Shown here one piece after another: positions 1-64,000 of a stretch of 64,000 bases of DNA. How positions within the stretch are numbered: the stretch's first letter is position 1; each line of letters starts with the position of its first letter. Source of the stretch: a virus; IMG/VR virus record IMGVR_UViG_3300036766_000644, positions 112,685 to 176,684 of that record. The stretch is one strand, 5' to 3'. Under the pieces are notes generated by a model, which was not told the origin of the DNA, did no database searches, and was given only the letters and a program-made list of their open reading frames with translations. Both the position numbers and the translations under genes were made by a program.

Positions 1-81
1 TCGTTCTGGACGTCCATCGGCCTCAAGTGGGGAAACCACACAGTGACGTGTCTGGCGACGAAGATCCCTGAGGGGTGGTAG

Positions 82-516
82 CTACTTCGCCACGTAGACG
101 CCCAGCACGACGCCTGCGACGACTCCGACGGCGAGTCCGACACCGGCTCCAACCGTCCACGCCGGGAAGGGGCCAGGCTTTGCTGACTCCTTGTTGGCGC
201 GAGCCGTCTCCTTCATCAGGTCGGCGGCCAGCTTCTCGTTCTGCTTCTTGAGCTTCGCAGCCGCGGCTTCTTCAAGCTCAAGGGCGTCCTTGTACTTCTT
301 GGCTGCTTTCCTGAGCTCATCTTCGAGCTCGTCCCTGATCGGCGCCGCCGCGATGAAGGCCGCGAGCTGCTTGTCGATTTCAAACAGTTTCGAAGCCTGC
401 GCGAACTCGTAGCAGGCCTTCTGTCCGACCATCTTCCACTTGGGGACGTACTGGAGCTCCTCGGCGAACGAGGGGGTCGATACACCCAGTAACAATCCTA
501 TAACTAAGTGCTTCAC
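82..516 (-). CDS. secreted or membrane-anchored coiled-coil protein (N-terminal signal peptide, C-terminal hydrophobic anchor); possible lysis/spanin-like accessory protein
   Basis: 144-aa ORF. The N-terminus MKHLVIGLLLGVSTPSFA is signal-peptide-like. The middle is Ala/Lys/Glu-rich and the C-terminus is a Gly/Val/Ala hydrophobic helix. It is the last gene of the leftward tail operon and overlaps the upstream gene by 4 nt (ATGA). Confidence 0.45.
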   Translation of the reverse strand: MKHLVIGLLLGVSTPSFAEELQYVPKWKMVGQKACYEFAQASKLFEIDKQLAAFIAAAPIRDELEDELRKAAKKYKDALELEEAAAAKLKKQNEKLAADLMKETARANKESAKPGPFPAWTVGAGVGLAVGVVAGVVLGVYVAK

Positions 517-911
517 GGTGTGACGCCCGCCAGCTTGTTGAGGGCGTCCCAGTCTTTGTCCGACACAGCCTTCAGCAGCCCGAGTTGCTTCTGGTGCTCG
601 GCCTCGAGAGCTACGAGCTCGCTCTCGTCCTTCTCAGCCTTCGCGAGTGACGCCTGCGCGGCGTACACCGCTGACCGCCGCTTCTTCTCGTCGGTCTCCA
701 CGGCCGCCGCCACCTCGGCCTGCTGCGCCTCGAGCTTCCTCTTGGCGTTCTCTGTCTTGAGCGCCGCCAGGGCCTCAGACCGCTTCGACAGCAGGTAGCC
801 GATCCAGATGACCATCACGAACAGGATGAGGCCGCCAAGAACCTTCCACCACCAGGATGGAGGGTTCTTTGCTTTCTCAGCGAGAGCGAGGATGCGTTCT
901 TTGGTGGTCAT
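513..911 (-). CDS. small membrane protein with N-terminal TM helix and Ala/Lys/Glu coiled-coil (holin or i-spanin-like)
   Basis: 132-aa ORF. It has the hydrophobic segment WWWKVLGGLILFVMVIWIGYLL followed by a charged coiled-coil. Its start abuts the stop of the fibre gene at 912. Confidence 0.45.
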   Translation of the reverse strand: MTTKERILALAEKAKNPPSWWWKVLGGLILFVMVIWIGYLLSKRSEALAALKTENAKRKLEAQQAEVAAAVETDEKKRRSAVYAAQASLAKAEKDESELVALEAEHQKQLGLLKAVSDKDWDALNKLAGVTP

Positions 912-3752
912 TCAGGGGCTCAGGAGGAGGACGTCCGCGATCGTGTAGGTGAGTTTCACGCCGTACAGCTTGAACATGGCCAGCCCGGCGCCGCTGCCTG
1001 TTGCGTAGATGCCGATACTGAAGGTGGAGCTTGTGGTTGTGGCCGTTTTGTCCGCAGTGACCCCGGTGAGGGCTAGTACTTGTTTCGTTGCCGGGTCGGG
1101 CCCGCCAGCCATCGCTACGCTTACCCCTGTTACCACAGTGGCTTCACTCCACACCGTGCCCGGGCTAGCGAATGCCCCAGGAGTTACTTTTGTGATGCCA
1201 ATCAACGCGGAGATAGCCCCCGCGTTAATGAAGCCGTACCACAGTTCTGCCCCCGTGATCACTGCGTTCAGTGGAAGTGTTACCTGCCGTTCCATTTGAA
1301 AATTGAAGGCCGCGGAGGAGGATAGGAAGAGCGCCCCTGGAGTAGCGCTGCCTGTTTGACCCAGGCCCACGTTCCCCGGGAGCGTGGCCGACCAGGTAAA
1401 ACTCTGTGCCATCAGGTATGACGTGATCGTCTGGAGTGAATTGAATACGACTGCCCGCGGAGCAGTCCCGTAAACGCGAAGTCCCGCCCCCGTGCCGTAA
1501 GGAAAACTCGCGATACCATTCCCGTTACCGCTACCGCCTTCCCCGTATACCCCGGCGCCGTTTGACCCTGACGCACCGCGGCCCACTACTCCGGCTTCGT
1601 CTCCTGTGAGAGTGACTCCGTATACTCCGGAGCTCCCGCCGGTCCCTCCTTCACCCGTGACGCCGTAGGCGGTTAGCCCACTACCCCCAACTCCGCGGAC
1701 GCCGGGGTTAGCCCCTACACCTTGGCCTAGCACTCCGGTGCCGTCGGGACCTCCTAGTCCTGAGACCCCCGCGTAGCCGGTCGAGATTCCTACGCCGAGC
1801 ACCCCGACACCTCCGGCGGACCCGCCCTCACCGTAGACGCCCGCTGTCGAAGAAGCGCCTCCTTTTCCCTTGACGCCGTACCCGGTCGTCGATCCGGCGC
1901 CGTAAACTCCAGGACCCGCACCCGCCCCCTGGCCTTCAACCCCTGCACCGTTAGATCCCGATGCGACGCCTAGAACTCCGCGGTTATCCCCCGCGGGGAC
2001 AACAACGCCTTCGCTGCCAAGGCCTACGATACCAGCGCCGCCCGAAGCGCCGTCTCCAACCCCGACGACGCCGTGGCCTAGCCCGCCGACATCGCCTCCG
2101 CGACCAACGACGCCGAACCCGAGGTGGACGTTGGGGGTAAACCCGGACCAGGCGGCGACGTTCGCGGCGAGACCAGTCACCCCGTGCCCCTCCCCTGCGC
2201 CGTCACCCCGCACACCATTTCCGTTTGGTCCTCCCCCGATACCGTACACGCCATCGCCGGAAGTGGTTCCGCCTTGCCCTGAGACGCCTGCTCCCGTCGT
2301 GTTACCGGTCGCAGTGATCGCAGTCGTAGCCGCGGTGTTCGGCGTAACGATGTTTCCCTTGGTGAACGTGTTGGCGAGCGCCAGCCCCGCCTTACCGTTC
2401 ATCTCGGTAACGATGTTTCCTACGACAGTGTCCAGCGGACCAGCGGGCGTACTGAATGTCGCAGGACCCGCTCCCGTGAGCACCTGCATTCCGATCTTGT
2501 GCGCCCCCGTAGTGCCCGTGAAGGCTCCAAGGGTCGCAACGATACTATCGATCGCCGACTCGAATGACCCCGCAGCGAGCGTCGTCGTATCGGCCCACGC
2601 ATTCGGAGAGCTCCCCTGGTACGACGCTCCGCTTGAAACAAGCGGTCCTGTCTCCCCCGCATTGAACACGCGGCCACTCACGAAGATGAGCTGCCCGTTC
2701 ACTACCGCTGCCAAAGGCAGTGCGCCGGGTAGCCGTGCAGGGAAGCGGCGCATCAGGAACAAGTTGTTCCCGGCGTTCATCGCCATGCCTTCGGGGTTCT
2801 CGAAGATCGACTGGCGTCGCCCGCCGTCCAGCGTCATCACCAGGTCGTCGTATCGAACGCAGAGGACGTCACCCTCGATGAGCTTGTTGAGTGTTCCGCC
2901 GTCTGCGGCGAAGAACTGCACGAGCTGCGAGGGGGTGATGATGTGCTTCTCTGCGTCCGCAGCGCCCGACATGAAGCGTGTCAGTAGCTCAGCCGGGGCG
3001 ATGGTGAGGTAGACCTTGTTCCCCACCACCGGGGACGGAGGCTGAGGGAAGCCGATCTCAATCGGGCCTCCGTTGGGGCCGAGCGTATCCGGGGTAGCCC
3101 CGATGATACCTCCATCGATGACGGCCTCGAGCCCCGCCGCGAGGAACGGTGCGTTCCCGTTGAGCGCCGTGAGCATTTGCGAGACGGTGACGCCTGAGCT
3201 CACGTTGTTGTCGAACTGGACGTGGAAGTTGTTGGCGGGTGCCCCGGTGACCGTGATGATCACGTTACCGAGGCCCGTGTTGACGGGGGTGAAGTCGAAC
3301 GAGATGTCGTTCGCTCCGCTGTACGCTCGGGGCTGCCCCGAGGTCCCGTTCTGCCGCGTACGGATGGTGATTTGGCTCGCAGTGTTCTGGCAGATGATGA
3401 GACGGCTTGCTGTCGAAATCTCTGGAGCTGTGAACGGCTTCAGGATGAAGTTCTGTGTCGCCGAAAACTCGCCAGAGAATCCCGGAGTGATGCCATCCCA
3501 GGTTACGTCCCCCGTGCTGGTGAGGAGCAGCGCCCGGTCGGCGTCGCTGATGTACTTGAGCGCCTCGAGCTCATCGCGCACGATCTCCGTGCGGGTACGG
3601 AGATTCTCCGTGGGGCGTTCCAGCACCGCTGCTTGCGCAGGCTCACCGTCCGTAACAGGACGGACGGACGCTGCGTTCACTTCACCGGTGTCCAAGCCGT
3701 CAACTGTTTCCGGCGTAGCGCTCGTGAGGTATTCGACGTGTTGGCGTGACAT
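912..3752 (-). CDS. tail fibre protein with long glycine-rich (GxGVxG-type) repeat region
   Basis: 946-aa ORF. There is a long run of G-x-G-V/A-x-G repeats between residues about 480 and 760, flanked by Thr/Ala/Asn-rich beta-like regions. It lies downstream of the baseplate genes, and the third codon position is strongly G/C. Confidence 0.6.
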   Translation of the reverse strand: MSRQHVEYLTSATPETVDGLDTGEVNAASVRPVTDGEPAQAAVLERPTENLRTRTEIVRDELEALKYISDADRALLLTSTGDVTWDGITPGFSGEFSATQNFILKPFTAPEISTASRLIICQNTASQITIRTRQNGTSGQPRAYSGANDISFDFTPVNTGLGNVIITVTGAPANNFHVQFDNNVSSGVTVSQMLTALNGNAPFLAAGLEAVIDGGIIGATPDTLGPNGGPIEIGFPQPPSPVVGNKVYLTIAPAELLTRFMSGAADAEKHIITPSQLVQFFAADGGTLNKLIEGDVLCVRYDDLVMTLDGGRRQSIFENPEGMAMNAGNNLFLMRRFPARLPGALPLAAVVNGQLIFVSGRVFNAGETGPLVSSGASYQGSSPNAWADTTTLAAGSFESAIDSIVATLGAFTGTTGAHKIGMQVLTGAGPATFSTPAGPLDTVVGNIVTEMNGKAGLALANTFTKGNIVTPNTAATTAITATGNTTGAGVSGQGGTTSGDGVYGIGGGPNGNGVRGDGAGEGHGVTGLAANVAAWSGFTPNVHLGFGVVGRGGDVGGLGHGVVGVGDGASGGAGIVGLGSEGVVVPAGDNRGVLGVASGSNGAGVEGQGAGAGPGVYGAGSTTGYGVKGKGGASSTAGVYGEGGSAGGVGVLGVGISTGYAGVSGLGGPDGTGVLGQGVGANPGVRGVGGSGLTAYGVTGEGGTGGSSGVYGVTLTGDEAGVVGRGASGSNGAGVYGEGGSGNGNGIASFPYGTGAGLRVYGTAPRAVVFNSLQTITSYLMAQSFTWSATLPGNVGLGQTGSATPGALFLSSSAAFNFQMERQVTLPLNAVITGAELWYGFINAGAISALIGITKVTPGAFASPGTVWSEATVVTGVSVAMAGGPDPATKQVLALTGVTADKTATTTSSTFSIGIYATGSGAGLAMFKLYGVKLTYTIADVLLLSP

Positions 3753-3776
3753 GGTGTCTCCGATTTACTGCGTAGC

Positions 3777-4388
3777 TTAGGAGGTGAAAGCGATGCGCCA
3801 GTCGTAGTCGATCACGAAAGCCGCGCTCTTGGGGATGACAGGGTGGATCTGCCGGGCGAACATTTCAGGGTAGTACCCCGGCACCGAAGGCTCAACGGCC
3901 GGGGAAGCGGGTGGGGCGGGGATCGTCGCTAGAGTTCCGCCGCGGACGAACATCCCCGCCTCGGTCAGATCCCAACCGTTCAGATCTGTTGCGCCGAGTG
4001 TCGCCGTCACCTTCATCTCGAACGGGTTCGAGGTGGTGAGTGTCTTCGAAGCGTCTCCGAGGATCAACGACAGAGGCGCACCGGGGCTCGGGGCGGCCCC
4101 CTGCAGGTTGATGTCCGCCCGCGTCGGAGCGATGGCAGGCACTACCGGCCCCGCAGTCAGGTACCCGCCGAGCCTCAGGTACGAGATTTTGAAGTTCGCC
4201 GGGTCATTCGGGTCGCCAGGCAGGATGTACGTTTTCTGCGAGATCAGGCCTACCAGGCCCCGCAGGGCGACATACATGATGGAGTTTCTGATTTCGTAGC
4301 GCCAGTGCACGTCGCCGCTGTCGGCTCGACGCACGACGATACGCAAATCGCCACGGAGAGGGATCGTACCGGTAAAGGCGTTTTGCAT
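3777..4388 (-). CDS. tail fibre/baseplate-associated protein (about 203 aa)
   Basis: The track ORF 3777..4616 overlaps the upstream gene. An in-frame ATG at 4388 gives a 203-aa product that starts 20 nt after the stop of the 753-aa gene. The N-terminal 76 aa of the long version are Pro/Ser/Thr low-complexity and probably not translated. Confidence 0.4.
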   Translation of the reverse strand: MQNAFTGTIPLRGDLRIVVRRADSGDVHWRYEIRNSIMYVALRGLVGLISQKTYILPGDPNDPANFKISYLRLGGYLTAGPVVPAIAPTRADINLQGAAPSPGAPLSLILGDASKTLTTSNPFEMKVTATLGATDLNGWDLTEAGMFVRGGTLATIPAPPASPAVEPSVPGYYPEMFARQIHPVIPKSAAFVIDYDWRIAFTS

Positions 4389-4407
4389 GGCGCGGAACCT
4401 ATCAAAG

Positions 4408-6669
4408 CTAGACGTGCATGTACACGTGCAAGGGGCGGTCAATCCAGCGAACGTCGTCGGGGTAGCCCGGGTCCCCAATGTAGGGCGGTTCGGTGGCGGG
4501 CGGGATGTTGGTGGGGTCCGCAGGCTGTACGAGGGGGTCGGCCCCTCCGATGGCTGCGAACATCCCGCCGACGACGGGGACCATGGAGGGGTAGAGCCGC
4601 GTGATGGCTCCTCCAACCGGGTTCGTGAACTTCCACGTATCCCCGATAATCCAGGCGCTCCCGACGAGGAGGCGGTTTTCGACGATACCGATTCGCTCGA
4701 GCGACCGCCTGACCGCTTTGTAGGTCAATGCGTCGGTCAGATCGATGACGTCGCGGAAAGTAGACAGCGGTCGGAAGTACATCGTCGTGTGGACAGGCTT
4801 CACGTCGTTCAGGATGGTTTGGATGTCCTGCACCAGGGCCCAGGTGAGCGTTACTGAAGAATCCACCAAGACGCCGAACATGTGCAACTTCATGAACCGG
4901 TCCATCAAGATGAACGCGGCGTTGTGCCGGTAGGGTACGCGGGTCGGTGGAGCCACGATGGGCGGGTTGATGATGTGCCCGTCCTCATCCGCACCGATGT
5001 AGAACCCGGGGTCACCGACCCACGCATTCCCTGTAACGCCGATGACGTTGGGGAACAGCTGCGAGGTCACGACGCGTCGTAGGGGATCTGCGTCGGGCAT
5101 CAGCGCTTGAGGGACTGTGATGCTGTGCCACCACTGAGGGTCTTGAACGTAGTCCGTCACACGCAGCGCCGTAGTGAGTGGCTCGAACGCGCTGAACGTG
5201 AGCACGCCGAAGTTCGCTGGGTTCGTAACATCCGTACGCATTGGCGTATCGAGGGGGTATTCGTACTTTGCTTGATCTGTTGTAACTACCTGCTTCTGGG
5301 TCTTGGTGTAAATCCAGTTGAGCGGATCAGGCGGTTCAAGCCCCCCGGGCAGAGTAAAGACCGTCGCCGGGGTCAACTTCACTTGTGTGGTGCTGATGTA
5401 CTCTGTGATGTTGAACGTCCCCAGATTGTTCGCGTAGTCGGAGGCGGTGATCTTGATGTACCCTCCGAGTGAGTTCTGCGAGAAAATAGCAACCGGCGCT
5501 TGGAAGACATCTCCGATGAGGAGCGTTCCACCCGTCCCTGAGTCAAGGACTCCGCTGTCGTACCCCGCCAGTATTTCACCCTCGATACCGATCGTCGGCA
5601 GGCCCGCGGTGAGGTTGAGGGCGCTTTCGAGCCGTGCCATCGCAGGGCCGAGCATGTACAGCTGCATCAGGCCTCGTATCAGGGATCGATATGTCTCGCT
5701 GGATAGTTGCTTGTTTTCGAAGAAGTAGCCGTAGGTGTTGTAGAGCGATAGATCGTCGACTTTGGCATCCACCGCCCACATGGCGAGCTCGTTCACTTCA
5801 AGTGTCAGTGGGTACACCACAAGACCATTGATCAAAGTGTAGACAATGTTACCCGTTGTCGCCGGGAATGGCGCATTTCCGGGGACGCTCCCAGGAAGCG
5901 TAGGGTTGTAGATGCCGTCATCCCGCACGCGAACGACGCGCCAGGAGAAGCCCGAAGGTTGTGCCCCCGCCGGAAACGTAGGAAATGGCGTCGCCGCGGA
6001 CACGACCAGGTTAGCGCCATCAACCTGGATGATCGTAGCCTTACGCGCGATGGAAAAGTCGAAAGTATCCAGGTCGACGCTTCCTAGCTCGTGCGCCTCG
6101 CTGTAGTAGAGCGTATCCCCCTTCTCTACCCCCGTTGCAGCCCAATCAAGCACCGTCGCGCTGGTGAACTTCCCGCCCGTTGCCACGACAACACGCCGGT
6201 TCGCGTACCCAGGCAACACCGGGTCCGTTGGGTCAACTTTGAATTGGATCTCGGCGCCTGCGACTCTGTAGTCGACGCCTTCGTTGAGCGCTGTCTTCGG
6301 AGAGTAGACGACATCTTGCAGCTGAGGGATGCTCCCGTAAAAAGTGCTGCCGGTGTAGACGTAACGATCCGTCCCCGGATTCCCGTAGAACGCGGGCACT
6401 GCGGGCACCCCGACGCTATCCCCGTGCTCTCGAAACACGAGCTGATCTTCCCGGACGGTGATGAGCTTGTAGTATTCCTTGCGGAAGAGGGGCGTCTCCA
6501 CGATGCTCGTGTTGAGTACGTCGCTCAGGAAGTTCAGGTAGATCTGTCCTAGCAGGATCTCCGTTCCTTCGTAGGTCACCTGCATGTCGCCGATGTCGCG
6601 GAAGAACCGGTGCCAGAACGAGGACAGCCCGTTGAGCAGCGTGTCGGCGTTGTTACCGATCAGGGCCAT
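4408..6669 (-). CDS. baseplate structural protein (753 aa; gpI-like position)
   Basis: Long ORF with good third-position GC bias, immediately downstream of the J-like gene with a 1-nt start/stop overlap. No recognisable catalytic motif. Confidence 0.5.
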   Translation of the reverse strand: MALIGNNADTLLNGLSSFWHRFFRDIGDMQVTYEGTEILLGQIYLNFLSDVLNTSIVETPLFRKEYYKLITVREDQLVFREHGDSVGVPAVPAFYGNPGTDRYVYTGSTFYGSIPQLQDVVYSPKTALNEGVDYRVAGAEIQFKVDPTDPVLPGYANRRVVVATGGKFTSATVLDWAATGVEKGDTLYYSEAHELGSVDLDTFDFSIARKATIIQVDGANLVVSAATPFPTFPAGAQPSGFSWRVVRVRDDGIYNPTLPGSVPGNAPFPATTGNIVYTLINGLVVYPLTLEVNELAMWAVDAKVDDLSLYNTYGYFFENKQLSSETYRSLIRGLMQLYMLGPAMARLESALNLTAGLPTIGIEGEILAGYDSGVLDSGTGGTLLIGDVFQAPVAIFSQNSLGGYIKITASDYANNLGTFNITEYISTTQVKLTPATVFTLPGGLEPPDPLNWIYTKTQKQVVTTDQAKYEYPLDTPMRTDVTNPANFGVLTFSAFEPLTTALRVTDYVQDPQWWHSITVPQALMPDADPLRRVVTSQLFPNVIGVTGNAWVGDPGFYIGADEDGHIINPPIVAPPTRVPYRHNAAFILMDRFMKLHMFGVLVDSSVTLTWALVQDIQTILNDVKPVHTTMYFRPLSTFRDVIDLTDALTYKAVRRSLERIGIVENRLLVGSAWIIGDTWKFTNPVGGAITRLYPSMVPVVGGMFAAIGGADPLVQPADPTNIPPATEPPYIGDPGYPDDVRWIDRPLHVYMHV

Positions 6670-8681
6670 TAGGTCACCAGTGTGAGTGAGATGTCATCCG
6701 CGCTCGTCAAGTAGATGAGCGTACGGTCACTGACCCCTAGCCGGGTAAGCTGGTCGTTGAGGGTCTTGTTCGCTGCTTCGAATAGCGCAGCGTTCCCAGG
6801 TAGTGTCGGATCCACATCACAGTTTGAGATTGGAACTCGTAGATCAAGCCCGTTTGAAAGATTAGCCCCGTTCGCAGGATACGAAGGGTAGACGGTGACG
6901 ACGTCCTTGCTGATGTACGCGTACACTTGACCATCCGCGGCGAACAGCTGGTACGCAAGGATCGTCGGACTGATGACCGCACCAATGTCGGGGAAGTTGT
7001 CTCGTAGGTGCTGCATCATCCCTGTGAGGTCCAGGGTGTTGGTGAGGTTGAACGTGTTGATGTACGTCGCCAGCGACTGCTTGGCCGCTGGCTCATCCAC
7101 CGCCGCGGTGGCGCCGTAACGGACGCGGTACGCGATGCTGAGCGAGATGTAGACCGGCGTGTACCCCTTCGCGAGAGGGTTGGACGCGAGAACCCGCTGA
7201 AACGGGTCGATGACGAATGCTTGGATGTTCTGATACCCTACGAGTGTGTCGTACGTCACCCGCATCATCCAGGTTCCGACGGTGTGCGCCGGGGGGCCTG
7301 CAAGGTCTGCCTCTACCTCATCGAACGCGACCGCAGACTGAGCGTTACTGGGCGTACTCGAGATGACGCGGTACTCCCCAGGACTCGGGACATTGTTGAC
7401 GCGGGTAGTCAGCACCTCGATGACCGCTGGCGCTGCAGCGTCGTAGAGCTCTACACGTTTGATCCGGTAGTGGGGGCGTCCCGTCAACGTAATGCGCCCC
7501 GGTGTTTGCGTCGCCCGGGATGTCTGCCCGGTTGTCGCGGAGAGCCGCTTGTCGGCGTAGCTCGGAGCTGTGTCGCCGACGCTGTATGTGACGTAGGCCG
7601 CGGATTCGTCGGTGGGCTCGGAGAACGCCGCTCGAGGGCTAACGGTGAGAACGGTGGTGCTGACTGTGTTGATGATGTACTCGCGGGGCGCATCAATCAG
7701 CCCCGCGGTGATCTTCAAGACGTCGCCTGGCAGGATAGCCGGAGAGGCCGTGAAGTCTGCGGTCGTATCTCGGAACGTAGCGATGACGTTGTCTGGGCGC
7801 GTATAGACGCCGCCAAGTACGCCCGTCTCTACGACTTCCGAGACCGGGAGTTGGACGTAGATGTCCGTGTGCCCGCCGACGTGCATGCGCAGCCGGGTGA
7901 CGGCTTCACTCGAGAAGTCCCGCAGCATCTCGGGGTCGCCGAAGCCAATGGGGAGTACCCGTACCAGCCCTGCGAACGTCTCGCGGAGGACCGTGTCGAT
8001 CGACCGAGTGTTTACCAGGTTGCGCACGGTGATGGCTGTCGGAGCCCGTGCGAGCATGTCCGTGCTGCTCTCGATGTTCTTCCCTCCTTGTACGTACGAT
8101 GTGTTCTCCGCGTACGTGAAAAAAGGATTGAAGAGATCTGAGTTGACGAACCGCCCCGGAGGAACGTTGTACGACGTACCGACTTTCTGCGCTCGCAGAT
8201 TCACCGTGGTGGTGTAGTCGATGACTACGTTGTTGGTGTTGAAGATTGGCGTCAGTGTCCCCGCGGGGATCACGTACCCTGACGGAACATCGGGCACGTA
8301 AATCAGGTCAGTAGTACGGAAGAACCTGGTCGTGGGGGAGAGGGTGACGTCTGACGCTTGCGAGAAGTGCAGTGTCCCCGTGAGGCGCGCTGTCTCTCCG
8401 GTCTTCCGTGTGATGAACCAGTTGGAGAGCAGGGCGTTGACAGCGTCGGATACCGACTCGCTTTCCGGTTGCGTGGAGAGCGCCAGGAGTGATTGCTGAT
8501 CCCGCGTGGTCTTCCTCTCCTGCTCGAGGAAGGCGAACACGTGGGCGATAGCCGTCACGACGAAGTCACGGATGACGCTTCCCTGGCTGAAGTCTGCGTC
8601 AGGTACCTTCTCGGACAGGTAAGCCGTTAGAAACGCATCGGCGTCGGCAAGCGCTTGTTCGTCGATCGTGATCGTTGCCAT
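6669..8681 (-). CDS. baseplate J-like protein
   Basis: 670-aa ORF sitting between a gp25/W-like gene and the fibre genes, the typical W-J-I-fibre order of contractile-tail baseplates. The call rests on gene order and size; sequence similarity was judged by eye only. Confidence 0.45.
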   Translation of the reverse strand: MATITIDEQALADADAFLTAYLSEKVPDADFSQGSVIRDFVVTAIAHVFAFLEQERKTTRDQQSLLALSTQPESESVSDAVNALLSNWFITRKTGETARLTGTLHFSQASDVTLSPTTRFFRTTDLIYVPDVPSGYVIPAGTLTPIFNTNNVVIDYTTTVNLRAQKVGTSYNVPPGRFVNSDLFNPFFTYAENTSYVQGGKNIESSTDMLARAPTAITVRNLVNTRSIDTVLRETFAGLVRVLPIGFGDPEMLRDFSSEAVTRLRMHVGGHTDIYVQLPVSEVVETGVLGGVYTRPDNVIATFRDTTADFTASPAILPGDVLKITAGLIDAPREYIINTVSTTVLTVSPRAAFSEPTDESAAYVTYSVGDTAPSYADKRLSATTGQTSRATQTPGRITLTGRPHYRIKRVELYDAAAPAVIEVLTTRVNNVPSPGEYRVISSTPSNAQSAVAFDEVEADLAGPPAHTVGTWMMRVTYDTLVGYQNIQAFVIDPFQRVLASNPLAKGYTPVYISLSIAYRVRYGATAAVDEPAAKQSLATYINTFNLTNTLDLTGMMQHLRDNFPDIGAVISPTILAYQLFAADGQVYAYISKDVVTVYPSYPANGANLSNGLDLRVPISNCDVDPTLPGNAALFEAANKTLNDQLTRLGVSDRTLIYLTSADDISLTLVT

Positions 8682-8694
8682 GACTTAGCTCTCC

Positions 8695-9147
8695 TCAGGT
8701 ACGCGTCGTCCCCGTCGGTACCTGCACGGTGAGGAGGGTTCCCGCTGCATTCTTGATGGTGACGTATACATCGTACCCGTCCGCACCGCGAGGTACGACG
8801 CTGGTCAAGTTCGCCGAGTCCAGCCTTTCGTCTTCAGGAGGGAACTGAGCTTGGTCAAACGCCCTGATTTGGTCGCTACAGTCCTGAATGAAGATGGAGA
8901 CGGCGTCAGTGAAGTCCTGTTGCCTGCTGATGTTCGACCCGATGAGCTCGGGGAACCCCGTGCCGTACTCTCGGGATAGGAGGTCCGAGCCCTTCGCCGT
9001 GAAGAGGCACTTGAGCCAGCGATTGACCAGCTTCTGAGGGCCTTTGACTCCGACGGCGCTCGTGTACCCGAACGAGAATACCCGGCCCGCAGAGTACATC
9101 TGCTCTTCTTCAGGGACGATCTGGAAGTGGATGTCGAAGGTCGCCAT
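8695..9147 (-). CDS. baseplate wedge protein, gp25/W-like
   Basis: 150-aa ORF directly upstream of the J-like gene. Its size and position match gp25/GPW family proteins. Confidence 0.4.
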   Translation of the reverse strand: MATFDIHFQIVPEEEQMYSAGRVFSFGYTSAVGVKGPQKLVNRWLKCLFTAKGSDLLSREYGTGFPELIGSNISRQQDFTDAVSIFIQDCSDQIRAFDQAQFPPEDERLDSANLTSVVPRGADGYDVYVTIKNAAGTLLTVQVPTGTTRT

Positions 9148-9153
9148 GGCGCG

Positions 9154-10155
9154 TTATACCGGTTTACCGTCTACCCACAAACCCGTCGCGAAATCGTAGC
9201 TGAAAGAGTCAAGTGACCCTGCGACAAAAGCTGCAGGTGCGGTCTCTATTGTAGTCGCCGCCGTTGCCATCGACATGTTCTGGCTGACGCCGTTGCTCAG
9301 GTTGGCCTGGTGGATGGACTGCGCCGTGAAAAGGGCGCCTCGGGAGGAGCGGGCCATGGTCAGTGACCGGCTCGCCCCTACCGTCTCATCGTGGATCCCC
9401 GCCCAGGCTACTTTTGCGATCCCTGATTGGTTTGCGTTCCCTGCTGCGACCGCAGTGTCCGCGGTGAGGATCTCAAACCCGGTGGAGCTCTGGAAAGCCT
9501 GCGTTCCTACGATGGTGTAGCTCCAGTGCGTCCAGTGCCACGGCTCGTCTACGCTCGCCCCTTCCTTGTGGTCGAACCCGAACTCCCCGGCGAATCCTTT
9601 ACGGGTTCCTCCGATTTCGGAGTCGCCTGCCATCCAGATGTACGCCGCCGTGAGTTGCCGGGCGATGTACATGGGCTTAGTCATCCCGACGTAGATGTCC
9701 AGCGCGATCCCAGACTGGTGATTACTGAATCCAGGCTTCGCCGCGATTCCCAGTTTGGCGGCTACAGCTTTATTCTGCCGCTCGAGGTAGAGCTGGTTCT
9801 GGTACTCCCAAGTACGATACCCCGCAACGATTGGGAGGGAGATCCCGTCCTTGGCCGCAGCAGTCGCCATCATGATGTAGTCGTACGCGGTGTTCTTCTC
9901 CACGAGGAACTTACCGACGGTACAGCAGGTGATCGACTTCTTTACCCCCTTCACGTACCCCGTTTGCGCCGACTCCTGGAGCTGCGGCAACTGAACCAGC
10001 GGCGTGCTCTTTGGGGGCACCGTCGCATTACAGGAGACGAGCGCGTTTTGTACGCATCCGCTACCTACGGCCTGTAGCGTCGACATGGACGCCGTCGCTG
10101 AGCTTGTAGACTCATCCGACTGCAAGACGTTTACTGTCTCTACCGGGTCAGACAT
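9154..10155 (-). CDS. peptidase M15 / LAS-superfamily zinc D,D- or L,D-peptidase (tail-associated lysin or endolysin)
   Basis: The C-terminal half carries SNHQSGIALDI followed by DHKEG and EPWHWTHW. These are the H-x(n)-D and H-x-H zinc-ligand motifs of VanY/M15 peptidases. The N-terminal roughly 150 aa form a separate domain. Confidence 0.6.
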   Translation of the reverse strand: MSDPVETVNVLQSDESTSSATASMSTLQAVGSGCVQNALVSCNATVPPKSTPLVQLPQLQESAQTGYVKGVKKSITCCTVGKFLVEKNTAYDYIMMATAAAKDGISLPIVAGYRTWEYQNQLYLERQNKAVAAKLGIAAKPGFSNHQSGIALDIYVGMTKPMYIARQLTAAYIWMAGDSEIGGTRKGFAGEFGFDHKEGASVDEPWHWTHWSYTIVGTQAFQSSTGFEILTADTAVAAGNANQSGIAKVAWAGIHDETVGASRSLTMARSSRGALFTAQSIHQANLSNGVSQNMSMATAATTIETAPAAFVAGSLDSFSYDFATGLWVDGKPV

Positions 10156-10846
10156 GGTTCCCTGCCTGCGCTCGCTTGATCGCGGATTCGATGAGCGTCT
10201 TCTGGTAGCTGAGCTGCCCCTGCGTGATACCGAGCTTCTTCATGATGGCAGCACCAGCTAGCCGCGGCTTGCCTTGGTACCCCGCGGTGTACTCGAAGAT
10301 GCTCTTCTGCAGGGGTGTCAGGTCGTGGTAGATGAAGTCGGTGAGGTGGTCATCCACATCCTCTGACTCCGGATGATCCTCAGACTCCACGAACTCCTTC
10401 CGCTGGCTCTGCCGTTGGAACGTCTCCAGCTTCTTCACGCCCCACCCCAGGTGATCGGCGAGCTCTTCGTTCGTAGGCTCCCGCCCGTGCCGGTCCTTCA
10501 GGTCGTTCATCGCTGTGTGGTAGGAGTGGAACAAAAGATTCTTCGTCTCAGAGAGTCGTGCCGTGTTCTGCGTGGCGTAGACGACGCGTGAGAGCTTGGG
10601 CAGGCGGCTGGCAATGTACGTCGAGAGCGCCGCGCCCATGTCGGGGTTGTACGTCTCGAAGGCCTCCACGGCGAGGCGCTTGGCCTCCCCCTCGAGGTAG
10701 CTGCGGGACATGGAGGGGGCCCACTTGTTCACTTCTCGCAGGAGTAGAGGGTTCATCTGCGTCAGCAGCTTCTGGAGATCGTCGGGAGCTCGCGTCTTCT
10801 TCCAGCGGCGCCAGAGCTCGAGGTCGTTTGTCTTGAGCGGGTTCAT
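10148..10846 (-). CDS. sigma-70 family RNA polymerase sigma factor-like protein
   Basis: The region-2-like segment EAFETYNPDMGAALSTYIASRL compares with the consensus FDPERGYKFSTYATWWIR. The region-4-like HTH is LTPLQKSIFEYTAGYQGKPRLAGAAIMKKLGITQGQLSYQKTLIESAIKRA. The in-frame ATG at 10846 overlaps the stop of the upstream 871-aa gene as ATGA, and this start is preferred over the track start at 10906. Confidence 0.5.
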   Translation of the reverse strand: MNPLKTNDLELWRRWKKTRAPDDLQKLLTQMNPLLLREVNKWAPSMSRSYLEGEAKRLAVEAFETYNPDMGAALSTYIASRLPKLSRVVYATQNTARLSETKNLLFHSYHTAMNDLKDRHGREPTNEELADHLGWGVKKLETFQRQSQRKEFVESEDHPESEDVDDHLTDFIYHDLTPLQKSIFEYTAGYQGKPRLAGAAIMKKLGITQGQLSYQKTLIESAIKRAQAGNHV

Positions 10847-13458
10847 TCCTGCGGTCCTTTGCGGTTGTACATCTCCGCCTGGTACGCCACGAGGGCGCTG
10901 TCCCAATCAGCCCGGGTCTGCGATGCGTTCACTGCGCCCACCAGCGGGTCGGTGTACGCCGTCGGCGGGACCGGCGGGTTCACCGTTTCCGTTGTAACGC
11001 CTACTTCAGCTGGCGTCGGGGTGTAGTTCGGGTCGTAGAACAGTTTACGGATCCGCTTGAAGTAGAGCACGTCACCGAAACGGTCGTCTCCGAGCTCAAC
11101 CTGTCCATCGTTGATCAGCGTTTGCAAGTCCGCAGTGGGCCCGTGCAGGAACGACAAGTAGTCGTCCAAGTTGCAGATGGGCCGCGCGACGTACTGCATG
11201 GCGGTGCCGTACTGGTTGAACACCGGAACGAAGGCGGGGAGCGGGACAACGTCCCGGGTACCGGAGAGCGTGTTGACGAGGACGGTCTGGGAGGTGAACC
11301 CTCCTACTGATTCAGTCGTCGTAGTACTGATCACGTTATTGGTTGTCTCCCCCGCGGCTACAGTCGACTGCGTTGCGGAGGCGTTCACGTTGGTGGTTGA
11401 CCCCCCAGACGTCGTGTTGGTGACGTTGAAGGACCCCGCGGTTACGGAGGAGTTGACCTCGACATTTCCAAGTTTGATCGCATCTACTTTACCGTCTGTC
11501 CTGGCGTACCCGAGCACTTCTCTGAAATCGAACGATGCCTTCTTGCCGTTCTTCATCGGCTCACGTTGGAAGAACAGAGCGTTGTAGAATTGCTCCGCCT
11601 TGGTGAAATCCTGGATGATGTCGCGCACGGAGGAGATAGGCTCGAGCGGGGCTGACCCAAACACAACAGGGTTCTTCGTCCCCGTGGGATTCAGCTTCTT
11701 CATCTCCTGGTTGAGCAGGTCCAGCATCTCCGGGATCGTACGGGAGAGGCTGTAGTTCACCGCGGTAGACATGCCGCCCAGGGACAAGGTCTGCGACACG
11801 TTGCTCAAGTACCCCATGGTGTGGAAGCCGCTCGACTTATGGTCGAAGATCACGCACGGGAACCCAGGGACTACGTAGGGGTTCCACGCCATGTTCACCG
11901 CACCGCCGCGCTTCTCATAGCGCCCGCGGTAGTGCTCGTACTTCACGTAGTCGTACATGAGCTCGCGGAGTGACGCGGCTTCCTGGAGGTCCTCGGGTTT
12001 CGAAGATTCTGTAGTTGCGACGTTGGTCCTTCCCTCGCGATTCTTCAAGTAGGTGAACCACGCCGGTACTGGCATTCGGCTCATCACGGGCCCTTTGAAG
12101 AATTCCTCTGGGAAGACCAGTAGATTCTTTCCACTCCAAGAGGTGTTTCCCGGCTTTCCGGCTGTTACCGCCCCTGTAGCAGGGTCTTTCCCCACCGGCG
12201 CTCCCGTTTTTTCTCGCAGGATCACATCTACTTCAGGCGGGTAACCGAAACTAAGCGCAGCCGCGACAAACGGGCTGTGTGTCAGGGCTCCCGCAACAAA
12301 TTGATCGTTGACGTACGTACGCGTCGGTTGAGCTAGGTAGCTCTCACTGTAGGAGTAGTTCGTGTTCATGCAGGGGAAGAGCACGTTACAGGTGGGCGCA
12401 ATCCCGAAGAACATCTGAGGCTTTACGAAGTAGTTTATGAGGCGGACCGGGTTCTTGAACACGTCGACCTGCTCGAGGCTCATGCCCGCGGGACCAATGA
12501 TCGTTCCGTCTGAGGCTTTTTCCGGAGTCGCGTCCACGACCCGTACCCGCGCCGCCGGAGCAGTGGGGAGCATTGCGACCTCGAACAGCACGTGCCCGTA
12601 CGTCTCCTTGAGCACGTCCCAGATGGTCCCGGCGTTTCCGATCGGCGCAGCCATATTGTTTTGGAGCGTTTGTAGCGCTGTTGTTGCTTGGACTGCTTGT
12701 AGGATGGGGAAGGCTCCTTTTGTCTGCGTCGATGTATCGTCTTCAAAGAGAGGAAGGGCGGCGAAGCGATTGATAAAGTTGCGCTTCCGCACCCAACGCG
12801 AGAAGAAGTTGATCGCAGGAACAGCGCGACGTGAAGGCTTCTGGTCGTTTAGCCTTGCGTCCACCATTCCGCGCACTGCGTTGTAGATGATCTCGTACGG
12901 GCGCGTGATGTCTGGCGGGTTGGCGTCCTTGTCTTTCCCGGGCTGTACGATGAGCCCCTTTTTGAAGAGGGAGAACGGGTAGAACGCCCCGGCCTGCGAC
13001 ACACCACCGGCCTGCGCCCCCGCCGTGACGGCGTAGTCGGTGACCGTGTCGATGTTGTTGAGGAAGAAGTAGTGCAGCTGCGTGAAGATGGAGATGTCAG
13101 CAATGGCGTTGAACGACATTTGGCGCCCAGAGCTCGAGCTCGTGTACGACCACCCGAGGATCTCCCCTTCGAAGAGCAGGCGGAACTCTGGGTTCTTAGG
13201 GTCGGCCAGGTCGTCGAGGTAGAACACCACGACTTCAATACGGTCTTCCGCGCCGAGTCGATGGAGCAGCCTGTGCGGCGGGAATGACAGCGTAGCCTCA
13301 GGGATCATCCACACGCCGTAGTTCACCGTCACGCTTGGGCATGGCACCTCAATCCCGTTGAGGTACACGAGCCAGGCGCCCCGGTGTGGCTTGCCGACGT
13401 AGTTGCTCACTTGTTTGCTTCCGAGAGGAGTAGCGCGGTGAGGTAGACGGAGGCGCAC
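10843..13458 (-). CDS. large tail/baseplate hub-like structural protein (871 aa)
   Basis: Long ORF downstream of the tape measure and its small partner genes, with strong codon bias. It is translationally coupled (ATGA) to the sigma-like gene. Confidence 0.45.
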   Translation of the reverse strand: MRLRLPHRATPLGSKQVSNYVGKPHRGAWLVYLNGIEVPCPSVTVNYGVWMIPEATLSFPPHRLLHRLGAEDRIEVVVFYLDDLADPKNPEFRLLFEGEILGWSYTSSSSGRQMSFNAIADISIFTQLHYFFLNNIDTVTDYAVTAGAQAGGVSQAGAFYPFSLFKKGLIVQPGKDKDANPPDITRPYEIIYNAVRGMVDARLNDQKPSRRAVPAINFFSRWVRKRNFINRFAALPLFEDDTSTQTKGAFPILQAVQATTALQTLQNNMAAPIGNAGTIWDVLKETYGHVLFEVAMLPTAPAARVRVVDATPEKASDGTIIGPAGMSLEQVDVFKNPVRLINYFVKPQMFFGIAPTCNVLFPCMNTNYSYSESYLAQPTRTYVNDQFVAGALTHSPFVAAALSFGYPPEVDVILREKTGAPVGKDPATGAVTAGKPGNTSWSGKNLLVFPEEFFKGPVMSRMPVPAWFTYLKNREGRTNVATTESSKPEDLQEAASLRELMYDYVKYEHYRGRYEKRGGAVNMAWNPYVVPGFPCVIFDHKSSGFHTMGYLSNVSQTLSLGGMSTAVNYSLSRTIPEMLDLLNQEMKKLNPTGTKNPVVFGSAPLEPISSVRDIIQDFTKAEQFYNALFFQREPMKNGKKASFDFREVLGYARTDGKVDAIKLGNVEVNSSVTAGSFNVTNTTSGGSTTNVNASATQSTVAAGETTNNVISTTTTESVGGFTSQTVLVNTLSGTRDVVPLPAFVPVFNQYGTAMQYVARPICNLDDYLSFLHGPTADLQTLINDGQVELGDDRFGDVLYFKRIRKLFYDPNYTPTPAEVGVTTETVNPPVPPTAYTDPLVGAVNASQTRADWDSALVAYQAEMYNRKGPQE

Positions 13459-13925
13459 AGCCCTGCGACGCGGTGGTTGAACGAAGGGCCCTCGAGGCGT
13501 GAGCGGATGAGCTCAACGTGCTGGTCGGGGACTTGCTGCTGCGCTAGCTCCCGGAGAGCTTGCGTGCGTTGTGTCATCGCTGTCTCCAGGATTTTGTCCA
13601 CTGCCTGAGCTTTCAGCTTGTCGACATACCACCCAGCGATCGACGCGTCATCCGCCCCGGTCAAGTCGAAGAAGATAGACTTGAGGTCTGCGTCGTGGGC
13701 GAACAGGACAAGCGTCCTCCCACGAGTCGCGATGTCGGAGCTACCCGTTGTCGGGTTCGCCGCGGTGAACTGCATCCCGGCCCGGCGCCACATCTCGAGC
13801 GTGGCGTACGGGAACGCAGTACGCAGCCGCGTCTCGCCTGGGAGCATCTCCTTGTTGACGAGGACGTTGTTGATGTTGAACGCCTCGATGGGTTCACCGA
13901 CACCGAGGAATGGGATCGTAGCCAT
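13407..13925 (-). CDS. tail protein (172 aa)
   Basis: ORF within the tail operon. It overlaps the downstream gene start by about 50 nt, so a later internal start is possible. Confidence 0.35.
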   Translation of the reverse strand: MATIPFLGVGEPIEAFNINNVLVNKEMLPGETRLRTAFPYATLEMWRRAGMQFTAANPTTGSSDIATRGRTLVLFAHDADLKSIFFDLTGADDASIAGWYVDKLKAQAVDKILETAMTQRTQALRELAQQQVPDQHVELIRSRLEGPSFNHRVAGLCASVYLTALLLSEANK

Positions 13926-13937
13926 GGTCGTTATCCA

Positions 13938-14963
13938 TTAAAGTCGGAGGAAGACACTTGTGTCAGGTTCTAGCTTTGCGTTGATCTCCGCCGAGGATTT
14001 TGGTGTCGCATCCTGCGCCATGCTTTGTGCCGAGGAGAAGTCTGGCTTAGCCCCCGGCGGTTCAGGTTGTTTGGGGGTCGCAGCAGGAGCTTCCGCGACC
14101 GGAGGAACCAACGCCACCTTTACACTCAGTGTACTGAGATTCCCTAGCCCGCGCTCAAATGGCCGGTATCCGTCCGCCGCGACGGCGAACGGCTTAGAGA
14201 GCTGCACCACCCCCGCGTAGGGGTTTGGGAGCAAGATGATCTGCTTGACGAGCAGCGTGAAGTTGAACGGAACCGCTACTTCCATCTCCGCGTTGAGCCC
14301 AAGAGAGAGGTTCAGCATGGCCCCTGACACGATGAGTCCGTCGTACCGGATACTCAGGAGCGTGTTGAGTTGTGCGAGCTTCGTTCCTCGCCCCATCTCC
14401 TGGTAGAGACGTAGCATGTTCATCGCCTGGTCATCCTGCTTCGTGTTGATCAGCGTTCCCGCGTAAGTGAACGTCGGGGCTGCTTGCCCGAAGAAGTACG
14501 CTACGTGATCATCTGACAAGACCTCGACGACCTGGCTCTTCTCCTGGAATCCGTGCTGAACATTCTGAAGCAGAAAGTCGATGTATCCGTTCCCCCCGCT
14601 GGTGTTTCCGCTCGTGGTGACAGTACCCCCGAGTACCTTAGCGACCTGCTGCGCGGCAGGTTTGGTGTTGAATGAGTCGACGAATGTTTTGTAGTTCGGG
14701 ATCTGCAGGAACATCCGCGCCATTGACTCGCGGAAGTCGTCTTCGCGCTCCCCGTTGTTTACCGAGTACTTCGGGGTCGACCCCGGAGTCTCGGCGAACA
14801 CGCCCCGCGGCGGGCGCATGTTCGTCTGGCCCCCCGTACCATTGAGGTCTTTCTCGAATGGGATGCCCCCTGCCTCCATGGTCCACCAGAGACGGTCGGT
14901 CGAAATAATGCCCGTCCCTTCTTCGATGGTTCCTTCGCGGAGTAAGTCGTTGACGGAAACCAT
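13938..14963 (-). CDS. tail component (341 aa; distal-tail/DNA-circularisation-like position)
   Basis: ORF with the expected codon bias, two genes after the tape measure. Confidence 0.4.
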   Translation of the reverse strand: MVSVNDLLREGTIEEGTGIISTDRLWWTMEAGGIPFEKDLNGTGGQTNMRPPRGVFAETPGSTPKYSVNNGEREDDFRESMARMFLQIPNYKTFVDSFNTKPAAQQVAKVLGGTVTTSGNTSGGNGYIDFLLQNVQHGFQEKSQVVEVLSDDHVAYFFGQAAPTFTYAGTLINTKQDDQAMNMLRLYQEMGRGTKLAQLNTLLSIRYDGLIVSGAMLNLSLGLNAEMEVAVPFNFTLLVKQIILLPNPYAGVVQLSKPFAVAADGYRPFERGLGNLSTLSVKVALVPPVAEAPAATPKQPEPPGAKPDFSSAQSMAQDATPKSSAEINAKLEPDTSVFLRL

Positions 14964-14966
14964 GCG

Positions 14967-15185
14967 TTACCTCGTAAAGGAGTCGTCGTCTGGCACGACG
15001 GTCTGGATGGGGAGAACGCCGATCTCTTTGACCACCATCAACGCCCGACGACGCAGGCTCGGCAGCGCGACGCTCGGCGTCTCTCCCGCCTTGGTCAATG
15101 TTATCAGCGCGTCGTTGACCGCGGTAAGCAGGTTGATCGACGTTGGGATGATGAGCTTAAGTTTTGTAGTAGCCATTACCGCCAC
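14967..15185 (-). CDS. small protein (72 aa) coupled to tape measure
   Basis: Short ORF whose start overlaps the tape-measure stop by 10 nt. Confidence 0.3.
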   Translation of the reverse strand: MAVMATTKLKLIIPTSINLLTAVNDALITLTKAGETPSVALPSLRRRALMVVKEIGVLPIQTVVPDDDSFTR

Positions 15186-18100
15186 CCCCCAGCATCATTA
15201 GGCAGATCGGTATGATCGCCTCTTTTGTTCAACAACTGCGCCGCTTTTAGGAGAGCGCGGGACGCGGAATCGAATGTTTTTACCGACTCTGGGAATGCCC
15301 CTTTAACGGCGCCTTCAGTTTCGGCCAAAACCTCGCCTTGTTTCTCGATGGCTTCATCCGTGAGATTGCGCTCTCCGCCTTCTGTACTGGCGACGGCGCT
15401 GAACCCACGTTGTTCCACATATTGTGACGCTTCTTCTTTTATATCTTCCGCTTCTGACGTTTTACCTTGGCTGAGTGCGAACTGGTACCGCTCCGCGTAA
15501 TCCCGCATCTTCCCTTTCATCCCAGAGATATTCCCAGCCAGGAGCTCCCCGGTTGATTTAGAGCTGTCAACGTTTGTACCAAAGGCGATGCGCTTTCCGA
15601 CGCGTTCGCTGACATCTCGCCCTATGACGAGTCCTTTGATCCGTTCAGCTTCGACTATTCCCTCTCGCAGCTCGGGCTTCTGCCCGGCCAGGCGTCGGCC
15701 GTACGCTGCTACATCCGACCGCGCCGCAGGGTCTTGGTTGAGTGCTTCAGATTTTGTTACGGACTCCGCAATTTCTTCCTCGGAGGCTCCCTTCATAGCG
15801 AGTAAGTAGGCCTGCTTCCCCTCGGGTGAGCTGTTGGGGCCTTCGGCGGCTTCTCGAAGGGCGGCCAGCATTGCGACCTTAGGTGAGGAGGTCCCCTCGA
15901 ATATTTTTTTCACAAGCTGGGAGCGCCTAGTGCGCGTGCCTTTGAGCATATCTGCGCCGACATTCTCTTCCCCGAACATTTCGGATGTGAGCGCGTCCTG
16001 CGCTAGCGTAAGTTTGTCAATGTATTCCTTATGCCCCTTGGCGTCGACAAGATCCCGCCCCAGGAATGCTTTTTTATTCCCCCCGGAGAGTACCTCGGAT
16101 TCATCTCGCGCGATGCTCCCTATTTCGGTGAGCATGCTATCTGATACTTCTGAAGGCTTTACCCCTAGTATTCGGGAGGCGTTTTCTCGCAGGATCTTTT
16201 TAGCGATGTCGTCTCCCATCAATCCTTCTTTCCCCAATACTTTGAGATCCGCTCTCGCTCGTCCGCCGAGAGCAAGGGAAGATTCTGTAACGATTTGTCT
16301 AAGTTTCTCCTTCGATACTCCGGAGCTTTTGGCGAGGGCTGCTAGTTTCTGTGTTTTTCCCTCCGCTCCAAGGTTTGAGCCCCCCGCCCACATTTCTGAG
16401 CCCCTTCGCAGATCTTCCGTTTGCGCCCGATGCTCGCTGGCTGATCCGAAGACCTCATCCCCTACGAATTTACCGACGTCTTTACCCCCCCACAAGCTAC
16501 CAAAGCCGCTCAGTACATCTACGCCTGACTGGAGGAGCGCCCGCGACCCCCGTTCAAAGGCGCCGCCTCCTAGAGCTCCCGCCATACCGCCTTGGGCCTG
16601 ACGGAGTTGTCTGAGATCGTCGACGTCTCCACCCAAGAATTCGTCCCACTCATTCTGGGCTCCGAAAATACCGGTGTCGCGGCTTCTCTTTCGGGTCTTC
16701 CCGTAGATCTCTCCTCCACGCATTAAGGCTTCTTTACCCGCCTCGTAGTCTTTACGTCCGATCGCTCGGCTACGGCGTAGCGCGTCGTCCGTTGTGTTGA
16801 GCAAGCGCTCATCCGTGCGGAGTACTACTTGTCCCCGATCGCGCGCCTGCCGTTCCTGCTCATCGGACGCGAAGAAGTTGGACACCCCCTCACCTAGATT
16901 GCGCATGCCCCCGTATAGATCGGTCATCTCCCGCCCAAAGTCACCTGTCCCCCCTCGGGTCATCCGCCCGAATAGCCCAGGCCTTGAGCGGTCACGTTCT
17001 TCCGTAGCGAGCCCGCGCAATTCCATCTGCTGCACGCGGTTTTGTTGTTGGAGGTTCCGCCAGTACCCAGGGCTCCCCGCCTCGGACATCATGGATTTGA
17101 CTTGGTCGTTCGACATGCCCATGGCGAGGCCCGCCGTAGCGAAGCCCCCCGGGTTCTTGTCGAGGCCCATCATCTTCATGGTCTGCATGACCTGACCCAT
17201 CTTCGCTGCCTGCAGCCCTTGCGGCCCGAGCAAACGTCCGACGGCGTCCTGGATCTCCGTCCCCTGCACCTGCGCCATCCCGAGGGCGCCGACTCCTTGT
17301 TTCTGCACCGCTGCGAGCAGGTTGTTGGCGCCCATCGTCGCCATCTGCCCGATGTTCATCTGTCCGCCGCGAAGTGCTCGGATCGCCCCACCATCTACGT
17401 TGAACTCGCCTCCAGGGCCCATCCGGGACATCGCCGCGGACATCATGGGCATTTTGAGAAACGCCGCAGAGCTTTCCATGTCGTGTTGCGCGACTCCCTG
17501 GACGCCGCCGAGCATTGCCAGCCGTTGCGGTGAGAATGCGCCCCCAGCGACGGCTGCGTTAGCCATCCCCTGAGCTCCTACGCCGACACGCATACCGAGT
17601 CCCGCGGAGAGCCCCTGTTGTTGGAACATCATCGCGCCTTGGAGTCCTCCGGACTCCATGATCCCCTTTACGCTGGTGCCCGCCATCTTGGAGTACATCC
17701 GTGCTTCGACCGCCATGTCCATGGTCTCGCCAATGGACATACCCATGGAGCGCATCCGCCCCATGGACTTGAGAGCCTCGACAACATTTGGCTCGTTGGC
17801 GATCTTCATGAAGCTGACGAGTGACTTGGCGATGCCCTTCACGCGGTCGTGTATCTGGTCGACGGACTGTGCGTCGTTGAGTAGGCCCTGCTGCCCGGAG
17901 ATCTGAGTAATCTTGGTGAGGTCTTGCGCGGAGAATGCCCCGCCCGTCTGTCGTTTGAACTGAGTGCTATACGCAGTATCCTCGAGCATTCGGCCCAGGT
18001 GCGTCGCCCCAGTTCCGCTCAGTCCCCGCCCCGTTTGCATGTTCAGATCTGGGCCGCCGTGCACGAAGCTCTGCGACGCTCCCATCATCTGCTGCCCGCG

Positions 18101-18922
18101 GATCGCCATGGTCCTGAAGGGGTTCAGGTTGTTCGCCATGTGCTGTGCCGTAGCTCCGAAGCCGAAGTGCTCGGAGCCCATCATCCCGGCCAGCCCGCCG
18201 ATCCCACCGCCAAGGATTGCCCCCGCCGGACCAAAGCGTGCGCCGATGGAAGCACCCAGGCCTGCGCCCATGGCACCAAATCCGATGTCAGCTCCGGCTC
18301 GAGCTGCCACACCAGGCACTGCGAACATCGCCGCGGTACGCCGCTGCCCCGCTTGGATCGCCATGTTGTTCGAGAGCTCCATCGGAGTCTGGAACTGCGG
18401 CGGAGGCGGCATCGGCGTGAACGGCGTCTGAAACATCGGCATCTGCGGGAACGGAGAGACCGTCGGCCCCTGCTGCTGGGGGAACGGCCGGTAGATCCCC
18501 ATCCCAGGGGTCGTCATCATGGCGGGGTGCGGCATCATCCCGGGCTGGAACCCCCCACCCATCCCGCCCATCATCCCCATCATTTGCGCTGAGAATGGGG
18601 CCACCTGCTGCTGCCCGATCCCCATCATGTTCTGTTGATACTGCTGCGAGAACGCACCAATTGCGCCGATTCCGCCTCCACCACCGCCACCACCACCAAA
18701 GGCCATCCCCCCCATGCCCCCAAGGCGCATGGCTGAGGTCGTCTGCAGGGTCGTCGCCATCGCCGTCTGGGTCTGGCGGACGATGTCTTGGGAGATTTCG
18801 CCGGGGTGGCGGACCATCGGAGGAGGCGGCGGAGCAGGCGTTGCGATCCCGAGAGGGTTGAAGCTGCCTCCCTGGCCGACGAGACCGAGTTGCGCCTGCA
18901 TCGAGTTGAATTCGTCCGCCAT
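15176..18922 (-). CDS. tail tape measure protein
   Basis: 1248-aa ORF. The N-terminus is Gly/Met/Gln/Pro-rich low complexity with MMGMMGGMGGG runs. It continues with long Ala/Gly/Met-rich helical stretches and a charged C-terminus. It is the largest gene of the tail operon and follows two chaperone-like small genes. Confidence 0.65.
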   Translation of the reverse strand: MADEFNSMQAQLGLVGQGGSFNPLGIATPAPPPPPMVRHPGEISQDIVRQTQTAMATTLQTTSAMRLGGMGGMAFGGGGGGGGGIGAIGAFSQQYQQNMMGIGQQQVAPFSAQMMGMMGGMGGGFQPGMMPHPAMMTTPGMGIYRPFPQQQGPTVSPFPQMPMFQTPFTPMPPPPQFQTPMELSNNMAIQAGQRRTAAMFAVPGVAARAGADIGFGAMGAGLGASIGARFGPAGAILGGGIGGLAGMMGSEHFGFGATAQHMANNLNPFRTMAIRGQQMMGASQSFVHGGPDLNMQTGRGLSGTGATHLGRMLEDTAYSTQFKRQTGGAFSAQDLTKITQISGQQGLLNDAQSVDQIHDRVKGIAKSLVSFMKIANEPNVVEALKSMGRMRSMGMSIGETMDMAVEARMYSKMAGTSVKGIMESGGLQGAMMFQQQGLSAGLGMRVGVGAQGMANAAVAGGAFSPQRLAMLGGVQGVAQHDMESSAAFLKMPMMSAAMSRMGPGGEFNVDGGAIRALRGGQMNIGQMATMGANNLLAAVQKQGVGALGMAQVQGTEIQDAVGRLLGPQGLQAAKMGQVMQTMKMMGLDKNPGGFATAGLAMGMSNDQVKSMMSEAGSPGYWRNLQQQNRVQQMELRGLATEERDRSRPGLFGRMTRGGTGDFGREMTDLYGGMRNLGEGVSNFFASDEQERQARDRGQVVLRTDERLLNTTDDALRRSRAIGRKDYEAGKEALMRGGEIYGKTRKRSRDTGIFGAQNEWDEFLGGDVDDLRQLRQAQGGMAGALGGGAFERGSRALLQSGVDVLSGFGSLWGGKDVGKFVGDEVFGSASEHRAQTEDLRRGSEMWAGGSNLGAEGKTQKLAALAKSSGVSKEKLRQIVTESSLALGGRARADLKVLGKEGLMGDDIAKKILRENASRILGVKPSEVSDSMLTEIGSIARDESEVLSGGNKKAFLGRDLVDAKGHKEYIDKLTLAQDALTSEMFGEENVGADMLKGTRTRRSQLVKKIFEGTSSPKVAMLAALREAAEGPNSSPEGKQAYLLAMKGASEEEIAESVTKSEALNQDPAARSDVAAYGRRLAGQKPELREGIVEAERIKGLVIGRDVSERVGKRIAFGTNVDSSKSTGELLAGNISGMKGKMRDYAERYQFALSQGKTSEAEDIKEEASQYVEQRGFSAVASTEGGERNLTDEAIEKQGEVLAETEGAVKGAFPESVKTFDSASRALLKAAQLLNKRGDHTDLPNDAGGWR

Positions 18923-18925
18923 GGC

Positions 18926-19159
18926 TTACCGTCTCCTGGCACCCGCTTTCTTCTGCGGGGCATCGTCGTCTGGAGCAGTCAACCCCTCCAGCTTTTTCAG
19001 CAAGGCGTCGTCGTTCAGCTTCTTCTTCACCTTCTTGGAGACTACTTCGACTTTACGGCGCCTCAGCCGCTGAGCGTACGCGGGGGTGTAGCGGTCCTGG
19101 CTCAGCTCGTCCTTGTAGGCACTTAGCATAGCCTCAAGGGTGCCACCACGCATACCCAT
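18926..19159 (-). CDS. small basic protein (77 aa), tail-assembly chaperone-like position
   Basis: ORF immediately upstream of the tape measure, with a 3-nt gap. Confidence 0.35.
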   Translation of the reverse strand: MGMRGGTLEAMLSAYKDELSQDRYTPAYAQRLRRRKVEVVSKKVKKKLNDDALLKKLEGLTAPDDDAPQKKAGARRR

Positions 19160-19320
19160 GCCCCCACCAAGGATTCGAGCAAAGAGCTCGACCAGTGTGA
19201 AGCGTTCGGCGCGGTCACGCCTATGAATTTCCTCGAGAAGTTTGTCTTGAGCGGAGCCCCGCGGCGGTAACGCGACCCCTCGGGCGTAGGCGTAAGCCCG
19301 TGCGTTACTCCGCAGGGCTA

Positions 19321-19911
19321 CTAGAAATTTTCGTCAGCGCCCTCGGCGAAGACTGCCATCACCTTGGAATCGAACTTGGAAAGCTCCCGCGAGAGGACCG
19401 TGAAGAGTGGTCCAGGCATCTTCTTGACGAGCTTCATGACCTCATCGAAGTCGTCATCCGAGTCGTGCTTGAGGACTTTGCCTTCCCACTCGTACAGCGA
19501 CGAAGCGAGGTTGTAGCGGGTGATGAGCTCGTCCTGGCTGATGGCCAGTTGCGGCTTCTGCATCTCCAAGATCGTCTGGAGGCGAAGGTGATCCTCGTAC
19601 ATGCGAGTACGGAATACCGCACGGTGGTTGCCGCGGAAACGAACGTACTCCTCGTAGTACCCTTTGGTGAGCACGCCGTCGTAGATGCTCTCGGCTTCTT
19701 TGAGATCGACCTTCATCCCTTCCAGGCGCTTACGGTACTGCTCAGCGGGAGTGAGGAAGTCCGATTCCTTCAGGAGACTCTCCACCAGGGGCGTCGTCTC
19801 CGGAGCCGCGTCGTCTGCTTTCTCGGCGGTCTCTTCCACCGGCGGCGCTGGGGGCGGGCGAGGCTTGTTCTGCTCAGGGCTACGGAAATCGCCAATTGTC
19901 GGTCGTGCCAT
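19321..19911 (-). CDS. acidic 196-aa protein, candidate tail assembly chaperone (first gene of leftward operon)
   Basis: ORF with good codon bias that starts at the divergent junction opposite the helicase gene. The C-terminus is acidic. Confidence 0.4.
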   Translation of the reverse strand: MARPTIGDFRSPEQNKPRPPPAPPVEETAEKADDAAPETTPLVESLLKESDFLTPAEQYRKRLEGMKVDLKEAESIYDGVLTKGYYEEYVRFRGNHRAVFRTRMYEDHLRLQTILEMQKPQLAISQDELITRYNLASSLYEWEGKVLKHDSDDDFDEVMKLVKKMPGPLFTVLSRELSKFDSKVMAVFAEGADENF

Positions 19912-20019
19912 GCGTGCTCCCTAAAAAGATCGTCGGGGCTGGTACAAGGAGGGTGGAAAGAATGTTGCCCACATAAACAGTTCGTAGTACGAGAGTCAAC
20001 CTAGAAGCGGAGGTAGCGA

Positions 20020-22266
20020 ATGCGGTGCACAGGCTGTGGCTTCAATCTGACGGTCGAAGATGTCCCCAAGGACAGGCATTGTAACGCGTGCGGTGGGCAT
20101 GTCGTGTTCGACGCAGACGATTTTCTTTTGCGTCAGCACGGGGCTCCTGGGCGAGATATCCGCTCGGAGCAGGTGAAGATGGGTCGGTTGGTTGAGAAGG
20201 TGATTCGCGAACACGGCGTCGCCTTCATCGAAGCTCCCGTTGGCTCCGGGAAGTCCGATGCGTACGGCGTCCCTTCCATCAACACGGTGGCGAAGAACTC
20301 GGGGTACACCCTCAAGGGTCTGACGGGGACGTTACCCAGTAAACTGCAGGTGAAAGACCTGAAGCCGCGGATTGTCATCTCGACGGCTAAAAAGAATCTC
20401 CAACACCAGATCGCAGAGAAGGACCTCCCCTTCATCAAGGCACGGCACGGGGAGACGGGGATCGGGATCGCGATCCTCAAAGGCAAGGGCAACTACGCTT
20501 GCCGCCTGAAAGCGGATACGTCTCTCGAGCCGAAGGACAAAGCGCAGTTCACCGCGTGGCTCGACAAGACTCCCGGTGAAGATCTTTCTGATTTCCCGGG
20601 GCGTCGTCCTCCGTACCTCTTCGACGTGACCGCAGAAGATTGCGTCGGCAAGAGCTGTGAGTACGCCTACGATGAACCGGGCGTAGGCATCAAGTGCGGA
20701 TACTGGCGGGCCAAGGCGACTGCAGCCAAGGCCAGCATCATCGTCACCAATCACCACGTCGTGGCATACGACCTTCGGTTCGGTCCCGGCATCATCATCG
20801 GGCCGTACACGACGTTGATCCTGGACGAAGCGCACCAGGCGCCCTCTTCATTTAGGGCCGCGTTCTCGACGGTGGTGACGCAAGGAGCTCCGACTCGCAT
20901 CATTCGGCAGATGGACGCCGCGGGTATTCGTGGCGGCTTCGACACTGCGATCCGTGATGCGTGGAAGAACATGTTCGACCCGCTGGTGAGCACCGACGGG
21001 GAGATTCCGAAAGATCCCTTCGGCGCCGCAGGCACGGAGTCCGTAGCCATCCTGTCCGAGATGTCCGTAGCGGTGGCGAAGGAAGCGAATGACCTCGGCT
21101 GGTCTTCGTTGCCGGGCTGGGACATCACGCAGCTCCCGAACAAGAGCGCACGCACGCAGTTGATGGCCGTGTTGGCACTCAAGAAGAATCTCGAGCGCAC
21201 GACACAAGCACTGAACAACGCGAAGGATCCGGGCGACAACACGGTCCTCTACGTGAGCACGTCCGACAAGGGGCTGAAGCGCTTGACGCTGGCGCCTATC
21301 TCCGTCGGGAAGCTCGTCGGTCCCAAGCTCCAGATGATTCCTTCTGTCGTCATCACCAGCGCTACGATGGCGATCGGAGGGAAGTTCGAAGACGCGAAGT
21401 ACCAGCTCGGCCTCAACTGGGCGAGCTACAACGACGAAGAGGGCGCCCCTCAAGCACCCAAGGTCATCCACGAGCTCATCCTGGGGACCCCCTTCAACTA
21501 CGACAAGCAGGCGCTGCTCTACACGCCGAGGCACATTCCAATTCCTGTGGGGGCGACCTCGCCGGACCGGATGAAGTACATATCGGCCCTGATCAGCGAA
21601 TGTTCTCGACTCATCAAGGCGTCCAACGGCAATGCTTTCATCCTGTTCACCGCGAACCAGGACCTCAACGACGTTTACGAAGGGCTGCAGGAGGAAGGAC
21701 TCACGCAGCCTCTCATCGTCCAAGAGGAAGACGCCGCAGCGACGCTGAAGGTGTTCATGGCGACGCCGCACAGCGTTCTCTTGGGGGTCAAGAGCTTCTG
21801 GGAGGGCGTCGACGTACAAGGTCAGAAGCTACAGCTCGTGGTGATCACGAAGCTCCCCTTCCCCGCAGTGACCGATCCCGTGCTCCAGGCGAGGTCACGC
21901 CAGCTCATCGCGGAGCAGGTGGCCCAAGGGGTGTCGGCAGATACCGCGAAGGGCGCGGTGTTCAGCCGCCTCCAGATCCCGCACATGCTCACAGAGCTTC
22001 GGCAAGGCGCAGGTCGTCTTATCCGAGCGCGCACTGACCGCGGCGTCCTGGCCATCCTGGACTCGCGGATCTTCACCGGAAATTCGAAGGACAAGCCGAC
22101 TCCGACGCAGACGTCGTATCGGGGATACGGCAAGCTCGCCGCGGATGCGACGGGCTTCAACAACCACATCTTCGACTTCGAGGTCATCCAGCGGATGTTC
22201 GCGCAGTGGAACGAACGAGAGGAGGCACGCCGTGCAGCAGCGACGAAAAGTAATCCGCCACTCTGA
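20020..22266 (+). CDS. DinG/Rad3(XPD)-like superfamily-2 DNA helicase with Fe-S domain and N-terminal zinc ribbon
   Basis: Walker A is APVGSGKS and the DEAH box is LILDEAHQ. The four cysteines come from GNYACRLK, EDCVGKSCEY and IKCGYW, placed like an Fe-S insertion. The N-terminus has CxxC..CxxC (MRCTGCG...CNACGG). The ORF is 748 aa. Confidence 0.7.
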   Translation: MRCTGCGFNLTVEDVPKDRHCNACGGHVVFDADDFLLRQHGAPGRDIRSEQVKMGRLVEKVIREHGVAFIEAPVGSGKSDAYGVPSINTVAKNSGYTLKGLTGTLPSKLQVKDLKPRIVISTAKKNLQHQIAEKDLPFIKARHGETGIGIAILKGKGNYACRLKADTSLEPKDKAQFTAWLDKTPGEDLSDFPGRRPPYLFDVTAEDCVGKSCEYAYDEPGVGIKCGYWRAKATAAKASIIVTNHHVVAYDLRFGPGIIIGPYTTLILDEAHQAPSSFRAAFSTVVTQGAPTRIIRQMDAAGIRGGFDTAIRDAWKNMFDPLVSTDGEIPKDPFGAAGTESVAILSEMSVAVAKEANDLGWSSLPGWDITQLPNKSARTQLMAVLALKKNLERTTQALNNAKDPGDNTVLYVSTSDKGLKRLTLAPISVGKLVGPKLQMIPSVVITSATMAIGGKFEDAKYQLGLNWASYNDEEGAPQAPKVIHELILGTPFNYDKQALLYTPRHIPIPVGATSPDRMKYISALISECSRLIKASNGNAFILFTANQDLNDVYEGLQEEGLTQPLIVQEEDAAATLKVFMATPHSVLLGVKSFWEGVDVQGQKLQLVVITKLPFPAVTDPVLQARSRQLIAEQVAQGVSADTAKGAVFSRLQIPHMLTELRQGAGRLIRARTDRGVLAILDSRIFTGNSKDKPTPTQTSYRGYGKLAADATGFNNHIFDFEVIQRMFAQWNEREEARRAAATKSNPPL

Positions 22267-22474
22267 GGCGTACCAAGTCCTCTTGGATCATTTGATGTGC
22301 ATGCGCGTTAAGCACGACAAGACGCAGAGCGACGTTGCGAAGGGCCTGAACCTCTCGAGGAGTCAATACACCGCCCTCGAGGGGGGAAGGTCCCTCCTCA
22401 ACGTCGACCATCTTTGTAGTCTCGCCCATTTTTACGATCAAAGTGTTTCTGATTTCTTGGTCGGGGTGCTGTGA
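22232..22474 (+). CDS. XRE-family helix-turn-helix transcriptional regulator
   Basis: SDVAKGLNLSRSQYTALEGG is the HTH_3 signature. A GTG start at 22232 is preceded by GAGGAGG 8 nt upstream. The track ORF 22145..22474 would overlap the helicase C-terminus. Confidence 0.55.
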   Translation: MQQRRKVIRHSEAYQVLLDHLMCMRVKHDKTQSDVAKGLNLSRSQYTALEGGRSLLNVDHLCSLAHFYDQSVSDFLVGVL

Positions 22475-22564
22475 TGCCCCGCCCCGCAGGTTCACGCGTT
22501 GTCATTTGCTCCTGCGGCCGACGTTGCGTCGGTCAGCCGGGGAAGCGCGTAACCTGCGGGGGAT

Positions 22565-23080
22565 GTGGTAAGAGGATCGCGATTCCGAAGCGGAGGCCGA
22601 GTGTCTAACATCCGGTACGTGGTAGCCGTCAACTTCGTTCGCGGTCAGCGCCTTGCTGCCTCGGCGGTCGTATACGCTTCCAGCGTCCCTGAGCCTTCGT
22701 TCGCGTACACCATCAAGGGGCGCAGCCGAGTCGCGTACTTGTACCGTCAGGGGGACCGAGTACCCCCATCCCTCGACGCAGCCCTCGCCGAGCACATAAA
22801 AGGTACCGCCGTGAGTTGGTCCCTGATGCTCGGGCACCCAGACTGTGACCCTGAGTTCGCGATGGCGCTCGCCGTTATGCGCGCTCTCGAGCTCTGGTCG
22901 TGCCGTCAGTCGGTACTCCCTAGTCTCTCCGAGATCGATATTCTACTCCCCTCCAAGAAGCGCTTAGTGTTGACGCCCGATGTTTTGAAGCAACATCCAA
23001 AGACGAAAGATTGGCACACGGCCGCCGCCAGGGCTCTGTGCCGATACCGCGTTTCCCAGGAGTCCCATGCCCACAGCTAG
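22565..23080 (+). CDS. hypothetical protein (171 aa)
   Basis: ORF with codon bias in the early region. Confidence 0.35.
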   Translation: MVRGSRFRSGGRVSNIRYVVAVNFVRGQRLAASAVVYASSVPEPSFAYTIKGRSRVAYLYRQGDRVPPSLDAALAEHIKGTAVSWSLMLGHPDCDPEFAMALAVMRALELWSCRQSVLPSLSEIDILLPSKKRLVLTPDVLKQHPKTKDWHTAAARALCRYRVSQESHAHS

Positions 23081-23297
23081 CGTTTACCCTCGGTGCAACG
23101 GAGGTACGTGCATCCGGTGCCGCAAGAAGTTTGAGCGCGGAGATCGCGTTCAGATCGTCAACATTATTGAGCAAGTAGGCCCGAACCCCAGTAACCCGCG
23201 AGAGGTAGGCTCGTGGTTCTCTGGTGAGTTCGAGGTCAGTCACGTAGAGTGCGCGGACACCACACTCGACGGGACCATCATCGTTGGTGGGCGCTAA
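23067..23297 (+). CDS. small zinc-ribbon protein (76 aa)
   Basis: CNGGTC..CRKKF pair plus a downstream H/C. Short overlap with both neighbours. Confidence 0.35.
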   Translation: MPTASVYPRCNGGTCIRCRKKFERGDRVQIVNIIEQVGPNPSNPREVGSWFSGEFEVSHVECADTTLDGTIIVGGR

Positions 23298-23779
23298 TGA
23301 AGAAGCGCGCCGGTATTTTTGATCCGTGGCGGCAGACGGAGCAGCCGCTCGTCGATGATACGCCAGCCCGAAAGACTCCGTCGGAGTACCCCGTAGATGA
23401 TGTTGAGACTCCGGCACAACACTGCGTACAGTTCAACGGCCTCCGCGCGGGATTGTACGTTTGGATGCACGACGTCGGGGAAGAAGACAGTTCCCGTGCT
23501 CGTCAGACCTTGGTAGACCTGGTTCACCGAGTGAACGCTCGCGACGCCATTTCAAAAATTCTACAGGGGTGGGGCGTCTACATTGGGACGCCCAAACAAC
23601 CGTTCCCCGTCGTCCTAGGGGACGGAGTAAAGAAGGTGACCATCAGCGTCCCCGTGGATGATCGACTTGTGCCTCGAGCCATCGATAGTCTGTCCCTTGC
23701 GTTGCGTGAGGTTGCCCAGCAGTTCCCCGATGTCCGCGACATGTTGGTCGCGTTGAAGGTTCGCCCGTACGTCAAATAG
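23297..23779 (+). CDS. hypothetical protein (about 160 aa)
   Basis: An in-frame ATG at 23297 forms TAATGA with the upstream stop. The longer track start lies inside the previous gene. Confidence 0.4.
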   Translation: MKKRAGIFDPWRQTEQPLVDDTPARKTPSEYPVDDVETPAQHCVQFNGLRAGLYVWMHDVGEEDSSRARQTLVDLVHRVNARDAISKILQGWGVYIGTPKQPFPVVLGDGVKKVTISVPVDDRLVPRAIDSLSLALREVAQQFPDVRDMLVALKVRPYVK

Positions 23780-23788
23780 GAGAAACAC

Positions 23789-24025
23789 ATGAACAAGGTG
23801 AAGTGCAAAGACTGTCGTCACTACGACACCATCCGCAGCGGCCAGACCAAGAACCCACAGCACGGCTGGTGCGCCGCGAAGTCCATCTACCCTTTCAAGG
23901 AGAGCGTCGGGCAGGTGTTTCCCCTCAACGTGAAGCGGCGTGAGTCCGCGGAGATTCCCGCGAAGCCTGAGATCGTAACGGGCGCTGGCGTCGTGGCCAA
24001 TTGCTCCCAGGTGTCCGCGAAATGA
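23789..24025 (+). CDS. small Cys-containing protein (78 aa)
   Basis: AGGAG RBS 8 nt upstream. CKDCRHYD ... WCAAK motif. Confidence 0.4.
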   Translation: MNKVKCKDCRHYDTIRSGQTKNPQHGWCAAKSIYPFKESVGQVFPLNVKRRESAEIPAKPEIVTGAGVVANCSQVSAK

Positions 24026-24378
24026 CAACGCGTAAGACGAAGGTTCCTGATGGCCGGGGCGGGTGGACGGAGATCGAAGGTGAGCTACTCCCTGGTGGTG
24101 CCATGGACGCCAAGAAACAGGAGGAGGCTCGCCAGAAGCAGTTTATCGACGAAGCTGCGTCGATCACGGAACAGCTCGTACTGTTCGATCGCCCCATCCT
24201 CAAAGAGCGTGGTTTGGGGAAGGAGCACCGCGCGTTCGCAGCGGCGCTCTACTGCATCAACCTCCGCGAGACGTACCCTGGCGCCGACAACAAGACGCCG
24301 GATCCGGCAGCGTTCGACGCTATCGCAAAGATGGCCGCTGACTACTACGACGCCAACGACCCAAAGAAGAAGAGGTGA
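24022..24378 (+). CDS. hypothetical protein (118 aa)
   Basis: The ATG at 24022 overlaps the upstream stop (ATGA). The product is charged and helical. Confidence 0.4.
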   Translation: MTTRKTKVPDGRGGWTEIEGELLPGGAMDAKKQEEARQKQFIDEAASITEQLVLFDRPILKERGLGKEHRAFAAALYCINLRETYPGADNKTPDPAAFDAIAKMAADYYDANDPKKKR

Positions 24379-24381
24379 CTC

Positions 24382-24705
24382 GTGGCCAGCGTACCCTATC
24401 CGGAGAAAGCTTTCCTACAACTGATGGCGCGGCGAGTACTCAAGTACTCGAGGGAGGCCGCTGAACGCGGGGAGACGTACAACGATCTTTCAGGTTTTTC
24501 CCCGCTTCAGTGTGGCGTACGCGCCAAGTTTCGTTTTGAGCCAGCCCCTGGGGGGTACATCCCAGTTGTAAGCATCCGGCCTGGCCCTTCTTTTTCGGCT
24601 TCCGAGTTGAAGGAGATCGCAGCAGAGATTCTTGATGCTCCGGTGAAACTTCGTCAAGCCGCAGCGGATGACCTAGAATACGTCCGCGAAACGGATGCTG
24701 GGTGA
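24382..24705 (+). CDS. hypothetical protein (107 aa)
   Basis: GTG start 4 nt after the previous stop. Codon bias present. Confidence 0.35.
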   Translation: MASVPYPEKAFLQLMARRVLKYSREAAERGETYNDLSGFSPLQCGVRAKFRFEPAPGGYIPVVSIRPGPSFSASELKEIAAEILDAPVKLRQAAADDLEYVRETDAG

Positions 24706-24737
24706 GGTAGTGTGCCCGGCTCACGGAGGAATCGACC

Positions 24738-25370
24738 ATGAAGAACTTCATTCTCTGCTGTGCCCTTCTCTGCTCCCCGCTGGCCTTCGCGGAGGACGCA
24801 GGTGCCTTCGTCATTGATGCCGGTACTGTTGAGGTGGAGCTCGCAGTTCCTGCGGCGGTAGTTGACGCGGGGGTAATCCTCACTCCGTCCCTGGATGAGC
24901 CTCTGACGTCGGCGCACGGATTTTACATGGCCGTCAAGACGGGCAATGGGTGGCTCGCCGCGATGTTCATGTTGTTCTTCTTCGTTGGCGCTATCCGGAT
25001 CATCGGAAAGCGGATTCACGCAATGATCCCGGACGACACCAAGAACAAGTTCCTCGTCCCGGTAGAGAAGGTGTTGTACTTCATCTTCGACACCAAGATC
25101 GGGGGCTGGCTACTCAACTGGATGTCCGCTATCGGCGGGTGCCTCTCGTCCGCGGCGATGGCGGGGGTCCCCGTGGACTCGAAGGCGTGGAAGGTCGCCA
25201 TCCTGGCATCGACCGGCGGTACCGCGCTCATCGAGCTCAAGGACGACGTGATGGAGTGGTGGGACAAGAAGAACGCTGACAAGGCCGCAGCTACAGCTGA
25301 AGAGGCGGCTAAAAAAGTCGCAGTTGTCACTCCCGCAGAGGCACCCCCCGCCGAGCCTCCGAAGCCGTAA
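24738..25370 (+). CDS. secreted/membrane protein with signal peptide and internal TM segments
   Basis: MKNFILCCALLCSPLAFA is a signal peptide, followed by two hydrophobic helices and an Ala/Glu/Lys-rich tail. GGAGG RBS upstream. Confidence 0.5.
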   Translation: MKNFILCCALLCSPLAFAEDAGAFVIDAGTVEVELAVPAAVVDAGVILTPSLDEPLTSAHGFYMAVKTGNGWLAAMFMLFFFVGAIRIIGKRIHAMIPDDTKNKFLVPVEKVLYFIFDTKIGGWLLNWMSAIGGCLSSAAMAGVPVDSKAWKVAILASTGGTALIELKDDVMEWWDKKNADKAAATAEEAAKKVAVVTPAEAPPAEPPKP

Positions 25371-25372
25371 CC

Positions 25373-25813
25373 ATGGCCCCGGGTCCATCCAATAAGCCGA
25401 AGCTGTTCCTGGCTCTGGATGGGCCCGTGTTGATTCCGTCTTCGCTTCACGACCGCGACGCGTATCTCGGTTCCGCCGTAGCGCCGTATGCGAAGGCCTT
25501 CCTGCACTGGGCTACCCAGCATTTCGATGTACGCTGGCTCTCTGAGCGCGGTCCCGCTCATGCCGCCTACGTCGCAAACTTGTTGTCTCTCCCGGCGGAC
25601 AGGATTCCCTTCGCCGGGTACCTCGACTCTAAAGTCGAGGCGATCTCTCCGCATAAAGACTTCTACTGGGTTGACTCTGAACTGATTCCCCACGAGGTCT
25701 CTTGGTTGGCGCAACATGGTCACGTAGACCGCCTCATCACGGTTGACCCCTCAGTCGGGGTGTCTACGGACGTCAAGAAGGCGCTTGAAGCGCGCGCAAT
25801 GTACCAACGGTAA
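25373..25813 (+). CDS. hypothetical protein (146 aa), possible degenerate HAD-like fold
   Basis: The N-terminus KLFLALDGPVL resembles HAD motif I but lacks the second Asp. The gene is coupled to the upstream gene with a 2-nt gap. Confidence 0.35.
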   Translation: MAPGPSNKPKLFLALDGPVLIPSSLHDRDAYLGSAVAPYAKAFLHWATQHFDVRWLSERGPAHAAYVANLLSLPADRIPFAGYLDSKVEAISPHKDFYWVDSELIPHEVSWLAQHGHVDRLITVDPSVGVSTDVKKALEARAMYQR

Positions 25814-25819
25814 AGACCA

Positions 25820-26104
25820 ATGTCAGACGAAGTGATCCCCTGCACGGACTGTCGTTCGGATTTCACCTTTACGGCCAGCGAAGCTACTTTTTTTGCCTCG
25901 AAGGGGCTCACCAAGCCCCGGCGGTGTAAGATCTGCCGTCAAAAGCGTAAGGACGCGAAGGCTGTGGAAGGGGGAGCTGCGACCCCAGCACCTCCTGCGA
26001 AGGGGCGGACAACTCAGTGGGTTGGCGGCGGCGAGCAGGAAGCCCCGCGGCGCAGCAAAGGTAGTCGCCGTCGAGATCACAACTCCGACGACTCCGGGTT
26101 CTAA
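25820..26104 (+). CDS. zinc-ribbon protein (94 aa) with basic C-terminus
   Basis: IPCTDCRSD ... RRCKICRQKRK, that is two CxxC pairs, then an Arg/Lys-rich tail. Confidence 0.45.
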   Translation: MSDEVIPCTDCRSDFTFTASEATFFASKGLTKPRRCKICRQKRKDAKAVEGGAATPAPPAKGRTTQWVGGGEQEAPRRSKGSRRRDHNSDDSGF

Positions 26105-26211
26105 AAGGCCTGTAAAGAATGGGTACAAGATCATAGTGCAGCTTAGCTATGCCCCTGTTCACCCATCCTCGAATGGCGTAAGAACGGCGGTTCCACCCTA
26201 GGAGGCCGTTC

Positions 26212-26547
26212 ATGGTACAGCTGCGCCCGTTGACGCTGTTAGTACTCATCGCACTGCCACCTGTGGTGGCGGTCGCGGTTACCGCTGGATTTACGTCCGA
26301 GTACTACGGGCGAAAGATCGAGAGGCTCGCAGAAGAACGTAAAATCTACGCTACCCTCGCAGACTCCGCGCTGGGTCTGAGCGATAGGGCTTTCATTTTC
26401 GCCCACGGGTACCAGGAGACGTTGGACATTTGTCTGTCGCGTGTCTATGCGCCTACCGCGATGGCCGCTGAACTGGTGCCGCCTACAACCCGCAAAGGAG
26501 GACTCGGTGGACCTAGCACTGTACGGGAACAAAGCCGACTACCTTGA
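26212..26547 (+). CDS. small membrane protein (111 aa)
   Basis: AGGAGG RBS. The N-terminal TM helix is LTLLVLIALPPVVAVAVTAGF. Confidence 0.35.
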   Translation: MVQLRPLTLLVLIALPPVVAVAVTAGFTSEYYGRKIERLAEERKIYATLADSALGLSDRAFIFAHGYQETLDICLSRVYAPTAMAAELVPPTTRKGGLGGPSTVREQSRLP

Positions 26548-27124
26548 CCGGTATAGGGGACATGTTGCGATCAACGTGAAGTACTACGGGGATCCGAAGA
26601 TTTCTAAGGAGACCCTCGCTGTTCTGGCGAAGCTTGATGGCGCTACACGTGAGCAGGTACTGCGTTTCGCAGAAGAAGGTCTTCGAGAGAGTTGGTGGGC
26701 CGGAGCACAAGAACGAGCGCGCAACCTTGGCCTCGGTGATCTCTGGAGTGAAGGTCGCTCGGGAGGCTGGCTCGTGCTCAAGATGACTGTGAGTGAGCTC
26801 GAGACCTTGGTGGACGACGCAGAGATGCGCTGCGCCAACTGCCAGCAGAGCTACGCTAAGCACACCGAGGGTAAATGCCTATTCGACTCGACGACATACG
26901 CCTCAGGGCTCCCGTCGTGCGAGATGATCTGGGCCAACCTCAAGGAATTCGCACTTGAAATGAAGGACTCTCTCCAGACGGCTGGAGACACCTTCGAAGA
27001 AGAAATTCTTTTTCAGTTGGAGAACATCGATGACGACGCGGCAACTGGATTTTCTGCCACCGGAGGAGGAGAGTCTAACCCCACCGCCTTCGACGAAGTC
27101 CCAGAAGAAGAAGCAGGAACCTGA
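26507..27124 (+). CDS. Cys-His motif family protein (paralogue 1 of 5)
   Basis: GTG start with AGGAGG 8 nt upstream. It contains RCANCQQSYAKHTEGKCLFDSTTY, matching the motif C-x2-C-x5-7-H-x3-4-G-x-C-[LP]-F-[DE]-x-T. This motif recurs in four other genes of this window. Confidence 0.5.
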   Translation: MDLALYGNKADYLDRYRGHVAINVKYYGDPKISKETLAVLAKLDGATREQVLRFAEEGLRESWWAGAQERARNLGLGDLWSEGRSGGWLVLKMTVSELETLVDDAEMRCANCQQSYAKHTEGKCLFDSTTYASGLPSCEMIWANLKEFALEMKDSLQTAGDTFEEEILFQLENIDDDAATGFSATGGGESNPTAFDEVPEEEAGT

Positions 27125-27422
27125 GCCCACGGATGGGCTCCCGAAGCCCACGTCTTCTGTGCCTAAGGGCCTGAACTCTTGGGGCGTGAAAGACCGTGCT
27201 GGTGAGTGGGTTCATGTCACCGATCACCCTTGGTTCTCTCCGCACCCGGCTAAGCACATTTCGAGAAAAGCAGCGCTCGATATTTTCAACCGGTACCCGG
27301 AAGCGTTTCAGCTGATCGATGGCTGCGATGTGTGGGCGTGCCTTTCTGATGAGGATGAAGTCTTCACTGTAGTCGAGGAGAAAAAAGATGTCCCTGCACC
27401 AGAAGGCGTACCGGGAGCCTGA
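27030..27422 (+). CDS. hypothetical protein (130 aa); start uncertain
   Basis: The ORF overlaps the previous gene by about 95 nt in another frame. The C-terminal two-thirds have good codon bias. Confidence 0.3.
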   Translation: MTTRQLDFLPPEEESLTPPPSTKSQKKKQEPEPTDGLPKPTSSVPKGLNSWGVKDRAGEWVHVTDHPWFSPHPAKHISRKAALDIFNRYPEAFQLIDGCDVWACLSDEDEVFTVVEEKKDVPAPEGVPGA

Positions 27423-27606
27423 AGCAATTGTCGTTGACCCCCGAACGTTGCACGCGCACATCCAGGCGCTTAGGGCTTCCCTCACGGAGATGGTCGAGAA
27501 GGGGGAAGGATGCCTTACGCAGTCCGACTGCGGCCCCGGCTGCTGTCGCTACGGTGATGCGAAACAGGTGCTGAGGGACACCGCGAATCTATACTTCCCC
27601 CCATGA
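27388..27606 (+). CDS. hypothetical protein (72 aa)
   Basis: Short ORF with CGPGCCRYGD at the C-terminus. Confidence 0.35.
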   Translation: MSLHQKAYREPEAIVVDPRTLHAHIQALRASLTEMVEKGEGCLTQSDCGPGCCRYGDAKQVLRDTANLYFPP

Positions 27607-28016
27607 GCGACGACAAATTCCACCTGGTGGTCGAGACTCCAGTCGGGACTCTTGACGAGACATTGAAGCTCGAGTGGGAGCGCTTGCAGTTCAAGCAGAC
27701 GGCCCTCGAGGATCTCATGGCGGAGCAGGAGCAGGCCTTCGAGGCGTTCTGGGACGCCGTCGAGCGCAAGTTCGGCCATCAAGCAGACGCCCTCAACGTC
27801 GCGCCTCGTTTCCTGATTACGGACGAGGGCGGCGTGTCGTTGGACGTGTGCCCCTGCCCCATCTGTCAGGCCCGCTGTCACGGCATCAGCGCCACCGAGG
27901 CGGTGGAGGCGATGTACAAGAGCGATCTGCTTCCGGAGCATGTTCTCGGGCACATGCGAAAGCGTGCCCAGGCAGTTGACTCGGCAAATGAAATGAGCAA
28001 GAAGATGAGGAACTAG
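27603..28016 (+). CDS. hypothetical protein (137 aa) with CPCPIC..C..H cluster
   Basis: ATGA coupling to the upstream gene. Cys cluster CPCPICQARCHG. Confidence 0.4.
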   Translation: MSDDKFHLVVETPVGTLDETLKLEWERLQFKQTALEDLMAEQEQAFEAFWDAVERKFGHQADALNVAPRFLITDEGGVSLDVCPCPICQARCHGISATEAVEAMYKSDLLPEHVLGHMRKRAQAVDSANEMSKKMRN

Positions 28017-28128
28017 GGACCAGCCGTCCCTTCGGCGAAAGCTGTTGCGTGGAAGTACACGGAGAAGCGTTTGACGCGGGCTACGCAGTAAACTGTGAGC
28101 CGCCCTTAAACAAGGCGGTGAACTTTCA

Positions 28129-28468
28129 GGGCCTGAATTGGACTCGATTGGGACCGTAAGATCTAGGCGCGTGCCGAGCTGGTTCACAAGCTCGTAAATC
28201 CAAGAGGACAAAACCAATAAAAGCCAACGACAACGTTGACTTCCCGCAGTACGCGCTCCGCGCAGCCTGAGGGACATCTGTGAGGTAGGAGCTCGAGTAG
28301 CTTACAGGTGCAACACACGAGCAAACGCGAAGAGGCTTCTCGGCCAGGTAATCGGCCTCTGGCGACATAGCAGAACGACCTGGTAGGACCCCGCCACGGG
28401 TAGTGGCTACGCACGTAGTGACGAAGACCAGAAAGTTTCAAGACCCCGGTTCGATTCCGGGCAGGTCC
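28129..28468 (+). ncRNA. ssrA: tmRNA (transfer-messenger RNA, SsrA), one-piece
   Basis: The 5' end GGGCCUGAAUUGGACUCGAUUGGGAC parallels the GGGGCUGAUUCUGGAUUCGACGGGA class of tmRNA 5' ends. The 5' acceptor strand gggcctg pairs with the 3' strand caggtcc, including a G3:U70 wobble, the alanine identity element. The 3' end has the T-arm cccgg-ttcgatt-ccggg followed by caggtcc, a discriminator A, and then CA; there is no genomic CCA. The internal reading frame gcc aac gac aac gtt gac ttc ccg cag tac gcg ctc cgc gca gcc tga encodes ANDNVDFPQYALRAA followed by a stop. Its ANDN start and Y-A-L near the end are typical of proteobacterial tags. The segment gcgtgccgag...ctcgtaaa resembles the pseudoknot-1 region of enterobacterial tmRNA. 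Confidence 0.85.
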
Positions 28469-28477
28469 ACATAGTTG

Positions 28478-28551
28478 ACGCGGGATAGATCAGTCCGGTA
28501 GATCGGTGGGCTCATAACCCACAGGCCGTCGGTTCAAATCCGACTCCCGCA
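28478..28551 (+). tRNA. tRNA-fMet (initiator, anticodon CAT)
   Basis: Acceptor cgcggga pairs with tcccgca, leaving a C1:A72 mismatch. The anticodon stem has three G-C pairs (gggctcataaccc). Both are bacterial initiator hallmarks. D-arm gatc-agtccggta-gatc; T-arm gtcgg-ttcaaat-ccgac. Confidence 0.8.
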
Positions 28552-29172
28552 ATGACGTTCACCGGTTGGCTCCGCAGAGCCACGAGTCCGGTGCGCAGGC
28601 GTACTGTCTACCTGAAATCTGCGGTGGTGGAGGCGCCGTTGTGGGCGCCCTTTGACGGGGTACGTGTCGTAGTTCGACGCAGGCATGCGGCCTGAACGGG
28701 CGCGTATTTGCAAGCCGTGGTGCTTCGAGCGGTCGTCGATTCGAAGTGTTGTCCGTTGGGCGTATGGCTAGGGTACTTGGGCAAGTCAGGCCAACTTCCT
28801 GAGACTGTCTGAGTAGTCACGACCGCTAAGTTCTGGGCGACACCCGGGGCAACGCGGTGCCTGATTTCCGATGTTCGGCTGAGAAAGACGCTGATCCATA
28901 GAAGCGGACAGTCTCGTAGTTCTGCGACGGCTGGAGTATCCGGGCCTAGTGGAGAGATGAAGACGTGGAGAATCGAAGTGCGCCTCATCAGTGCCTCCGT
29001 ACCGGCTGCAGCCGGGACCCGGGGGGAAAAGTCGGTGTCTTACCCAATCGAGGAGCGTCCGTAGACTTGCATGGCGTGTATCGGCGTCCTCGTCAGTTCG
29101 ACAACTCGCCACTACCTCGAGCGTGAGGGAAACATTGAGGCAGGACCCCTGGGACGACTCCCCAGGACTTTT

Positions 29173-35776: not shown

Positions 35777-36515
35777 AGCTCGGCGCTGTTGGCTGCTTCA
35801 TCAGGTGCGACAGCGACGTCCCCGGGGGCGGCTTGCCCTTCGGCTTCAAGACTGTAGCGAGGACCAGCTTGTTGTCCTTGCCTACGGTCTTGAAGGCAGC
35901 AACCGCCGCGGTGTTACCGCTGGCGTCCTTCATCGGGAGGTAATAGCGCCCAGGGGACACGTCCAGCTTGATCGCCTGTGACCGAAGCTGTGCTAGCACG
36001 TCCGGAGGGAAGTCCGCGTTGATGCGCTCCTTCAAGCGGTCATCTGCGTGGTCCGCCATCTTCGGGGCGTCGTAGTCTATGAACCGCGGATCGACTTGAG
36101 GGTGATGCTGTTTGGGCGCAGTGAGCCCTTGCAGTGCCATGTTGGTGAGCATGCTCGCCCCCATGCCCTTGTACCCGCCCAGGTAGCCGCCCAGCGTATC
36201 AGAGACCCCGCCGATTAAACCCTGGCGAAGCTTGTCCCCCTTGGGGGCCATCATCATGTTGAGCGCCATGCTCGAGAGGCCCTGCGTCGTACCTGAAGCT
36301 GCCCGGGTAGGCATGGGCGGCTCGGCGTCAGCCTTCTTGCTGAAGACAGCCAACGCCGCGGCAGCACCGCGGTCGTACGCCTTCTTCACGTGCTGCGGGA
36401 GCGACTTCTTGTTCTTCGTCGCATGCTCCCACTCGTGCACCGTCGCCTTAGAGATCTCTCCGCGCGCCGCCTTGGCGTGGAACAGCCTACGCTGGGCCTC
36501 GCTCTTGAAAGGCAT
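35775..36515 (-). CDS. protein with DUF3008-like N-terminus (SEAQRRLFHAKAARGE motif) and Gly-rich C-terminus
   Basis: The N-terminus MPFKSEAQRRLFHAKAARGEISKATVHEWEHATK matches my recollection of the DUF3008 family signature. The rest is Gly/Ala/Met-rich. Confidence 0.4.
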   Translation of the reverse strand: MPFKSEAQRRLFHAKAARGEISKATVHEWEHATKNKKSLPQHVKKAYDRGAAAALAVFSKKADAEPPMPTRAASGTTQGLSSMALNMMMAPKGDKLRQGLIGGVSDTLGGYLGGYKGMGASMLTNMALQGLTAPKQHHPQVDPRFIDYDAPKMADHADDRLKERINADFPPDVLAQLRSQAIKLDVSPGRYYLPMKDASGNTAAVAAFKTVGKDNKLVLATVLKPKGKPPPGTSLSHLMKQPTAPS

Positions 36516-36520
36516 CGCGG

Positions 36521-37795
36521 TTACCGGAAGTACGTAGCAAGTGCGTCGTCAGCGCCCGCCTGGTAGATCATTGAGCTTTTCTTGACGCGGACCTGAGGCT
36601 GGGCGCGTGCTTTGACCTCAGCAGGTTCTTTACGCGGCACCTTCCCCCCTTTACCTCCAATGGACGCGTCAATCGTCTGCGCTTTCTGCTTCAAGCTCAT
36701 CGGAGGTTTCGGTTCTGAGCTGCGGAGCTTGCCCTCAACTCCAGGGGACACCGAAGGTTCAGGGGCCGAGGGCTCACCCGGAGAACCCTTCGCCCACTCG
36801 ACGGCCTTACGCCCCTTCTCTACGACTTTCTTGGCAGCGCCGCCGACCTGCCCCGCTACTTGCTTCCCCTTCTCGACGACTTTTCCGGCCCCAGCCATCA
36901 CCGGCTCAGCGACGCCGCGGTACATCTGTCCCGCGTTTGTGTCAGCGCCCATCAGGTTCTTGTGGCCCTCTACTGCTTTTGTCCCTAGGACGGCCGCTGT
37001 CCCCAGGCCTCCAAGGATCTTCTTCTTGTTGTCGTACAGCAGCTTGGCGAGATCCTGCGCATGCCCTACGACCGGGTGTGGCGGCATCGCTACAGGGTCC
37101 ACGCCCATACCCTGGCGTAGATCGTTCGCTGCCCCGCGGATGCTCCCTCCGACGCCCTTCTGGTAGGCGTTGACGAGCCCGCCTCCCATGAGTTTCCCGC
37201 GAGTGTTCATCAGGGTGTGGTGCAGCCCGCCTGCGAGCGCAGCACCGCCACCGAGCATCAACGCTGTGTTGAGAGCGCTCGAGCCGTCGTCCCGATTGTC
37301 GTGCCCGTACTGGCCGTAGTACTCCGCCCCAGGCGGCATGCGCCCGTACGGATCTCCGTACGCCAGCTTGAACTGCTCCACGGAGGCAACCTTCGCGGCA
37401 GGGGGCCGCGGCATCTTGACCTGGTTCATACCCATTTGTTTCCTGCCTTGGTTAGCAATGTGTCTGATGTCTGATCCGATACCGCGCTGGTAGGACTGCG
37501 CGAGGGGCGTCTTCTTGTCCCCCATCAGCATGCCATGCGCCGCGTGCATGGCAAGCATACCACCGCTGGCGAGAGCGACGTTCTTCAGCGTGTCCGCCGT
37601 GTCGTCGCTCATCGAGTGGCCTGCAGCCGAAAGTAGCGCCGTCGGAATTGCCACAGCCGCCGCAGGGAGTACCGCGCCTTGAACGCTACTGATCGCGCGC
37701 TTCTTTGTCTCGGGGTCAAGCCCGCCCCACAGACCCAGCTGCGGACGACTCCACGGCCACGCGAGCTTGAACTGTTCCGCCGTCTTGTTTTTCAT
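36521..37795 (-). CDS. Gly/Ala/Met/Lys-rich low-complexity protein (424 aa) with internal duplications
   Basis: Internal repeats EQFKLAWPWSRPQLG / EQFKLAYGDPYGRMPPG and SYQRGIGSDIRHIANQGRKQMGMNQV / AYQKGVGGSIRGAANDLRQGMGVDPV. Strong codon bias. Confidence 0.45.
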   Translation of the reverse strand: MKNKTAEQFKLAWPWSRPQLGLWGGLDPETKKRAISSVQGAVLPAAAVAIPTALLSAAGHSMSDDTADTLKNVALASGGMLAMHAAHGMLMGDKKTPLAQSYQRGIGSDIRHIANQGRKQMGMNQVKMPRPPAAKVASVEQFKLAYGDPYGRMPPGAEYYGQYGHDNRDDGSSALNTALMLGGGAALAGGLHHTLMNTRGKLMGGGLVNAYQKGVGGSIRGAANDLRQGMGVDPVAMPPHPVVGHAQDLAKLLYDNKKKILGGLGTAAVLGTKAVEGHKNLMGADTNAGQMYRGVAEPVMAGAGKVVEKGKQVAGQVGGAAKKVVEKGRKAVEWAKGSPGEPSAPEPSVSPGVEGKLRSSEPKPPMSLKQKAQTIDASIGGKGGKVPRKEPAEVKARAQPQVRVKKSSMIYQAGADDALATYFR

Positions 37796-38262
37796 GCGGC
37801 TCCCCCGGGGAGGCCATGCTGTTCCCCCACATGTCCTGGCATTGGCCCGACGGCGGGACCTTTGGCTCCGCGATTGTAGTTCGTGATCCCGGTGGGGGCA
37901 GGCTTACTTTTCGAGAGGCGATCCATGCCTTCATCCACAGCGGCGCCAGCCAACAGCCCAGCCCCGCCCGGGATCGCCGCTGTCCCCGCGGCTCCGAGAG
38001 CTCTAGCTGCTCCCGTTTGAAAGTTTTCACCGCTTGCGATGCTGCCAATGGCTGACCCGCCAGCGGCTAGCGCCATTCCTGGGAGAGTCCCTACAACGGG
38101 CACAACGCCAGCAGCTCTCCCGAGCCACTTCATGGCATTCCCACCCCATTTGGCGGCGCGCCCCGCTAGCGCGCCCCAATTGACAGCTTCTTTCGTCAGC
38201 CCGTAGGCCCCAAGAGCGGTGTACTCGCCGTGGTCGTACGCCGCCTTGGTGAGGTCAAACAT
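37792..38262 (-). CDS. Gly/Ala-rich protein (156 aa)
   Basis: ATGA coupling with the downstream gene. Low-complexity AGGA-rich product. Confidence 0.4.
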   Translation of the reverse strand: MFDLTKAAYDHGEYTALGAYGLTKEAVNWGALAGRAAKWGGNAMKWLGRAAGVVPVVGTLPGMALAAGGSAIGSIASGENFQTGAARALGAAGTAAIPGGAGLLAGAAVDEGMDRLSKSKPAPTGITNYNRGAKGPAVGPMPGHVGEQHGLPGGAA

Positions 38263-38297
38263 GCAGGCAGTATAGGGGAGAACGTCTCCCCCTGCGA

Positions 38298-38762
38298 CTA
38301 CCGGTTACGGCCTTTACCGAAGAACGGTGCCTTCGTCGCGGCAGGGGCAGGGGCCTCTTCCACGACGGGGGCGGCTACCGGCGTCTCCTCGGGTACCGGG
38401 GCGGGCTCCTCGACAGGGGGAGCTACGGGCTCCGGCACCGGCTCAGGCACTACGACAGGCTCAGGCGGCGGAGGCGGGGGAGGAGGAACTACGACCGGCG
38501 CGGGAGGCGTGACGGCGACAGCTGCGTCGGCGACGGAGTATTTCAGCCACCCGACGTTCGTCAGCTTGTCGAGGCCTTCCTTGAGCTGGCGAAGCTGGGC
38601 GTCGGTGACATCGACAGCTTTTGTTTCTTTCGCCGGGAGGGTGATCGTGATTATCGAGGGATCCCCTACGATGATCGAAGATGCGAACGTGCTGGTAAGC
38701 GTCAGCTTAGGCATGGGTAGATCCTTTGGTTGTACGAATGGTGCAGGTTTTACAGGGCTCAT
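38298..38762 (-). CDS. Pro/Glu/Val-rich protein (154 aa) with polyproline tract
   Basis: PPPPPPPPEPVVVPEPVPEPVAPPVEEPAPVPEE tract. The minus strand is preferred over the overlapping plus ORF because of the operon context. Confidence 0.4.
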   Translation of the reverse strand: MSPVKPAPFVQPKDLPMPKLTLTSTFASSIIVGDPSIITITLPAKETKAVDVTDAQLRQLKEGLDKLTNVGWLKYSVADAAVAVTPPAPVVVPPPPPPPPEPVVVPEPVPEPVAPPVEEPAPVPEETPVAAPVVEEAPAPAATKAPFFGKGRNR

Positions 38763-38934
38763 CGTACCGGCGCAAGAGGTACAGCAGGAACTCTTTCAAG
38801 TGTTCGCGTCGGTACAAATCCGCCAGGGGTATTCCGTTTTCTACCGCGTGGTCGATCAGGTTAAAGAAACGATCCACCCTCTCTTCGGGAGCTAGTGAAT
38901 CGTCTTTCCACGCGTAGATTCCGTTGAGGGGCAC
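38707..38934 (-). CDS. hypothetical protein (75 aa)
   Basis: Short ORF overlapping the start of the downstream gene. Confidence 0.3.
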   Translation of the reverse strand: MPLNGIYAWKDDSLAPEERVDRFFNLIDHAVENGIPLADLYRREHLKEFLLYLLRRYDEPCKTCTIRTTKGSTHA

Positions 38935-38947
38935 GCAGAAGTATAGA

Positions 38948-39448
38948 CTACTCTTCTTGCTTCTCCGCCAAGGGGATGGGGAAAAGGAGCTCCCAGCACT
39001 CAGGTGCTTTCAGTACGATGCCGAACTCCTTCAGGGCCTCCCCAGCAGCAGCGTCATCGTCGATGATCAGGAAGTTGTTGTCCCGATTCTCCAGCCCTTG
39101 TCGGAAGTTCAGTAGCTGTTCCCGCTTGTACTCCGCGGCGTTGAGCATGTTCCCGTTTGGGCGCATCAACAGGAGCGTGTCCGGCAGCGTGATGTTCAGC
39201 TTCTCCAGGAGCCACCGCATCGTAGCGTCCCGCAGGTCCTCGTGCCGCCCAGTGAGGATGACGAGGTCGTACTTCAAAGCCTGTAGCTGCTCGAGGACTC
39301 GCTCTGCCCCGGCGACGACAGGATCTTTGATGACCCGGTCCGGAGATAGGAACGAGTCCCAGTCTTTCGGCTCCTTCTCCACGAAGTGCGCTCGGTGGGC
39401 ATTGTCAGCGAGGGTCTGGTCTAGATCTAGAACGATGAACATGGTCAA
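38948..39448 (-). CDS. HAD-superfamily phosphatase
   Basis: Motif I is VLDLDQTL, DxDxT. It is followed by a downstream Thr/Gly and a Lys, and then the Asp-rich FLIIDDD as motif IV. 166 aa. Confidence 0.6.
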   Translation of the reverse strand: MTMFIVLDLDQTLADNAHRAHFVEKEPKDWDSFLSPDRVIKDPVVAGAERVLEQLQALKYDLVILTGRHEDLRDATMRWLLEKLNITLPDTLLLMRPNGNMLNAAEYKREQLLNFRQGLENRDNNFLIIDDDAAAGEALKEFGIVLKAPECWELLFPIPLAEKQEE

Positions 39449-39678
39449 CCTTTGACTTTCTTTTTACGGCTTGCGTACTTCTTCTGGTGCTTACGAGCTT
39501 GCGCCAATCGCAACTCGCGCTCTTCCGGGGTCTCGTTCTTCAGTTTCTCGGCGTATCTCTCTCGGTAGTACTTCTTCGCTTCGTCGTGGTTCCGCCGGTA
39601 CCATGCTCTCCAAGCTGCTCGGGATCTAGCCTTTGTTTCTTCGGTTTTTCCCACCGTAGCTTCCTTTCTGCGCTTCAT
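39445..39678 (-). CDS. small basic protein (77 aa)
   Basis: Arg/Lys-rich helical ORF. ATGA overlap with the HAD gene. Confidence 0.35.
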   Translation of the reverse strand: MKRRKEATVGKTEETKARSRAAWRAWYRRNHDEAKKYYRERYAEKLKNETPEERELRLAQARKHQKKYASRKKKVKG

Positions 39679-39838
39679 AGAATGTTTGCGCTTGTTCGAG
39701 GAGCGCCGTCTCCGCTTTGATGAACTTGACCCTGTCTTCGATCTTCAATGACAGGCTTGCTTTTAGACGCCACGCTCCGAAAGACATCGCCGCTCGGATC
39801 AGCTTCTGCTCAGGGCTTAGCATGGGGCATCTCCTCAA
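39626..39838 (-). CDS. hypothetical protein (70 aa)
   Basis: Short ORF within the operon. Confidence 0.3.
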   Translation of the reverse strand: MRRCPMLSPEQKLIRAAMSFGAWRLKASLSLKIEDRVKFIKAETALLEQAQTFYEAQKGSYGGKNRRNKG

Positions 39839-40097
39839 GAAGTTCGCGAGTCGCCCAGTCGAGTGGCGGGCCCATGCTGTCTTTGAAGGGCAGGTCTAGC
39901 TGGTTGCGGTACACGCCCCCATCAGGGAAACGCAGCTCCCAGAGCGTCGATCCGGTGTTGGTCTTTCCCGACAGCCAGTGCTTACCTTTGTGCTGCCACA
40001 GGGTGTCCAGACCTACAGCCCACGACGGCCAGTCACTCGGGGTAACGCTTTTCCACATAGGTGCTCCTAAGGACAGCGAGGAGCCCTCTCGTACCAT
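39810..40097 (-). CDS. hypothetical protein (95 aa), Trp-rich
   Basis: ORF with codon bias downstream of the helicase. Confidence 0.35.
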   Translation of the reverse strand: MVREGSSLSLGAPMWKSVTPSDWPSWAVGLDTLWQHKGKHWLSGKTNTGSTLWELRFPDGGVYRNQLDLPFKDSMGPPLDWATRELLEEMPHAKP

Positions 40098-40113
40098 TTG
40101 TATATCAGCAGTG

Positions 40114-41580
40114 TCAATCGTTTTCAGGCTGACGCAGCATTTGCCGAACCTGTTGGTTTAGTTGCTCTTTGCGGGAGCCCATTTCATCGAGGTACTCATC
40201 GACGCCGTACCCAGGCTTCCGAAGGCCTGTACGCTCCAGGAGCCCCTGCGGAGCCCGCGTGGCGAGGTAGCGCTGGACCAGCACCTTCCGCTCATCCTCA
40301 GGCAACGCAGCGTGGCTCTTGTAACGGATCCCTCGTCCGATGACTTGCTTCAACTTCTCCTGATTCCAGTGTGGCTCGAGCAGCTGAATGAGGCGCGTCC
40401 CCTTGAGGTCAAGACCCTCGCCGCCAGCGCTCGACAGGAGCAGCGCTTTCAGCTTGTTGTCGTTGTAGTCCTTGACCATCTGGTCGCGGGTCGCACGAGC
40501 CATGCTTCCGGTGAACGACCCATGTGGGATACCGAGCTCCTCGAGCTTCTTCTTGTACGGGTCGATCCCCGACTCAAGGTAGTGCGAGTAGACGATTGCC
40601 TTGGCGTTCGGGTTCTTCTCCAACATCTTCTGGAGCTCCTGAACGGCACGGTCAATCTTCGGCTGGTTCGCTGGTTCGACGCTGGTGTCGAACCCCCGGG
40701 TCGTATTCGAGATTTGCCGGACACCGCTCAGGAATGAGTTGAGCTGCTTGGCCTCCGCTTTCGTGGGCGGGAGGTTCTGCAGAACTTTGTTCCGCACCCA
40801 GCTTGGTTGATCCGCGGTCACGTGCGAATAGAGCTTCATTTGCCCCGAGGTCATCGGTACGCGGACTGTCTCGTCTTCTCGTGTCGGGAAGTTCTCTGTG
40901 CTCCCGGGGTGGTAGTCGACGTACTTGTCGAGTGCGTGCTGGAGGTACCCGGTGCTCCGAGGGTTGAGGCGTGTTTGGTACGACGCCGGGGTACCCCTCA
41001 GGCGGTCCCAGAGCCCTCGTTTGTTGGGTACGTCCATCAGGAAGCGCTGGGTAAACGCGTCGGGGTCTTCGGGAAGGATTGACCGGCCCGCCACGAAGTT
41101 GATCGGCCCTGCGACGTCGGAAGGATGGTTGTAGAGGAGTGACCCCGTAAGGGCGAGTCGCTTCTCCGCAGGAGACGCCTTGAGACCCGCTCGAGCCTTC
41201 CCTGCGTTTCTGATTCGATGCGCCTCATCAACGATCAGGAGTGGTTGGTGCAGCCCCGCCCCTTCGTTTCGTGCGACCCCTTCGATGCTCTGTAGGTGGG
41301 ACGGCAGCGGCTTGTTCGTGTGAGCTTTGATCTCCTTGCTGTAGTTCGACTGAAGGGCTGCAGGAGTGACTACATCGGACGGAAGGCCGAGCGCCTCCTG
41401 CACCGCGATGCTGGTCAACGTCTTTCCAGAGCCGAGTCCGTGCGCAGCTACGAGTCCTGGCTGGTCTTCGTCTTCCATGCGGTCTACGACCCGCTGCTGG
41501 TGGGGCTTCAGCTTCGTGGTGAGCTTGGCGATCTTGAACCGCTCAAGCATGTGCGTGCTGGTCATCGGTTCCTCCGCCAC
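40114..41580 (-). CDS. SNF2/DEAH-family superfamily-2 helicase
   Basis: Motif I AAHGLGSGKTLTS. DEAH box LIVDEAHRIRN. Helicase C-terminal motifs LSSAGGEGLDL and QVIGRGIRYKS. Confidence 0.65.
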   Translation of the reverse strand: MAEEPMTSTHMLERFKIAKLTTKLKPHQQRVVDRMEDEDQPGLVAAHGLGSGKTLTSIAVQEALGLPSDVVTPAALQSNYSKEIKAHTNKPLPSHLQSIEGVARNEGAGLHQPLLIVDEAHRIRNAGKARAGLKASPAEKRLALTGSLLYNHPSDVAGPINFVAGRSILPEDPDAFTQRFLMDVPNKRGLWDRLRGTPASYQTRLNPRSTGYLQHALDKYVDYHPGSTENFPTREDETVRVPMTSGQMKLYSHVTADQPSWVRNKVLQNLPPTKAEAKQLNSFLSGVRQISNTTRGFDTSVEPANQPKIDRAVQELQKMLEKNPNAKAIVYSHYLESGIDPYKKKLEELGIPHGSFTGSMARATRDQMVKDYNDNKLKALLLSSAGGEGLDLKGTRLIQLLEPHWNQEKLKQVIGRGIRYKSHAALPEDERKVLVQRYLATRAPQGLLERTGLRKPGYGVDEYLDEMGSRKEQLNQQVRQMLRQPEND

Positions 41581-41821
41581 ATACGGTGCAGGTGCCCTCG
41601 GCGTGCCCCAAGCTCACGTTGGCCTCCGTACGCAATACCGGCTCCTTCGTTCCTGCGTCCAGGTACAGGGTAGCATTCCCCTGGATCTCCACGTACGACG
41701 TTTCGATGCGTCGCCCGTCAGCGTACTGCACCAGGAATGACGTCTTCTTGGGGAGACGTTTGATCGAAATCTTCTTGACCTTCTCGTCTCCTACCGAACG
41801 CTTCGTGCGCCTAGGACTCAT
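41543..41821 (-). CDS. hypothetical protein (92 aa) with C-terminal CxxC
   Basis: ORF between the receiver-domain gene and the helicase. It overlaps both neighbours slightly. Confidence 0.35.
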   Translation of the reverse strand: MSPRRTKRSVGDEKVKKISIKRLPKKTSFLVQYADGRRIETSYVEIQGNATLYLDAGTKEPVLRTEANVSLGHAEGTCTVCGGGTDDQHAHA

Positions 41822-42167
41822 CGCCTACCGCCTTGTACAGTTCGTGGAGCCCGAACGGTTTACTCAGTAGCTCCGCGGCCACGGTCTTCTTAGCTCGGAT
41901 TTCCGCGGCATTCAGCACACCGGACATGATGACCACCCGGATTCCTGCCAGGTACCCTCCGAGGCGCAGCACCTCTAGCATCTCGAGCCCATCGCTGTTG
42001 GGCATGGAGATGTCGGTCAAGAGAACGTCGGGCTGGTGCAGAATGAATCGTGCCGTGCCGTCCACGCCGTCTTCTGCTTCGAGCACGGTCCACCCGTGCT
42101 TCTCCAAAGCCAGGTGTACGAACTTTCTGATGGACTCGTCGTCATCGACGACCAGCACGGTTTTCAC
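41811..42167 (-). CDS. stand-alone CheY-like response-regulator receiver domain
   Basis: It carries the acidic pocket VVDDDE and the phospho-acceptor Asp in LLTDISMP. VVIMSG occupies the conserved Thr/Ser position, and the conserved Lys sits in LSKPF. 118 aa. First gene of the leftward operon. Confidence 0.65.
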   Translation of the reverse strand: MKTVLVVDDDESIRKFVHLALEKHGWTVLEAEDGVDGTARFILHQPDVLLTDISMPNSDGLEMLEVLRLGGYLAGIRVVIMSGVLNAAEIRAKKTVAAELLSKPFGLHELYKAVGDES

Positions 42168-42242
42168 CCCTCAAGTGTAGGCCTTCCCGCCCGTAAAAGC
42201 TGGCCCTTTTGGGTATAAGCCCCTGAACCAAAGGAGGCTGCA

Positions 42243-42503
42243 TTGACGATCCACATATCGAAGGATGGAACGCCGACCCTGTTCGACGGTCCGAAGGCAG
42301 TCAATTTTTTTCGCATGAACGCCCTGCTCAGCGGCATGCGGTTGGAGCTCCGGTCCGGGATGAAGCTGTCCCGTGGGCCGTCTTGCTTCGCTCGTGTGAA
42401 GAAGGAGTACGGCCTCAAGGGGAACAAGCAGAAGTTGATCGAGCAGTTCGAGAAGCTGGTCGCCGCGGAGAACAAGACGATGGAGTACAAGCACGATGCC
42501 TAA
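42243..42503 (+). CDS. hypothetical protein (86 aa)
   Basis: TTG start preceded by AAGGAGG. Charged helical product. Confidence 0.4.
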   Translation: MTIHISKDGTPTLFDGPKAVNFFRMNALLSGMRLELRSGMKLSRGPSCFARVKKEYGLKGNKQKLIEQFEKLVAAENKTMEYKHDA

Positions 42504-43140
42504 CTGGTGCGAAAACATCCTGAAGGTGGAAGGTCCGGCTAAAGAGATCTCAAAGTTCAAGAAGCTGGCGAGGGGACGCGGGCCCAATCCACAGCCAAAC
42601 GACCCGATTCTACTGCTGTCACTACACGCCCTCGTTCCGCAGCCCGCGGAGTTAAAAGAAGAGGGATCCGCCTGGTACGCCTGGCGCTTCAAAAACTGGG
42701 GCACGAAGTGGGAGGTGGAGGCGCGGTTCATCAGCGAAGACAAGAAGTGCCTCGAGTACGGCTTCGACTCCGCATGGACTCCCCCGACGGAGTGGTTGAC
42801 GCAGGTCGGCCCGAAGTTCCCGAAGCTTTCTTTTCGCCTCTGGTACGCTGAAGGAGGCTGTTACTTCGCAGGCGTGTGTACCGTCGAAGATGACAACGTC
42901 TCTACCGAGGAGCTTGACTACGTAGAGGCGCAGATCCAAGAGCGGGGGAGCTACCAAGTACAGTGCGGCTACTGCGACGTTGAGATCGAGATTACGAGCA
43001 AGGACGCTGTCCGTATCTGTGATGAGTGCCTACAGCACCGCTGCGCAAACTGCCAGAAAGAAGACGACGTACACGTCGACGGGAAATGCCCCTTCGACGC
43101 CACGGTGTTCAAGCACGTTGACCCGAAGAAGGTAACATGA
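42496..43140 (+). CDS. Cys-His motif family protein (paralogue 2 of 5), with additional Cys pairs
   Basis: C-terminus QHRCANCQKEDDVHVDGKCPFDATVFKH. Upstream CGYCD ... ICDEC. Confidence 0.5.
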   Translation: MPNWCENILKVEGPAKEISKFKKLARGRGPNPQPNDPILLLSLHALVPQPAELKEEGSAWYAWRFKNWGTKWEVEARFISEDKKCLEYGFDSAWTPPTEWLTQVGPKFPKLSFRLWYAEGGCYFAGVCTVEDDNVSTEELDYVEAQIQERGSYQVQCGYCDVEIEITSKDAVRICDECLQHRCANCQKEDDVHVDGKCPFDATVFKHVDPKKVT

Positions 43141-43451
43141 AGAAAGCCTGGGACACGAAGCCGCTCTGCAAGGTCTGCAAGCAGATCCGAACAAAGAGCA
43201 TCATCTGCTCGTACTGCATGGGCAAGGCGAGCGTTCGTAAGGCGGTGAAGCAAGGCTTCATCCCGAAGTACACCGCGGAGAAACCGCCGCAGCCCACCAA
43301 GGCCCAAGAGAAGGCCTATGTGGAGGCCGCCCAGCGGGTACACCATGACGAAGGAACGTGCGAGATCGACGACGGAGCCACGGTGAGCTGGGCGCCTGAG
43401 GGCGGCGGTGCGTACGTCCAGGCATGGGTGTGGGTCAGCGATGACGACTGA
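43137..43451 (+). CDS. zinc-ribbon protein (104 aa)
   Basis: CKVCKQIRTKSIICSYCMGK. ATGA coupling. Confidence 0.45.
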   Translation: MKKAWDTKPLCKVCKQIRTKSIICSYCMGKASVRKAVKQGFIPKYTAEKPPQPTKAQEKAYVEAAQRVHHDEGTCEIDDGATVSWAPEGGGAYVQAWVWVSDDD

Positions 43452-43832
43452 CTACTTCCTGATGTCGGCACCGTACTGCGCCCCGCTGGTGGCGTAGCCG
43501 GTTCCGGCGTCGGGGAACTTCTCGGGATTCGGCTTCTTGACTGTGTCGAGGAGCGCGTTGGTCTCAGGTGTCCCTGGTTGTGTCAGGGATGATCGCTTGA
43601 CCCCAAAGTGATGCCGGGCAGCATCGATGCCTGATCGGTAGGCGACGGCCCGCTGTTCCTTGAAAGGTCCGTCCATGAAGTGGTTCCCCCCAGAGGCGTT
43701 GCTCGAGTCAGCAGCCGAGTTCGGCATAGCTGACCCCATTCCAGAGCTGCCGTGCTCTTCACGGATGACGTTGCCCGGCATCCATGAGGCGCCGTCGGGC
43801 TGGATGGTGCTGTGCTCGTAGGCTGTTTTCAC
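43452..43832 (-). CDS. hypothetical protein (126 aa)
   Basis: Convergent ORF with moderate codon bias. Confidence 0.3.
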   Translation of the reverse strand: MKTAYEHSTIQPDGASWMPGNVIREEHGSSGMGSAMPNSAADSSNASGGNHFMDGPFKEQRAVAYRSGIDAARHHFGVKRSSLTQPGTPETNALLDTVKKPNPEKFPDAGTGYATSGAQYGADIRK

Positions 43833-43859
43833 AAGACCAGTTTAGCCTATACTGGCCGC

Positions 43860-44321
43860 ATGCACCCTCTTCAACAGCACTACGTCGGTGGTAGCGACGC
43901 CGCCCTCTGCGCCTTCGGCCTCGAGAAGGTCGCCGTTGTGGCTTCTGGCAAGCTTACAGGCATGGAACGGATCATGGCTGAGCGAAAGCTGAACCCTCTT
44001 CCGGGGCAAACCGCGGGCAAGAGTCCGCTCCCGCTTCCAGCCGCTCCCGCCGCTCCGATGCAGCTTGAACAAGGGTTTGGTGGAGGCCCAGGGGCTGCGC
44101 CGGGATTCGGGGGTGGTGGTCTGCCACTGGACATGCCGACGTCACGTTCGCAAGAGTCGCTGAAGCCTGGCGGCGGGGCGCTGCGCGCCGGTCTCCTACC
44201 GAAGTCGGTAACCGGGGCAGGAAGCATCCCAGGGCAAGCAGCCATCGCTGAGCGGGCAGCTACTGCAGTACCCACGCGCTTCAATCTCCCAAACAAGCTA
44301 GCTTCGTTTATGACCCAGTGA
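43860..44321 (+). CDS. Gly/Pro/Ala-rich protein (153 aa)
   Basis: ATG at 43860. The track ORF starts earlier at 43812. Confidence 0.35.
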   Translation: MHPLQQHYVGGSDAALCAFGLEKVAVVASGKLTGMERIMAERKLNPLPGQTAGKSPLPLPAAPAAPMQLEQGFGGGPGAAPGFGGGGLPLDMPTSRSQESLKPGGGALRAGLLPKSVTGAGSIPGQAAIAERAATAVPTRFNLPNKLASFMTQ

Positions 44322-44326
44322 CCGGA

Positions 44327-44797
44327 TTACCGCTTTAAGGCTCCGGGTGTTCCTGGAATCCGTGCGTTCACCGTTTTGCTCGGGTCGGTCAATCCGTGTG
44401 GGTCCACGAACGTCGGGGCTGTGATCTTCGGTGCAACGCCGGGTACAAAAGTTTGTTCCGTTGGACCCGCTGGGACAACGGGCTTTACGGGTCTCTGGGG
44501 CGCCGGGCCTATTCTCGAATCAAGCGGAGACGGATTACCTCCGCCTACGATTGGCCCTCGGGGCGTTGGACTTTGTGTCGCGCTTATGTTGATCCTATCT
44601 CGGATCATACTATTGAGACGCGCAGGCGATACAGCGCCTCCGTAGATTCGCTCCATGCGCCGCAAGTCATCTGAGCTGAGGACGGCAAACTTCGCCAGTC
44701 CGTCTTCAACACCCTGGGCGTACGCGAGCTCGTTCAGCATGCCAGAAGTATAGGCGCTCTCTTTGGTAAAAGGAATGAAAGGAAAACGTGTGACCAA
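44327..44797 (-). CDS. hypothetical protein (156 aa)
   Basis: ORF with codon bias. Pro/Gly-rich C-terminus. Confidence 0.35.
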   Translation of the reverse strand: MVTRFPFIPFTKESAYTSGMLNELAYAQGVEDGLAKFAVLSSDDLRRMERIYGGAVSPARLNSMIRDRINISATQSPTPRGPIVGGGNPSPLDSRIGPAPQRPVKPVVPAGPTEQTFVPGVAPKITAPTFVDPHGLTDPSKTVNARIPGTPGALKR

Positions 44798-45224
44798 AAT
44801 CGAACTGTTCCGTCATCTGACGGCGCAGAGGGCGCACCCTTGCGCATCCTGCACGAATGACATTTTCAAGATCATCATGGACCCGCTGACCCAATCGAAG
44901 CTCGAGGGCTACGAGAAAATCCGCGACAGTTTCTTTACGCTGCATGTCCACAATCCGACGCCGCTTGATGGCGGCGGAACCAAGCCCGTCATCATGTTTT
45001 ACACTTGGGTCGAGATCAAAGACGAGCTGTACATCCCGTATGTCACCCCAAGCGCTTCCACACTGGAGAAGGCTTTCCAGTACTTCAACGAGACCCTCAA
45101 ACGTGAACGACGACGCCTACGACGCGAAGCAAAAACGAGTGACTGCGCTGATGGACAAGTCGCTCCCAGAGCTCCAAAAAATCCTAGAAGACGCAACAAA
45201 GTTGAAGCTGATCGAGCTGATTGA
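44763..45224 (+). CDS. hypothetical protein (about 115-150 aa); 3' end overlaps next gene in another frame
   Basis: The N-terminus has C..C (HPCASCTND). The overlap with 45103..45582 suggests the true stop or start is near 45100-45150. Confidence 0.35.
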   Translation: MVKGMKGKRVTKIELFRHLTAQRAHPCASCTNDIFKIIMDPLTQSKLEGYEKIRDSFFTLHVHNPTPLDGGGTKPVIMFYTWVEIKDELYIPYVTPSASTLEKAFQYFNETLKRERRRLRREAKTSDCADGQVAPRAPKNPRRRNKVEADRAD

Positions 45225-45582
45225 AAACCTCGAGCCTAACATCAGCAAGCTGGTCTCCGACAATCTGAGAAACATCGTCGGGTCAGCGCTGGGCTTCGAA
45301 ACCAAGTGGTCCCAGTGGGAAGTTAAGAGCGAGTCACCGATCACAAGGGCCATTGGTGAGCTTGCGATGGCGCAAATCAAGCTGGTCTTCCCAGACTTCA
45401 TGGTGAAGATGTTGGCTGACAAGGAGTTTCAGGCGAAGCTCGACGCCGCTATTACCCGCCACTACGACTACCAGTTCAAACGAAAGATCTCTGAGCGCGT
45501 AGAGACGTGGCTGTCCGAAGAAGCGCAGCGCCAGAGCACTGCGATCATCGAGAAGCTCAAACCACCAGAGGTGAAGAAATGA
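45103..45582 (+). CDS. tandem paralogue A (shares AIGELAMAQIKLVFPDF-type segment with the next gene)
   Basis: Its GTG start at 45103 is uncertain. The segment ITRAIGELAMAQIKLVFPDFMVKML is similar to SAIARELGEHALTAIKHAIPDFTAGMV in the next gene. Confidence 0.4.
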   Translation: MNDDAYDAKQKRVTALMDKSLPELQKILEDATKLKLIELIENLEPNISKLVSDNLRNIVGSALGFETKWSQWEVKSESPITRAIGELAMAQIKLVFPDFMVKMLADKEFQAKLDAAITRHYDYQFKRKISERVETWLSEEAQRQSTAIIEKLKPPEVKK

Positions 45583-46103
45583 GCTACAACTACTGCAACG
45601 AACAGCGCGACGCCCAAGAGAAGGAGCTCAAGCGCCTCGAGGGGATGACGGTGGAGCAGCTCCAGGTAGTTCTCGACGAGCGGCTGAAGGAGAGTATCAT
45701 CGAGGCCATCCAGAAACTCCCCCAAGCTATCGACGCAAAGATCAGTACCGCGTCGTGGCACATCATCTGTGCTGCGATAGGGGTGAAGAAGGACTCCTGG
45801 CACGACAGCAAGTGGGAGGTCGATTCGCATAACGAAAAATCCGCTATCGCTCGGGAGCTCGGGGAACACGCCCTGACCGCCATCAAGCACGCCATCCCGG
45901 ACTTCACCGCGGGCATGGTGGAGTCGAACCCGCGGATCCCACCCATCAAGTCGGCGTACACTCGGGCGTTCAAGAGCAAGCTCGCCGAGCTCATTGACCG
46001 AAAAATCTGGGAGGTCGCAGAGAAGAGCGCCAACCGACGGTTCACAGAGATCATGGAGAAGCTCGGTGGCGAAACTGTTGACCCTCTCGACGATGAAGAG
46101 TAA
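45579..46103 (+). CDS. tandem paralogue B
   Basis: The ATG at 45579 overlaps the upstream stop (ATGA). Same architecture as paralogue A. Confidence 0.45.
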   Translation: MSYNYCNEQRDAQEKELKRLEGMTVEQLQVVLDERLKESIIEAIQKLPQAIDAKISTASWHIICAAIGVKKDSWHDSKWEVDSHNEKSAIARELGEHALTAIKHAIPDFTAGMVESNPRIPPIKSAYTRAFKSKLAELIDRKIWEVAEKSANRRFTEIMEKLGGETVDPLDDEE

Positions 46104-46107
46104 ACCG

Positions 46108-46416
46108 ATGAAGCTCGCCGCAGATTGTGTCCCATGCCCGGACGGCTGCGGCGAGCCGTGGTGCTCTGATTGTCAGATGCACTACGCCGACTGCGACTGC
46201 CCCGGGCCCCACAGTGAAGGAGTTGTCATGGCCGCATCCGATTCTCTCGTAGTAACCAGCCGCGTGAAGGCCGTCATCTCGGCGCTCGACATGCGTTCGA
46301 ATGACGAGTTCCTCGCGCATCTCAGCCTCAAGGTTCGAGGCATCATCGAGCAGGCCGTCGCCAAGGCGAAGACGGCGGAACGCAAGACGTTGAAGGTTGA
46401 AGATCTCGTAGGCTGA
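46108..46416 (+). CDS. Cys-rich protein (102 aa)
   Basis: ADCVPCPDGCGEPWCSDCQMHYADCDCPGPH at the N-terminus. Confidence 0.45.
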   Translation: MKLAADCVPCPDGCGEPWCSDCQMHYADCDCPGPHSEGVVMAASDSLVVTSRVKAVISALDMRSNDEFLAHLSLKVRGIIEQAVAKAKTAERKTLKVEDLVG

Positions 46417-46426
46417 GGTCTGGTTT

Positions 46427-46499
46427 TCCTCGATAGCTCAGTTGGTAGAGCGCGTGACTGTTAATCACGATGTCCCTGGTTCGAGCCCAGGTCGAGGAG
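46427..46499 (+). tRNA. tRNA-Asn (anticodon GTT)
   Basis: Acceptor tcctcga pairs with tcgagga. Anticodon loop ctgttaa. T-arm cctgg-ttcgagc-ccagg. Confidence 0.85.
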
Positions 46500-46503
46500 C
46501 AAG

Positions 46504-46576
46504 GAGATCGTAGCTCAGTAGGTAGAGCATCTGACTTTTAATCAGAGGGTCGCGGGTTCGAAACCCGCCGGTCTCA
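46504..46576 (+). tRNA. tRNA-Lys (anticodon TTT)
   Basis: Acceptor gagatcg pairs with cggtctc, including one G:U. Anticodon loop cttttaa. T-arm gcggg-ttcgaaa-cccgc. Confidence 0.85.
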
Positions 46577-46583
46577 AGTAGTT

Positions 46584-46655
46584 GGACGCTTAGCTCAGCG
46601 GCAGAGCAATGCCTTTACACGGCGTGGGTCGGGGGTTCGAACCCCTCAGCGTCTA
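46584..46655 (+). tRNA. tRNA-Val (anticodon TAC)
   Basis: Acceptor ggacgct pairs with agcgtct. Anticodon stem atgcc/ggcgt with loop tttacac. T-loop ttcgaac. Confidence 0.75.
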
Positions 46656-46745
46656 CATGAACAGAGAAACTGCATTCGAGTACTTGATGGTGTTTTCCCC
46701 GGTGATCTTCGTCATTCTACTGATGCTGTTTTTCTAGGAGGCCGC

Positions 46746-46943
46746 ATGCTCGAGTTCCGTAATCCGATCCCTGTCCTGGTTGAGGGTAAAGAGGGCTACG
46801 CCATCTACGTCACCAACGGAGGCACCTTTGAGCACGACATCTGGTGCGTCGTGATGTGCGACGACCGCACGGTGAAGCACCTCCGCACTGACCAGGTGAA
46901 GATCCACAAGAGCGGTACCTTCGACCCGCCAGCCGCGGACTGA
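46746..46943 (+). CDS. hypothetical protein (65 aa) between tRNA genes
   Basis: AGGAGG RBS 6 nt upstream of the ATG. Good codon bias. Confidence 0.45.
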   Translation: MLEFRNPIPVLVEGKEGYAIYVTNGGTFEHDIWCVVMCDDRTVKHLRTDQVKIHKSGTFDPPAAD

Positions 46944-46947
46944 CCTC

Positions 46948-47021
46948 GGGCCAGTAGCTCAAATGGTTAGAGCAGCGCACTCATAATGCGTCGGTTCCCG
47001 GTTCAAGTCCGGGCTGGCCCA
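46948..47021 (+). tRNA. tRNA-Met, or Ile2 if lysidinylated (anticodon CAT), elongator type
   Basis: The acceptor gggccag/ctggccc is fully paired. Anticodon loop ctcataa. T-arm ccggg-ttcaagt-cccgg. Confidence 0.8.
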
Positions 47022-47038
47022 CAACCCCAAGGAGCCCC

Positions 47039-47239
47039 ATGCCCAAAGCAACGCCACCCAAGAAGATGGCAGTACCTACTCCTGCGCGAAGTCCGATCGA
47101 CTTCACGCAGCTCCCCGCTACCTGCGTCTGCGGGAAGCCTCTGATGCTCATCCTGCAGCAGCCTTCGACGTTTAACATTTCGTGGCGCTGCTACTGCCCG
47201 TCGTGCAAGTGGCACGTCAGCGTGGTGCTCACCCGATGA
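47039..47239 (+). CDS. zinc-ribbon protein (66 aa)
   Basis: CVCGKP ... CYCPSCKWH. Confidence 0.45.
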   Translation: MPKATPPKKMAVPTPARSPIDFTQLPATCVCGKPLMLILQQPSTFNISWRCYCPSCKWHVSVVLTR

Positions 47240-47625
47240 TCCCCACGTTCAACGTAGGAGAGGTGTTTTACCGCTTCGTCGGTGACGCCACGAAGATGAG
47301 AGTTGAGCGCTACACCGTTTGTTTGGCAGATGGACACGTGACGACGCTGGAGGACAAATCGGGGCGTAAGTGGCCCGTCCGTAACGTGTCTCTCCAGCTG
47401 GAATTCTCAATGACGCAAGAGGGCGCGGTAGACCTCGAGATCGATCGCCTCAACGAAGAAGCCATGGCGTTGCAGGCGACCTTGAAGCGTACCCTCGGCC
47501 TCATCGCAGGCTACGAGATGTTCAAGACGGTAGCACTGCGCAAGACACCGACGACCCACGTCAAAGAAGAAGCCACCCAGGGCGAGTTGGCAGCGTCCAT
47601 CAAAGCAATCGAGGAGATCAAGTGA
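47236..47625 (+). CDS. hypothetical protein (129 aa)
   Basis: ATG at 47236 with ATGA overlap to the upstream gene. The track start at 47182 lies inside the previous gene. Confidence 0.4.
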   Translation: MIPTFNVGEVFYRFVGDATKMRVERYTVCLADGHVTTLEDKSGRKWPVRNVSLQLEFSMTQEGAVDLEIDRLNEEAMALQATLKRTLGLIAGYEMFKTVALRKTPTTHVKEEATQGELAASIKAIEEIK

Positions 47626-47858
47626 GTTTGACTGACCTGGAGAAGAATCAAATCTTGAAGCCGGTCTCCGCAGAGCTCGACCGGCAGAAGGAGAAGGCCG
47701 CGAAGTTCAAGAAGGAACGCAATACGGCGCGAGAGGCTCTGACTCTCGTGCGGGAGAAACTCCAAGGCCTGGCCACCGAACGCATGTCGCCGAGGATGTT
47801 GGCGGTCGTCATGGAGTCGTTGAAAGCTATCGGTGACGCTGAGAAGGAGATCAATTGA
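47622..47858 (+). CDS. small coiled-coil protein (78 aa)
   Basis: GTGA/ATGA-type coupling. Heptad-rich charged sequence. Confidence 0.4.
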   Translation: MSLTDLEKNQILKPVSAELDRQKEKAAKFKKERNTAREALTLVREKLQGLATERMSPRMLAVVMESLKAIGDAEKEIN

Positions 47859-48325
47859 GCAGCGATCCGTGCATCCACTGCCAAGGCGTCTTCCCGACGT
47901 CTGAGCACGACTGCGGGGTGAAGTACGTCGGTACCTTCGCACAGTGGGACGCCCAGCTGGACTCCCTGGGGCGGAGCCTTGAGGAGGCGACCAAGGAGGT
48001 AGCGCGTCTCAACGAAGAACTCATGAAGCGTGACACCGCCCCTGACTACGAGCGTGGAGAGATGGACGGCCAGGACGCGATGATGCGGCACCTCGTGAAG
48101 ATGGACGAGAACAACAGCGCCATGGCCACGGCGGTGAAGAAGAGCCCCTACGTCCAGGGGCTTCTACGGCTGCTGGCCCAACACGGTGACTCGCTCGAGT
48201 GCGCCAGCTACGCGTTTGGGCAAGAGTTTGACCCCGAAGCGGCCAAGGCGTTCCACTCGGAGTTTTGCATCGTGCAGAATCGGTGCGAGCTCTTCTCGAA
48301 AGATCTGGTACAAGACGATGGCTAG
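47855..48325 (+). CDS. hypothetical protein (156 aa)
   Basis: CIHCQGVFP ... H..C N-terminal Cys/His. Coupled to both neighbours. Confidence 0.4.
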   Translation: MSSDPCIHCQGVFPTSEHDCGVKYVGTFAQWDAQLDSLGRSLEEATKEVARLNEELMKRDTAPDYERGEMDGQDAMMRHLVKMDENNSAMATAVKKSPYVQGLLRLLAQHGDSLECASYAFGQEFDPEAAKAFHSEFCIVQNRCELFSKDLVQDDG

Positions 48326-48596
48326 CCTAGGCCCGATGGGCACTGACATCACGCTGACCTCGTCATACGGTACCGCACCCCCGAGCACCCAACCGATGCC
48401 GCAGGCGACCGCGTGCTCCGTTTGCCGAAAACATTACTCAGAGCATGTGGAAGAGAAGTGCCTGTTCGACTCAACGATGTTTCAGCAGGAAGACTTCTAC
48501 GCTTACCGCCAGAGGTTTGAAGCTTGGATGGCCGGGCAGCGCTTGGAGGATTGCTTGGCGCTGATCGTGTACAACCTCACGAGGGTGAAGCCATGA
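48318..48596 (+). CDS. Cys-His motif family protein (paralogue 3 of 5)
   Basis: ATG at 48318. ACSVCRKHYSEHVEEKCLFDSTMFQ. Confidence 0.5.
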   Translation: MASLGPMGTDITLTSSYGTAPPSTQPMPQATACSVCRKHYSEHVEEKCLFDSTMFQQEDFYAYRQRFEAWMAGQRLEDCLALIVYNLTRVKP

Positions 48597-48826
48597 CCGC
48601 GCCTGAGCCCCCTCTTCGCCTCCTGACCCCCGATGGGCGGTGGGCCATCGAAGTCTCCCAGACCGAGCAGGGGCAGTTCTGCGTCCTCGTCATCCTCGAC
48701 GGGGCCCACACCATGGAGTCGCTGCTCACCGATGATAGCGACAAGGCAATCACCTGGGCCTCCCGGCAAATGCGGGAGGTCATGCGGAGGAGTTCTTGTA
48801 CTCCAACTTCTTCAAAAACGAAGTAA
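48593..48826 (+). CDS. hypothetical protein (77 aa)
   Basis: The ATG at 48593 overlaps the upstream stop (ATGA). Confidence 0.4.
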   Translation: MTAPEPPLRLLTPDGRWAIEVSQTEQGQFCVLVILDGAHTMESLLTDDSDKAITWASRQMREVMRRSSCTPTSSKTK

Positions 48827-49161
48827 CCACGTTCACCCCCACGGGTCCGACGAGGGTGTACGAGAACGACATCATCGTCATCACCGTACGTGACAGTCAC
48901 ACGAACACCCAGAGCACAGCGGACGTTCGTTACCGCGTAAAGTATTCGAATCGGTCCTACTTCGACGTTACTCCGATCGTCAACGAAGCACCCCGCATCG
49001 TCTTCCCGACGCGCCTCGAGCTCAACAACCTGGCGGCTCAGCGGGGGGCGCGGGCAGAGAAGACGAAGCACAGCAGGATCCCCAAGAAGGCGCTGGTAGC
49101 CCGCACGAGCTACCAAGGGATGGCACGCCTACCGTGCTACAGATCAACGAGGCCTCGATGA
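48796..49161 (+). CDS. hypothetical protein (about 110 aa); start uncertain
   Basis: The ORF has moderate codon bias and overlaps the previous gene by 30 nt. Confidence 0.3.
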   Translation: MYSNFFKNEVTTFTPTGPTRVYENDIIVITVRDSHTNTQSTADVRYRVKYSNRSYFDVTPIVNEAPRIVFPTRLELNNLAAQRGARAEKTKHSRIPKKALVARTSYQGMARLPCYRSTRPR

Positions 49162-49373
49162 GCGATGGTGACTTCGAGTGTTCCGAAGCTGAAGAAGGTG
49201 TTCACGAGAGCCACTGCTTCCACGACGTCCCCGCCACCGACAAGCACTTCCCCGGGGCTGTGTGCTGCTGGTGCGGGGACATCTTCGCAGTGACCTGGGA
49301 AGAGTGCCCCTCTCACGGGGAGTACCTCCCGGGCGTCTTCAGGAAGAAGACGCCTAAGAAGAGGAAGCGCTGA
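49134..49373 (+). CDS. Cys/His-rich small protein (79 aa) with basic tail
   Basis: FECSE...HESHCFH...CCWCGD...CPSHGE ... KKTPKKRKR. Confidence 0.4.
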   Translation: MLQINEASMSDGDFECSEAEEGVHESHCFHDVPATDKHFPGAVCCWCGDIFAVTWEECPSHGEYLPGVFRKKTPKKRKR

Positions 49374-49449
49374 TGTGGAAAAAGAAGGATCCGATGCGCG
49401 ACCCGCACGCCGTCGTGCACATCTGCCGTGACCCGGAGCTCCACCGATC

Positions 49450-49827
49450 ATGGAAAACAAAGCTGTTTATGTGGGCCGTACTATTTACCCTTGTGGGCGT
49501 AGCGTTGGGAAGAGCACTGACCTCGCCTTGAAGGTTGAAACTGTGACCGAGGCAACGTGGGAGGAGATGCGCCGCTGCTCCAACTGTGGGCACGAGAAGC
49601 GTACGCACATGGAGGACGGCGCGTGCCTGTTCGAGCCAACGCAGTTCCAAGCTCCGCCACCGCCGAACATCGACTGGGAAGCCGTACACGGTCAAGTAAT
49701 GACGTGGTCCTCCTCCTCTACAGCAGAGGTCTCGATGAACCACGGACCCGCGCCGAAGATCCCGAAGTACAAGGCGGAGACGCGGAAGACATTCAGGGCT
49801 CCACGACCCCCTAAGGCTCGCCGATGA
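49450..49827 (+). CDS. Cys-His motif family protein (paralogue 4 of 5)
   Basis: RCSNCGHEKRTHMEDGACLFEPTQFQ plus an upstream YPCGRS. Confidence 0.5.
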   Translation: MENKAVYVGRTIYPCGRSVGKSTDLALKVETVTEATWEEMRRCSNCGHEKRTHMEDGACLFEPTQFQAPPPPNIDWEAVHGQVMTWSSSSTAEVSMNHGPAPKIPKYKAETRKTFRAPRPPKARR

Positions 49828-50084
49828 GCCTCATGATCGACGGCTGCATGAATTGCCACAAATCAAAGTCTGAGCACATGCCCGACGGGGCGTGTCTCTT
49901 CGAGCCGACGCGGTACAAGCCATTCCCCTCGGTCCTCTACTACCCACCATTTCCTACGGCGTGGGTGACTGAAAAGGAAGCTCGAGAATTCCAAAGCAAA
50001 CGCGACAAGGCACGGGACAGGCGCCCGTTCTGGAAGAAGTGGTGGGGCGCACTGCTCCGCTACCTGTCTGACTACCACTACTGA
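49824..50084 (+). CDS. Cys-His motif family protein (paralogue 5 of 5)
   Basis: GCMNCHKSKSEHMPDGACLFEPTRYK. ATGA coupling to paralogue 4. Confidence 0.5.
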   Translation: MSLMIDGCMNCHKSKSEHMPDGACLFEPTRYKPFPSVLYYPPFPTAWVTEKEAREFQSKRDKARDRRPFWKKWWGALLRYLSDYHY

Positions 50085-50090
50085 GGATCC

Positions 50091-52181
50091 ATGATCCCTA
50101 ACACCGCCGTACGGCTGGTCTCTTCGAGTCCAGTCGCTGCGAGCGCTGAGTTCGGCATTTCGCTGAAGGACAGCGCTCACATCATGACCATCCTGCGGGA
50201 CACCTTGTACTCCGACAAGGTGCTCGCAGTGCTTCGAGAGTACAGCGCGAACGCCTGGGACTCTCACAGGGACGCCGGAAAAGGCGACGTTCCGATCAAG
50301 GTAACACTCCCCACGGCCATGGACCCGTCGCTGGTCATCCGTGACTTCGGGGAGGGCCTGTCCCCCGACGAGGTGTTCAACATCTACACGCAGTACGGCT
50401 CGAGCACGAAGCGCGGGAGTGACAACGCCGTCGGTATGCTCGGGATCGGCAGCAAGTCCGGTTTCGCGTATTCTGACAGCTTCACGGTCACGTCGTACCA
50501 CGAAGGAAAGAAGAGCACGTACGTCGCGGTGCTCGACAAGTCTGAGAAGGGCGTCATCAACCTGCTGTGTGATGAGCCTTGCGGGGATGAGACCGGCATC
50601 GCAATCCAGATCGCAATTCGACCTGAAGACATCCGGGAGTTCACCCAGAAGGCGCAGAACCTCTTCCAGTACTTCATCCCGCGCCCCGACATCAACACGA
50701 CGCTCCCAAAGTTGCCCGCGGCCCAGGCGACTCTGAAGCACGGCGTCATCTACGAGCGGACCGACAACTACTACGGCGAGCGTCCGTGGGTAGCGGTCAT
50801 GGGCTGCGTCTCCTACAACGTCAATCTCGATCAAGTTAGTGAGAGTGACTCAACGAAGTTCGGCGGAGTCGCCAACTTTCTGCGCAACATCTCCGGGGCG
50901 CTGTACTTCGACATCGGGGAGGTCCAGGTCAGTGCTTCTCGAGAAGAGCTCAAGTACAGCGCTGAGACGAAGCTGGCGCTGGTCAAGAAGTTCAACGATT
51001 TGGTCGATGAGTACGTACGCCAGTCCCTGGATACCATCCTCAACGGCGGCTTCTCCTCCTGGGAGAAGCGCGTACGATTCCAAGTGCTGGCAAAGCTGCA
51101 CCTGCCCGTACCCGACGATTGTGCAACGCTGCTTGAAGGTTCGATCTCCGTTAAGGAGAAGGTACCCAAGAGCTTTGTCATCTTGCAGAACAGGACGCCC
51201 GTATCGAGTATCCGAATCAACGAAAACACGCGGTTTATCCTGTGGGATGACCGCCGGAGTCGGTCCGGGTTCCAGGACCTCACGGGATCGGACTACCTCG
51301 TCAACCCAGTCACGAAGGACGACAAAGGCAAGGCGATCAAGCTCGACTGGCCAGCCGTCGAGGCGGACCTGGCGGCGATGTGCGCGGCGGTAGACATCAC
51401 CGGCGTCCCCACCCTCAAGCTGTCTTCTTTTACCTGGGCGATGCCTACCAAGGTGGGCGGGCGCAAGATCAACCCGAAGCACCGGACACAGGTGTTCCGG
51501 TACAACCCCGAGGGCGGCTACTGCAAGCCCTGGTCTGACTGCTGGGAACCCGAGGACCGCGTCCCGGACCCGTCTGACGTCTTCACCATCATCTCCAACT
51601 TCCGCACCGTCGGCTTCGACATGGGGGCATACTACAAGGAAGATTCTTTGCTCGCAGAGGAGCTCGGGGGAGTTATCCCGCCGATCTACGGCTACAAGAC
51701 CACCGATAAGAAGCCAGTTGAAGAGAAGGACTGCGTCGGTACGCCGTATCAAACATGGCGAGACTCATTCGTAGCCTCGCTCATCGCCCCAGGTCTTCAG
51801 GTCAAGCTGGACCACTGGCACTGGTCTTCCGTTTTCTCCGAGGGGAGATACAACTGGAACTACCCCCGCGTAGGCAGTGACACTGTAAAGAAATTGACGA
51901 AGATCCTTGGCCCGACGCATTCGATCACGGTTTTCGCCGAGAAGTACTCCGACGGTGGCGTCTACTGCCACGCGCATCCCCATCTGAGCCAGGCGCTGGA
52001 TAGGCTGTCTCGACGCTTACCCGTCCAGACGTTGAAAGACTCAGCCGCACAGAAAGAACTCAAGGCGATCTACGAGAAGTACCCATTGCTCAAGGCGACG
52101 GAAGAAACTTCTGTTTGCGAGCTGTGGGGCAAGCACTCCGAGCACTGGGCGCAATACGTCAAACTCATCGACGCAATCTAA
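50091..52181 (+). CDS. rIIA-like protein with N-terminal GHKL (HATPase_c) ATPase domain
   Basis: N-box EYSANAWDS, G1 box IRDFGEGL, G2 box GMLGIGSKSGF. 696 aa. An rIIB-sized gene follows directly. Confidence 0.5.
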   Translation: MIPNTAVRLVSSSPVAASAEFGISLKDSAHIMTILRDTLYSDKVLAVLREYSANAWDSHRDAGKGDVPIKVTLPTAMDPSLVIRDFGEGLSPDEVFNIYTQYGSSTKRGSDNAVGMLGIGSKSGFAYSDSFTVTSYHEGKKSTYVAVLDKSEKGVINLLCDEPCGDETGIAIQIAIRPEDIREFTQKAQNLFQYFIPRPDINTTLPKLPAAQATLKHGVIYERTDNYYGERPWVAVMGCVSYNVNLDQVSESDSTKFGGVANFLRNISGALYFDIGEVQVSASREELKYSAETKLALVKKFNDLVDEYVRQSLDTILNGGFSSWEKRVRFQVLAKLHLPVPDDCATLLEGSISVKEKVPKSFVILQNRTPVSSIRINENTRFILWDDRRSRSGFQDLTGSDYLVNPVTKDDKGKAIKLDWPAVEADLAAMCAAVDITGVPTLKLSSFTWAMPTKVGGRKINPKHRTQVFRYNPEGGYCKPWSDCWEPEDRVPDPSDVFTIISNFRTVGFDMGAYYKEDSLLAEELGGVIPPIYGYKTTDKKPVEEKDCVGTPYQTWRDSFVASLIAPGLQVKLDHWHWSSVFSEGRYNWNYPRVGSDTVKKLTKILGPTHSITVFAEKYSDGGVYCHAHPHLSQALDRLSRRLPVQTLKDSAAQKELKAIYEKYPLLKATEETSVCELWGKHSEHWAQYVKLIDAI

Positions 52182-52189
52182 AGGACACC

Positions 52190-53386
52190 ATGACAATCAC
52201 ACCTCCGCCGTACACCCTCACCAACGCATCGATCACCGTCGTCTGGGAGGGCAAGCCGCACACCGTGCAGAAGGGGTCTCCCAACTTCAATGCACTGCGT
52301 AAAGCCATCATCGAAGAGAAGTGGGCGGCCATCCCGAAGAACCTCACCGTCGCCAAGAGCATCAAGGACTGGGCGAAGGGCAAGTTCACCCTGGCGGACA
52401 ATGTCTTCTCGTTCGAAGGCATGCCTCTCCCCAGCGGCATCAACGGGCGCATCCTCAAGATGGCCACCTCGGGCGAAGATCCGACTCCGCTGTTCAAGTT
52501 CTGGGAGCGCCTGCATAAGAACCCCTCCATGCGCTCAGTGGAACAGCTCTGGCCCTTCCTCGACCAGAAGGGAATCCCTATCACCAAGGACGGCCATTTC
52601 CTGGCGTACAAGGGGGTCAAGAGCGACTTCATGGATGCTCACACGGGGACCATCAGCAACAAGCCTGGGACGAAGCACGTGATGCCTCGTAACCAGATCT
52701 CGGATGACCCGAACCATGCGTGCCACGAAGGGTTCCACGTCGGAGCTCTCGAGTACGCACGTACCTTCTCCCAGAGGGTCGTCATCTGCGAAGTGGACCC
52801 GGAGCACGTTGTCTGCGTGCCCTACGACTCGAGCCAGCAGAAGATGCGTGTCTGCGAGTACAAGGTCATCGGCAACCACAACGGAAGCTACATGTCCTCT
52901 ACGACGCACTCGGAAGAGACCGAGGAGGCAGAGACGAACGACGAGACGTTCAATGCCAAGGGAACGGCGGCTGACGCTCCCGCCGACTACGACGTGAACA
53001 ACGACTTCCTCGCAGAGCCTTGCGATGAGTGCGGCAGCAAGATCCCGCCGGACTGCACCTCGGAGGACAACAAGTACCACTCTCCGGAGTGCGGCCTCTA
53101 CAACCCGGATCTTCCAGAGGAAGAGGAGAAGAAGCCCGCGCCTGCGAAGCCTGCCAAGAAGACCGGCAAGCAGAAGAAGAAGGAGCACAAGGCCAAGAAG
53201 AAGGCGGGCAAGGTCATGGCGCAGAGCTTTGACAAGCTCAAGAAGATGGACATGGTCGGCCTCCTCAACGAGTCCCTCGACGCGCTGCGGGCCTACGCAG
53301 GCAAGGGCCTCCAGATCGTAGGAGCGTCGAAGATCCCTGGAGGCAAGACCGCCCTGGTGTCGGTCATCATGAAGACGAGGGGCTGA
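52190..53386 (+). CDS. rIIB-like protein (398 aa) with Lys-rich C-terminal tail
   Basis: ATG at 52190, 9 nt after the upstream stop. Glu/Lys-rich C-terminus EEEEKKPAPAKPAKKTGKQKKKEHKAKKKAGK. The call rests on position only. Confidence 0.35.
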   Translation: MTITPPPYTLTNASITVVWEGKPHTVQKGSPNFNALRKAIIEEKWAAIPKNLTVAKSIKDWAKGKFTLADNVFSFEGMPLPSGINGRILKMATSGEDPTPLFKFWERLHKNPSMRSVEQLWPFLDQKGIPITKDGHFLAYKGVKSDFMDAHTGTISNKPGTKHVMPRNQISDDPNHACHEGFHVGALEYARTFSQRVVICEVDPEHVVCVPYDSSQQKMRVCEYKVIGNHNGSYMSSTTHSEETEEAETNDETFNAKGTAADAPADYDVNNDFLAEPCDECGSKIPPDCTSEDNKYHSPECGLYNPDLPEEEEKKPAPAKPAKKTGKQKKKEHKAKKKAGKVMAQSFDKLKKMDMVGLLNESLDALRAYAGKGLQIVGASKIPGGKTALVSVIMKTRG

Positions 53387-53396
53387 GCAACAGCAG

Positions 53397-53430
53397 CACG
53401 GCGCCCCAGATCATCGGGGCGCTGTTTTTT
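53397..53430 (+). terminator. rho-independent terminator after rIIB-like gene
   Basis: cagc-acg-gcgcccc agatcatc ggggcgc-gctg followed by tttttt. Confidence 0.6.
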
Positions 53431-53434
53431 AGCT

Positions 53435-53908
53435 TCAACGCATGTGGCGCTGAAGAGCGGCGTAGCTGTTGCGCCCGCGGTACGGCGGCGGCATCCCAGG
53501 AGCTCCTTGGGGCTGCTGCGACAGACCCGCCAAGACAGAGGGGCCCAGCAGCTGCGCCTTGACGTCAGCTTGCCCCTGCATTTGAGCTTTATGCTCCCCC
53601 GGCGTGAACGGCTGGGATCCAACGACTGGTTTTGTCGGCTCTTCCTTCCACGCCATCGTCTGCGGAGGCAGAGCGCTTACAGCGTGCGCCGGGTTCGGTA
53701 CCTGTCCCGCTGGAGCCGCTGGAGCCGCAGGCCTCGCAGCAGTCACCGGGGGGATCCGCGGGACCCCGTGCTGGTTCATTGCGAGAATTGCGAACTTTGT
53801 GAAGGCGTCGTTGACGCCGAGATCGTAGTAGTTACGCAATGGGGTTCCCCTGGAGGTCTTCGATGTTCGTGACGGTGAGGTCATACAGGAAGTTCGGCGT
53901 CTGCGCAC
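53435..53908 (-). CDS. Pro/Ala/Gln-rich protein (up to 157 aa; start uncertain), last gene of fibre operon
   Basis: The ORF overlaps the 3' end of the upstream 578-aa gene by 76 nt, so a later start is likely. Confidence 0.3.
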   Translation of the reverse strand: MRRRRTSCMTSPSRTSKTSRGTPLRNYYDLGVNDAFTKFAILAMNQHGVPRIPPVTAARPAAPAAPAGQVPNPAHAVSALPPQTMAWKEEPTKPVVGSQPFTPGEHKAQMQGQADVKAQLLGPSVLAGLSQQPQGAPGMPPPYRGRNSYAALQRHMR

Positions 53909-55568
53909 TCGTCGTCAGCATGACTTGTTGGGATGTCAGTGCCACGACCGCGGTGAGGGTGAGCCCTGGGATGCTGTAGTTCGTGAGGTTCAAAGCACCG
54001 TTCGCCGCCGCGGTCATAACCACCGCCTCGGAGAACGTGACCCGAACCTGCGTGTGCTTTGGCGAGGCAACCTGTAGGATCACAGGTAGCACCGTGTCCC
54101 CATTCGCCGCGAATTGTACGTAGGGCGTGGCGGCGCTCCCAGCGTTGAGCTTCTCCCCTGTGCTGCCGAGCAGCGTATGCGCGGCAATCGGTTCGTCCCA
54201 AACGGCGTCGGCGATGCCCAGGACGGTGAGGCTCGACGATGGCGCAGCCGGGAATACTGCGTAAATGCTCCCGGCGATTGGCAGGGGGGTACCCCAGGCA
54301 CGGTCCACGGTAGCGATCTTCGTCGTACCGTCGTACCCGGTGATGGAGCGAGACTGCCCCACGCCTGTGCCACTGGTGATCGCCACGAGACCGTTCTTGT
54401 AGAAGTCTGTGACCGCCGAAGCGCCAGCCCGCAGCTTAAGCTCCGTCGATGTAGCACCTGCCTGGGCCGCGCCGCTATCCTCAAGCTGGAGTGTTTGCCC
54501 GAAGGTACCGGTCGTTACGTGGCTGGTGAGCGTTGTGTCCCAGACCGCCGCCGCGATGCTCGCCGCGTCCGTCTCGATGTTGATGGCATCGACGGCGACC
54601 TTGGTGTCCGCCTCGAGCTTACCGAAGCTGCCCACAGCCACGTGGCTCGCCGCTACTTCGTCCCAGACAGCCGCAGCGACTACCGCCGCTGAGGGAGCAG
54701 ATCCGGAGGCAGCGGTGTTCACCAAGCCACCCATCGTTCCGCCACCGATGTTCCCGGCGGTAGCGGCGTCCCAGACCGCGTTTGCGATGGAGGCTGCGTC
54801 TGTCTCGACGTTGATGGCGTCTACGTTGTCGCTGATGATCTTCAGGCTGTCTGTGCCTGTGACGAAGCCAGCGCCTTTGATGTCTGTGAGCGCGGTGTTC
54901 GCAGTCGTAAGGTCAGTCTGTACCGCCGCTACCGCGTCGTAGACCTGCTCCACATCGTTACCGTCGCTAGTCCCAGCCGTGTCCCCGCGGATGCTTTCCT
55001 TGTAGAGGAGGGTCTTGCCGAACAGGGTTGCCTGTGCGGAGTTGTCCGCTGGAAGACCGATGGTTTCAACGTATTGGCCCTTCGTGCTCACTGCGCGATC
55101 TACAGCGTCGTCCCACACATCGTCAACCACCTGGGAGGTGGGTTCGTCGATGTAGACGTCCCGCGGACTGATGGTCCCTTTGATGTAACGAACTTCTTCG
55201 GTTGGAATAGAGGCCCCACCATCGACCTGGAAAACGATGTCCGCGTCGGTCTTGGTGAGCCAGATCCAATCGAAGTAGTAGCGGCCGTTGCTCTTCTCAA
55301 TGATTCCACCGACGGGGGCGGCTGGAGACGCCACGGTGAAACTTGGAGTCAACTGGAAGAACGTAAACGTTGGCGCTAGCCCGATGTCCGAGTTTCGGAA
55401 GTCCAGAAAATACCGTTTGGTGATCGGAAAGGGCATGGGGTCCACCAGGGGGGTAATGACGATTTCGAAAGCGTCGTATTCGATGTTGCTGATCTGACGT
55501 CCCAGGTCCAGCGGGTCAAGCCGGTACCCATCTTCCGCCGAGTAGTCGATGTTGTTCACGTCAGGCAT
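53832..55568 (-). CDS. tail fibre/needle protein with four internal AVWD-x(5-8)-H-x3-G-[ST]-FG repeats
   Basis: Repeats IANAVWDAATAGNIGGGTMGG, VAAAVWDEVAASHVAVGSFGKLEA, IAAAVWDTTLTSHVTTGTFGQTLQ and IADAVWDEPIAAHTLLGSTGEKLN. Repeated DAINxETDAASIA segments. Thr/Ala/Val-rich beta-like C-terminus. Confidence 0.55.
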   Translation of the reverse strand: MPDVNNIDYSAEDGYRLDPLDLGRQISNIEYDAFEIVITPLVDPMPFPITKRYFLDFRNSDIGLAPTFTFFQLTPSFTVASPAAPVGGIIEKSNGRYYFDWIWLTKTDADIVFQVDGGASIPTEEVRYIKGTISPRDVYIDEPTSQVVDDVWDDAVDRAVSTKGQYVETIGLPADNSAQATLFGKTLLYKESIRGDTAGTSDGNDVEQVYDAVAAVQTDLTTANTALTDIKGAGFVTGTDSLKIISDNVDAINVETDAASIANAVWDAATAGNIGGGTMGGLVNTAASGSAPSAAVVAAAVWDEVAASHVAVGSFGKLEADTKVAVDAINIETDAASIAAAVWDTTLTSHVTTGTFGQTLQLEDSGAAQAGATSTELKLRAGASAVTDFYKNGLVAITSGTGVGQSRSITGYDGTTKIATVDRAWGTPLPIAGSIYAVFPAAPSSSLTVLGIADAVWDEPIAAHTLLGSTGEKLNAGSAATPYVQFAANGDTVLPVILQVASPKHTQVRVTFSEAVVMTAAANGALNLTNYSIPGLTLTAVVALTSQQVMLTTSAQTPNFLYDLTVTNIEDLQGNPIA

Positions 55569-55583
55569 GGCGCTCCCTCAAGT

Positions 55584-56648
55584 TCAGTACAGGGGGACCG
55601 TGGTGTTGAAGGGAACAATCATGTTGCCCATGACGACACGTACTTGCGCAGCGGCGCTGGGAATGCTGGCTCCTACTGGAGCATCACCGATTTGCTGCAT
55701 GTCCGGCAGCATGCCTCTTCGCATGTGCTGCGGTGTCTTCTCGATGACGTTCAGGGGGATGGCGTTCCAGTTGGCCGTGCCAGCGTCGATTGGCTGGTTG
55801 CCGATGTTGGAGGTTCCGTCCGTGGACCACGTCGAAATCCCGCCGCCGGACTTCGGCGTGTCCCCAACACCGAAATTGGACCTCATCGCACAGAATGTGG
55901 CCGTGGTCATGACGGTGTAGTCCGGGCTGCCGCGTCCAGTGGCCGTAGAGCCGTTTAGCAGGGCGATGGGGAATAGATCCGCTACCGGGCCTCCAGTGGG
56001 CTTCCACATGCTGACGAAGTTGAAGAAGCATCCGAGTCCAACGCGAGAGCACTCGAAGTGGAACTCTCCGTTGTCCGCCGCCGTGTAGTGCCAGTAGTTG
56101 GTGCCCCCAAAGTTAGTGGAGTCACCCATAGATGCGTAGTTGCCCGCCTGCGTGGGCTCGAACCCCCCTTGACCAAGGCAGATTACACGCGAGTCGAGAG
56201 AAGCCGCCGGACACTGGTTGATTGTTCCTCCGGTCCATGTCCCGGATGGGGCAAGGTTGACAGCCCAGCTACCGGGGTTCACCCCAAAGTCGAGCAACAC
56301 CTCATACCCAAGGAAAACGAACTCGCAGAGCATCCAGTGGTGGTTGGTGCCCCCGGCTCCGCGAATGAAGTTGCCGGGGAAAGTTCCGCCGCCCCAGCGG
56401 TTGGTGCCCGCTACGCCAACTCCGGTGACGACGGCTGCCGCCGACCCGTTTGAACTACCGCGGCAGATGGCGATGGAGTTCGCATGCCGCGCCCCCGCCA
56501 AGGTGCCTGTCGTGTGGAGGTTGAGCATCCCCGCCGAGAGCGCCCACATGGCGAAGCTCTCCAGCCGGATCTGGGACGTGTTGTTCGCCCCGAATGGTCC
56601 GTTGGCGCGCGTGGAGTACGGTCGAGTCAATGCTGGTAGAGCAGCCAT
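55584..56648 (-). CDS. Gly/Asn/Thr-rich receptor-binding-like tail protein (354 aa)
   Basis: Composition typical of fibre tip domains, for example GTNYWHYTAADNG and GGGISTWSTDGTSNIGNQ. Confidence 0.45.
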   Translation of the reverse strand: MAALPALTRPYSTRANGPFGANNTSQIRLESFAMWALSAGMLNLHTTGTLAGARHANSIAICRGSSNGSAAAVVTGVGVAGTNRWGGGTFPGNFIRGAGGTNHHWMLCEFVFLGYEVLLDFGVNPGSWAVNLAPSGTWTGGTINQCPAASLDSRVICLGQGGFEPTQAGNYASMGDSTNFGGTNYWHYTAADNGEFHFECSRVGLGCFFNFVSMWKPTGGPVADLFPIALLNGSTATGRGSPDYTVMTTATFCAMRSNFGVGDTPKSGGGISTWSTDGTSNIGNQPIDAGTANWNAIPLNVIEKTPQHMRRGMLPDMQQIGDAPVGASIPSAAAQVRVVMGNMIVPFNTTVPLY

Positions 56649-56661
56649 GTGTTTTTCCCTC

Positions 56662-56799
56662 TTACTTGCCGCCAGGCGTTTGGACTGGTCGACTCACGTT
56701 TGCGTTGAAAACTCCAGTAAAGTCAGGGCGCGTACCCGGTGTAGTAGTCGTCGCGGGCTTCGGAACGATGGATACGAATGATGTGAACATGTCCGCCAT
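56662..56799 (-). CDS. small protein (45 aa) coupled between BNR protein and the 354-aa gene
   Basis: MADMFTSFVSIVPKPATTTTPGTRPDFTGVFNANVSRPVQTPGGK. Its ATG overlaps the upstream stop (TAATG). Confidence 0.3.
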   Translation of the reverse strand: MADMFTSFVSIVPKPATTTTPGTRPDFTGVFNANVSRPVQTPGGK

Positions 56800-58610
56800 T
56801 AGATCAACCCCGTTGCAGAGATGACCCACACTCGGCCATCGGTTCCAAGCACCCCGCCTACTACACCAACAGCATAGATTTTCTGAGTCGTTTCATCGAG
56901 CGCCACGTCGGTGACGACGCCGTCGACCAAGCCAACAGCCGTCCACTGCGCCGTGTTGTCGATGACCGTGCCGGTCGCCGCCCAGGAAGGTTCCGCGCTT
57001 CCCGAGGTTCCTCCGGTCGTGGCCTTGAAGTAGTAGCGGCTCCGAGCGAATTGGTGCTGTGCTCGAGGCTTCACTAGGGCGTTGAGGGCGTAGGCCTTGG
57101 ACGGGAACCAGTCGAGCACCGGTTTCCCGGAGACGGCGAGCTGCGCGAGTACTTTTCCTTCAGGGCTGAGAACCATCACACCGGCGTTGCCGGTAGCGGC
57201 GACGACGTTTCCGTTCGAGGCGACGACCGTCTGAAAGAAGTTGCTGCCTCCCGCGAGCGTCAAGGAGTCGACCAACTGCACGGGGAGGGAAGAGTTTACG
57301 TACTGGTAGATCGACAGTCGGTCGACGCACGACACGTAGAGCAAGGCGCCTGAGGCGTTCGTCGGGTCTACGGCCACGGTGATTGAGTTGACGCGGCTGG
57401 TGAGCTTGGTGTTGAGGAGCAGCGTCGGGGTCAGCGCATTCTCTTGGTACACCCGAAGGCGCTCAACGCCGCTCTCTGTGGAGGCGACGAAGATGAGCTT
57501 GGGCGTGAGGAAGTTCGCTACCGCGACGGCCCGAACACCAGTGATCCCGGAGAACACGGTAGCCGTCGTACGCGTAGACAGATTCACAACGACGAATTGT
57601 CCCGCGGTACCTGAGTTGTCAGCGTACTCGGCGACGTATCCGTGAGTCGGCGTTACCGCCAAGGAGACCGCGTACGACGTACCTGGGAGATCTGTAGCGA
57701 CATCGAGCACGGGAGTCAGCGAGTAGCTGACGAGGTCGTCGCCGTTGCCTGAGGGCCCCGCGGACGCGATGACCGAAAGCACCGTACCGACGGCTTCGAT
57801 CTTCGCAACAGCGTTGACTGCGTCCGAGGTCCCCTGCACAACGCCGTCAAGGTGAAAGAGGGTCGTATTGTCCGTCGAAAGAACGAGGGACCCTCGCAGG
57901 TTGTCGGTCAGCGTCGTGTTGTCAAACTTCGACGGTTCTCCGACGAAGTACGTGTTCGCAATCGTTGGGTGCTTGACGATGGACGTGAGCGGCCTTGTTC
58001 GCTGGAGCATGCTCACTTCGGTCAGAGTTTTCGTGCTGGAGCCCAGCTGTGCGATGGATGCGTGGACGCCGTCGTAGGGGACGACCTCCAACGCAGCCGT
58101 CGAGTTCACTTGTCCCGTGATGAGCGGGTAGGCGTTCCCCCAGGTCAGGCCGCCGTCTTCGCTGCGACGTCCGTAGACGCCCATGTTCTTGGCGGTCTTG
58201 TAGTAGAGCAGCAGCTTGGAGTTCTGCACCGCCGTCAAGTAGCTGAGTCGGGCGGCGGCGCCCTGGAACAAAATGGTGGGCCCGCTGATGAGCGCCGCGG
58301 TGAGCGGGTTGAACCGCGCGATGTACAACGTCCCGTTTCGAGAGTTGTCCAGCGCATCTCCGTCGTCCCAGACCACCACCAGGTGCCCTGACGTCGGGTC
58401 GTAGATGCAAGAGACGTTGTTGTAGAGGTCGAGACGGTCTGGGATGACTTCCGTGAAGTCACCGCTGGAGTGAGGCTTCCAGCGGATGCGCCTCGAGCGC
58501 CCCACAACGGGCGTCGCCCAGAAGACGTAGGTCACCCCCGACCGCAAGAACGAACTGAGCTCGAGCGGTTGGTCTTCTAGGGTGATCCCTGTGATGGGCG
58601 AGACAGCCAT
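56799..58610 (-). CDS. BNR/Asp-box (sialidase-like) beta-propeller tail protein, candidate glycosidase/depolymerase
   Basis: The canonical Asp-box SEDGGLTWG matches S-x-D-x-G-x-T-W. The N-terminal half reads VVVWDDGDALDNSRNGTLYIARF. The rest is Thr/Val/Ser-rich propeller-like sequence. Confidence 0.55.
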   Translation of the reverse strand: MAVSPITGITLEDQPLELSSFLRSGVTYVFWATPVVGRSRRIRWKPHSSGDFTEVIPDRLDLYNNVSCIYDPTSGHLVVVWDDGDALDNSRNGTLYIARFNPLTAALISGPTILFQGAAARLSYLTAVQNSKLLLYYKTAKNMGVYGRRSEDGGLTWGNAYPLITGQVNSTAALEVVPYDGVHASIAQLGSSTKTLTEVSMLQRTRPLTSIVKHPTIANTYFVGEPSKFDNTTLTDNLRGSLVLSTDNTTLFHLDGVVQGTSDAVNAVAKIEAVGTVLSVIASAGPSGNGDDLVSYSLTPVLDVATDLPGTSYAVSLAVTPTHGYVAEYADNSGTAGQFVVVNLSTRTTATVFSGITGVRAVAVANFLTPKLIFVASTESGVERLRVYQENALTPTLLLNTKLTSRVNSITVAVDPTNASGALLYVSCVDRLSIYQYVNSSLPVQLVDSLTLAGGSNFFQTVVASNGNVVAATGNAGVMVLSPEGKVLAQLAVSGKPVLDWFPSKAYALNALVKPRAQHQFARSRYYFKATTGGTSGSAEPSWAATGTVIDNTAQWTAVGLVDGVVTDVALDETTQKIYAVGVVGGVLGTDGRVWVISATGLI

Positions 58611-61600
58611 TAGGCGCGCAGTCCAATGACGAAGCGGGTCAACCGGAAACGGCGGTCACCGTAGATCTGGTAGGTCACAGGGCCAGCATCCGCGGTGAAG
58701 GAAACCGCCGCGCCTGTGTAGTGGTTCTTCACCGTGACCGACGTCGGACTTGTGTAGGTCTGGATCTCGTAGATTCCGTTGTTCAGCTGGGTGCCTGTGC
58801 CCGACACGATGTAGAGCAGGCGCCCTACGTCGTCGGGAGAGAAGCCCGACCCAGTGATGTCGCCGTTGCCACCAGCGATGACGCCATCTGCCCGCTGGAA
58901 CCCGGCTCCGATGTCTTCTGAGAAGAAGCGGAACGGCCCCATCTTGTCGTGGCAGAGGTCGCCCGATTGAATCGGGTAGACGCCTCCGCCGGGAGGGGTG
59001 TTGCCGGGGCGAACCAGTCGAGCGGTCTTTGTGCCTTCTGTGGTGGCTGAAGCGGTGTCGTACGCCGGACGCCGGATCTCCCAGGCTTGGTTGGTCCTCG
59101 ACGGCTGGAGCGATTCAACGAACGTGAGCGTGGTCAGCGAGTCGTTGATGGTGGCGAGCGTGAATTCTTTGTTGTCTGACAGGAAGACGAACTTGTCTGG
59201 CGACACCCCGCCAACGTTGATGCCTTCGTGGATGGAGAAGGTGCGCCCTGTTTCCGTAGGGGAGAACACCGTCGAACCAGTTCCCGACGGAGGTCCGACG
59301 GTGAGCTGCGTAGCGCTGGGGCGCGTGAGGATGCGGTAGTACCCGGCGTTCGTTCCGTTCTGAATCCGCAGGAATCGGCCGGGGGTGGCGAGCTGCGGGA
59401 ATGCAGACCCTGCGGAGTTGAACGTGTTGCCGCCGTTGATCGGGTTACCATCCGTCAGCGTAGGCCCGACTTGGAACCCGAGGAACTTGTTTCCTCCGGT
59501 GGTCAGCGTGAGCGTGTCGCCGTTTCCGCCGCCCAGGTTCGCGTTCCCGTTGAACCCCGCCACTCCGGTGAGGGCGTCGTTCGCTGCTTGGATGAAGTCG
59601 CCCCGGTTCACATGCGTGAACAGGAAGTCCGCGTTTACGTCGGGACGAGACTCATCCACCATCGTGTACTTGCTGGTCGCAAGGCGATTGCCCGCTGTGT
59701 CGTAGAACTCCCAGGTGGAGATCCCGTGGTCAGCGCGGCTCGCATCCGTGTCGAACCGGGGCATGGCGGTGAACTTCCAGTATCGCCCAGTCCGATCCGC
59801 TGACGTGAGATCGCTGAAGTCAGTGTAGGCCTTGAAATCTGAGAAGTCGTAGTTCTCTCGGCCCGCCGCGCTCATCCACGTCAGGTTACCCTTCACATCC
59901 GGAGGTGTCGCCTCCGAGCTGTAGGAGATCTTCTTCACCAGGTCCCAGGTCGGCTTGACGCAGAGCCAGCTCTGGTTCGTGACCGTAGCGTTGGGCGGCG
60001 TACGGAGTTGCAGCGTAGTCGGCGTCAGAAGGCGCTCGACGCACAGACGGTGGCCCCCGTTGCCGATGACGATTTGGTCTTCCTCACGAACAGCGTCGCG
60101 GATCTCGTAGGTCACTGTGGCGCCAGAGACGGTCCAGGTCTTGGCGGTTTGGTCGAGGTTGCGAATGGTGATTACTGAAGAGCTGTTGACGCTGATGACT
60201 CGGTAGGAGCCGATGTCGGCGCCAGCTCCCGCGGTGATCTTCAGGACTTGACCCAGGTGTGAGGCCAGGAACTGGGCGTTGGTGGTGTCCGTCAGAGTTG
60301 TGAGCCCGGAGGTAATTAGCCCGACAGCTGGGGTTGTTGGCGTGAGGGTGATGGGGCCAAGGAAGTCACCAGAGGTGAGCGCCGAGGTGTTGAACACGTT
60401 CAACGTGCAGTTGAAGTTCGCGGTTCCTGTCGTGCGAACGTTGGCCGTCGGGGTCACGTACCACGTACCGACGTACCCTGCCTGCGCCGCACCGGATGCG
60501 TTTGTCCAGCTGACCGACGTAGCGCTGTTGAACACCGTGATGAGGAAGGATCCGTTGTTGGCGGCGGTTGCCGCCCCAGTGATGACGATGTACTTGCCCA
60601 CGTCGCCAGCAACGAATTGCGCCGTGGAGCTGTTCAGCGTCATCGTTGGTGACGAGAACGCCAAGCCAGCGGTTCCGTTTCCGACACCTGACTTCGTGAG
60701 CGAACCAAGCGGAGTTCCTCCGGCGTCGTTCGCTTTGTAGATCGCCGCCCGCATACCGCTCGCAGTGTTTGCGTTGAGAACGCGCGCCTCCGAGGTGTAG
60801 CAGTGTCCTCGAAGGATGGCCGAGCCGATCTGCACGTCAGCCCCGAAGTCGACCATCAGTGAGTAGCCGCAGGTGGTGTCGGCGAGGGTTCCTCTCCAGC
60901 CGGTGTCCATTCCTTGGTTCGAGTAGGCGTTGCCATGGCCAACCAAGTTGTCCATGTACTTGCCAGTGATGCCGTCCATGATCTGCCGACCGTTGGCCAG
61001 TTCTGCACCGGGCAACGCCCTGTGGTGCACAAGAGCCGCGTCGTACTGCGCCGTCTGCCTAATGTGGTTCTCGAAGTACACCTTGGTCGCAAGGGTGCCG
61101 GGAACCGCGAGCGGATTCTCCACGCAGAACTTTCGGGGCTCGTCGTTCTCGTGCAGCCGTGTCTTGAAGTGGTAGGCCTCGTAGGTGAAGCCGGTGATGT
61201 CCTGCGTGTTGTCCTTGGCCACGCCGTCAGCCATGGTGAACGTCACGTCCTCGGGGCCCGCGTTTGATCCCGGCGAGCCGTAGTCCCAGACGGTGTAGGT
61301 CAGCGTGCCCACGGTTGCCAAGGCGGAGAAGGTCGCTCCCGACATGGTCTTGAGCGTGAGCTGCCCTGCGTTCACGAAGGTCGCCTTGTAGATGCCAGCG
61401 TCAGAGCCGGTCTCTACGCGGATGATTCGCCCAGTATCACCCGCCACGAACCCGGAGCCGTTGAAGACGTTGGATGCCGCGACCGTGGCGCCATCCGTCG
61501 CAGTGATGCGCGTTTGACCCATTCTCCCGAGGAACTCGTTGTTAGCAGGCGTAGCTCCGCCCTGGCGGTTGAACTGGATCTTAACGCCGTAAAGCAGGTC

Positions 61601-64000: not shown

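Follow-up and report, generated by a model that had tools for sequence, protein, structure and literature searches.

The viral DNA analysed here, a stretch of 64,000 nucleotides referred to below as the window, was found to contain a complete one-piece tmRNA gene (ssrA) among phage genes. We consider it probable that this is a functional gene of a large phage, captured from a Myxococcota-type ssrA, in which an added arginine and a longer spacer retune the binding of the encoded tag. Phage tmRNAs are already known as a kind; the modest twist here is an arginine placed before the terminal alanines of the tag in ten related phage tmRNAs. This clade constitutes a clean natural experiment, with an almost invariant donor tag, a phage mid-tag that has diverged, and an arginine fixed beside the Ala-Ala to which ClpX binds.

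The gene extends on the plus strand from G1 at position 28129 to the discriminator A at position 28469. The Rfam model RF00023 aligned over its full length (model positions 1-374) with 28129-28472 (+), scoring 107.4 bits (E 5.5e-41) against a gathering score of 47, and ARAGORN also called a tmRNA, at 28129-28470. The complete one-piece tmRNA with acceptor, T arm and G3:U70 pair reported in a first-pass annotation of the window was thereby confirmed, with the stems intact. The G3:U70 pair, formed by G28131 and U28466, is invariant in 10/10 homologues. In an alignment of these 10 homologues, compensatory double changes were seen at 30 of the 57 predicted pairs. Six of the covarying pairs belong to the tRNA-like domain (7-bp acceptor plus T arm), namely acceptor pairs 4, 5 and 6 and three of the five T-stem pairs, with no pair broken in either stem. 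All sequence features expected of a functional one-piece tmRNA are present in the window RNA, less clearly so for the pseudoknot PK1, and compensatory changes have maintained them in the phage clade. A 3' CCA is not encoded, CAU following directly on the discriminator A; as post-transcriptional addition is normal in the Myxococcota-type lineage, this was not counted against membership of the tmRNA family. Coordinates are collected in Table 1.

Table 1. Positions of the tmRNA elements and of neighbouring features within the window.
Feature	Position	Strand	Basis or remark
Acceptor stem, 5' strand GGGCCUG	28129-28135	+	pairs with 28462-28468; G3 (28131) is the alanine identity base
PK1 region	28175-28209	+	read by hand from sequence and alignment
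Tag frame encoding ANDNVDFPQYALRAA	28223-28270	+	direct reading
Resume codon GCC	28223-28225	+	direct reading
Helix 5, stem-loop around the 3' end of the tag frame, stop codon included	28242-28274	+	local fold, -16.4 kcal/mol
Arg codon CGC	28259-28261	+	direct reading; antepenultimate (-3) residue
Stop codon TGA	28268-28270	+	in the 3' strand of helix 5
T arm CCCGG-UUCGAUU-CCGGG, GUUCGAUUC-type loop	28445-28461	+	Rfam alignment
Acceptor stem, 3' strand CAGGUCC, and discriminator A	28462-28469	+	U28466 pairs with G3; A is 28469
Conserved hairpin CCGCC-CTTAAACAA-GGCGG	28100-28118	+	10 nt upstream of the tmRNA 5' end
tRNA-Met(CAU)	28479-28552	+	ARAGORN, Rfam; 9 nt after the tmRNA; first tRNA of the cluster
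tRNA-Ser(UGA)	29173-29260	+	ARAGORN, Rfam
tRNA-Gln(UUG)-like, weak, 6-nt anticodon loop	29295-29358	+	Rfam tRNA, 33.9 bits, model positions 5-66; aligned with homologues
tRNA-Ala(UGC)	29498-29571	+	ARAGORN, Rfam
Major-vault-protein-like (MVP-like) gene	30662-33361	+	Pfam MVP_shoulder 5.5e-21, Vault_3 1.5e-11; PDB MVP chains ~1e-21

Within the pseudoknot PK1, stem 1 consists of 6 bp (CGAGCU, 28175-28180, with AGCUCG, 28189-28194) and covaries. Stem 2 as read by hand in the window has only 4 bp, including a G-U pair (GUUC, 28182-28185, with GGAC, 28206-28209), compared with 6 bp (GGUCAC/GUGACC) in L004, a homologue of 86% identity. The window copy scores 107 bits with the Rfam model versus 150 for L004 and is the lowest of the uninterrupted homologues; both this lower score and the wrong tag call of ARAGORN discussed below are likely due to the weak stem 2 of the window. 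Helix 5 comprises an inner hairpin, GCGC-UCC-GCGC, and outer pairs that are kept in the alignment. A whole-RNA minimum-free-energy fold computed without pseudoknots gave z = -1.5 and was uninformative. The two minus-strand open reading frames that had been described as spurious over this RNA do exist as mechanical ORFs within 28126-28441 (28126-28368 and 28184-28441), to which a third, 27549-28277, overlapping the 5' end of the gene, has to be added; they overlie RNA with structural covariation.

The mRNA-like domain presents AAUAAAA ahead of the frame, a GCN resume codon, 15 codons and a hydrophobic, Ala-rich C-terminus. Its codons read GCC AAC GAC AAC GTT GAC TTC CCG CAG TAC GCG CTC CGC GCA GCC TGA, which is exactly the frame given in the first-pass annotation. 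The same peptide without its arginine reads ANDNVDFPQYALAA. The earlier suggestion that the gene be checked with RF00023 and ARAGORN was borne out by both programs for the tmRNA itself, but not for the tag, as ARAGORN returned ATHEQTRRGFSAR (gene positions 182-223) from the window. That this could be the real tag deserves next to no credence, and it was rejected in favour of ANDNVDFPQYALRAA. A mis-set resume codon had been named as a possible source of error, yet in the Rfam alignment the consensus resume region maps to 28216-28231, and in L004 ARAGORN itself selected ANDNVDFPQYALRAA despite the presence there of the same downstream alternative ORF. The homologous frame was likewise given by ARAGORN for L128, L126, L155, L243 and L244, and the frame beginning ANDNV agrees with bacterial tags at the nucleotide level. 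The alternative ORF, however, is not conserved in L128, L126 or L002, and its product would have a charged last residue, for which Carsonella is the only known case (PMC4131195).

The description of the gene as phage-borne was upheld by its surroundings. The window encodes rIIA (2.5e-95), rIIB (4.3e-64) and helicases, together with weak matches to baseplate, tail and head-decoration proteins, and syntenic relatives were recovered both from IMG/VR, on viral contigs 167-197 kb long, and from other metagenome contigs. The carrier is probably an uncultured tailed phage of large size (about 170-197 kb), with a myxobacterial host. Many temperate phages integrate into ssrA, and the IMG/VR collection does hold contigs on which such a host gene occurs, an example being L143 (GC 66%), whose tag is exactly the host ANDNVELALAA. 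It is nevertheless exceedingly unlikely that the present tmRNA is a host ssrA located where a prophage meets the chromosome, or on a contig assigned to the wrong bin. The gene lies in the middle of the window, flanked by phage genes on both sides and not at a prophage-host junction. It heads a cluster of tRNA genes whose order in the relatives is tmRNA, tRNA-Met, tRNA-Ser, (Gln), tRNA-Ala, and the tmRNA-led synteny was seen again in at least 10 independent assemblies, including the 167-197 kb viral contigs. In addition, it shows only 76-86% identity to bacterial tmRNAs, and only at the ends of the gene. The hairpin immediately upstream is also absent from the bacterial loci, none of the 104 bacterial tmRNAs examined being preceded by it.

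This hairpin, possibly a processing or regulatory element, immediately precedes the tmRNA, with near-identical sequence, in the window and in L004, L002, L126, L128, L240 and L241; it is present but farther upstream in L238, and was not found upstream of the tmRNA in L243 or L244. In the viral collection it occurred only in two relatives already known, and a role as a repeated regulatory motif was rejected, as it is present in a single copy in the window. The insertion in L238, searched with Rfam for a known intron family, gave nothing at E <= 1. No promoter-like site was found in a sigma-70 scan around the tmRNA, and a terminator scan of the same region gave terminator-like matches only on the opposite strand. 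The tmRNA (blastn) and the surrounding 20 kb (megablast) found no match among 50,697 deposited phage genomes. Neither a protease nor an adaptor nor a CCA-adding enzyme adjoins the tmRNA, as judged from Pfam and PHROGs searches of about 40 window ORFs. SmpB was not found by tblastn in the 64-kb window (of a genome of ~190 kb), in the phage loci or in the complete genome of Myxococcus phage Mx1, with queries consisting of E. coli SmpB (which recovered real SmpB genes in L014 and L124) and two Myxococcota-type SmpBs; a profile scan of viral contigs yielded 300 that bear SmpB, and none of the best 80 of these belongs to the phage group.

The nearest cellular relatives of the window tmRNA are those of the Myxococcota, in which the tag (n = 103) is almost always ANDNVELALAA, and a pattern search with the tag start gave matches almost only in Myxococcota genomes. 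The proposition that an ANDNV start alone proves myxobacterial origin was rejected, as 16 low-GC viral contigs, unlikely to be myxobacterial, share it. Origin was instead judged by similarity over the whole RNA and by the affinities of the neighbouring MVP-like gene. The 5' third and the 3' end of the phage tmRNA are 76-90% identical to tmRNAs of Myxococcaceae and Archangiaceae. In L128, nucleotides 1-113 are 85-87% identical to those of Myxococcus, Corallococcus and Archangiaceae, and the last 66 nt 84-90%; the low-GC viral tmRNAs with similar tag starts show far lower similarity. For the MVP-like gene, the nearest named cellular homologues are in Kofleriaceae and deltaproteobacterial metagenome-assembled genomes. 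From these comparisons, an ancestor of the phage group appears to have captured its tmRNA from a Myxococcota-type ssrA; the host is a putative one. The window tag matches the tag of the host clade, ANDNV(E/D)(L/F)..ALAA, except for a short mid-tag insert and an extra arginine before the terminal Ala-Ala.

Relatives could be gathered without selecting on the tag because the MVP-like gene, which is not part of the tmRNA, served as a synteny anchor. Eleven distinct syntenic phage tmRNAs were recovered, of which 10 encode an arginine before a terminal AA or AAA, and all ten members of this Arg-bearing subclade were found without selection on the tag end. The exception, L244, is the most distant relative and has a tag ending ...LLAA. 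Its reading ...CTG CTC GCA GCG TGA, set against ...CTG CTT CGC GCA GCG TGA in its sister L243, differs by an in-frame CGC, in agreement with the earlier claim that the arginine is a true insertion before the terminal Ala-Ala. Its origin is a single in-frame insertion of CGC, and all ten distinct descendants found retain it. The comparison with tags of the putative host clade that had been proposed gave the same picture, no arginine being present in any of the 103 Myxococcota tags; it is likewise absent from 16 other viral ANDNV-type tags and from Mx1. What did not hold was the ending RAA as the defining feature, as relatives with a long tag end ...FRAAA and so carry the arginine at -4, followed by AAA. 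The conserved feature is therefore an arginine followed by two or three alanines.

Repeated rewriting has altered the tag middle within the subclade (PQY, YDAP, SAPL, PAWMIGA[SV]APEF), yet Arg-Ala-Ala persists in RNAs whose overall identity is only 59-63%. The ALRAA codons of the window, L004 and L128 differ only synonymously (GCG/GCT, CTC/CTT/CTG, CGC/CGG, GCA/GCG). It is very unlikely that the codon was kept for the sake of RNA structure. In the window and L004, CGC does supply two bases to the inner GCGC/GCGC hairpin, and L004 gains a base pair through a GCA>GCG change. The codon, however, is entirely within a stem in L128 and entirely within a loop in L243, and in the long-tag type it is essentially unpaired; its third base varies (CGC, CGG), and L244 folds helix 5 without it. 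This comparison of folds across lineages largely refuted the structural explanation, which was rejected. As the arginine has been kept through CGC/CGG changes and the RNA context of its codon differs by lineage, these patterns point to selection acting on the tag peptide. The case draws on few independent comparisons, the ten Arg-bearing sequences representing one insertion and about four tag lineages, and the tag shared by the window and L004 says little because these two RNAs share 94% identity over their entire middle part.

Some weight attaches to an alternative account. Slippage would have inserted one CGC in the ancestor, and the arginine, as a neutral founder change, would have been passed on with no consequence for the reading of the tag, the tmRNA being a plain extra rescue copy whose degron is an ordinary ClpXP one. 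The Arg-bearing sequences all fall in one subclade and hence reflect one event, and the terminal Ala-Ala carboxylate is intact. In E. coli, moreover, ClpX recognition depends only modestly on the antepenultimate residue; the Ala-Ala-COO- is dominant, and mutation of the antepenultimate Leu raises KM only modestly (PMC7652416). Natural tags with a basic residue near the end are also on record: that of H. pylori, VNNTDYAPAYAKAA, ends in KAA, and that of C. trachomatis ends in ...LRVAA with Arg at -4 (PMC12493166 Table 1). We nonetheless regard drift as a minority possibility, given an Arg-Ala-Ala that persisted while the tag middle was repeatedly rewritten, the synonymous nature of all codon differences in ALRAA, and an arginine codon with no consistent structural role in the RNA.

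The same evidence bears on how the tag is likely to be read. With respect to the ClpX C-motif-1, the window tag retains the C-terminal Ala-Ala with a free alpha-carboxylate (...R-A-A-stop) and has Arg in place of the non-polar antepenultimate residue (Leu, Val, Ile, Ala). The first-pass annotation had contrasted the RAA end with the LAA, VAA or AAA ends recognised by ClpXP and SspB. For ClpXP this stands in part, in that the canonical -3 residue is lost, but the dominant determinant is kept. For SspB it does not stand, as that adaptor binds the first seven tag residues, AANDENY, and not the LAA end (PMC9963277). Nor is a basic residue at -3 without precedent, given the H. pylori tag. Because the Ala-Ala-COO- is kept, the window tag is most likely still a ClpXP-type degron.

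A lambda-immP22 hybrid phage needs tmRNA for ribosome rescue and not for proteolysis, which was counted in favour of a further possibility, the strong form of the first-pass reading, that the arginine destroys the ClpXP/SspB degron so that tagged products escape proteolysis or pass to another, possibly phage-encoded, protease. The specificity of the arginine to the phage clade, its conservation there and its absence from the host tags examined would suit this explanation, but we judge it distinctly unlikely. The main ClpX determinant remains, the N-terminal part of the tag to which SspB binds is host-like, and the tags of the long-tag relatives close with three Ala; genes for a protease, an adaptor or SmpB, moreover, were found neither beside the tmRNA nor elsewhere in the 64-kb window.

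Under the reading preferred here, that of a captured and functional tmRNA with a retuned tag, the RNA would be transcribed together with the tRNAs of the cluster, its 5' end matured by RNase P and CCA added by host enzymes. Host AlaRS would charge it via G3:U70, and host SmpB and EF-Tu would bring it to the ribosome, no phage SmpB having been found. During infection this would provide extra capacity for the rescue of stalled ribosomes, with released chains tagged (A)ANDNVDFPQYALRAA. The conserved arginine and the longer spacer would most likely retune the strength of tag binding or the factor that binds, with degradation not abolished. The RKH loops of ClpX are basic, and a positive charge beside the carboxylate might weaken binding to it. 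A stronger version, which we hold only tentatively, is that the phage clade has re-engineered the degron, combining a host-like head (ANDNVEL) with a longer spacer and a fixed arginine, so that phage-tagged proteins are handled unlike host-tagged ones. ClpX might then bind the phage-tagged proteins less tightly, leaving ClpX unsaturated or the proteins spared, or another protease or adaptor might recognise the tag. Were this so, it would represent a viral uncoupling of ribosome rescue from the default proteolysis of the host. If the arginine changes degradation, these phages tune the fate of rescued polypeptides beyond adding rescue capacity, and the clade offers a natural variant for the effect of residue -3/-4 on degron strength; if it has no effect, this is one more phage tmRNA, with its tag correctly annotated where ARAGORN fails.

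Among known systems, the chromosomal ssrA of Myxococcota (Myxococcus, Corallococcus, Archangium, Cystobacter, Hyalangium) belongs to the same RF00023 family. Its 76-90% identity with the phage copy is located in the H2/PK1/tag-start region and the 3' tRNA-like domain; the first five tag codons are identical, both tags end in Ala-Ala, and in most of the Myxococcota genes examined CCA is likewise not encoded. Unlike these genes, the phage copy is preceded by a phage-specific hairpin and belongs to a phage tRNA cluster. Its PK2-4 region is not alignable with theirs, and its tag is four residues longer than ANDNVELALAA, with Arg at a position (-3) where the host tags have none. Compared with E. 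coli AANDENYALAA, the window tag has in common the A-N-D-N/E module, an aromatic residue followed by A-L, and the terminal Ala-Ala-COO-, whereas the antepenultimate Leu is displaced by Arg and five residues (VDFPQ) instead of one (E) separate the AND(E/N) head from the Tyr. The basic residue at -3 or -4 in H. pylori and C. trachomatis (...DLRVAA), followed by Ala-Ala or Val-Ala-Ala, occurs in cellular tags fixed in their lineages (PMC12493166), whereas here it separates the phage copy from the tag of the putative host.

Phage tmRNAs have been described in mycobacteriophages Bxz1, Catera and others and in Bacillus phage G (PMC4131195), as well as in huge phages (PMC7162821), and were present in 402 of 18,146 phage genomes, about 2% (PMC9004378). 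Like the window gene, they are complete ssrA genes from the host lineage, usually accompanied by many tRNA genes, with ribosome rescue or proteome management during infection as the presumed role; the phage lineage and the putative host phylum differ here. The window tmRNA is one-piece, in contrast to the two-piece, riboswitch-linked tmRNA of Melnitz-like marine phages. In the phage tmRNA literature examined, no report of a clade-wide conserved Arg insertion at the degron end was found. Cultured Myxococcus phage Mx1, which like the window phage is large, tRNA-rich and lower in GC than its host, has a tmRNA at OR576727.2 46646-47023 (Rfam, 117.7 bits) that is unannotated in the record, and its complete genome is without SmpB. 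Kinship between the two phages was rejected, no window ORF matching Mx1 at 1e-5. The acceptor stem of the Mx1 tmRNA, GGGCCUG, resembles that of the window, its resume codon is GUC where the window has GCC, and its tag, VNTNVFGSQMMAAA, combines a host-like start with a divergent middle and ends in MMAAA, without the arginine that marks the window clade.

The first-pass annotation had described a complete one-piece tmRNA, which both a covariance model and ARAGORN reported again. RF00023 matched window positions 28129-28472 (+) over its full model length (107.4 bits, E 5.5e-41; threshold 47 bits), ARAGORN called 28129-28470, and the acceptor stem, its G:U third pair and the T arm were all present. 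With pseudoknot 1 (PK1) set aside, the locus showed every sequence-level feature of RF00023 membership except an encoded CCA. PK1 stem 2, read by hand, has 4 bp in the window (GUUC/GGAC) and 6 bp in the close homologue L004 (GGUCAC/GUGACC), and this weak pseudoknot would fit the lower Rfam score of the window copy (107 bits vs 150 bits). The minus-strand ORFs said to overlie the RNA are in the mechanical ORF list, which has three, one of them at the 5' end. A hairpin 10 nt 5' of the tmRNA was kept in most phage relatives, being missing from L243 and L244, and was not found 5' of any of 104 bacterial tmRNAs examined; it lacks a T-run, and the nearby sequence shows no sigma-70-like promoter.

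Features of the window and its relatives, with the tags read from the phage-group tmRNAs
Feature	Position or locus	Strand	Source or detail
Hairpin CCGCC-CTTAAACAA-GGCGG	28100-28118	+
Acceptor stem	GGGCCUG 28129-28135 with CAGGUCC 28462-28468	+	direct reading of sequence
Third acceptor pair	G28131:U28466	+	direct reading
T arm CCCGG-UUCGAUU-CCGGG	28445-28461	+	direct reading
Discriminator	A28469	+	direct reading
tRNA-Met gene	start 28479, 9 nt 3' of tmRNA	+	direct reading
Mechanical ORFs over tmRNA	28126-28368, 28184-28441, 27549-28277 (last at RNA 5' end)	-	ORF list
zf_Tbcl treble-clef protein	25820-26104	+
tRNA-Gln-like gene, 6-nt anticodon loop	window 29295-29358; L004 9596-9668; L238 4405-4477; L240 1846-1918	+ (window)	ARAGORN 'tRNA-???'
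MVP-like gene	30662-33361	+	899 aa
HAD/PNKP-phosphatase-like ORF	38948-39448	-
Second tRNA cluster (Asn, Lys, Val, Met)	46427-47022	+
rIIA	adjacent rIIA-rIIB pair, 50091-53386	+	phrog_612, 2.5e-95
rIIB	adjacent rIIA-rIIB pair, 50091-53386	+	phrog_609, 4.3e-64
Tag ANDNVDFPQYALRAA	window, L004
Tag ANDNVELYDAPALRAA	L128
Tag ANDNVELSAPLLRAA	L243
Tag ANDNVELPAWMIGAVAPEFRAAA	L126, L241
Tag ANSNVELPAWMIGAVAPEFRAAA	L240
Tag ANSDVELPAWMIGASAPEFRAAA	L002
Tag ANDNVELPAWMIGASAPEFRAAA	L155
Tag ANDNVALPAWMIGASAPEFRAAA	L238
Tag ANDNVELAPALLAA	L244		most distant; MVP-like protein 62% identical
ALRAA-stop codons	window		GCG CTC CGC GCA GCC TGA
ALRAA-stop codons	L004		GCG CTT CGC GCG GCC TGA
ALRAA-stop codons	L128		GCT CTG CGG GCA GCC TAG

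The tag itself was called in two ways. The earlier reading, ANDNVDFPQYALRAA, runs from the GCC at 28223 to the TGA at 28268-28270 (GCC AAC GAC AAC GTT GAC TTC CCG CAG TAC GCG CTC CGC GCA GCC TGA), whereas ARAGORN reported ATHEQTRRGFSAR at gene positions 182-223. The ARAGORN tag was rejected, as the Rfam alignment sets AAUAAuUGCaAACgAc, the consensus resume region, at 28216-28231, ARAGORN's own call for L004 is ANDNVDFPQYALRAA, the alternative ORF is not conserved in more distant homologues, and bacterial ANDNVEL... tags share the first 21 nt of the other frame; the frame first proposed is therefore the right one. The slip probably arose because pseudoknot 1 is weak in the window copy. Elsewhere, ARAGORN often began the tag 5' of the homologous resume codon (L002, 7604-7974, and bacterial loci such as L020, L039 and L117, with examples including ADQDSK-ANSDVEL... 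and VNHEGNDTK-ANDNVELALAA), and began it too far 3' in L240 and L241 (APEFRAAA). Tag calls made by ARAGORN only are unreliable in tmRNAs of this lineage.

That the gene is phage-borne was borne out by its surroundings. Besides the rII genes, the window matched two helicases and, weakly, baseplate-J, tail or lysis, and head-decoration families; many ORFs had no family match, and ARAGORN found two tRNA clusters. The phosphatase-like ORF might have a role in RNA repair. The major-vault-protein-like (MVP-like) gene, 2.2 kb 3' of the tmRNA (Pfam MVP_shoulder 5.5e-21, Vault_3 1.5e-11; PDB MVP chains ~1e-21), served as an anchor for finding relatives among IMG/VR viral contigs of 167-190 kb, JGI metagenomes and a protein database, and one more relative, a 197-kb viral contig, came from a scan for the tag start. 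As the order hairpin, tmRNA, tRNA-Met, tRNA-Ser, (tRNA-Gln), tRNA-Ala, ..., MVP-like gene recurs across these phage relatives, the tmRNA is an internal, conserved part of the phage genome, and a prophage-host junction was ruled out. None of the deposited phage genomes resembled the locus at the DNA level, and no proteins shared with the cultured myxophage Mx1 were detectable in the window. In several members the anticodon loop of the tRNA-Gln(UUG)-like gene is shortened to 6 nt (AUUGGA, UUUGGA or AUUUGG), whereas L002, L243 and L131 have the normal 7 nt there. Compensatory differences between copies in its anticodon stem argue against simple decay; the acceptor stem of the window copy seems degraded, with the Rfam match covering only model positions 5-66 (33.9 bits).

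Selection at the RNA level was evident from an alignment of ten uninterrupted homologues, 57-94% identical by region, with pairs predicted by RNAalifold. Compensatory double changes occurred in 30 of the 57 predicted pairs, including helix 2 and PK1 stem 1; G3:U was invariant in all ten, and covariation was seen in acceptor pairs 4-6 and in three of five T-stem pairs, none of which was ever broken. A five-sequence alignment gave the same picture. When window 28129-28469 was compared with L004 8252-8593, the middle was 94% identical and the 5' 45 nt and 3' 46 nt only 64-67%. These diverged ends are the tRNA-like domain and helix 2, where every change is compensated, as with GAC>GAU at the start of helix 2, paired by G>A on the opposite strand (alignment columns 20/373). 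This mosaic pattern suggests that the tRNA-like domain was exchanged by recombination, or co-evolved rapidly with a partner. The window acceptor stem is identical to that of L238, a long-tag relative (Logan SRR12762275 contig), and close to that of Mx1. In L238 a 647-nt insertion (3388-4034) separates T-loop nucleotides 6 and 7 of the tmRNA gene (3033-4048, +), leaving the 3' piece T-CCCAC-CAGGTCC-A at 4035-4048. The insertion carries a minus-strand ORF of 144 aa (3510-3944) with borderline LAGLIDADG homing-endonuclease matches (22.4 bits vs cutoff 22.5). Rfam gave no intron-family match for it at E <= 1; the element might be an intron or some other mobile intervening sequence.

The distribution of the Arg was followed in eleven distinct phage-group tmRNAs, whose tags were taken to start at the homologous GCC resume codon; those besides the window's had been found through synteny or tag start, and none was picked by its tag end. 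The claim that an Arg is inserted before the terminal AA held: L244 ends ...CTG CTC GCA GCG TGA and L243 ...CTG CTT CGC GCA GCG TGA, a clean in-frame CGC insertion, and the residue thus goes back to a single event in the subclade's ancestor. It was retained in all ten descendants while the tag middle was rewritten several times. All five differences among the ALRAA coding codons of the window, L004 and L128 are synonymous, and the long-tag L126 and L155 are 77% identical overall, yet differ in only 2 of 24 tag codons. It was also possible that RNA structure held the codon in place. In local folds, however, its context varies: a stem in L128, a hairpin loop in L243, part loop and part stem in the window and L004, and essentially unpaired in the long-tag type. 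Helix 5 of L244 forms without it, and these folds largely ruled out such a constraint. Selection on the peptide is the simplest reading, with the caveat that the comparison covers about four tag lineages, all from one event.

The origin of the gene was sought with the pattern AAAGCCAACGAYAAYGTNGA (K-ANDNV-D/E, tag end left free) in one genome per bacterial or archaeal species. At least 120 loci were found, those among the matches listed being nearly all from Myxococcota (Myxococcus, Corallococcus, Archangium, Cystobacter, Hyalangium, Pyxidicoccus, Vitiosangium, Vulgatibacter). The matches listed contained 103 bacterial tmRNAs by ARAGORN, none with Arg near the tag end. ANDNVELALAA was encoded by 96 (in eight of these the ARAGORN frame begins upstream), the others being four ANDNVELAVAA, one ANDNVDFALAA, one ANDNVELTLAAA, one ANDNVEAAPALMAA and one evident miscall. 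The window RNA was 76-86% identical to these tmRNAs over positions 30-119 and 279-342, and for L128 the identity was 85-87% in nt 1-113 and 84-90% in the last 66 nt; the pseudoknot 2-4 region gave no alignment between phage and bacterial RNAs. The tag start alone is insufficient to identify the donor, as 16 low-GC (33-43%) viral contigs (within L139-L156, IMG/VR) share it, with tags such as ANDNVELDYALAA. Their one-piece tmRNAs, with tags ANDNVE(L/F)(D/N)YALAA, ANDNVE(L/F)VP(T/A)AIAA or ANDNVDSESYALAA, clearly belong to a lineage other than the myxobacterial one, probably marine, and score far below Myxococcota RNAs against the phage group. The MVP-like protein has over 5,000 database homologues, the closest on phage-like contigs (61-95% identity) and the nearest named cellular ones in Kofleriaceae and 'Deltaproteobacteria' MAGs (~50%); reports of bacterial MVP homologues are confined to Myxococcales, Cytophagales and Oscillatoriales (bioRxiv 10.1101/872010). 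From the RNA similarity and the affinities of this neighbour, we concluded that the window tmRNA derives from a Myxococcota-type ssrA, and the phage host is probably a myxobacterium.

The RAA end had been taken as a departure from the ends that ClpXP and SspB recognise. An Arg does stand at -3, but the terminal Ala-Ala-COO-, the most important element for E. coli ClpX, is kept, and mutation of the antepenultimate Leu has only a modest KM-raising effect (PMC7652416). Cellular tags end ...AKAA in H. pylori and ...LRVAA in C. trachomatis (PMC12493166), and the long-tag relatives have Arg at -4 and AAA as their last three residues. It is therefore most likely that the window tag still acts as a ClpXP-type degron. 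Since the RKH loops of ClpX, which touch the area around the carboxylate, are basic, we favour a reading in which the Arg, together with the longer spacer, would retune affinity or adaptor use, degradation not being abolished. Searches of the 64-kb window turned up no gene for SmpB, a protease or an adaptor, and no SmpB was found in the complete Mx1 genome, so the phage tmRNA presumably relies on host factors, and would be served by host SmpB, AlaRS, EF-Tu, RNase P and CCA-adding enzyme.

Phage-encoded tmRNAs are known from Bxz1-type mycobacteriophages and Bacillus phage G (PMC4131195), from huge phages (PMC7162821) and from 402 of 18,146 phage genomes (133 unique sequences; PMC9004378); upkeep of the hijacked translation apparatus and tagging of chosen proteins are proposed roles. 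Mx1 (OR576727.2) also has a tmRNA, at 46646-47023 (+) (Rfam 117.7 bits, E 5.7e-47), with tag VNTNVFGSQMMAAA and resume codon GUC. Its GenBank record carries no tmRNA annotation and has small CDSs over the gene, one of them a 'Hef-like endonuclease' (46919-47044); in the genome announcement, only 22 tRNAs are listed. Gut-phage MVPs were claimed as the first viral ones in a 2023 preprint; the MVP of this environmental clade appears to be a separate case, and is 38-40% identical to those of the 462-735 kb 'huge phages' LR756500-03. New here are the phage lineage, its probable myxobacterial host, the corrected tag and a clade-wide Arg insertion, a modest but directly testable lead. Direct reading found no encoded CCA in the window tmRNA gene, a lack shared with the donor lineage (most Myxococcota ssrA genes examined), while the Arg sets the phage tags apart from that clade's near-invariant tag.

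Follow-up and report, generated by a model that had tools for sequence, protein, structure and literature searches.

The window analysed here, a 64-kb stretch of DNA, encodes a stand-alone receiver (REC) protein of 118 aa at 41811-42167 on the - strand. The open reading frame starts with a GTG codon at 42167, and its translation (MKTVLVVDDDESIRK...LLTDISMP...IMSG...LLSKPF...) contains an acidic pocket at D8/D9 (DDDE, residues 8-11), the phospho-acceptor D52, S82 at the Thr/Ser position and the pair K103-P104. The Pfam profile PF00072 (Response_reg) matches protein residues 4-114 and covers profile positions 1-110 of 111 (E=9.5e-20, 71.3 bits, gathering cutoff 30.2). No second Pfam domain was matched in the 118 aa, and an output domain is absent. 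The initial annotation had named the receiver hallmarks (DDDE, the Asp in LLTDISMP, a Ser and the Lys in SKPF) as well as the missing output domain, and the translation and the Pfam search agree with it on both counts. A non-receiver, flavodoxin-like protein had been raised as the competing fold assignment, and the fold evidence goes against it. The AF2 model built on 33 orthologs (pLDDT 85.7) has the (βα)5 fold with its elements in the β1α1-β5α5 order of a receiver. Foldseek matched this model to Spo0F, the KdpE receiver, MicA, RssB, RR468 and CheY4 at TM 0.80-0.87, with the top matches (Spo0F, the KdpE receiver, RR468 and CheY4) at about 0.85. A profile of the receiver family searched against the PDB retrieved receiver domains only, the best being 3lte, RR468, RpaA, CheY and Spo0F. 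Pairwise dN/dS against four phage relatives ranges from 0.11 to 0.28, indicating purifying selection, and GC3 is 0.76, similar to that of neighbouring genes. Together, the dN/dS values and the neighbour-like GC3 argue against a chance product of GC-rich sequence. The start at 42167 is favoured by the conserved K2-T3 and by the many orthologs whose first codon at this point is ATG. An alternative GTG lies at 42158 (115 aa), with GAGGGG at a proper Shine-Dalgarno distance. The open reading frame at 41811-42167 is a genuine gene, and it encodes a canonical receiver of the single-domain type.

The receiver gene leads a leftward co-directional block of 6.4 kb, in which all genes lie on the - strand and are separated by overlaps or by gaps of at most 35 nt. 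The order is receiver, g92, SNF2, three small ORFs, HAD, a 75-aa and a Pro-rich ORF, two Gly-rich ORFs and g246. The initial annotation had described the receiver as the first gene of a leftward operon. The leading position stands, and the operon itself, with the receiver promoter-proximal, is a reading suggested by the spacing of the genes. The listed contents of the block (SNF2, HAD, small basic, Gly- and Pro-rich proteins) were confirmed by the ORF list and Pfam. The gene directly downstream, g92 (41543-41821, - strand), encodes a basic 92-aa all-β protein. The gene overlaps the end of the receiver gene by 11 nt and, with its last 23 nt, the start of SNF2. All 31 homologs of g92 belong to the phage clade of the receiver, with a mean column identity of 79% and an invariant C-terminus (CxxCGG.TDDQHAHA), and the gene is missing from the L006 and P0035 contigs. 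We considered g92 as a split output domain of the receiver and rejected this, as the AF2 model is all-β with a pLDDT of 71 and no PDB fold match was found below E=0.2.

The SNF2-family ATPase is encoded at 40114-41580 (- strand), with the true start probably at an ATG at 41565 that has GGAGG ahead of it. The protein matches SNF2-rel_dom (PF00176, 4e-11, 43 bits) and Helicase_C (PF00271, 4e-17, 62.8 bits), and the motifs I and II are present as GSGKT and DEAH. Among the PHROGs, it matches PHROG 62 ("DNA helicase") at 1.4e-38, and the only PDB sequence match is vaccinia NPH-I (1.6e-8). Three small ORFs of 95, 70 and 77 aa follow (39445-40097, - strand); they are conserved in relatives, the 77-aa product is very basic, and none of the three has a family match. 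The HAD phosphatase of the PNKP type (38948-39448, - strand, 166 aa) carries motif I as DLDQT and matches HAD_PNKP (1.7e-7), Acid_phosphat_B (1.2e-7) and PHROG 415 ("polynucleotide kinase", 3.9e-21). The 75-aa ORF and the Pro-rich ORF (PPPPPPPPPEP...) at 38298-38934 (- strand) form a single fused ORF in relatives, but a frame change separates them in the window. Two Gly-rich proteins of 156 and 424 aa and the 246-aa protein g246 (35775-36515) occupy the end of the block (35775-38262, - strand). The block is followed by a G+C-rich hairpin at 35751-35770, with a T-run on the + strand only, beyond which lie convergent rightward genes.

Upstream of the receiver, a divergent intergenic region of 75 bp (42168-42242) separates the leftward receiver from rightward genes. 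The motif CTTATACCCAAAA at 42207-42219 (- strand) reads TATAAG on the + strand, resembling a -10 element, and occurs as a single copy in the window. A second motif, CTACACTTG at 42172-42180, lies immediately upstream of the receiver start. Both motifs are conserved in an alignment with four relatives (L002, L003, L005 and L006) and may form a putative promoter; a generic sigma-70 scan of 42168-42242 gave no promoter match. The divergent neighbours (42243-43140, + strand) encode an 86-aa protein and a 214-aa DUF1281_C protein (Api92-like, ferredoxin-like). The DUF1281_C gene accompanies the receiver in every lineage seen and is the only neighbour to do so.

The window is phage DNA, as the initial annotation had assumed in calling the receiver phage-borne. 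It encodes rIIA (50091-52181) and rIIB (52115-53386), a PHROG DNA helicase (20020-22266), VanY (9154-10155) and a sigma-like Sigma70_r3 protein (10148-10906), along with Baseplate_J and head-decoration-like domains, eight tRNAs and a full-length tmRNA. GC content stays near 0.60 over the whole window. Its relatives, contigs from IMG/VR and metagenomes, are 168-190 kb long. A megablast search of INPHARED with 10 kb found no similar isolated phage at the DNA level, and a tblastn search of the same collection with the receiver found no close homolog; the best matches had 30-37% identity, many of them on entries resembling host DNA.

The receiver family is small and sharply bounded. A search of 5.8 billion proteins recovered about 49 orthologs with 55-98% identity, all stand-alone and 113-140 aa in length after trimming of spurious N-terminal extensions (start-codon extensions from conserved upstream DNA). 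Beyond these, similarity falls abruptly to generic receivers with at most 42% identity, and family members are mutually at least 54% identical. A profile search of 1.84 billion representatives placed the family in one or two clusters at 50% identity; the list was dominated by multi-receiver hybrid proteins and is informative only on cluster number. Among 185,579 cellular species represented by one genome each, the best matches reach 31-46% identity and are scattered across phyla (Bdellovibrio, Pyrinomonadaceae, Rhizobiales, Lachnospiraceae and others), giving no donor or host signal. In the sequences searched, the family is thus confined to one clade of uncultivated tailed phages of about 170-190 kb, with no visible donor or host. 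A REC-EAL protein (L007) considered as a viral comparator was rejected since it lies beside an integrase and is probably part of a host flank.

Conservation within the family is uneven. In 33 aligned orthologs with 54-98% identity, D8, D9, D10, D52, M55, P56, S82, G83, K103 and P104 are invariant, and the active-site loops as a whole are invariant. The best conserved helix is α2 (mean entropy 0.50), and β5 and α5 are also well conserved. Helix α1 is variable (entropy 1.34), and α4, which is short and of low confidence in the AF2 model, is the most variable element (entropy 2.28). In receivers, α1 is the usual kinase-docking helix and α4-β5-α5 the usual output face. The receiver is conserved less than the other enzyme-like genes of the block, with 54-71% identity to relatives versus 76-85% for SNF2, 59-83% for g92 and 68-79% for the HAD phosphatase.

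No partner for the receiver was detected nearby. Pfam searches of about 73 ORFs in the window, which represents roughly one third of the genome, found no HisKA, HATPase_c, Hpt, CheA, CheW or CheZ domain, and the only GHKL match is rIIA. The precomputed Pfam lists consulted for relatives likewise contain no kinase, Hpt or Che genes within 10 kb on either side of the receiver. The lack of a nearby kinase or Hpt points to the host as the source of the phosphoryl group, be it a kinase, a phosphorelay protein or acetyl phosphate, and the receiver probably taps host signalling. For a relay of the Spo0F type, a co-encoded phosphotransferase would be expected, and the window has no Hpt- or Spo0B-like Pfam match. 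The label "CheY-like" given by the initial annotation is appropriate for membership in the receiver superfamily and fails for CheY itself. CheY models of NCBIfam score well below their cutoffs (PRK10610 with 48.2 bits against 189, CheY_Halo with 46 against 200), and the position of the CheY aromatic switch, Tyr106 at K-3, is Leu100 in the receiver and Leu in at least 90% of the 33 orthologs. In addition, no CheA, CheW, CheZ or MCP genes occur in the window or in the flanks of relatives. The remaining NCBIfam matches are also below equivalog cutoffs. CpdR (NF046022) is the best-scoring model and was nonetheless rejected as an equivalog with 66.4 bits against a cutoff of 180, and KdpE reaches 59 against 325.

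The genes downstream of the receiver show ties among themselves that extend to other phages. The C-terminal domain of g246, about 95 aa, forms the N-terminus of SNF2 in distant phages (P0115, P0116, P0120, P0124 and P0126). The same domain heads a 1269-aa LigD_N and ligase protein located just upstream of SNF2 in the phage L012, and it heads a 1482-aa protein in L002. In other SNF2 homologs (P0092, P0094, P0099 and P0130), an N-terminal extension of about 240 residues contains HExxH motifs. Neither the HExxH-containing nor the g246-type extensions have a Pfam match. In L012, where SNF2 is 61% identical to the window protein, a cREC_REC gene (PF20274) is found 600 bp from SNF2, next to genes for LigD/ligase and a metallophosphatase. 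In L014, the SNF2 homolog comes after a giant fused β/β' RNA polymerase. The combination of SNF2, a zincin-like region, end-healing enzymes and a shared adaptor domain recalls, by analogy, the phage "polyvalent proteins" described by Iyer et al. 2017 (PMC5512222). The resemblance concerns the helicase and not the receiver, and neither "receiver" nor "REC domain" occurs in that paper. Polyvalent or DarB-type modules have the SNF2 core in common with the window, and SNF2 homologs in related phages are fused to the HExxH region or the g246 domain. The window SNF2 differs in being a separate, unfused protein of 483-488 aa with no methylase, and it has a weak match to a "DarB-like" PHROG.

For the receiver, the initial annotation had proposed either a phosphate sink or decoy for host two-component or chemotaxis pathways, or a regulator of the helicase. 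We tentatively favour a host-directed role, in which the receiver acts as a phosphate sink or competitor, a reading that we consider possible and still short of probable. The receiver is a resident accessory gene of one phage clade and would be expressed promoter-proximally in its co-directional block. It would be phosphorylated by a host histidine kinase or phosphorelay protein, or by acetyl phosphate. By competing for phosphoryl groups, either as a sink or against a response regulator of the host, it might damp the output of host two-component or phosphorelay pathways during infection. The donor, the direction of the effect and the target in this scheme are what we infer. Variable α1 and α4 helices around an invariant active site would be expected of a sink that tracks different host kinases with no conserved output to maintain. 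This pattern favours a host-directed role, as do evolution faster than that of neighbouring genes, the accessory spread of the family and the weak case for SNF2. Against a sink, the closest receivers of cellular origin share only about 40% identity with the phage receiver, which is therefore not a recent mimic of a host regulator. The conserved α2, α5 and β5 could also mark a conserved partner, possibly one of the phage, and the close translational coupling with g92 and SNF2 would suit a role inside the phage's own systems. A role of this kind might be that of a phospho-dependent regulator, with the host-phosphorylated receiver binding g92, SNF2 or both and switching their activity. It would tie a DNA-handling or anti-defence module, consisting of SNF2, the PNKP-type phosphatase and the g246 adaptor, to host physiology, and we regard it as doubtful, although as a rival to be taken seriously. 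The order receiver, (g92), SNF2 is found in seven of the eight lineages examined, and the longer arrangement reaching to HAD is kept in L002/L004, L003, L005, L006, L096 and the P0035 contigs. In the lineages without g92, the receiver and SNF2 are immediate neighbours; the two genes overlap by 8 nt in the P0035 contigs and are 27 nt apart in L006. The restriction of g92 to the receiver's clade, the conserved α2, β5 and α5, and the evidence that the downstream genes form a functional unit, given the fusion of the g246 domain to SNF2 in other phages, all fit a regulator as well. However, these lineages are closely related and keep synteny across all of the 20 kb compared; the adjacency may therefore be a matter of shared descent and counts as weak evidence. 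The SNF2 family is also far broader than the receiver family, with more than 1364 matches at E<1e-10, many of them 52-63% identical and on contigs of 100-213 kb. Four receiver-free lineages in this identity range were examined, and none has a PF00072 gene next to SNF2. L097, which diverges most among the receiver lineages (54% identity), has the arrangement receiver-g92-g95-g70-g77, and SNF2 is missing from this stretch. No REC-SNF2 fusion exists among the long SNF2 variants, whose N-terminal extensions are unrelated to receivers. A comparison of SNF2 between lineages with and without the receiver revealed no receiver-linked indel and only two diagnostic columns. A regulator would further have to accommodate α4 as the most variable element of the receiver. 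The link between receiver and SNF2 thus appears weak, and the conservation pattern together with the absence of a nearby kinase would slightly favour the host-directed role over a helicase regulator.

Other roles were weighed against the same observations. The receiver could act as an adaptor in the manner of CpdR or RssB and, instead of being a phosphate drain, bind a protease, sigma factor or motor of the host when its phosphorylation state allows. Protein contacts are the usual means by which single-domain receivers signal, which suits an adaptor, and the conservation of the α2 and α5 surfaces could reflect binding to a host target that is itself conserved. The top rank of the CpdR model and the presence of RssB receivers among the leading fold and sequence matches point in the same direction, but the CpdR score is far under its cutoff and the similarity is generic to receivers, so that we consider an adaptor unlikely. 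A phosphorylation-independent structural or scaffolding subunit, i.e. a pseudo-receiver, would be consistent with the lack of a kinase in the window and with the nearly invariant Leu100 at K-3. Pseudo-receivers typically lose the residues for Mg2+ binding and phosphotransfer, yet all of these are invariant in the 33 orthologs despite identities down to 54%, which makes such a subunit quite improbable. The proximity of the PF20274 gene to SNF2 in L012 and the PNKP-type phosphatase in the block of the window raise the analogy of a cREC-like enzyme, with the REC domain acting on nucleic-acid or nucleotide phosphates alongside the phosphatase. The receiver is a full-length canonical PF00072 protein without a PF20274 match at E<=1, and hhalign gave the family a probability of 1% against the L012 cREC. 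Identity with cREC was rejected on these grounds, and we hold a cREC-like activity to be the most improbable of the roles considered. A further proposal combines elements of the above. The receiver might be a phage-owned phospho-sensor of the phosphorylation or energy state of the host, charged by acetyl phosphate or a host kinase, which gates the module of SNF2, end-healing phosphatase and adaptor domain through g92 or direct contact. The module would then be related to split parts of virion-delivered polyvalent proteins. We consider this sensor somewhat unlikely; if true, a two-component receiver would be wired into a phage machine for DNA protection or anti-defence.

Returning to the host-directed role, a receiver that drains or reads host phosphoryl signals would represent a simple viral way to blind or eavesdrop on bacterial signalling. 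If the receiver instead controls the SNF2 module, host physiology would be linked to the DNA-handling machine of the phage. In either case, the family lends itself to a clean test, as it is small and conserved, keeps its active site intact, has no kinase encoded nearby and offers dozens of variants in a defined clade. Literature searches found no functional study of a phage single-domain receiver. Receiver domains in phages are already known, and what is new here is a well-defined stand-alone family and not a new type of system.

Compared to bacterial single-domain regulators such as Spo0F, RR468 of Thermotoga, CheY, DivK and CpdR, the phage receiver has the same (βα)5 fold of about 120 aa. 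It also shares with them the acidic pocket, the Asp acceptor, the Ser/Thr and Lys-Pro positions and the lack of an output domain. It differs in being a phage protein, in having no kinase, Hpt or Che partner encoded within the 64-kb window, in replacing the aromatic switch by Leu, and in having a short and variable α4. Identity to any cellular receiver found is at most 44%. The cREC domains described in jumbo phages (Iyer et al. 2021, PMC7824862) are, like the phage receiver, small REC-fold proteins in large phages encoded near genes for nucleic-acid end processing, whereas the receiver is a canonical PF00072 protein without profile similarity to PF20274. Phage receiver domains are further represented by PHROGs 731, 5982 and 20458, of which PHROG 731 matches the window protein at 1.4e-18. 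These profiles span 227-1030 positions and thus combine a receiver with other domains, whereas here the receiver stands alone. A CheY-like "class II AMG" has been annotated in Alteromonas phage V22 (PMC7289586), and two-component genes have been annotated in phages of ammonia oxidisers (bioRxiv 10.64898/2026.05.02.722434). The receivers annotated in the PHROGs, in V22 and in ammonia-oxidiser phages are phage-borne and have no demonstrated function, and the receiver described here is set apart from them as a separate, tight family within one clade of phages.

The C-terminal domain of g246 (residues ~150-245), a 246-aa protein encoded by the last gene of the receiver block (window 35775-36515 (-)), is mobile and recurs at the N-terminus of proteins from other phages. 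Fusion partners there include the SNF2 ATPase, a protein with LigD_N and DNA ligase domains, and a 1482-aa protein. Domains of this type were located in the SNF2 homologs P0115, P0116, P0120, P0124 and P0126 as well as on the contigs L012 (2148-2447) and L002 (15387-16193). The fusions constitute a Rosetta-stone link inside the receiver block. The g246 C-terminal domain may act as an adaptor or targeting domain. The SNF2 homologs P0092 (contig L005, ~10630-12755), P0094, P0099 and P0130 carry N-terminal extensions of ~240 aa, which have no match in Pfam. The extensions contain HExxH motifs (HEMGH, HEVGH, HELGH) and Gly-rich stretches. These homologs look like fusions of a zincin-like peptidase with SNF2, comparable to polyvalent proteins.

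On the 213-kb phage contig L014 (1-1274 and 6001-7497), an SNF2 homolog is encoded downstream of the gene for a giant >2106-aa protein, a fusion of domains resembling RNA polymerase β (Rpb2) and β' (Rpb1). L014 also carries a Peptidase_C39 gene. In L012, a lineage lacking the receiver beside SNF2, a cREC_REC gene (PF20274, 1e-11; 7963-8301 (-)) is located 600 bp away from the SNF2 homolog. The cREC_REC gene adjoins genes for a 1269-aa LigD_N/ligase/DUF5661 protein and a metallophosphatase, a neighborhood in the style of RNA/DNA end repair.

Within the receiver block, a 75-aa ORF and a Pro-rich ORF are separated by a +1 frame change (window 38298-38934 (-)), and the stop codon TAA overlaps the ATG of MPKLTL at the junction (~38714). 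The counterpart in L002, L003, L005 and L006 is a single in-frame gene. Possible origins of the interruption in the window are a genuine division of the gene, programmed frameshifting and an error in assembly. The 92-aa protein g92 ends in an invariant tail (CxxCGG.TDDQHAHA) whose coding sequence doubles as the SNF2 start (ATG 41565, MTSTHMLERF; window 41543-41565 (-)). Part of the tail invariance may stem from this shared coding and not from a role in metal binding.

Upstream of the receiver, a conserved CTACACTTG (window 42172-42180 (-)) ends ~6 nt ahead of the start codon and includes the -10-like hexamer TACACT. GAGGGG directly abuts the start with zero spacer. We speculate that the receiver mRNA might be leaderless. 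A 252-aa protein matching Sigma70_r3 (2.3e-8) is encoded amid structural genes (window 10148-10906 (-)) and is possibly a phage sigma factor, which may explain why generic sigma-70 scans of the window recovered few promoters.

The phage encodes a full-length tmRNA (window 28129-28472 (+); Rfam RF00023, 107 bits) with an unusual tag peptide predicted by ARAGORN, ATHEQTRRGFSAR. A tRNA cluster follows the tmRNA, and a second is located at 46427-47022. An 899-aa protein (window 30662-33361 (+)) carries major-vault-protein domains (MVP_shoulder 5.5e-21, Vault_3 1.5e-11, Vault 3.5e-4). Its gene has the highest GC3 of the window (0.88), and 895-aa homologs are encoded on L003 and L096. Viral MVPs have been described in gut phages (2023 preprint, 10.1101/2023.11.10.566534).
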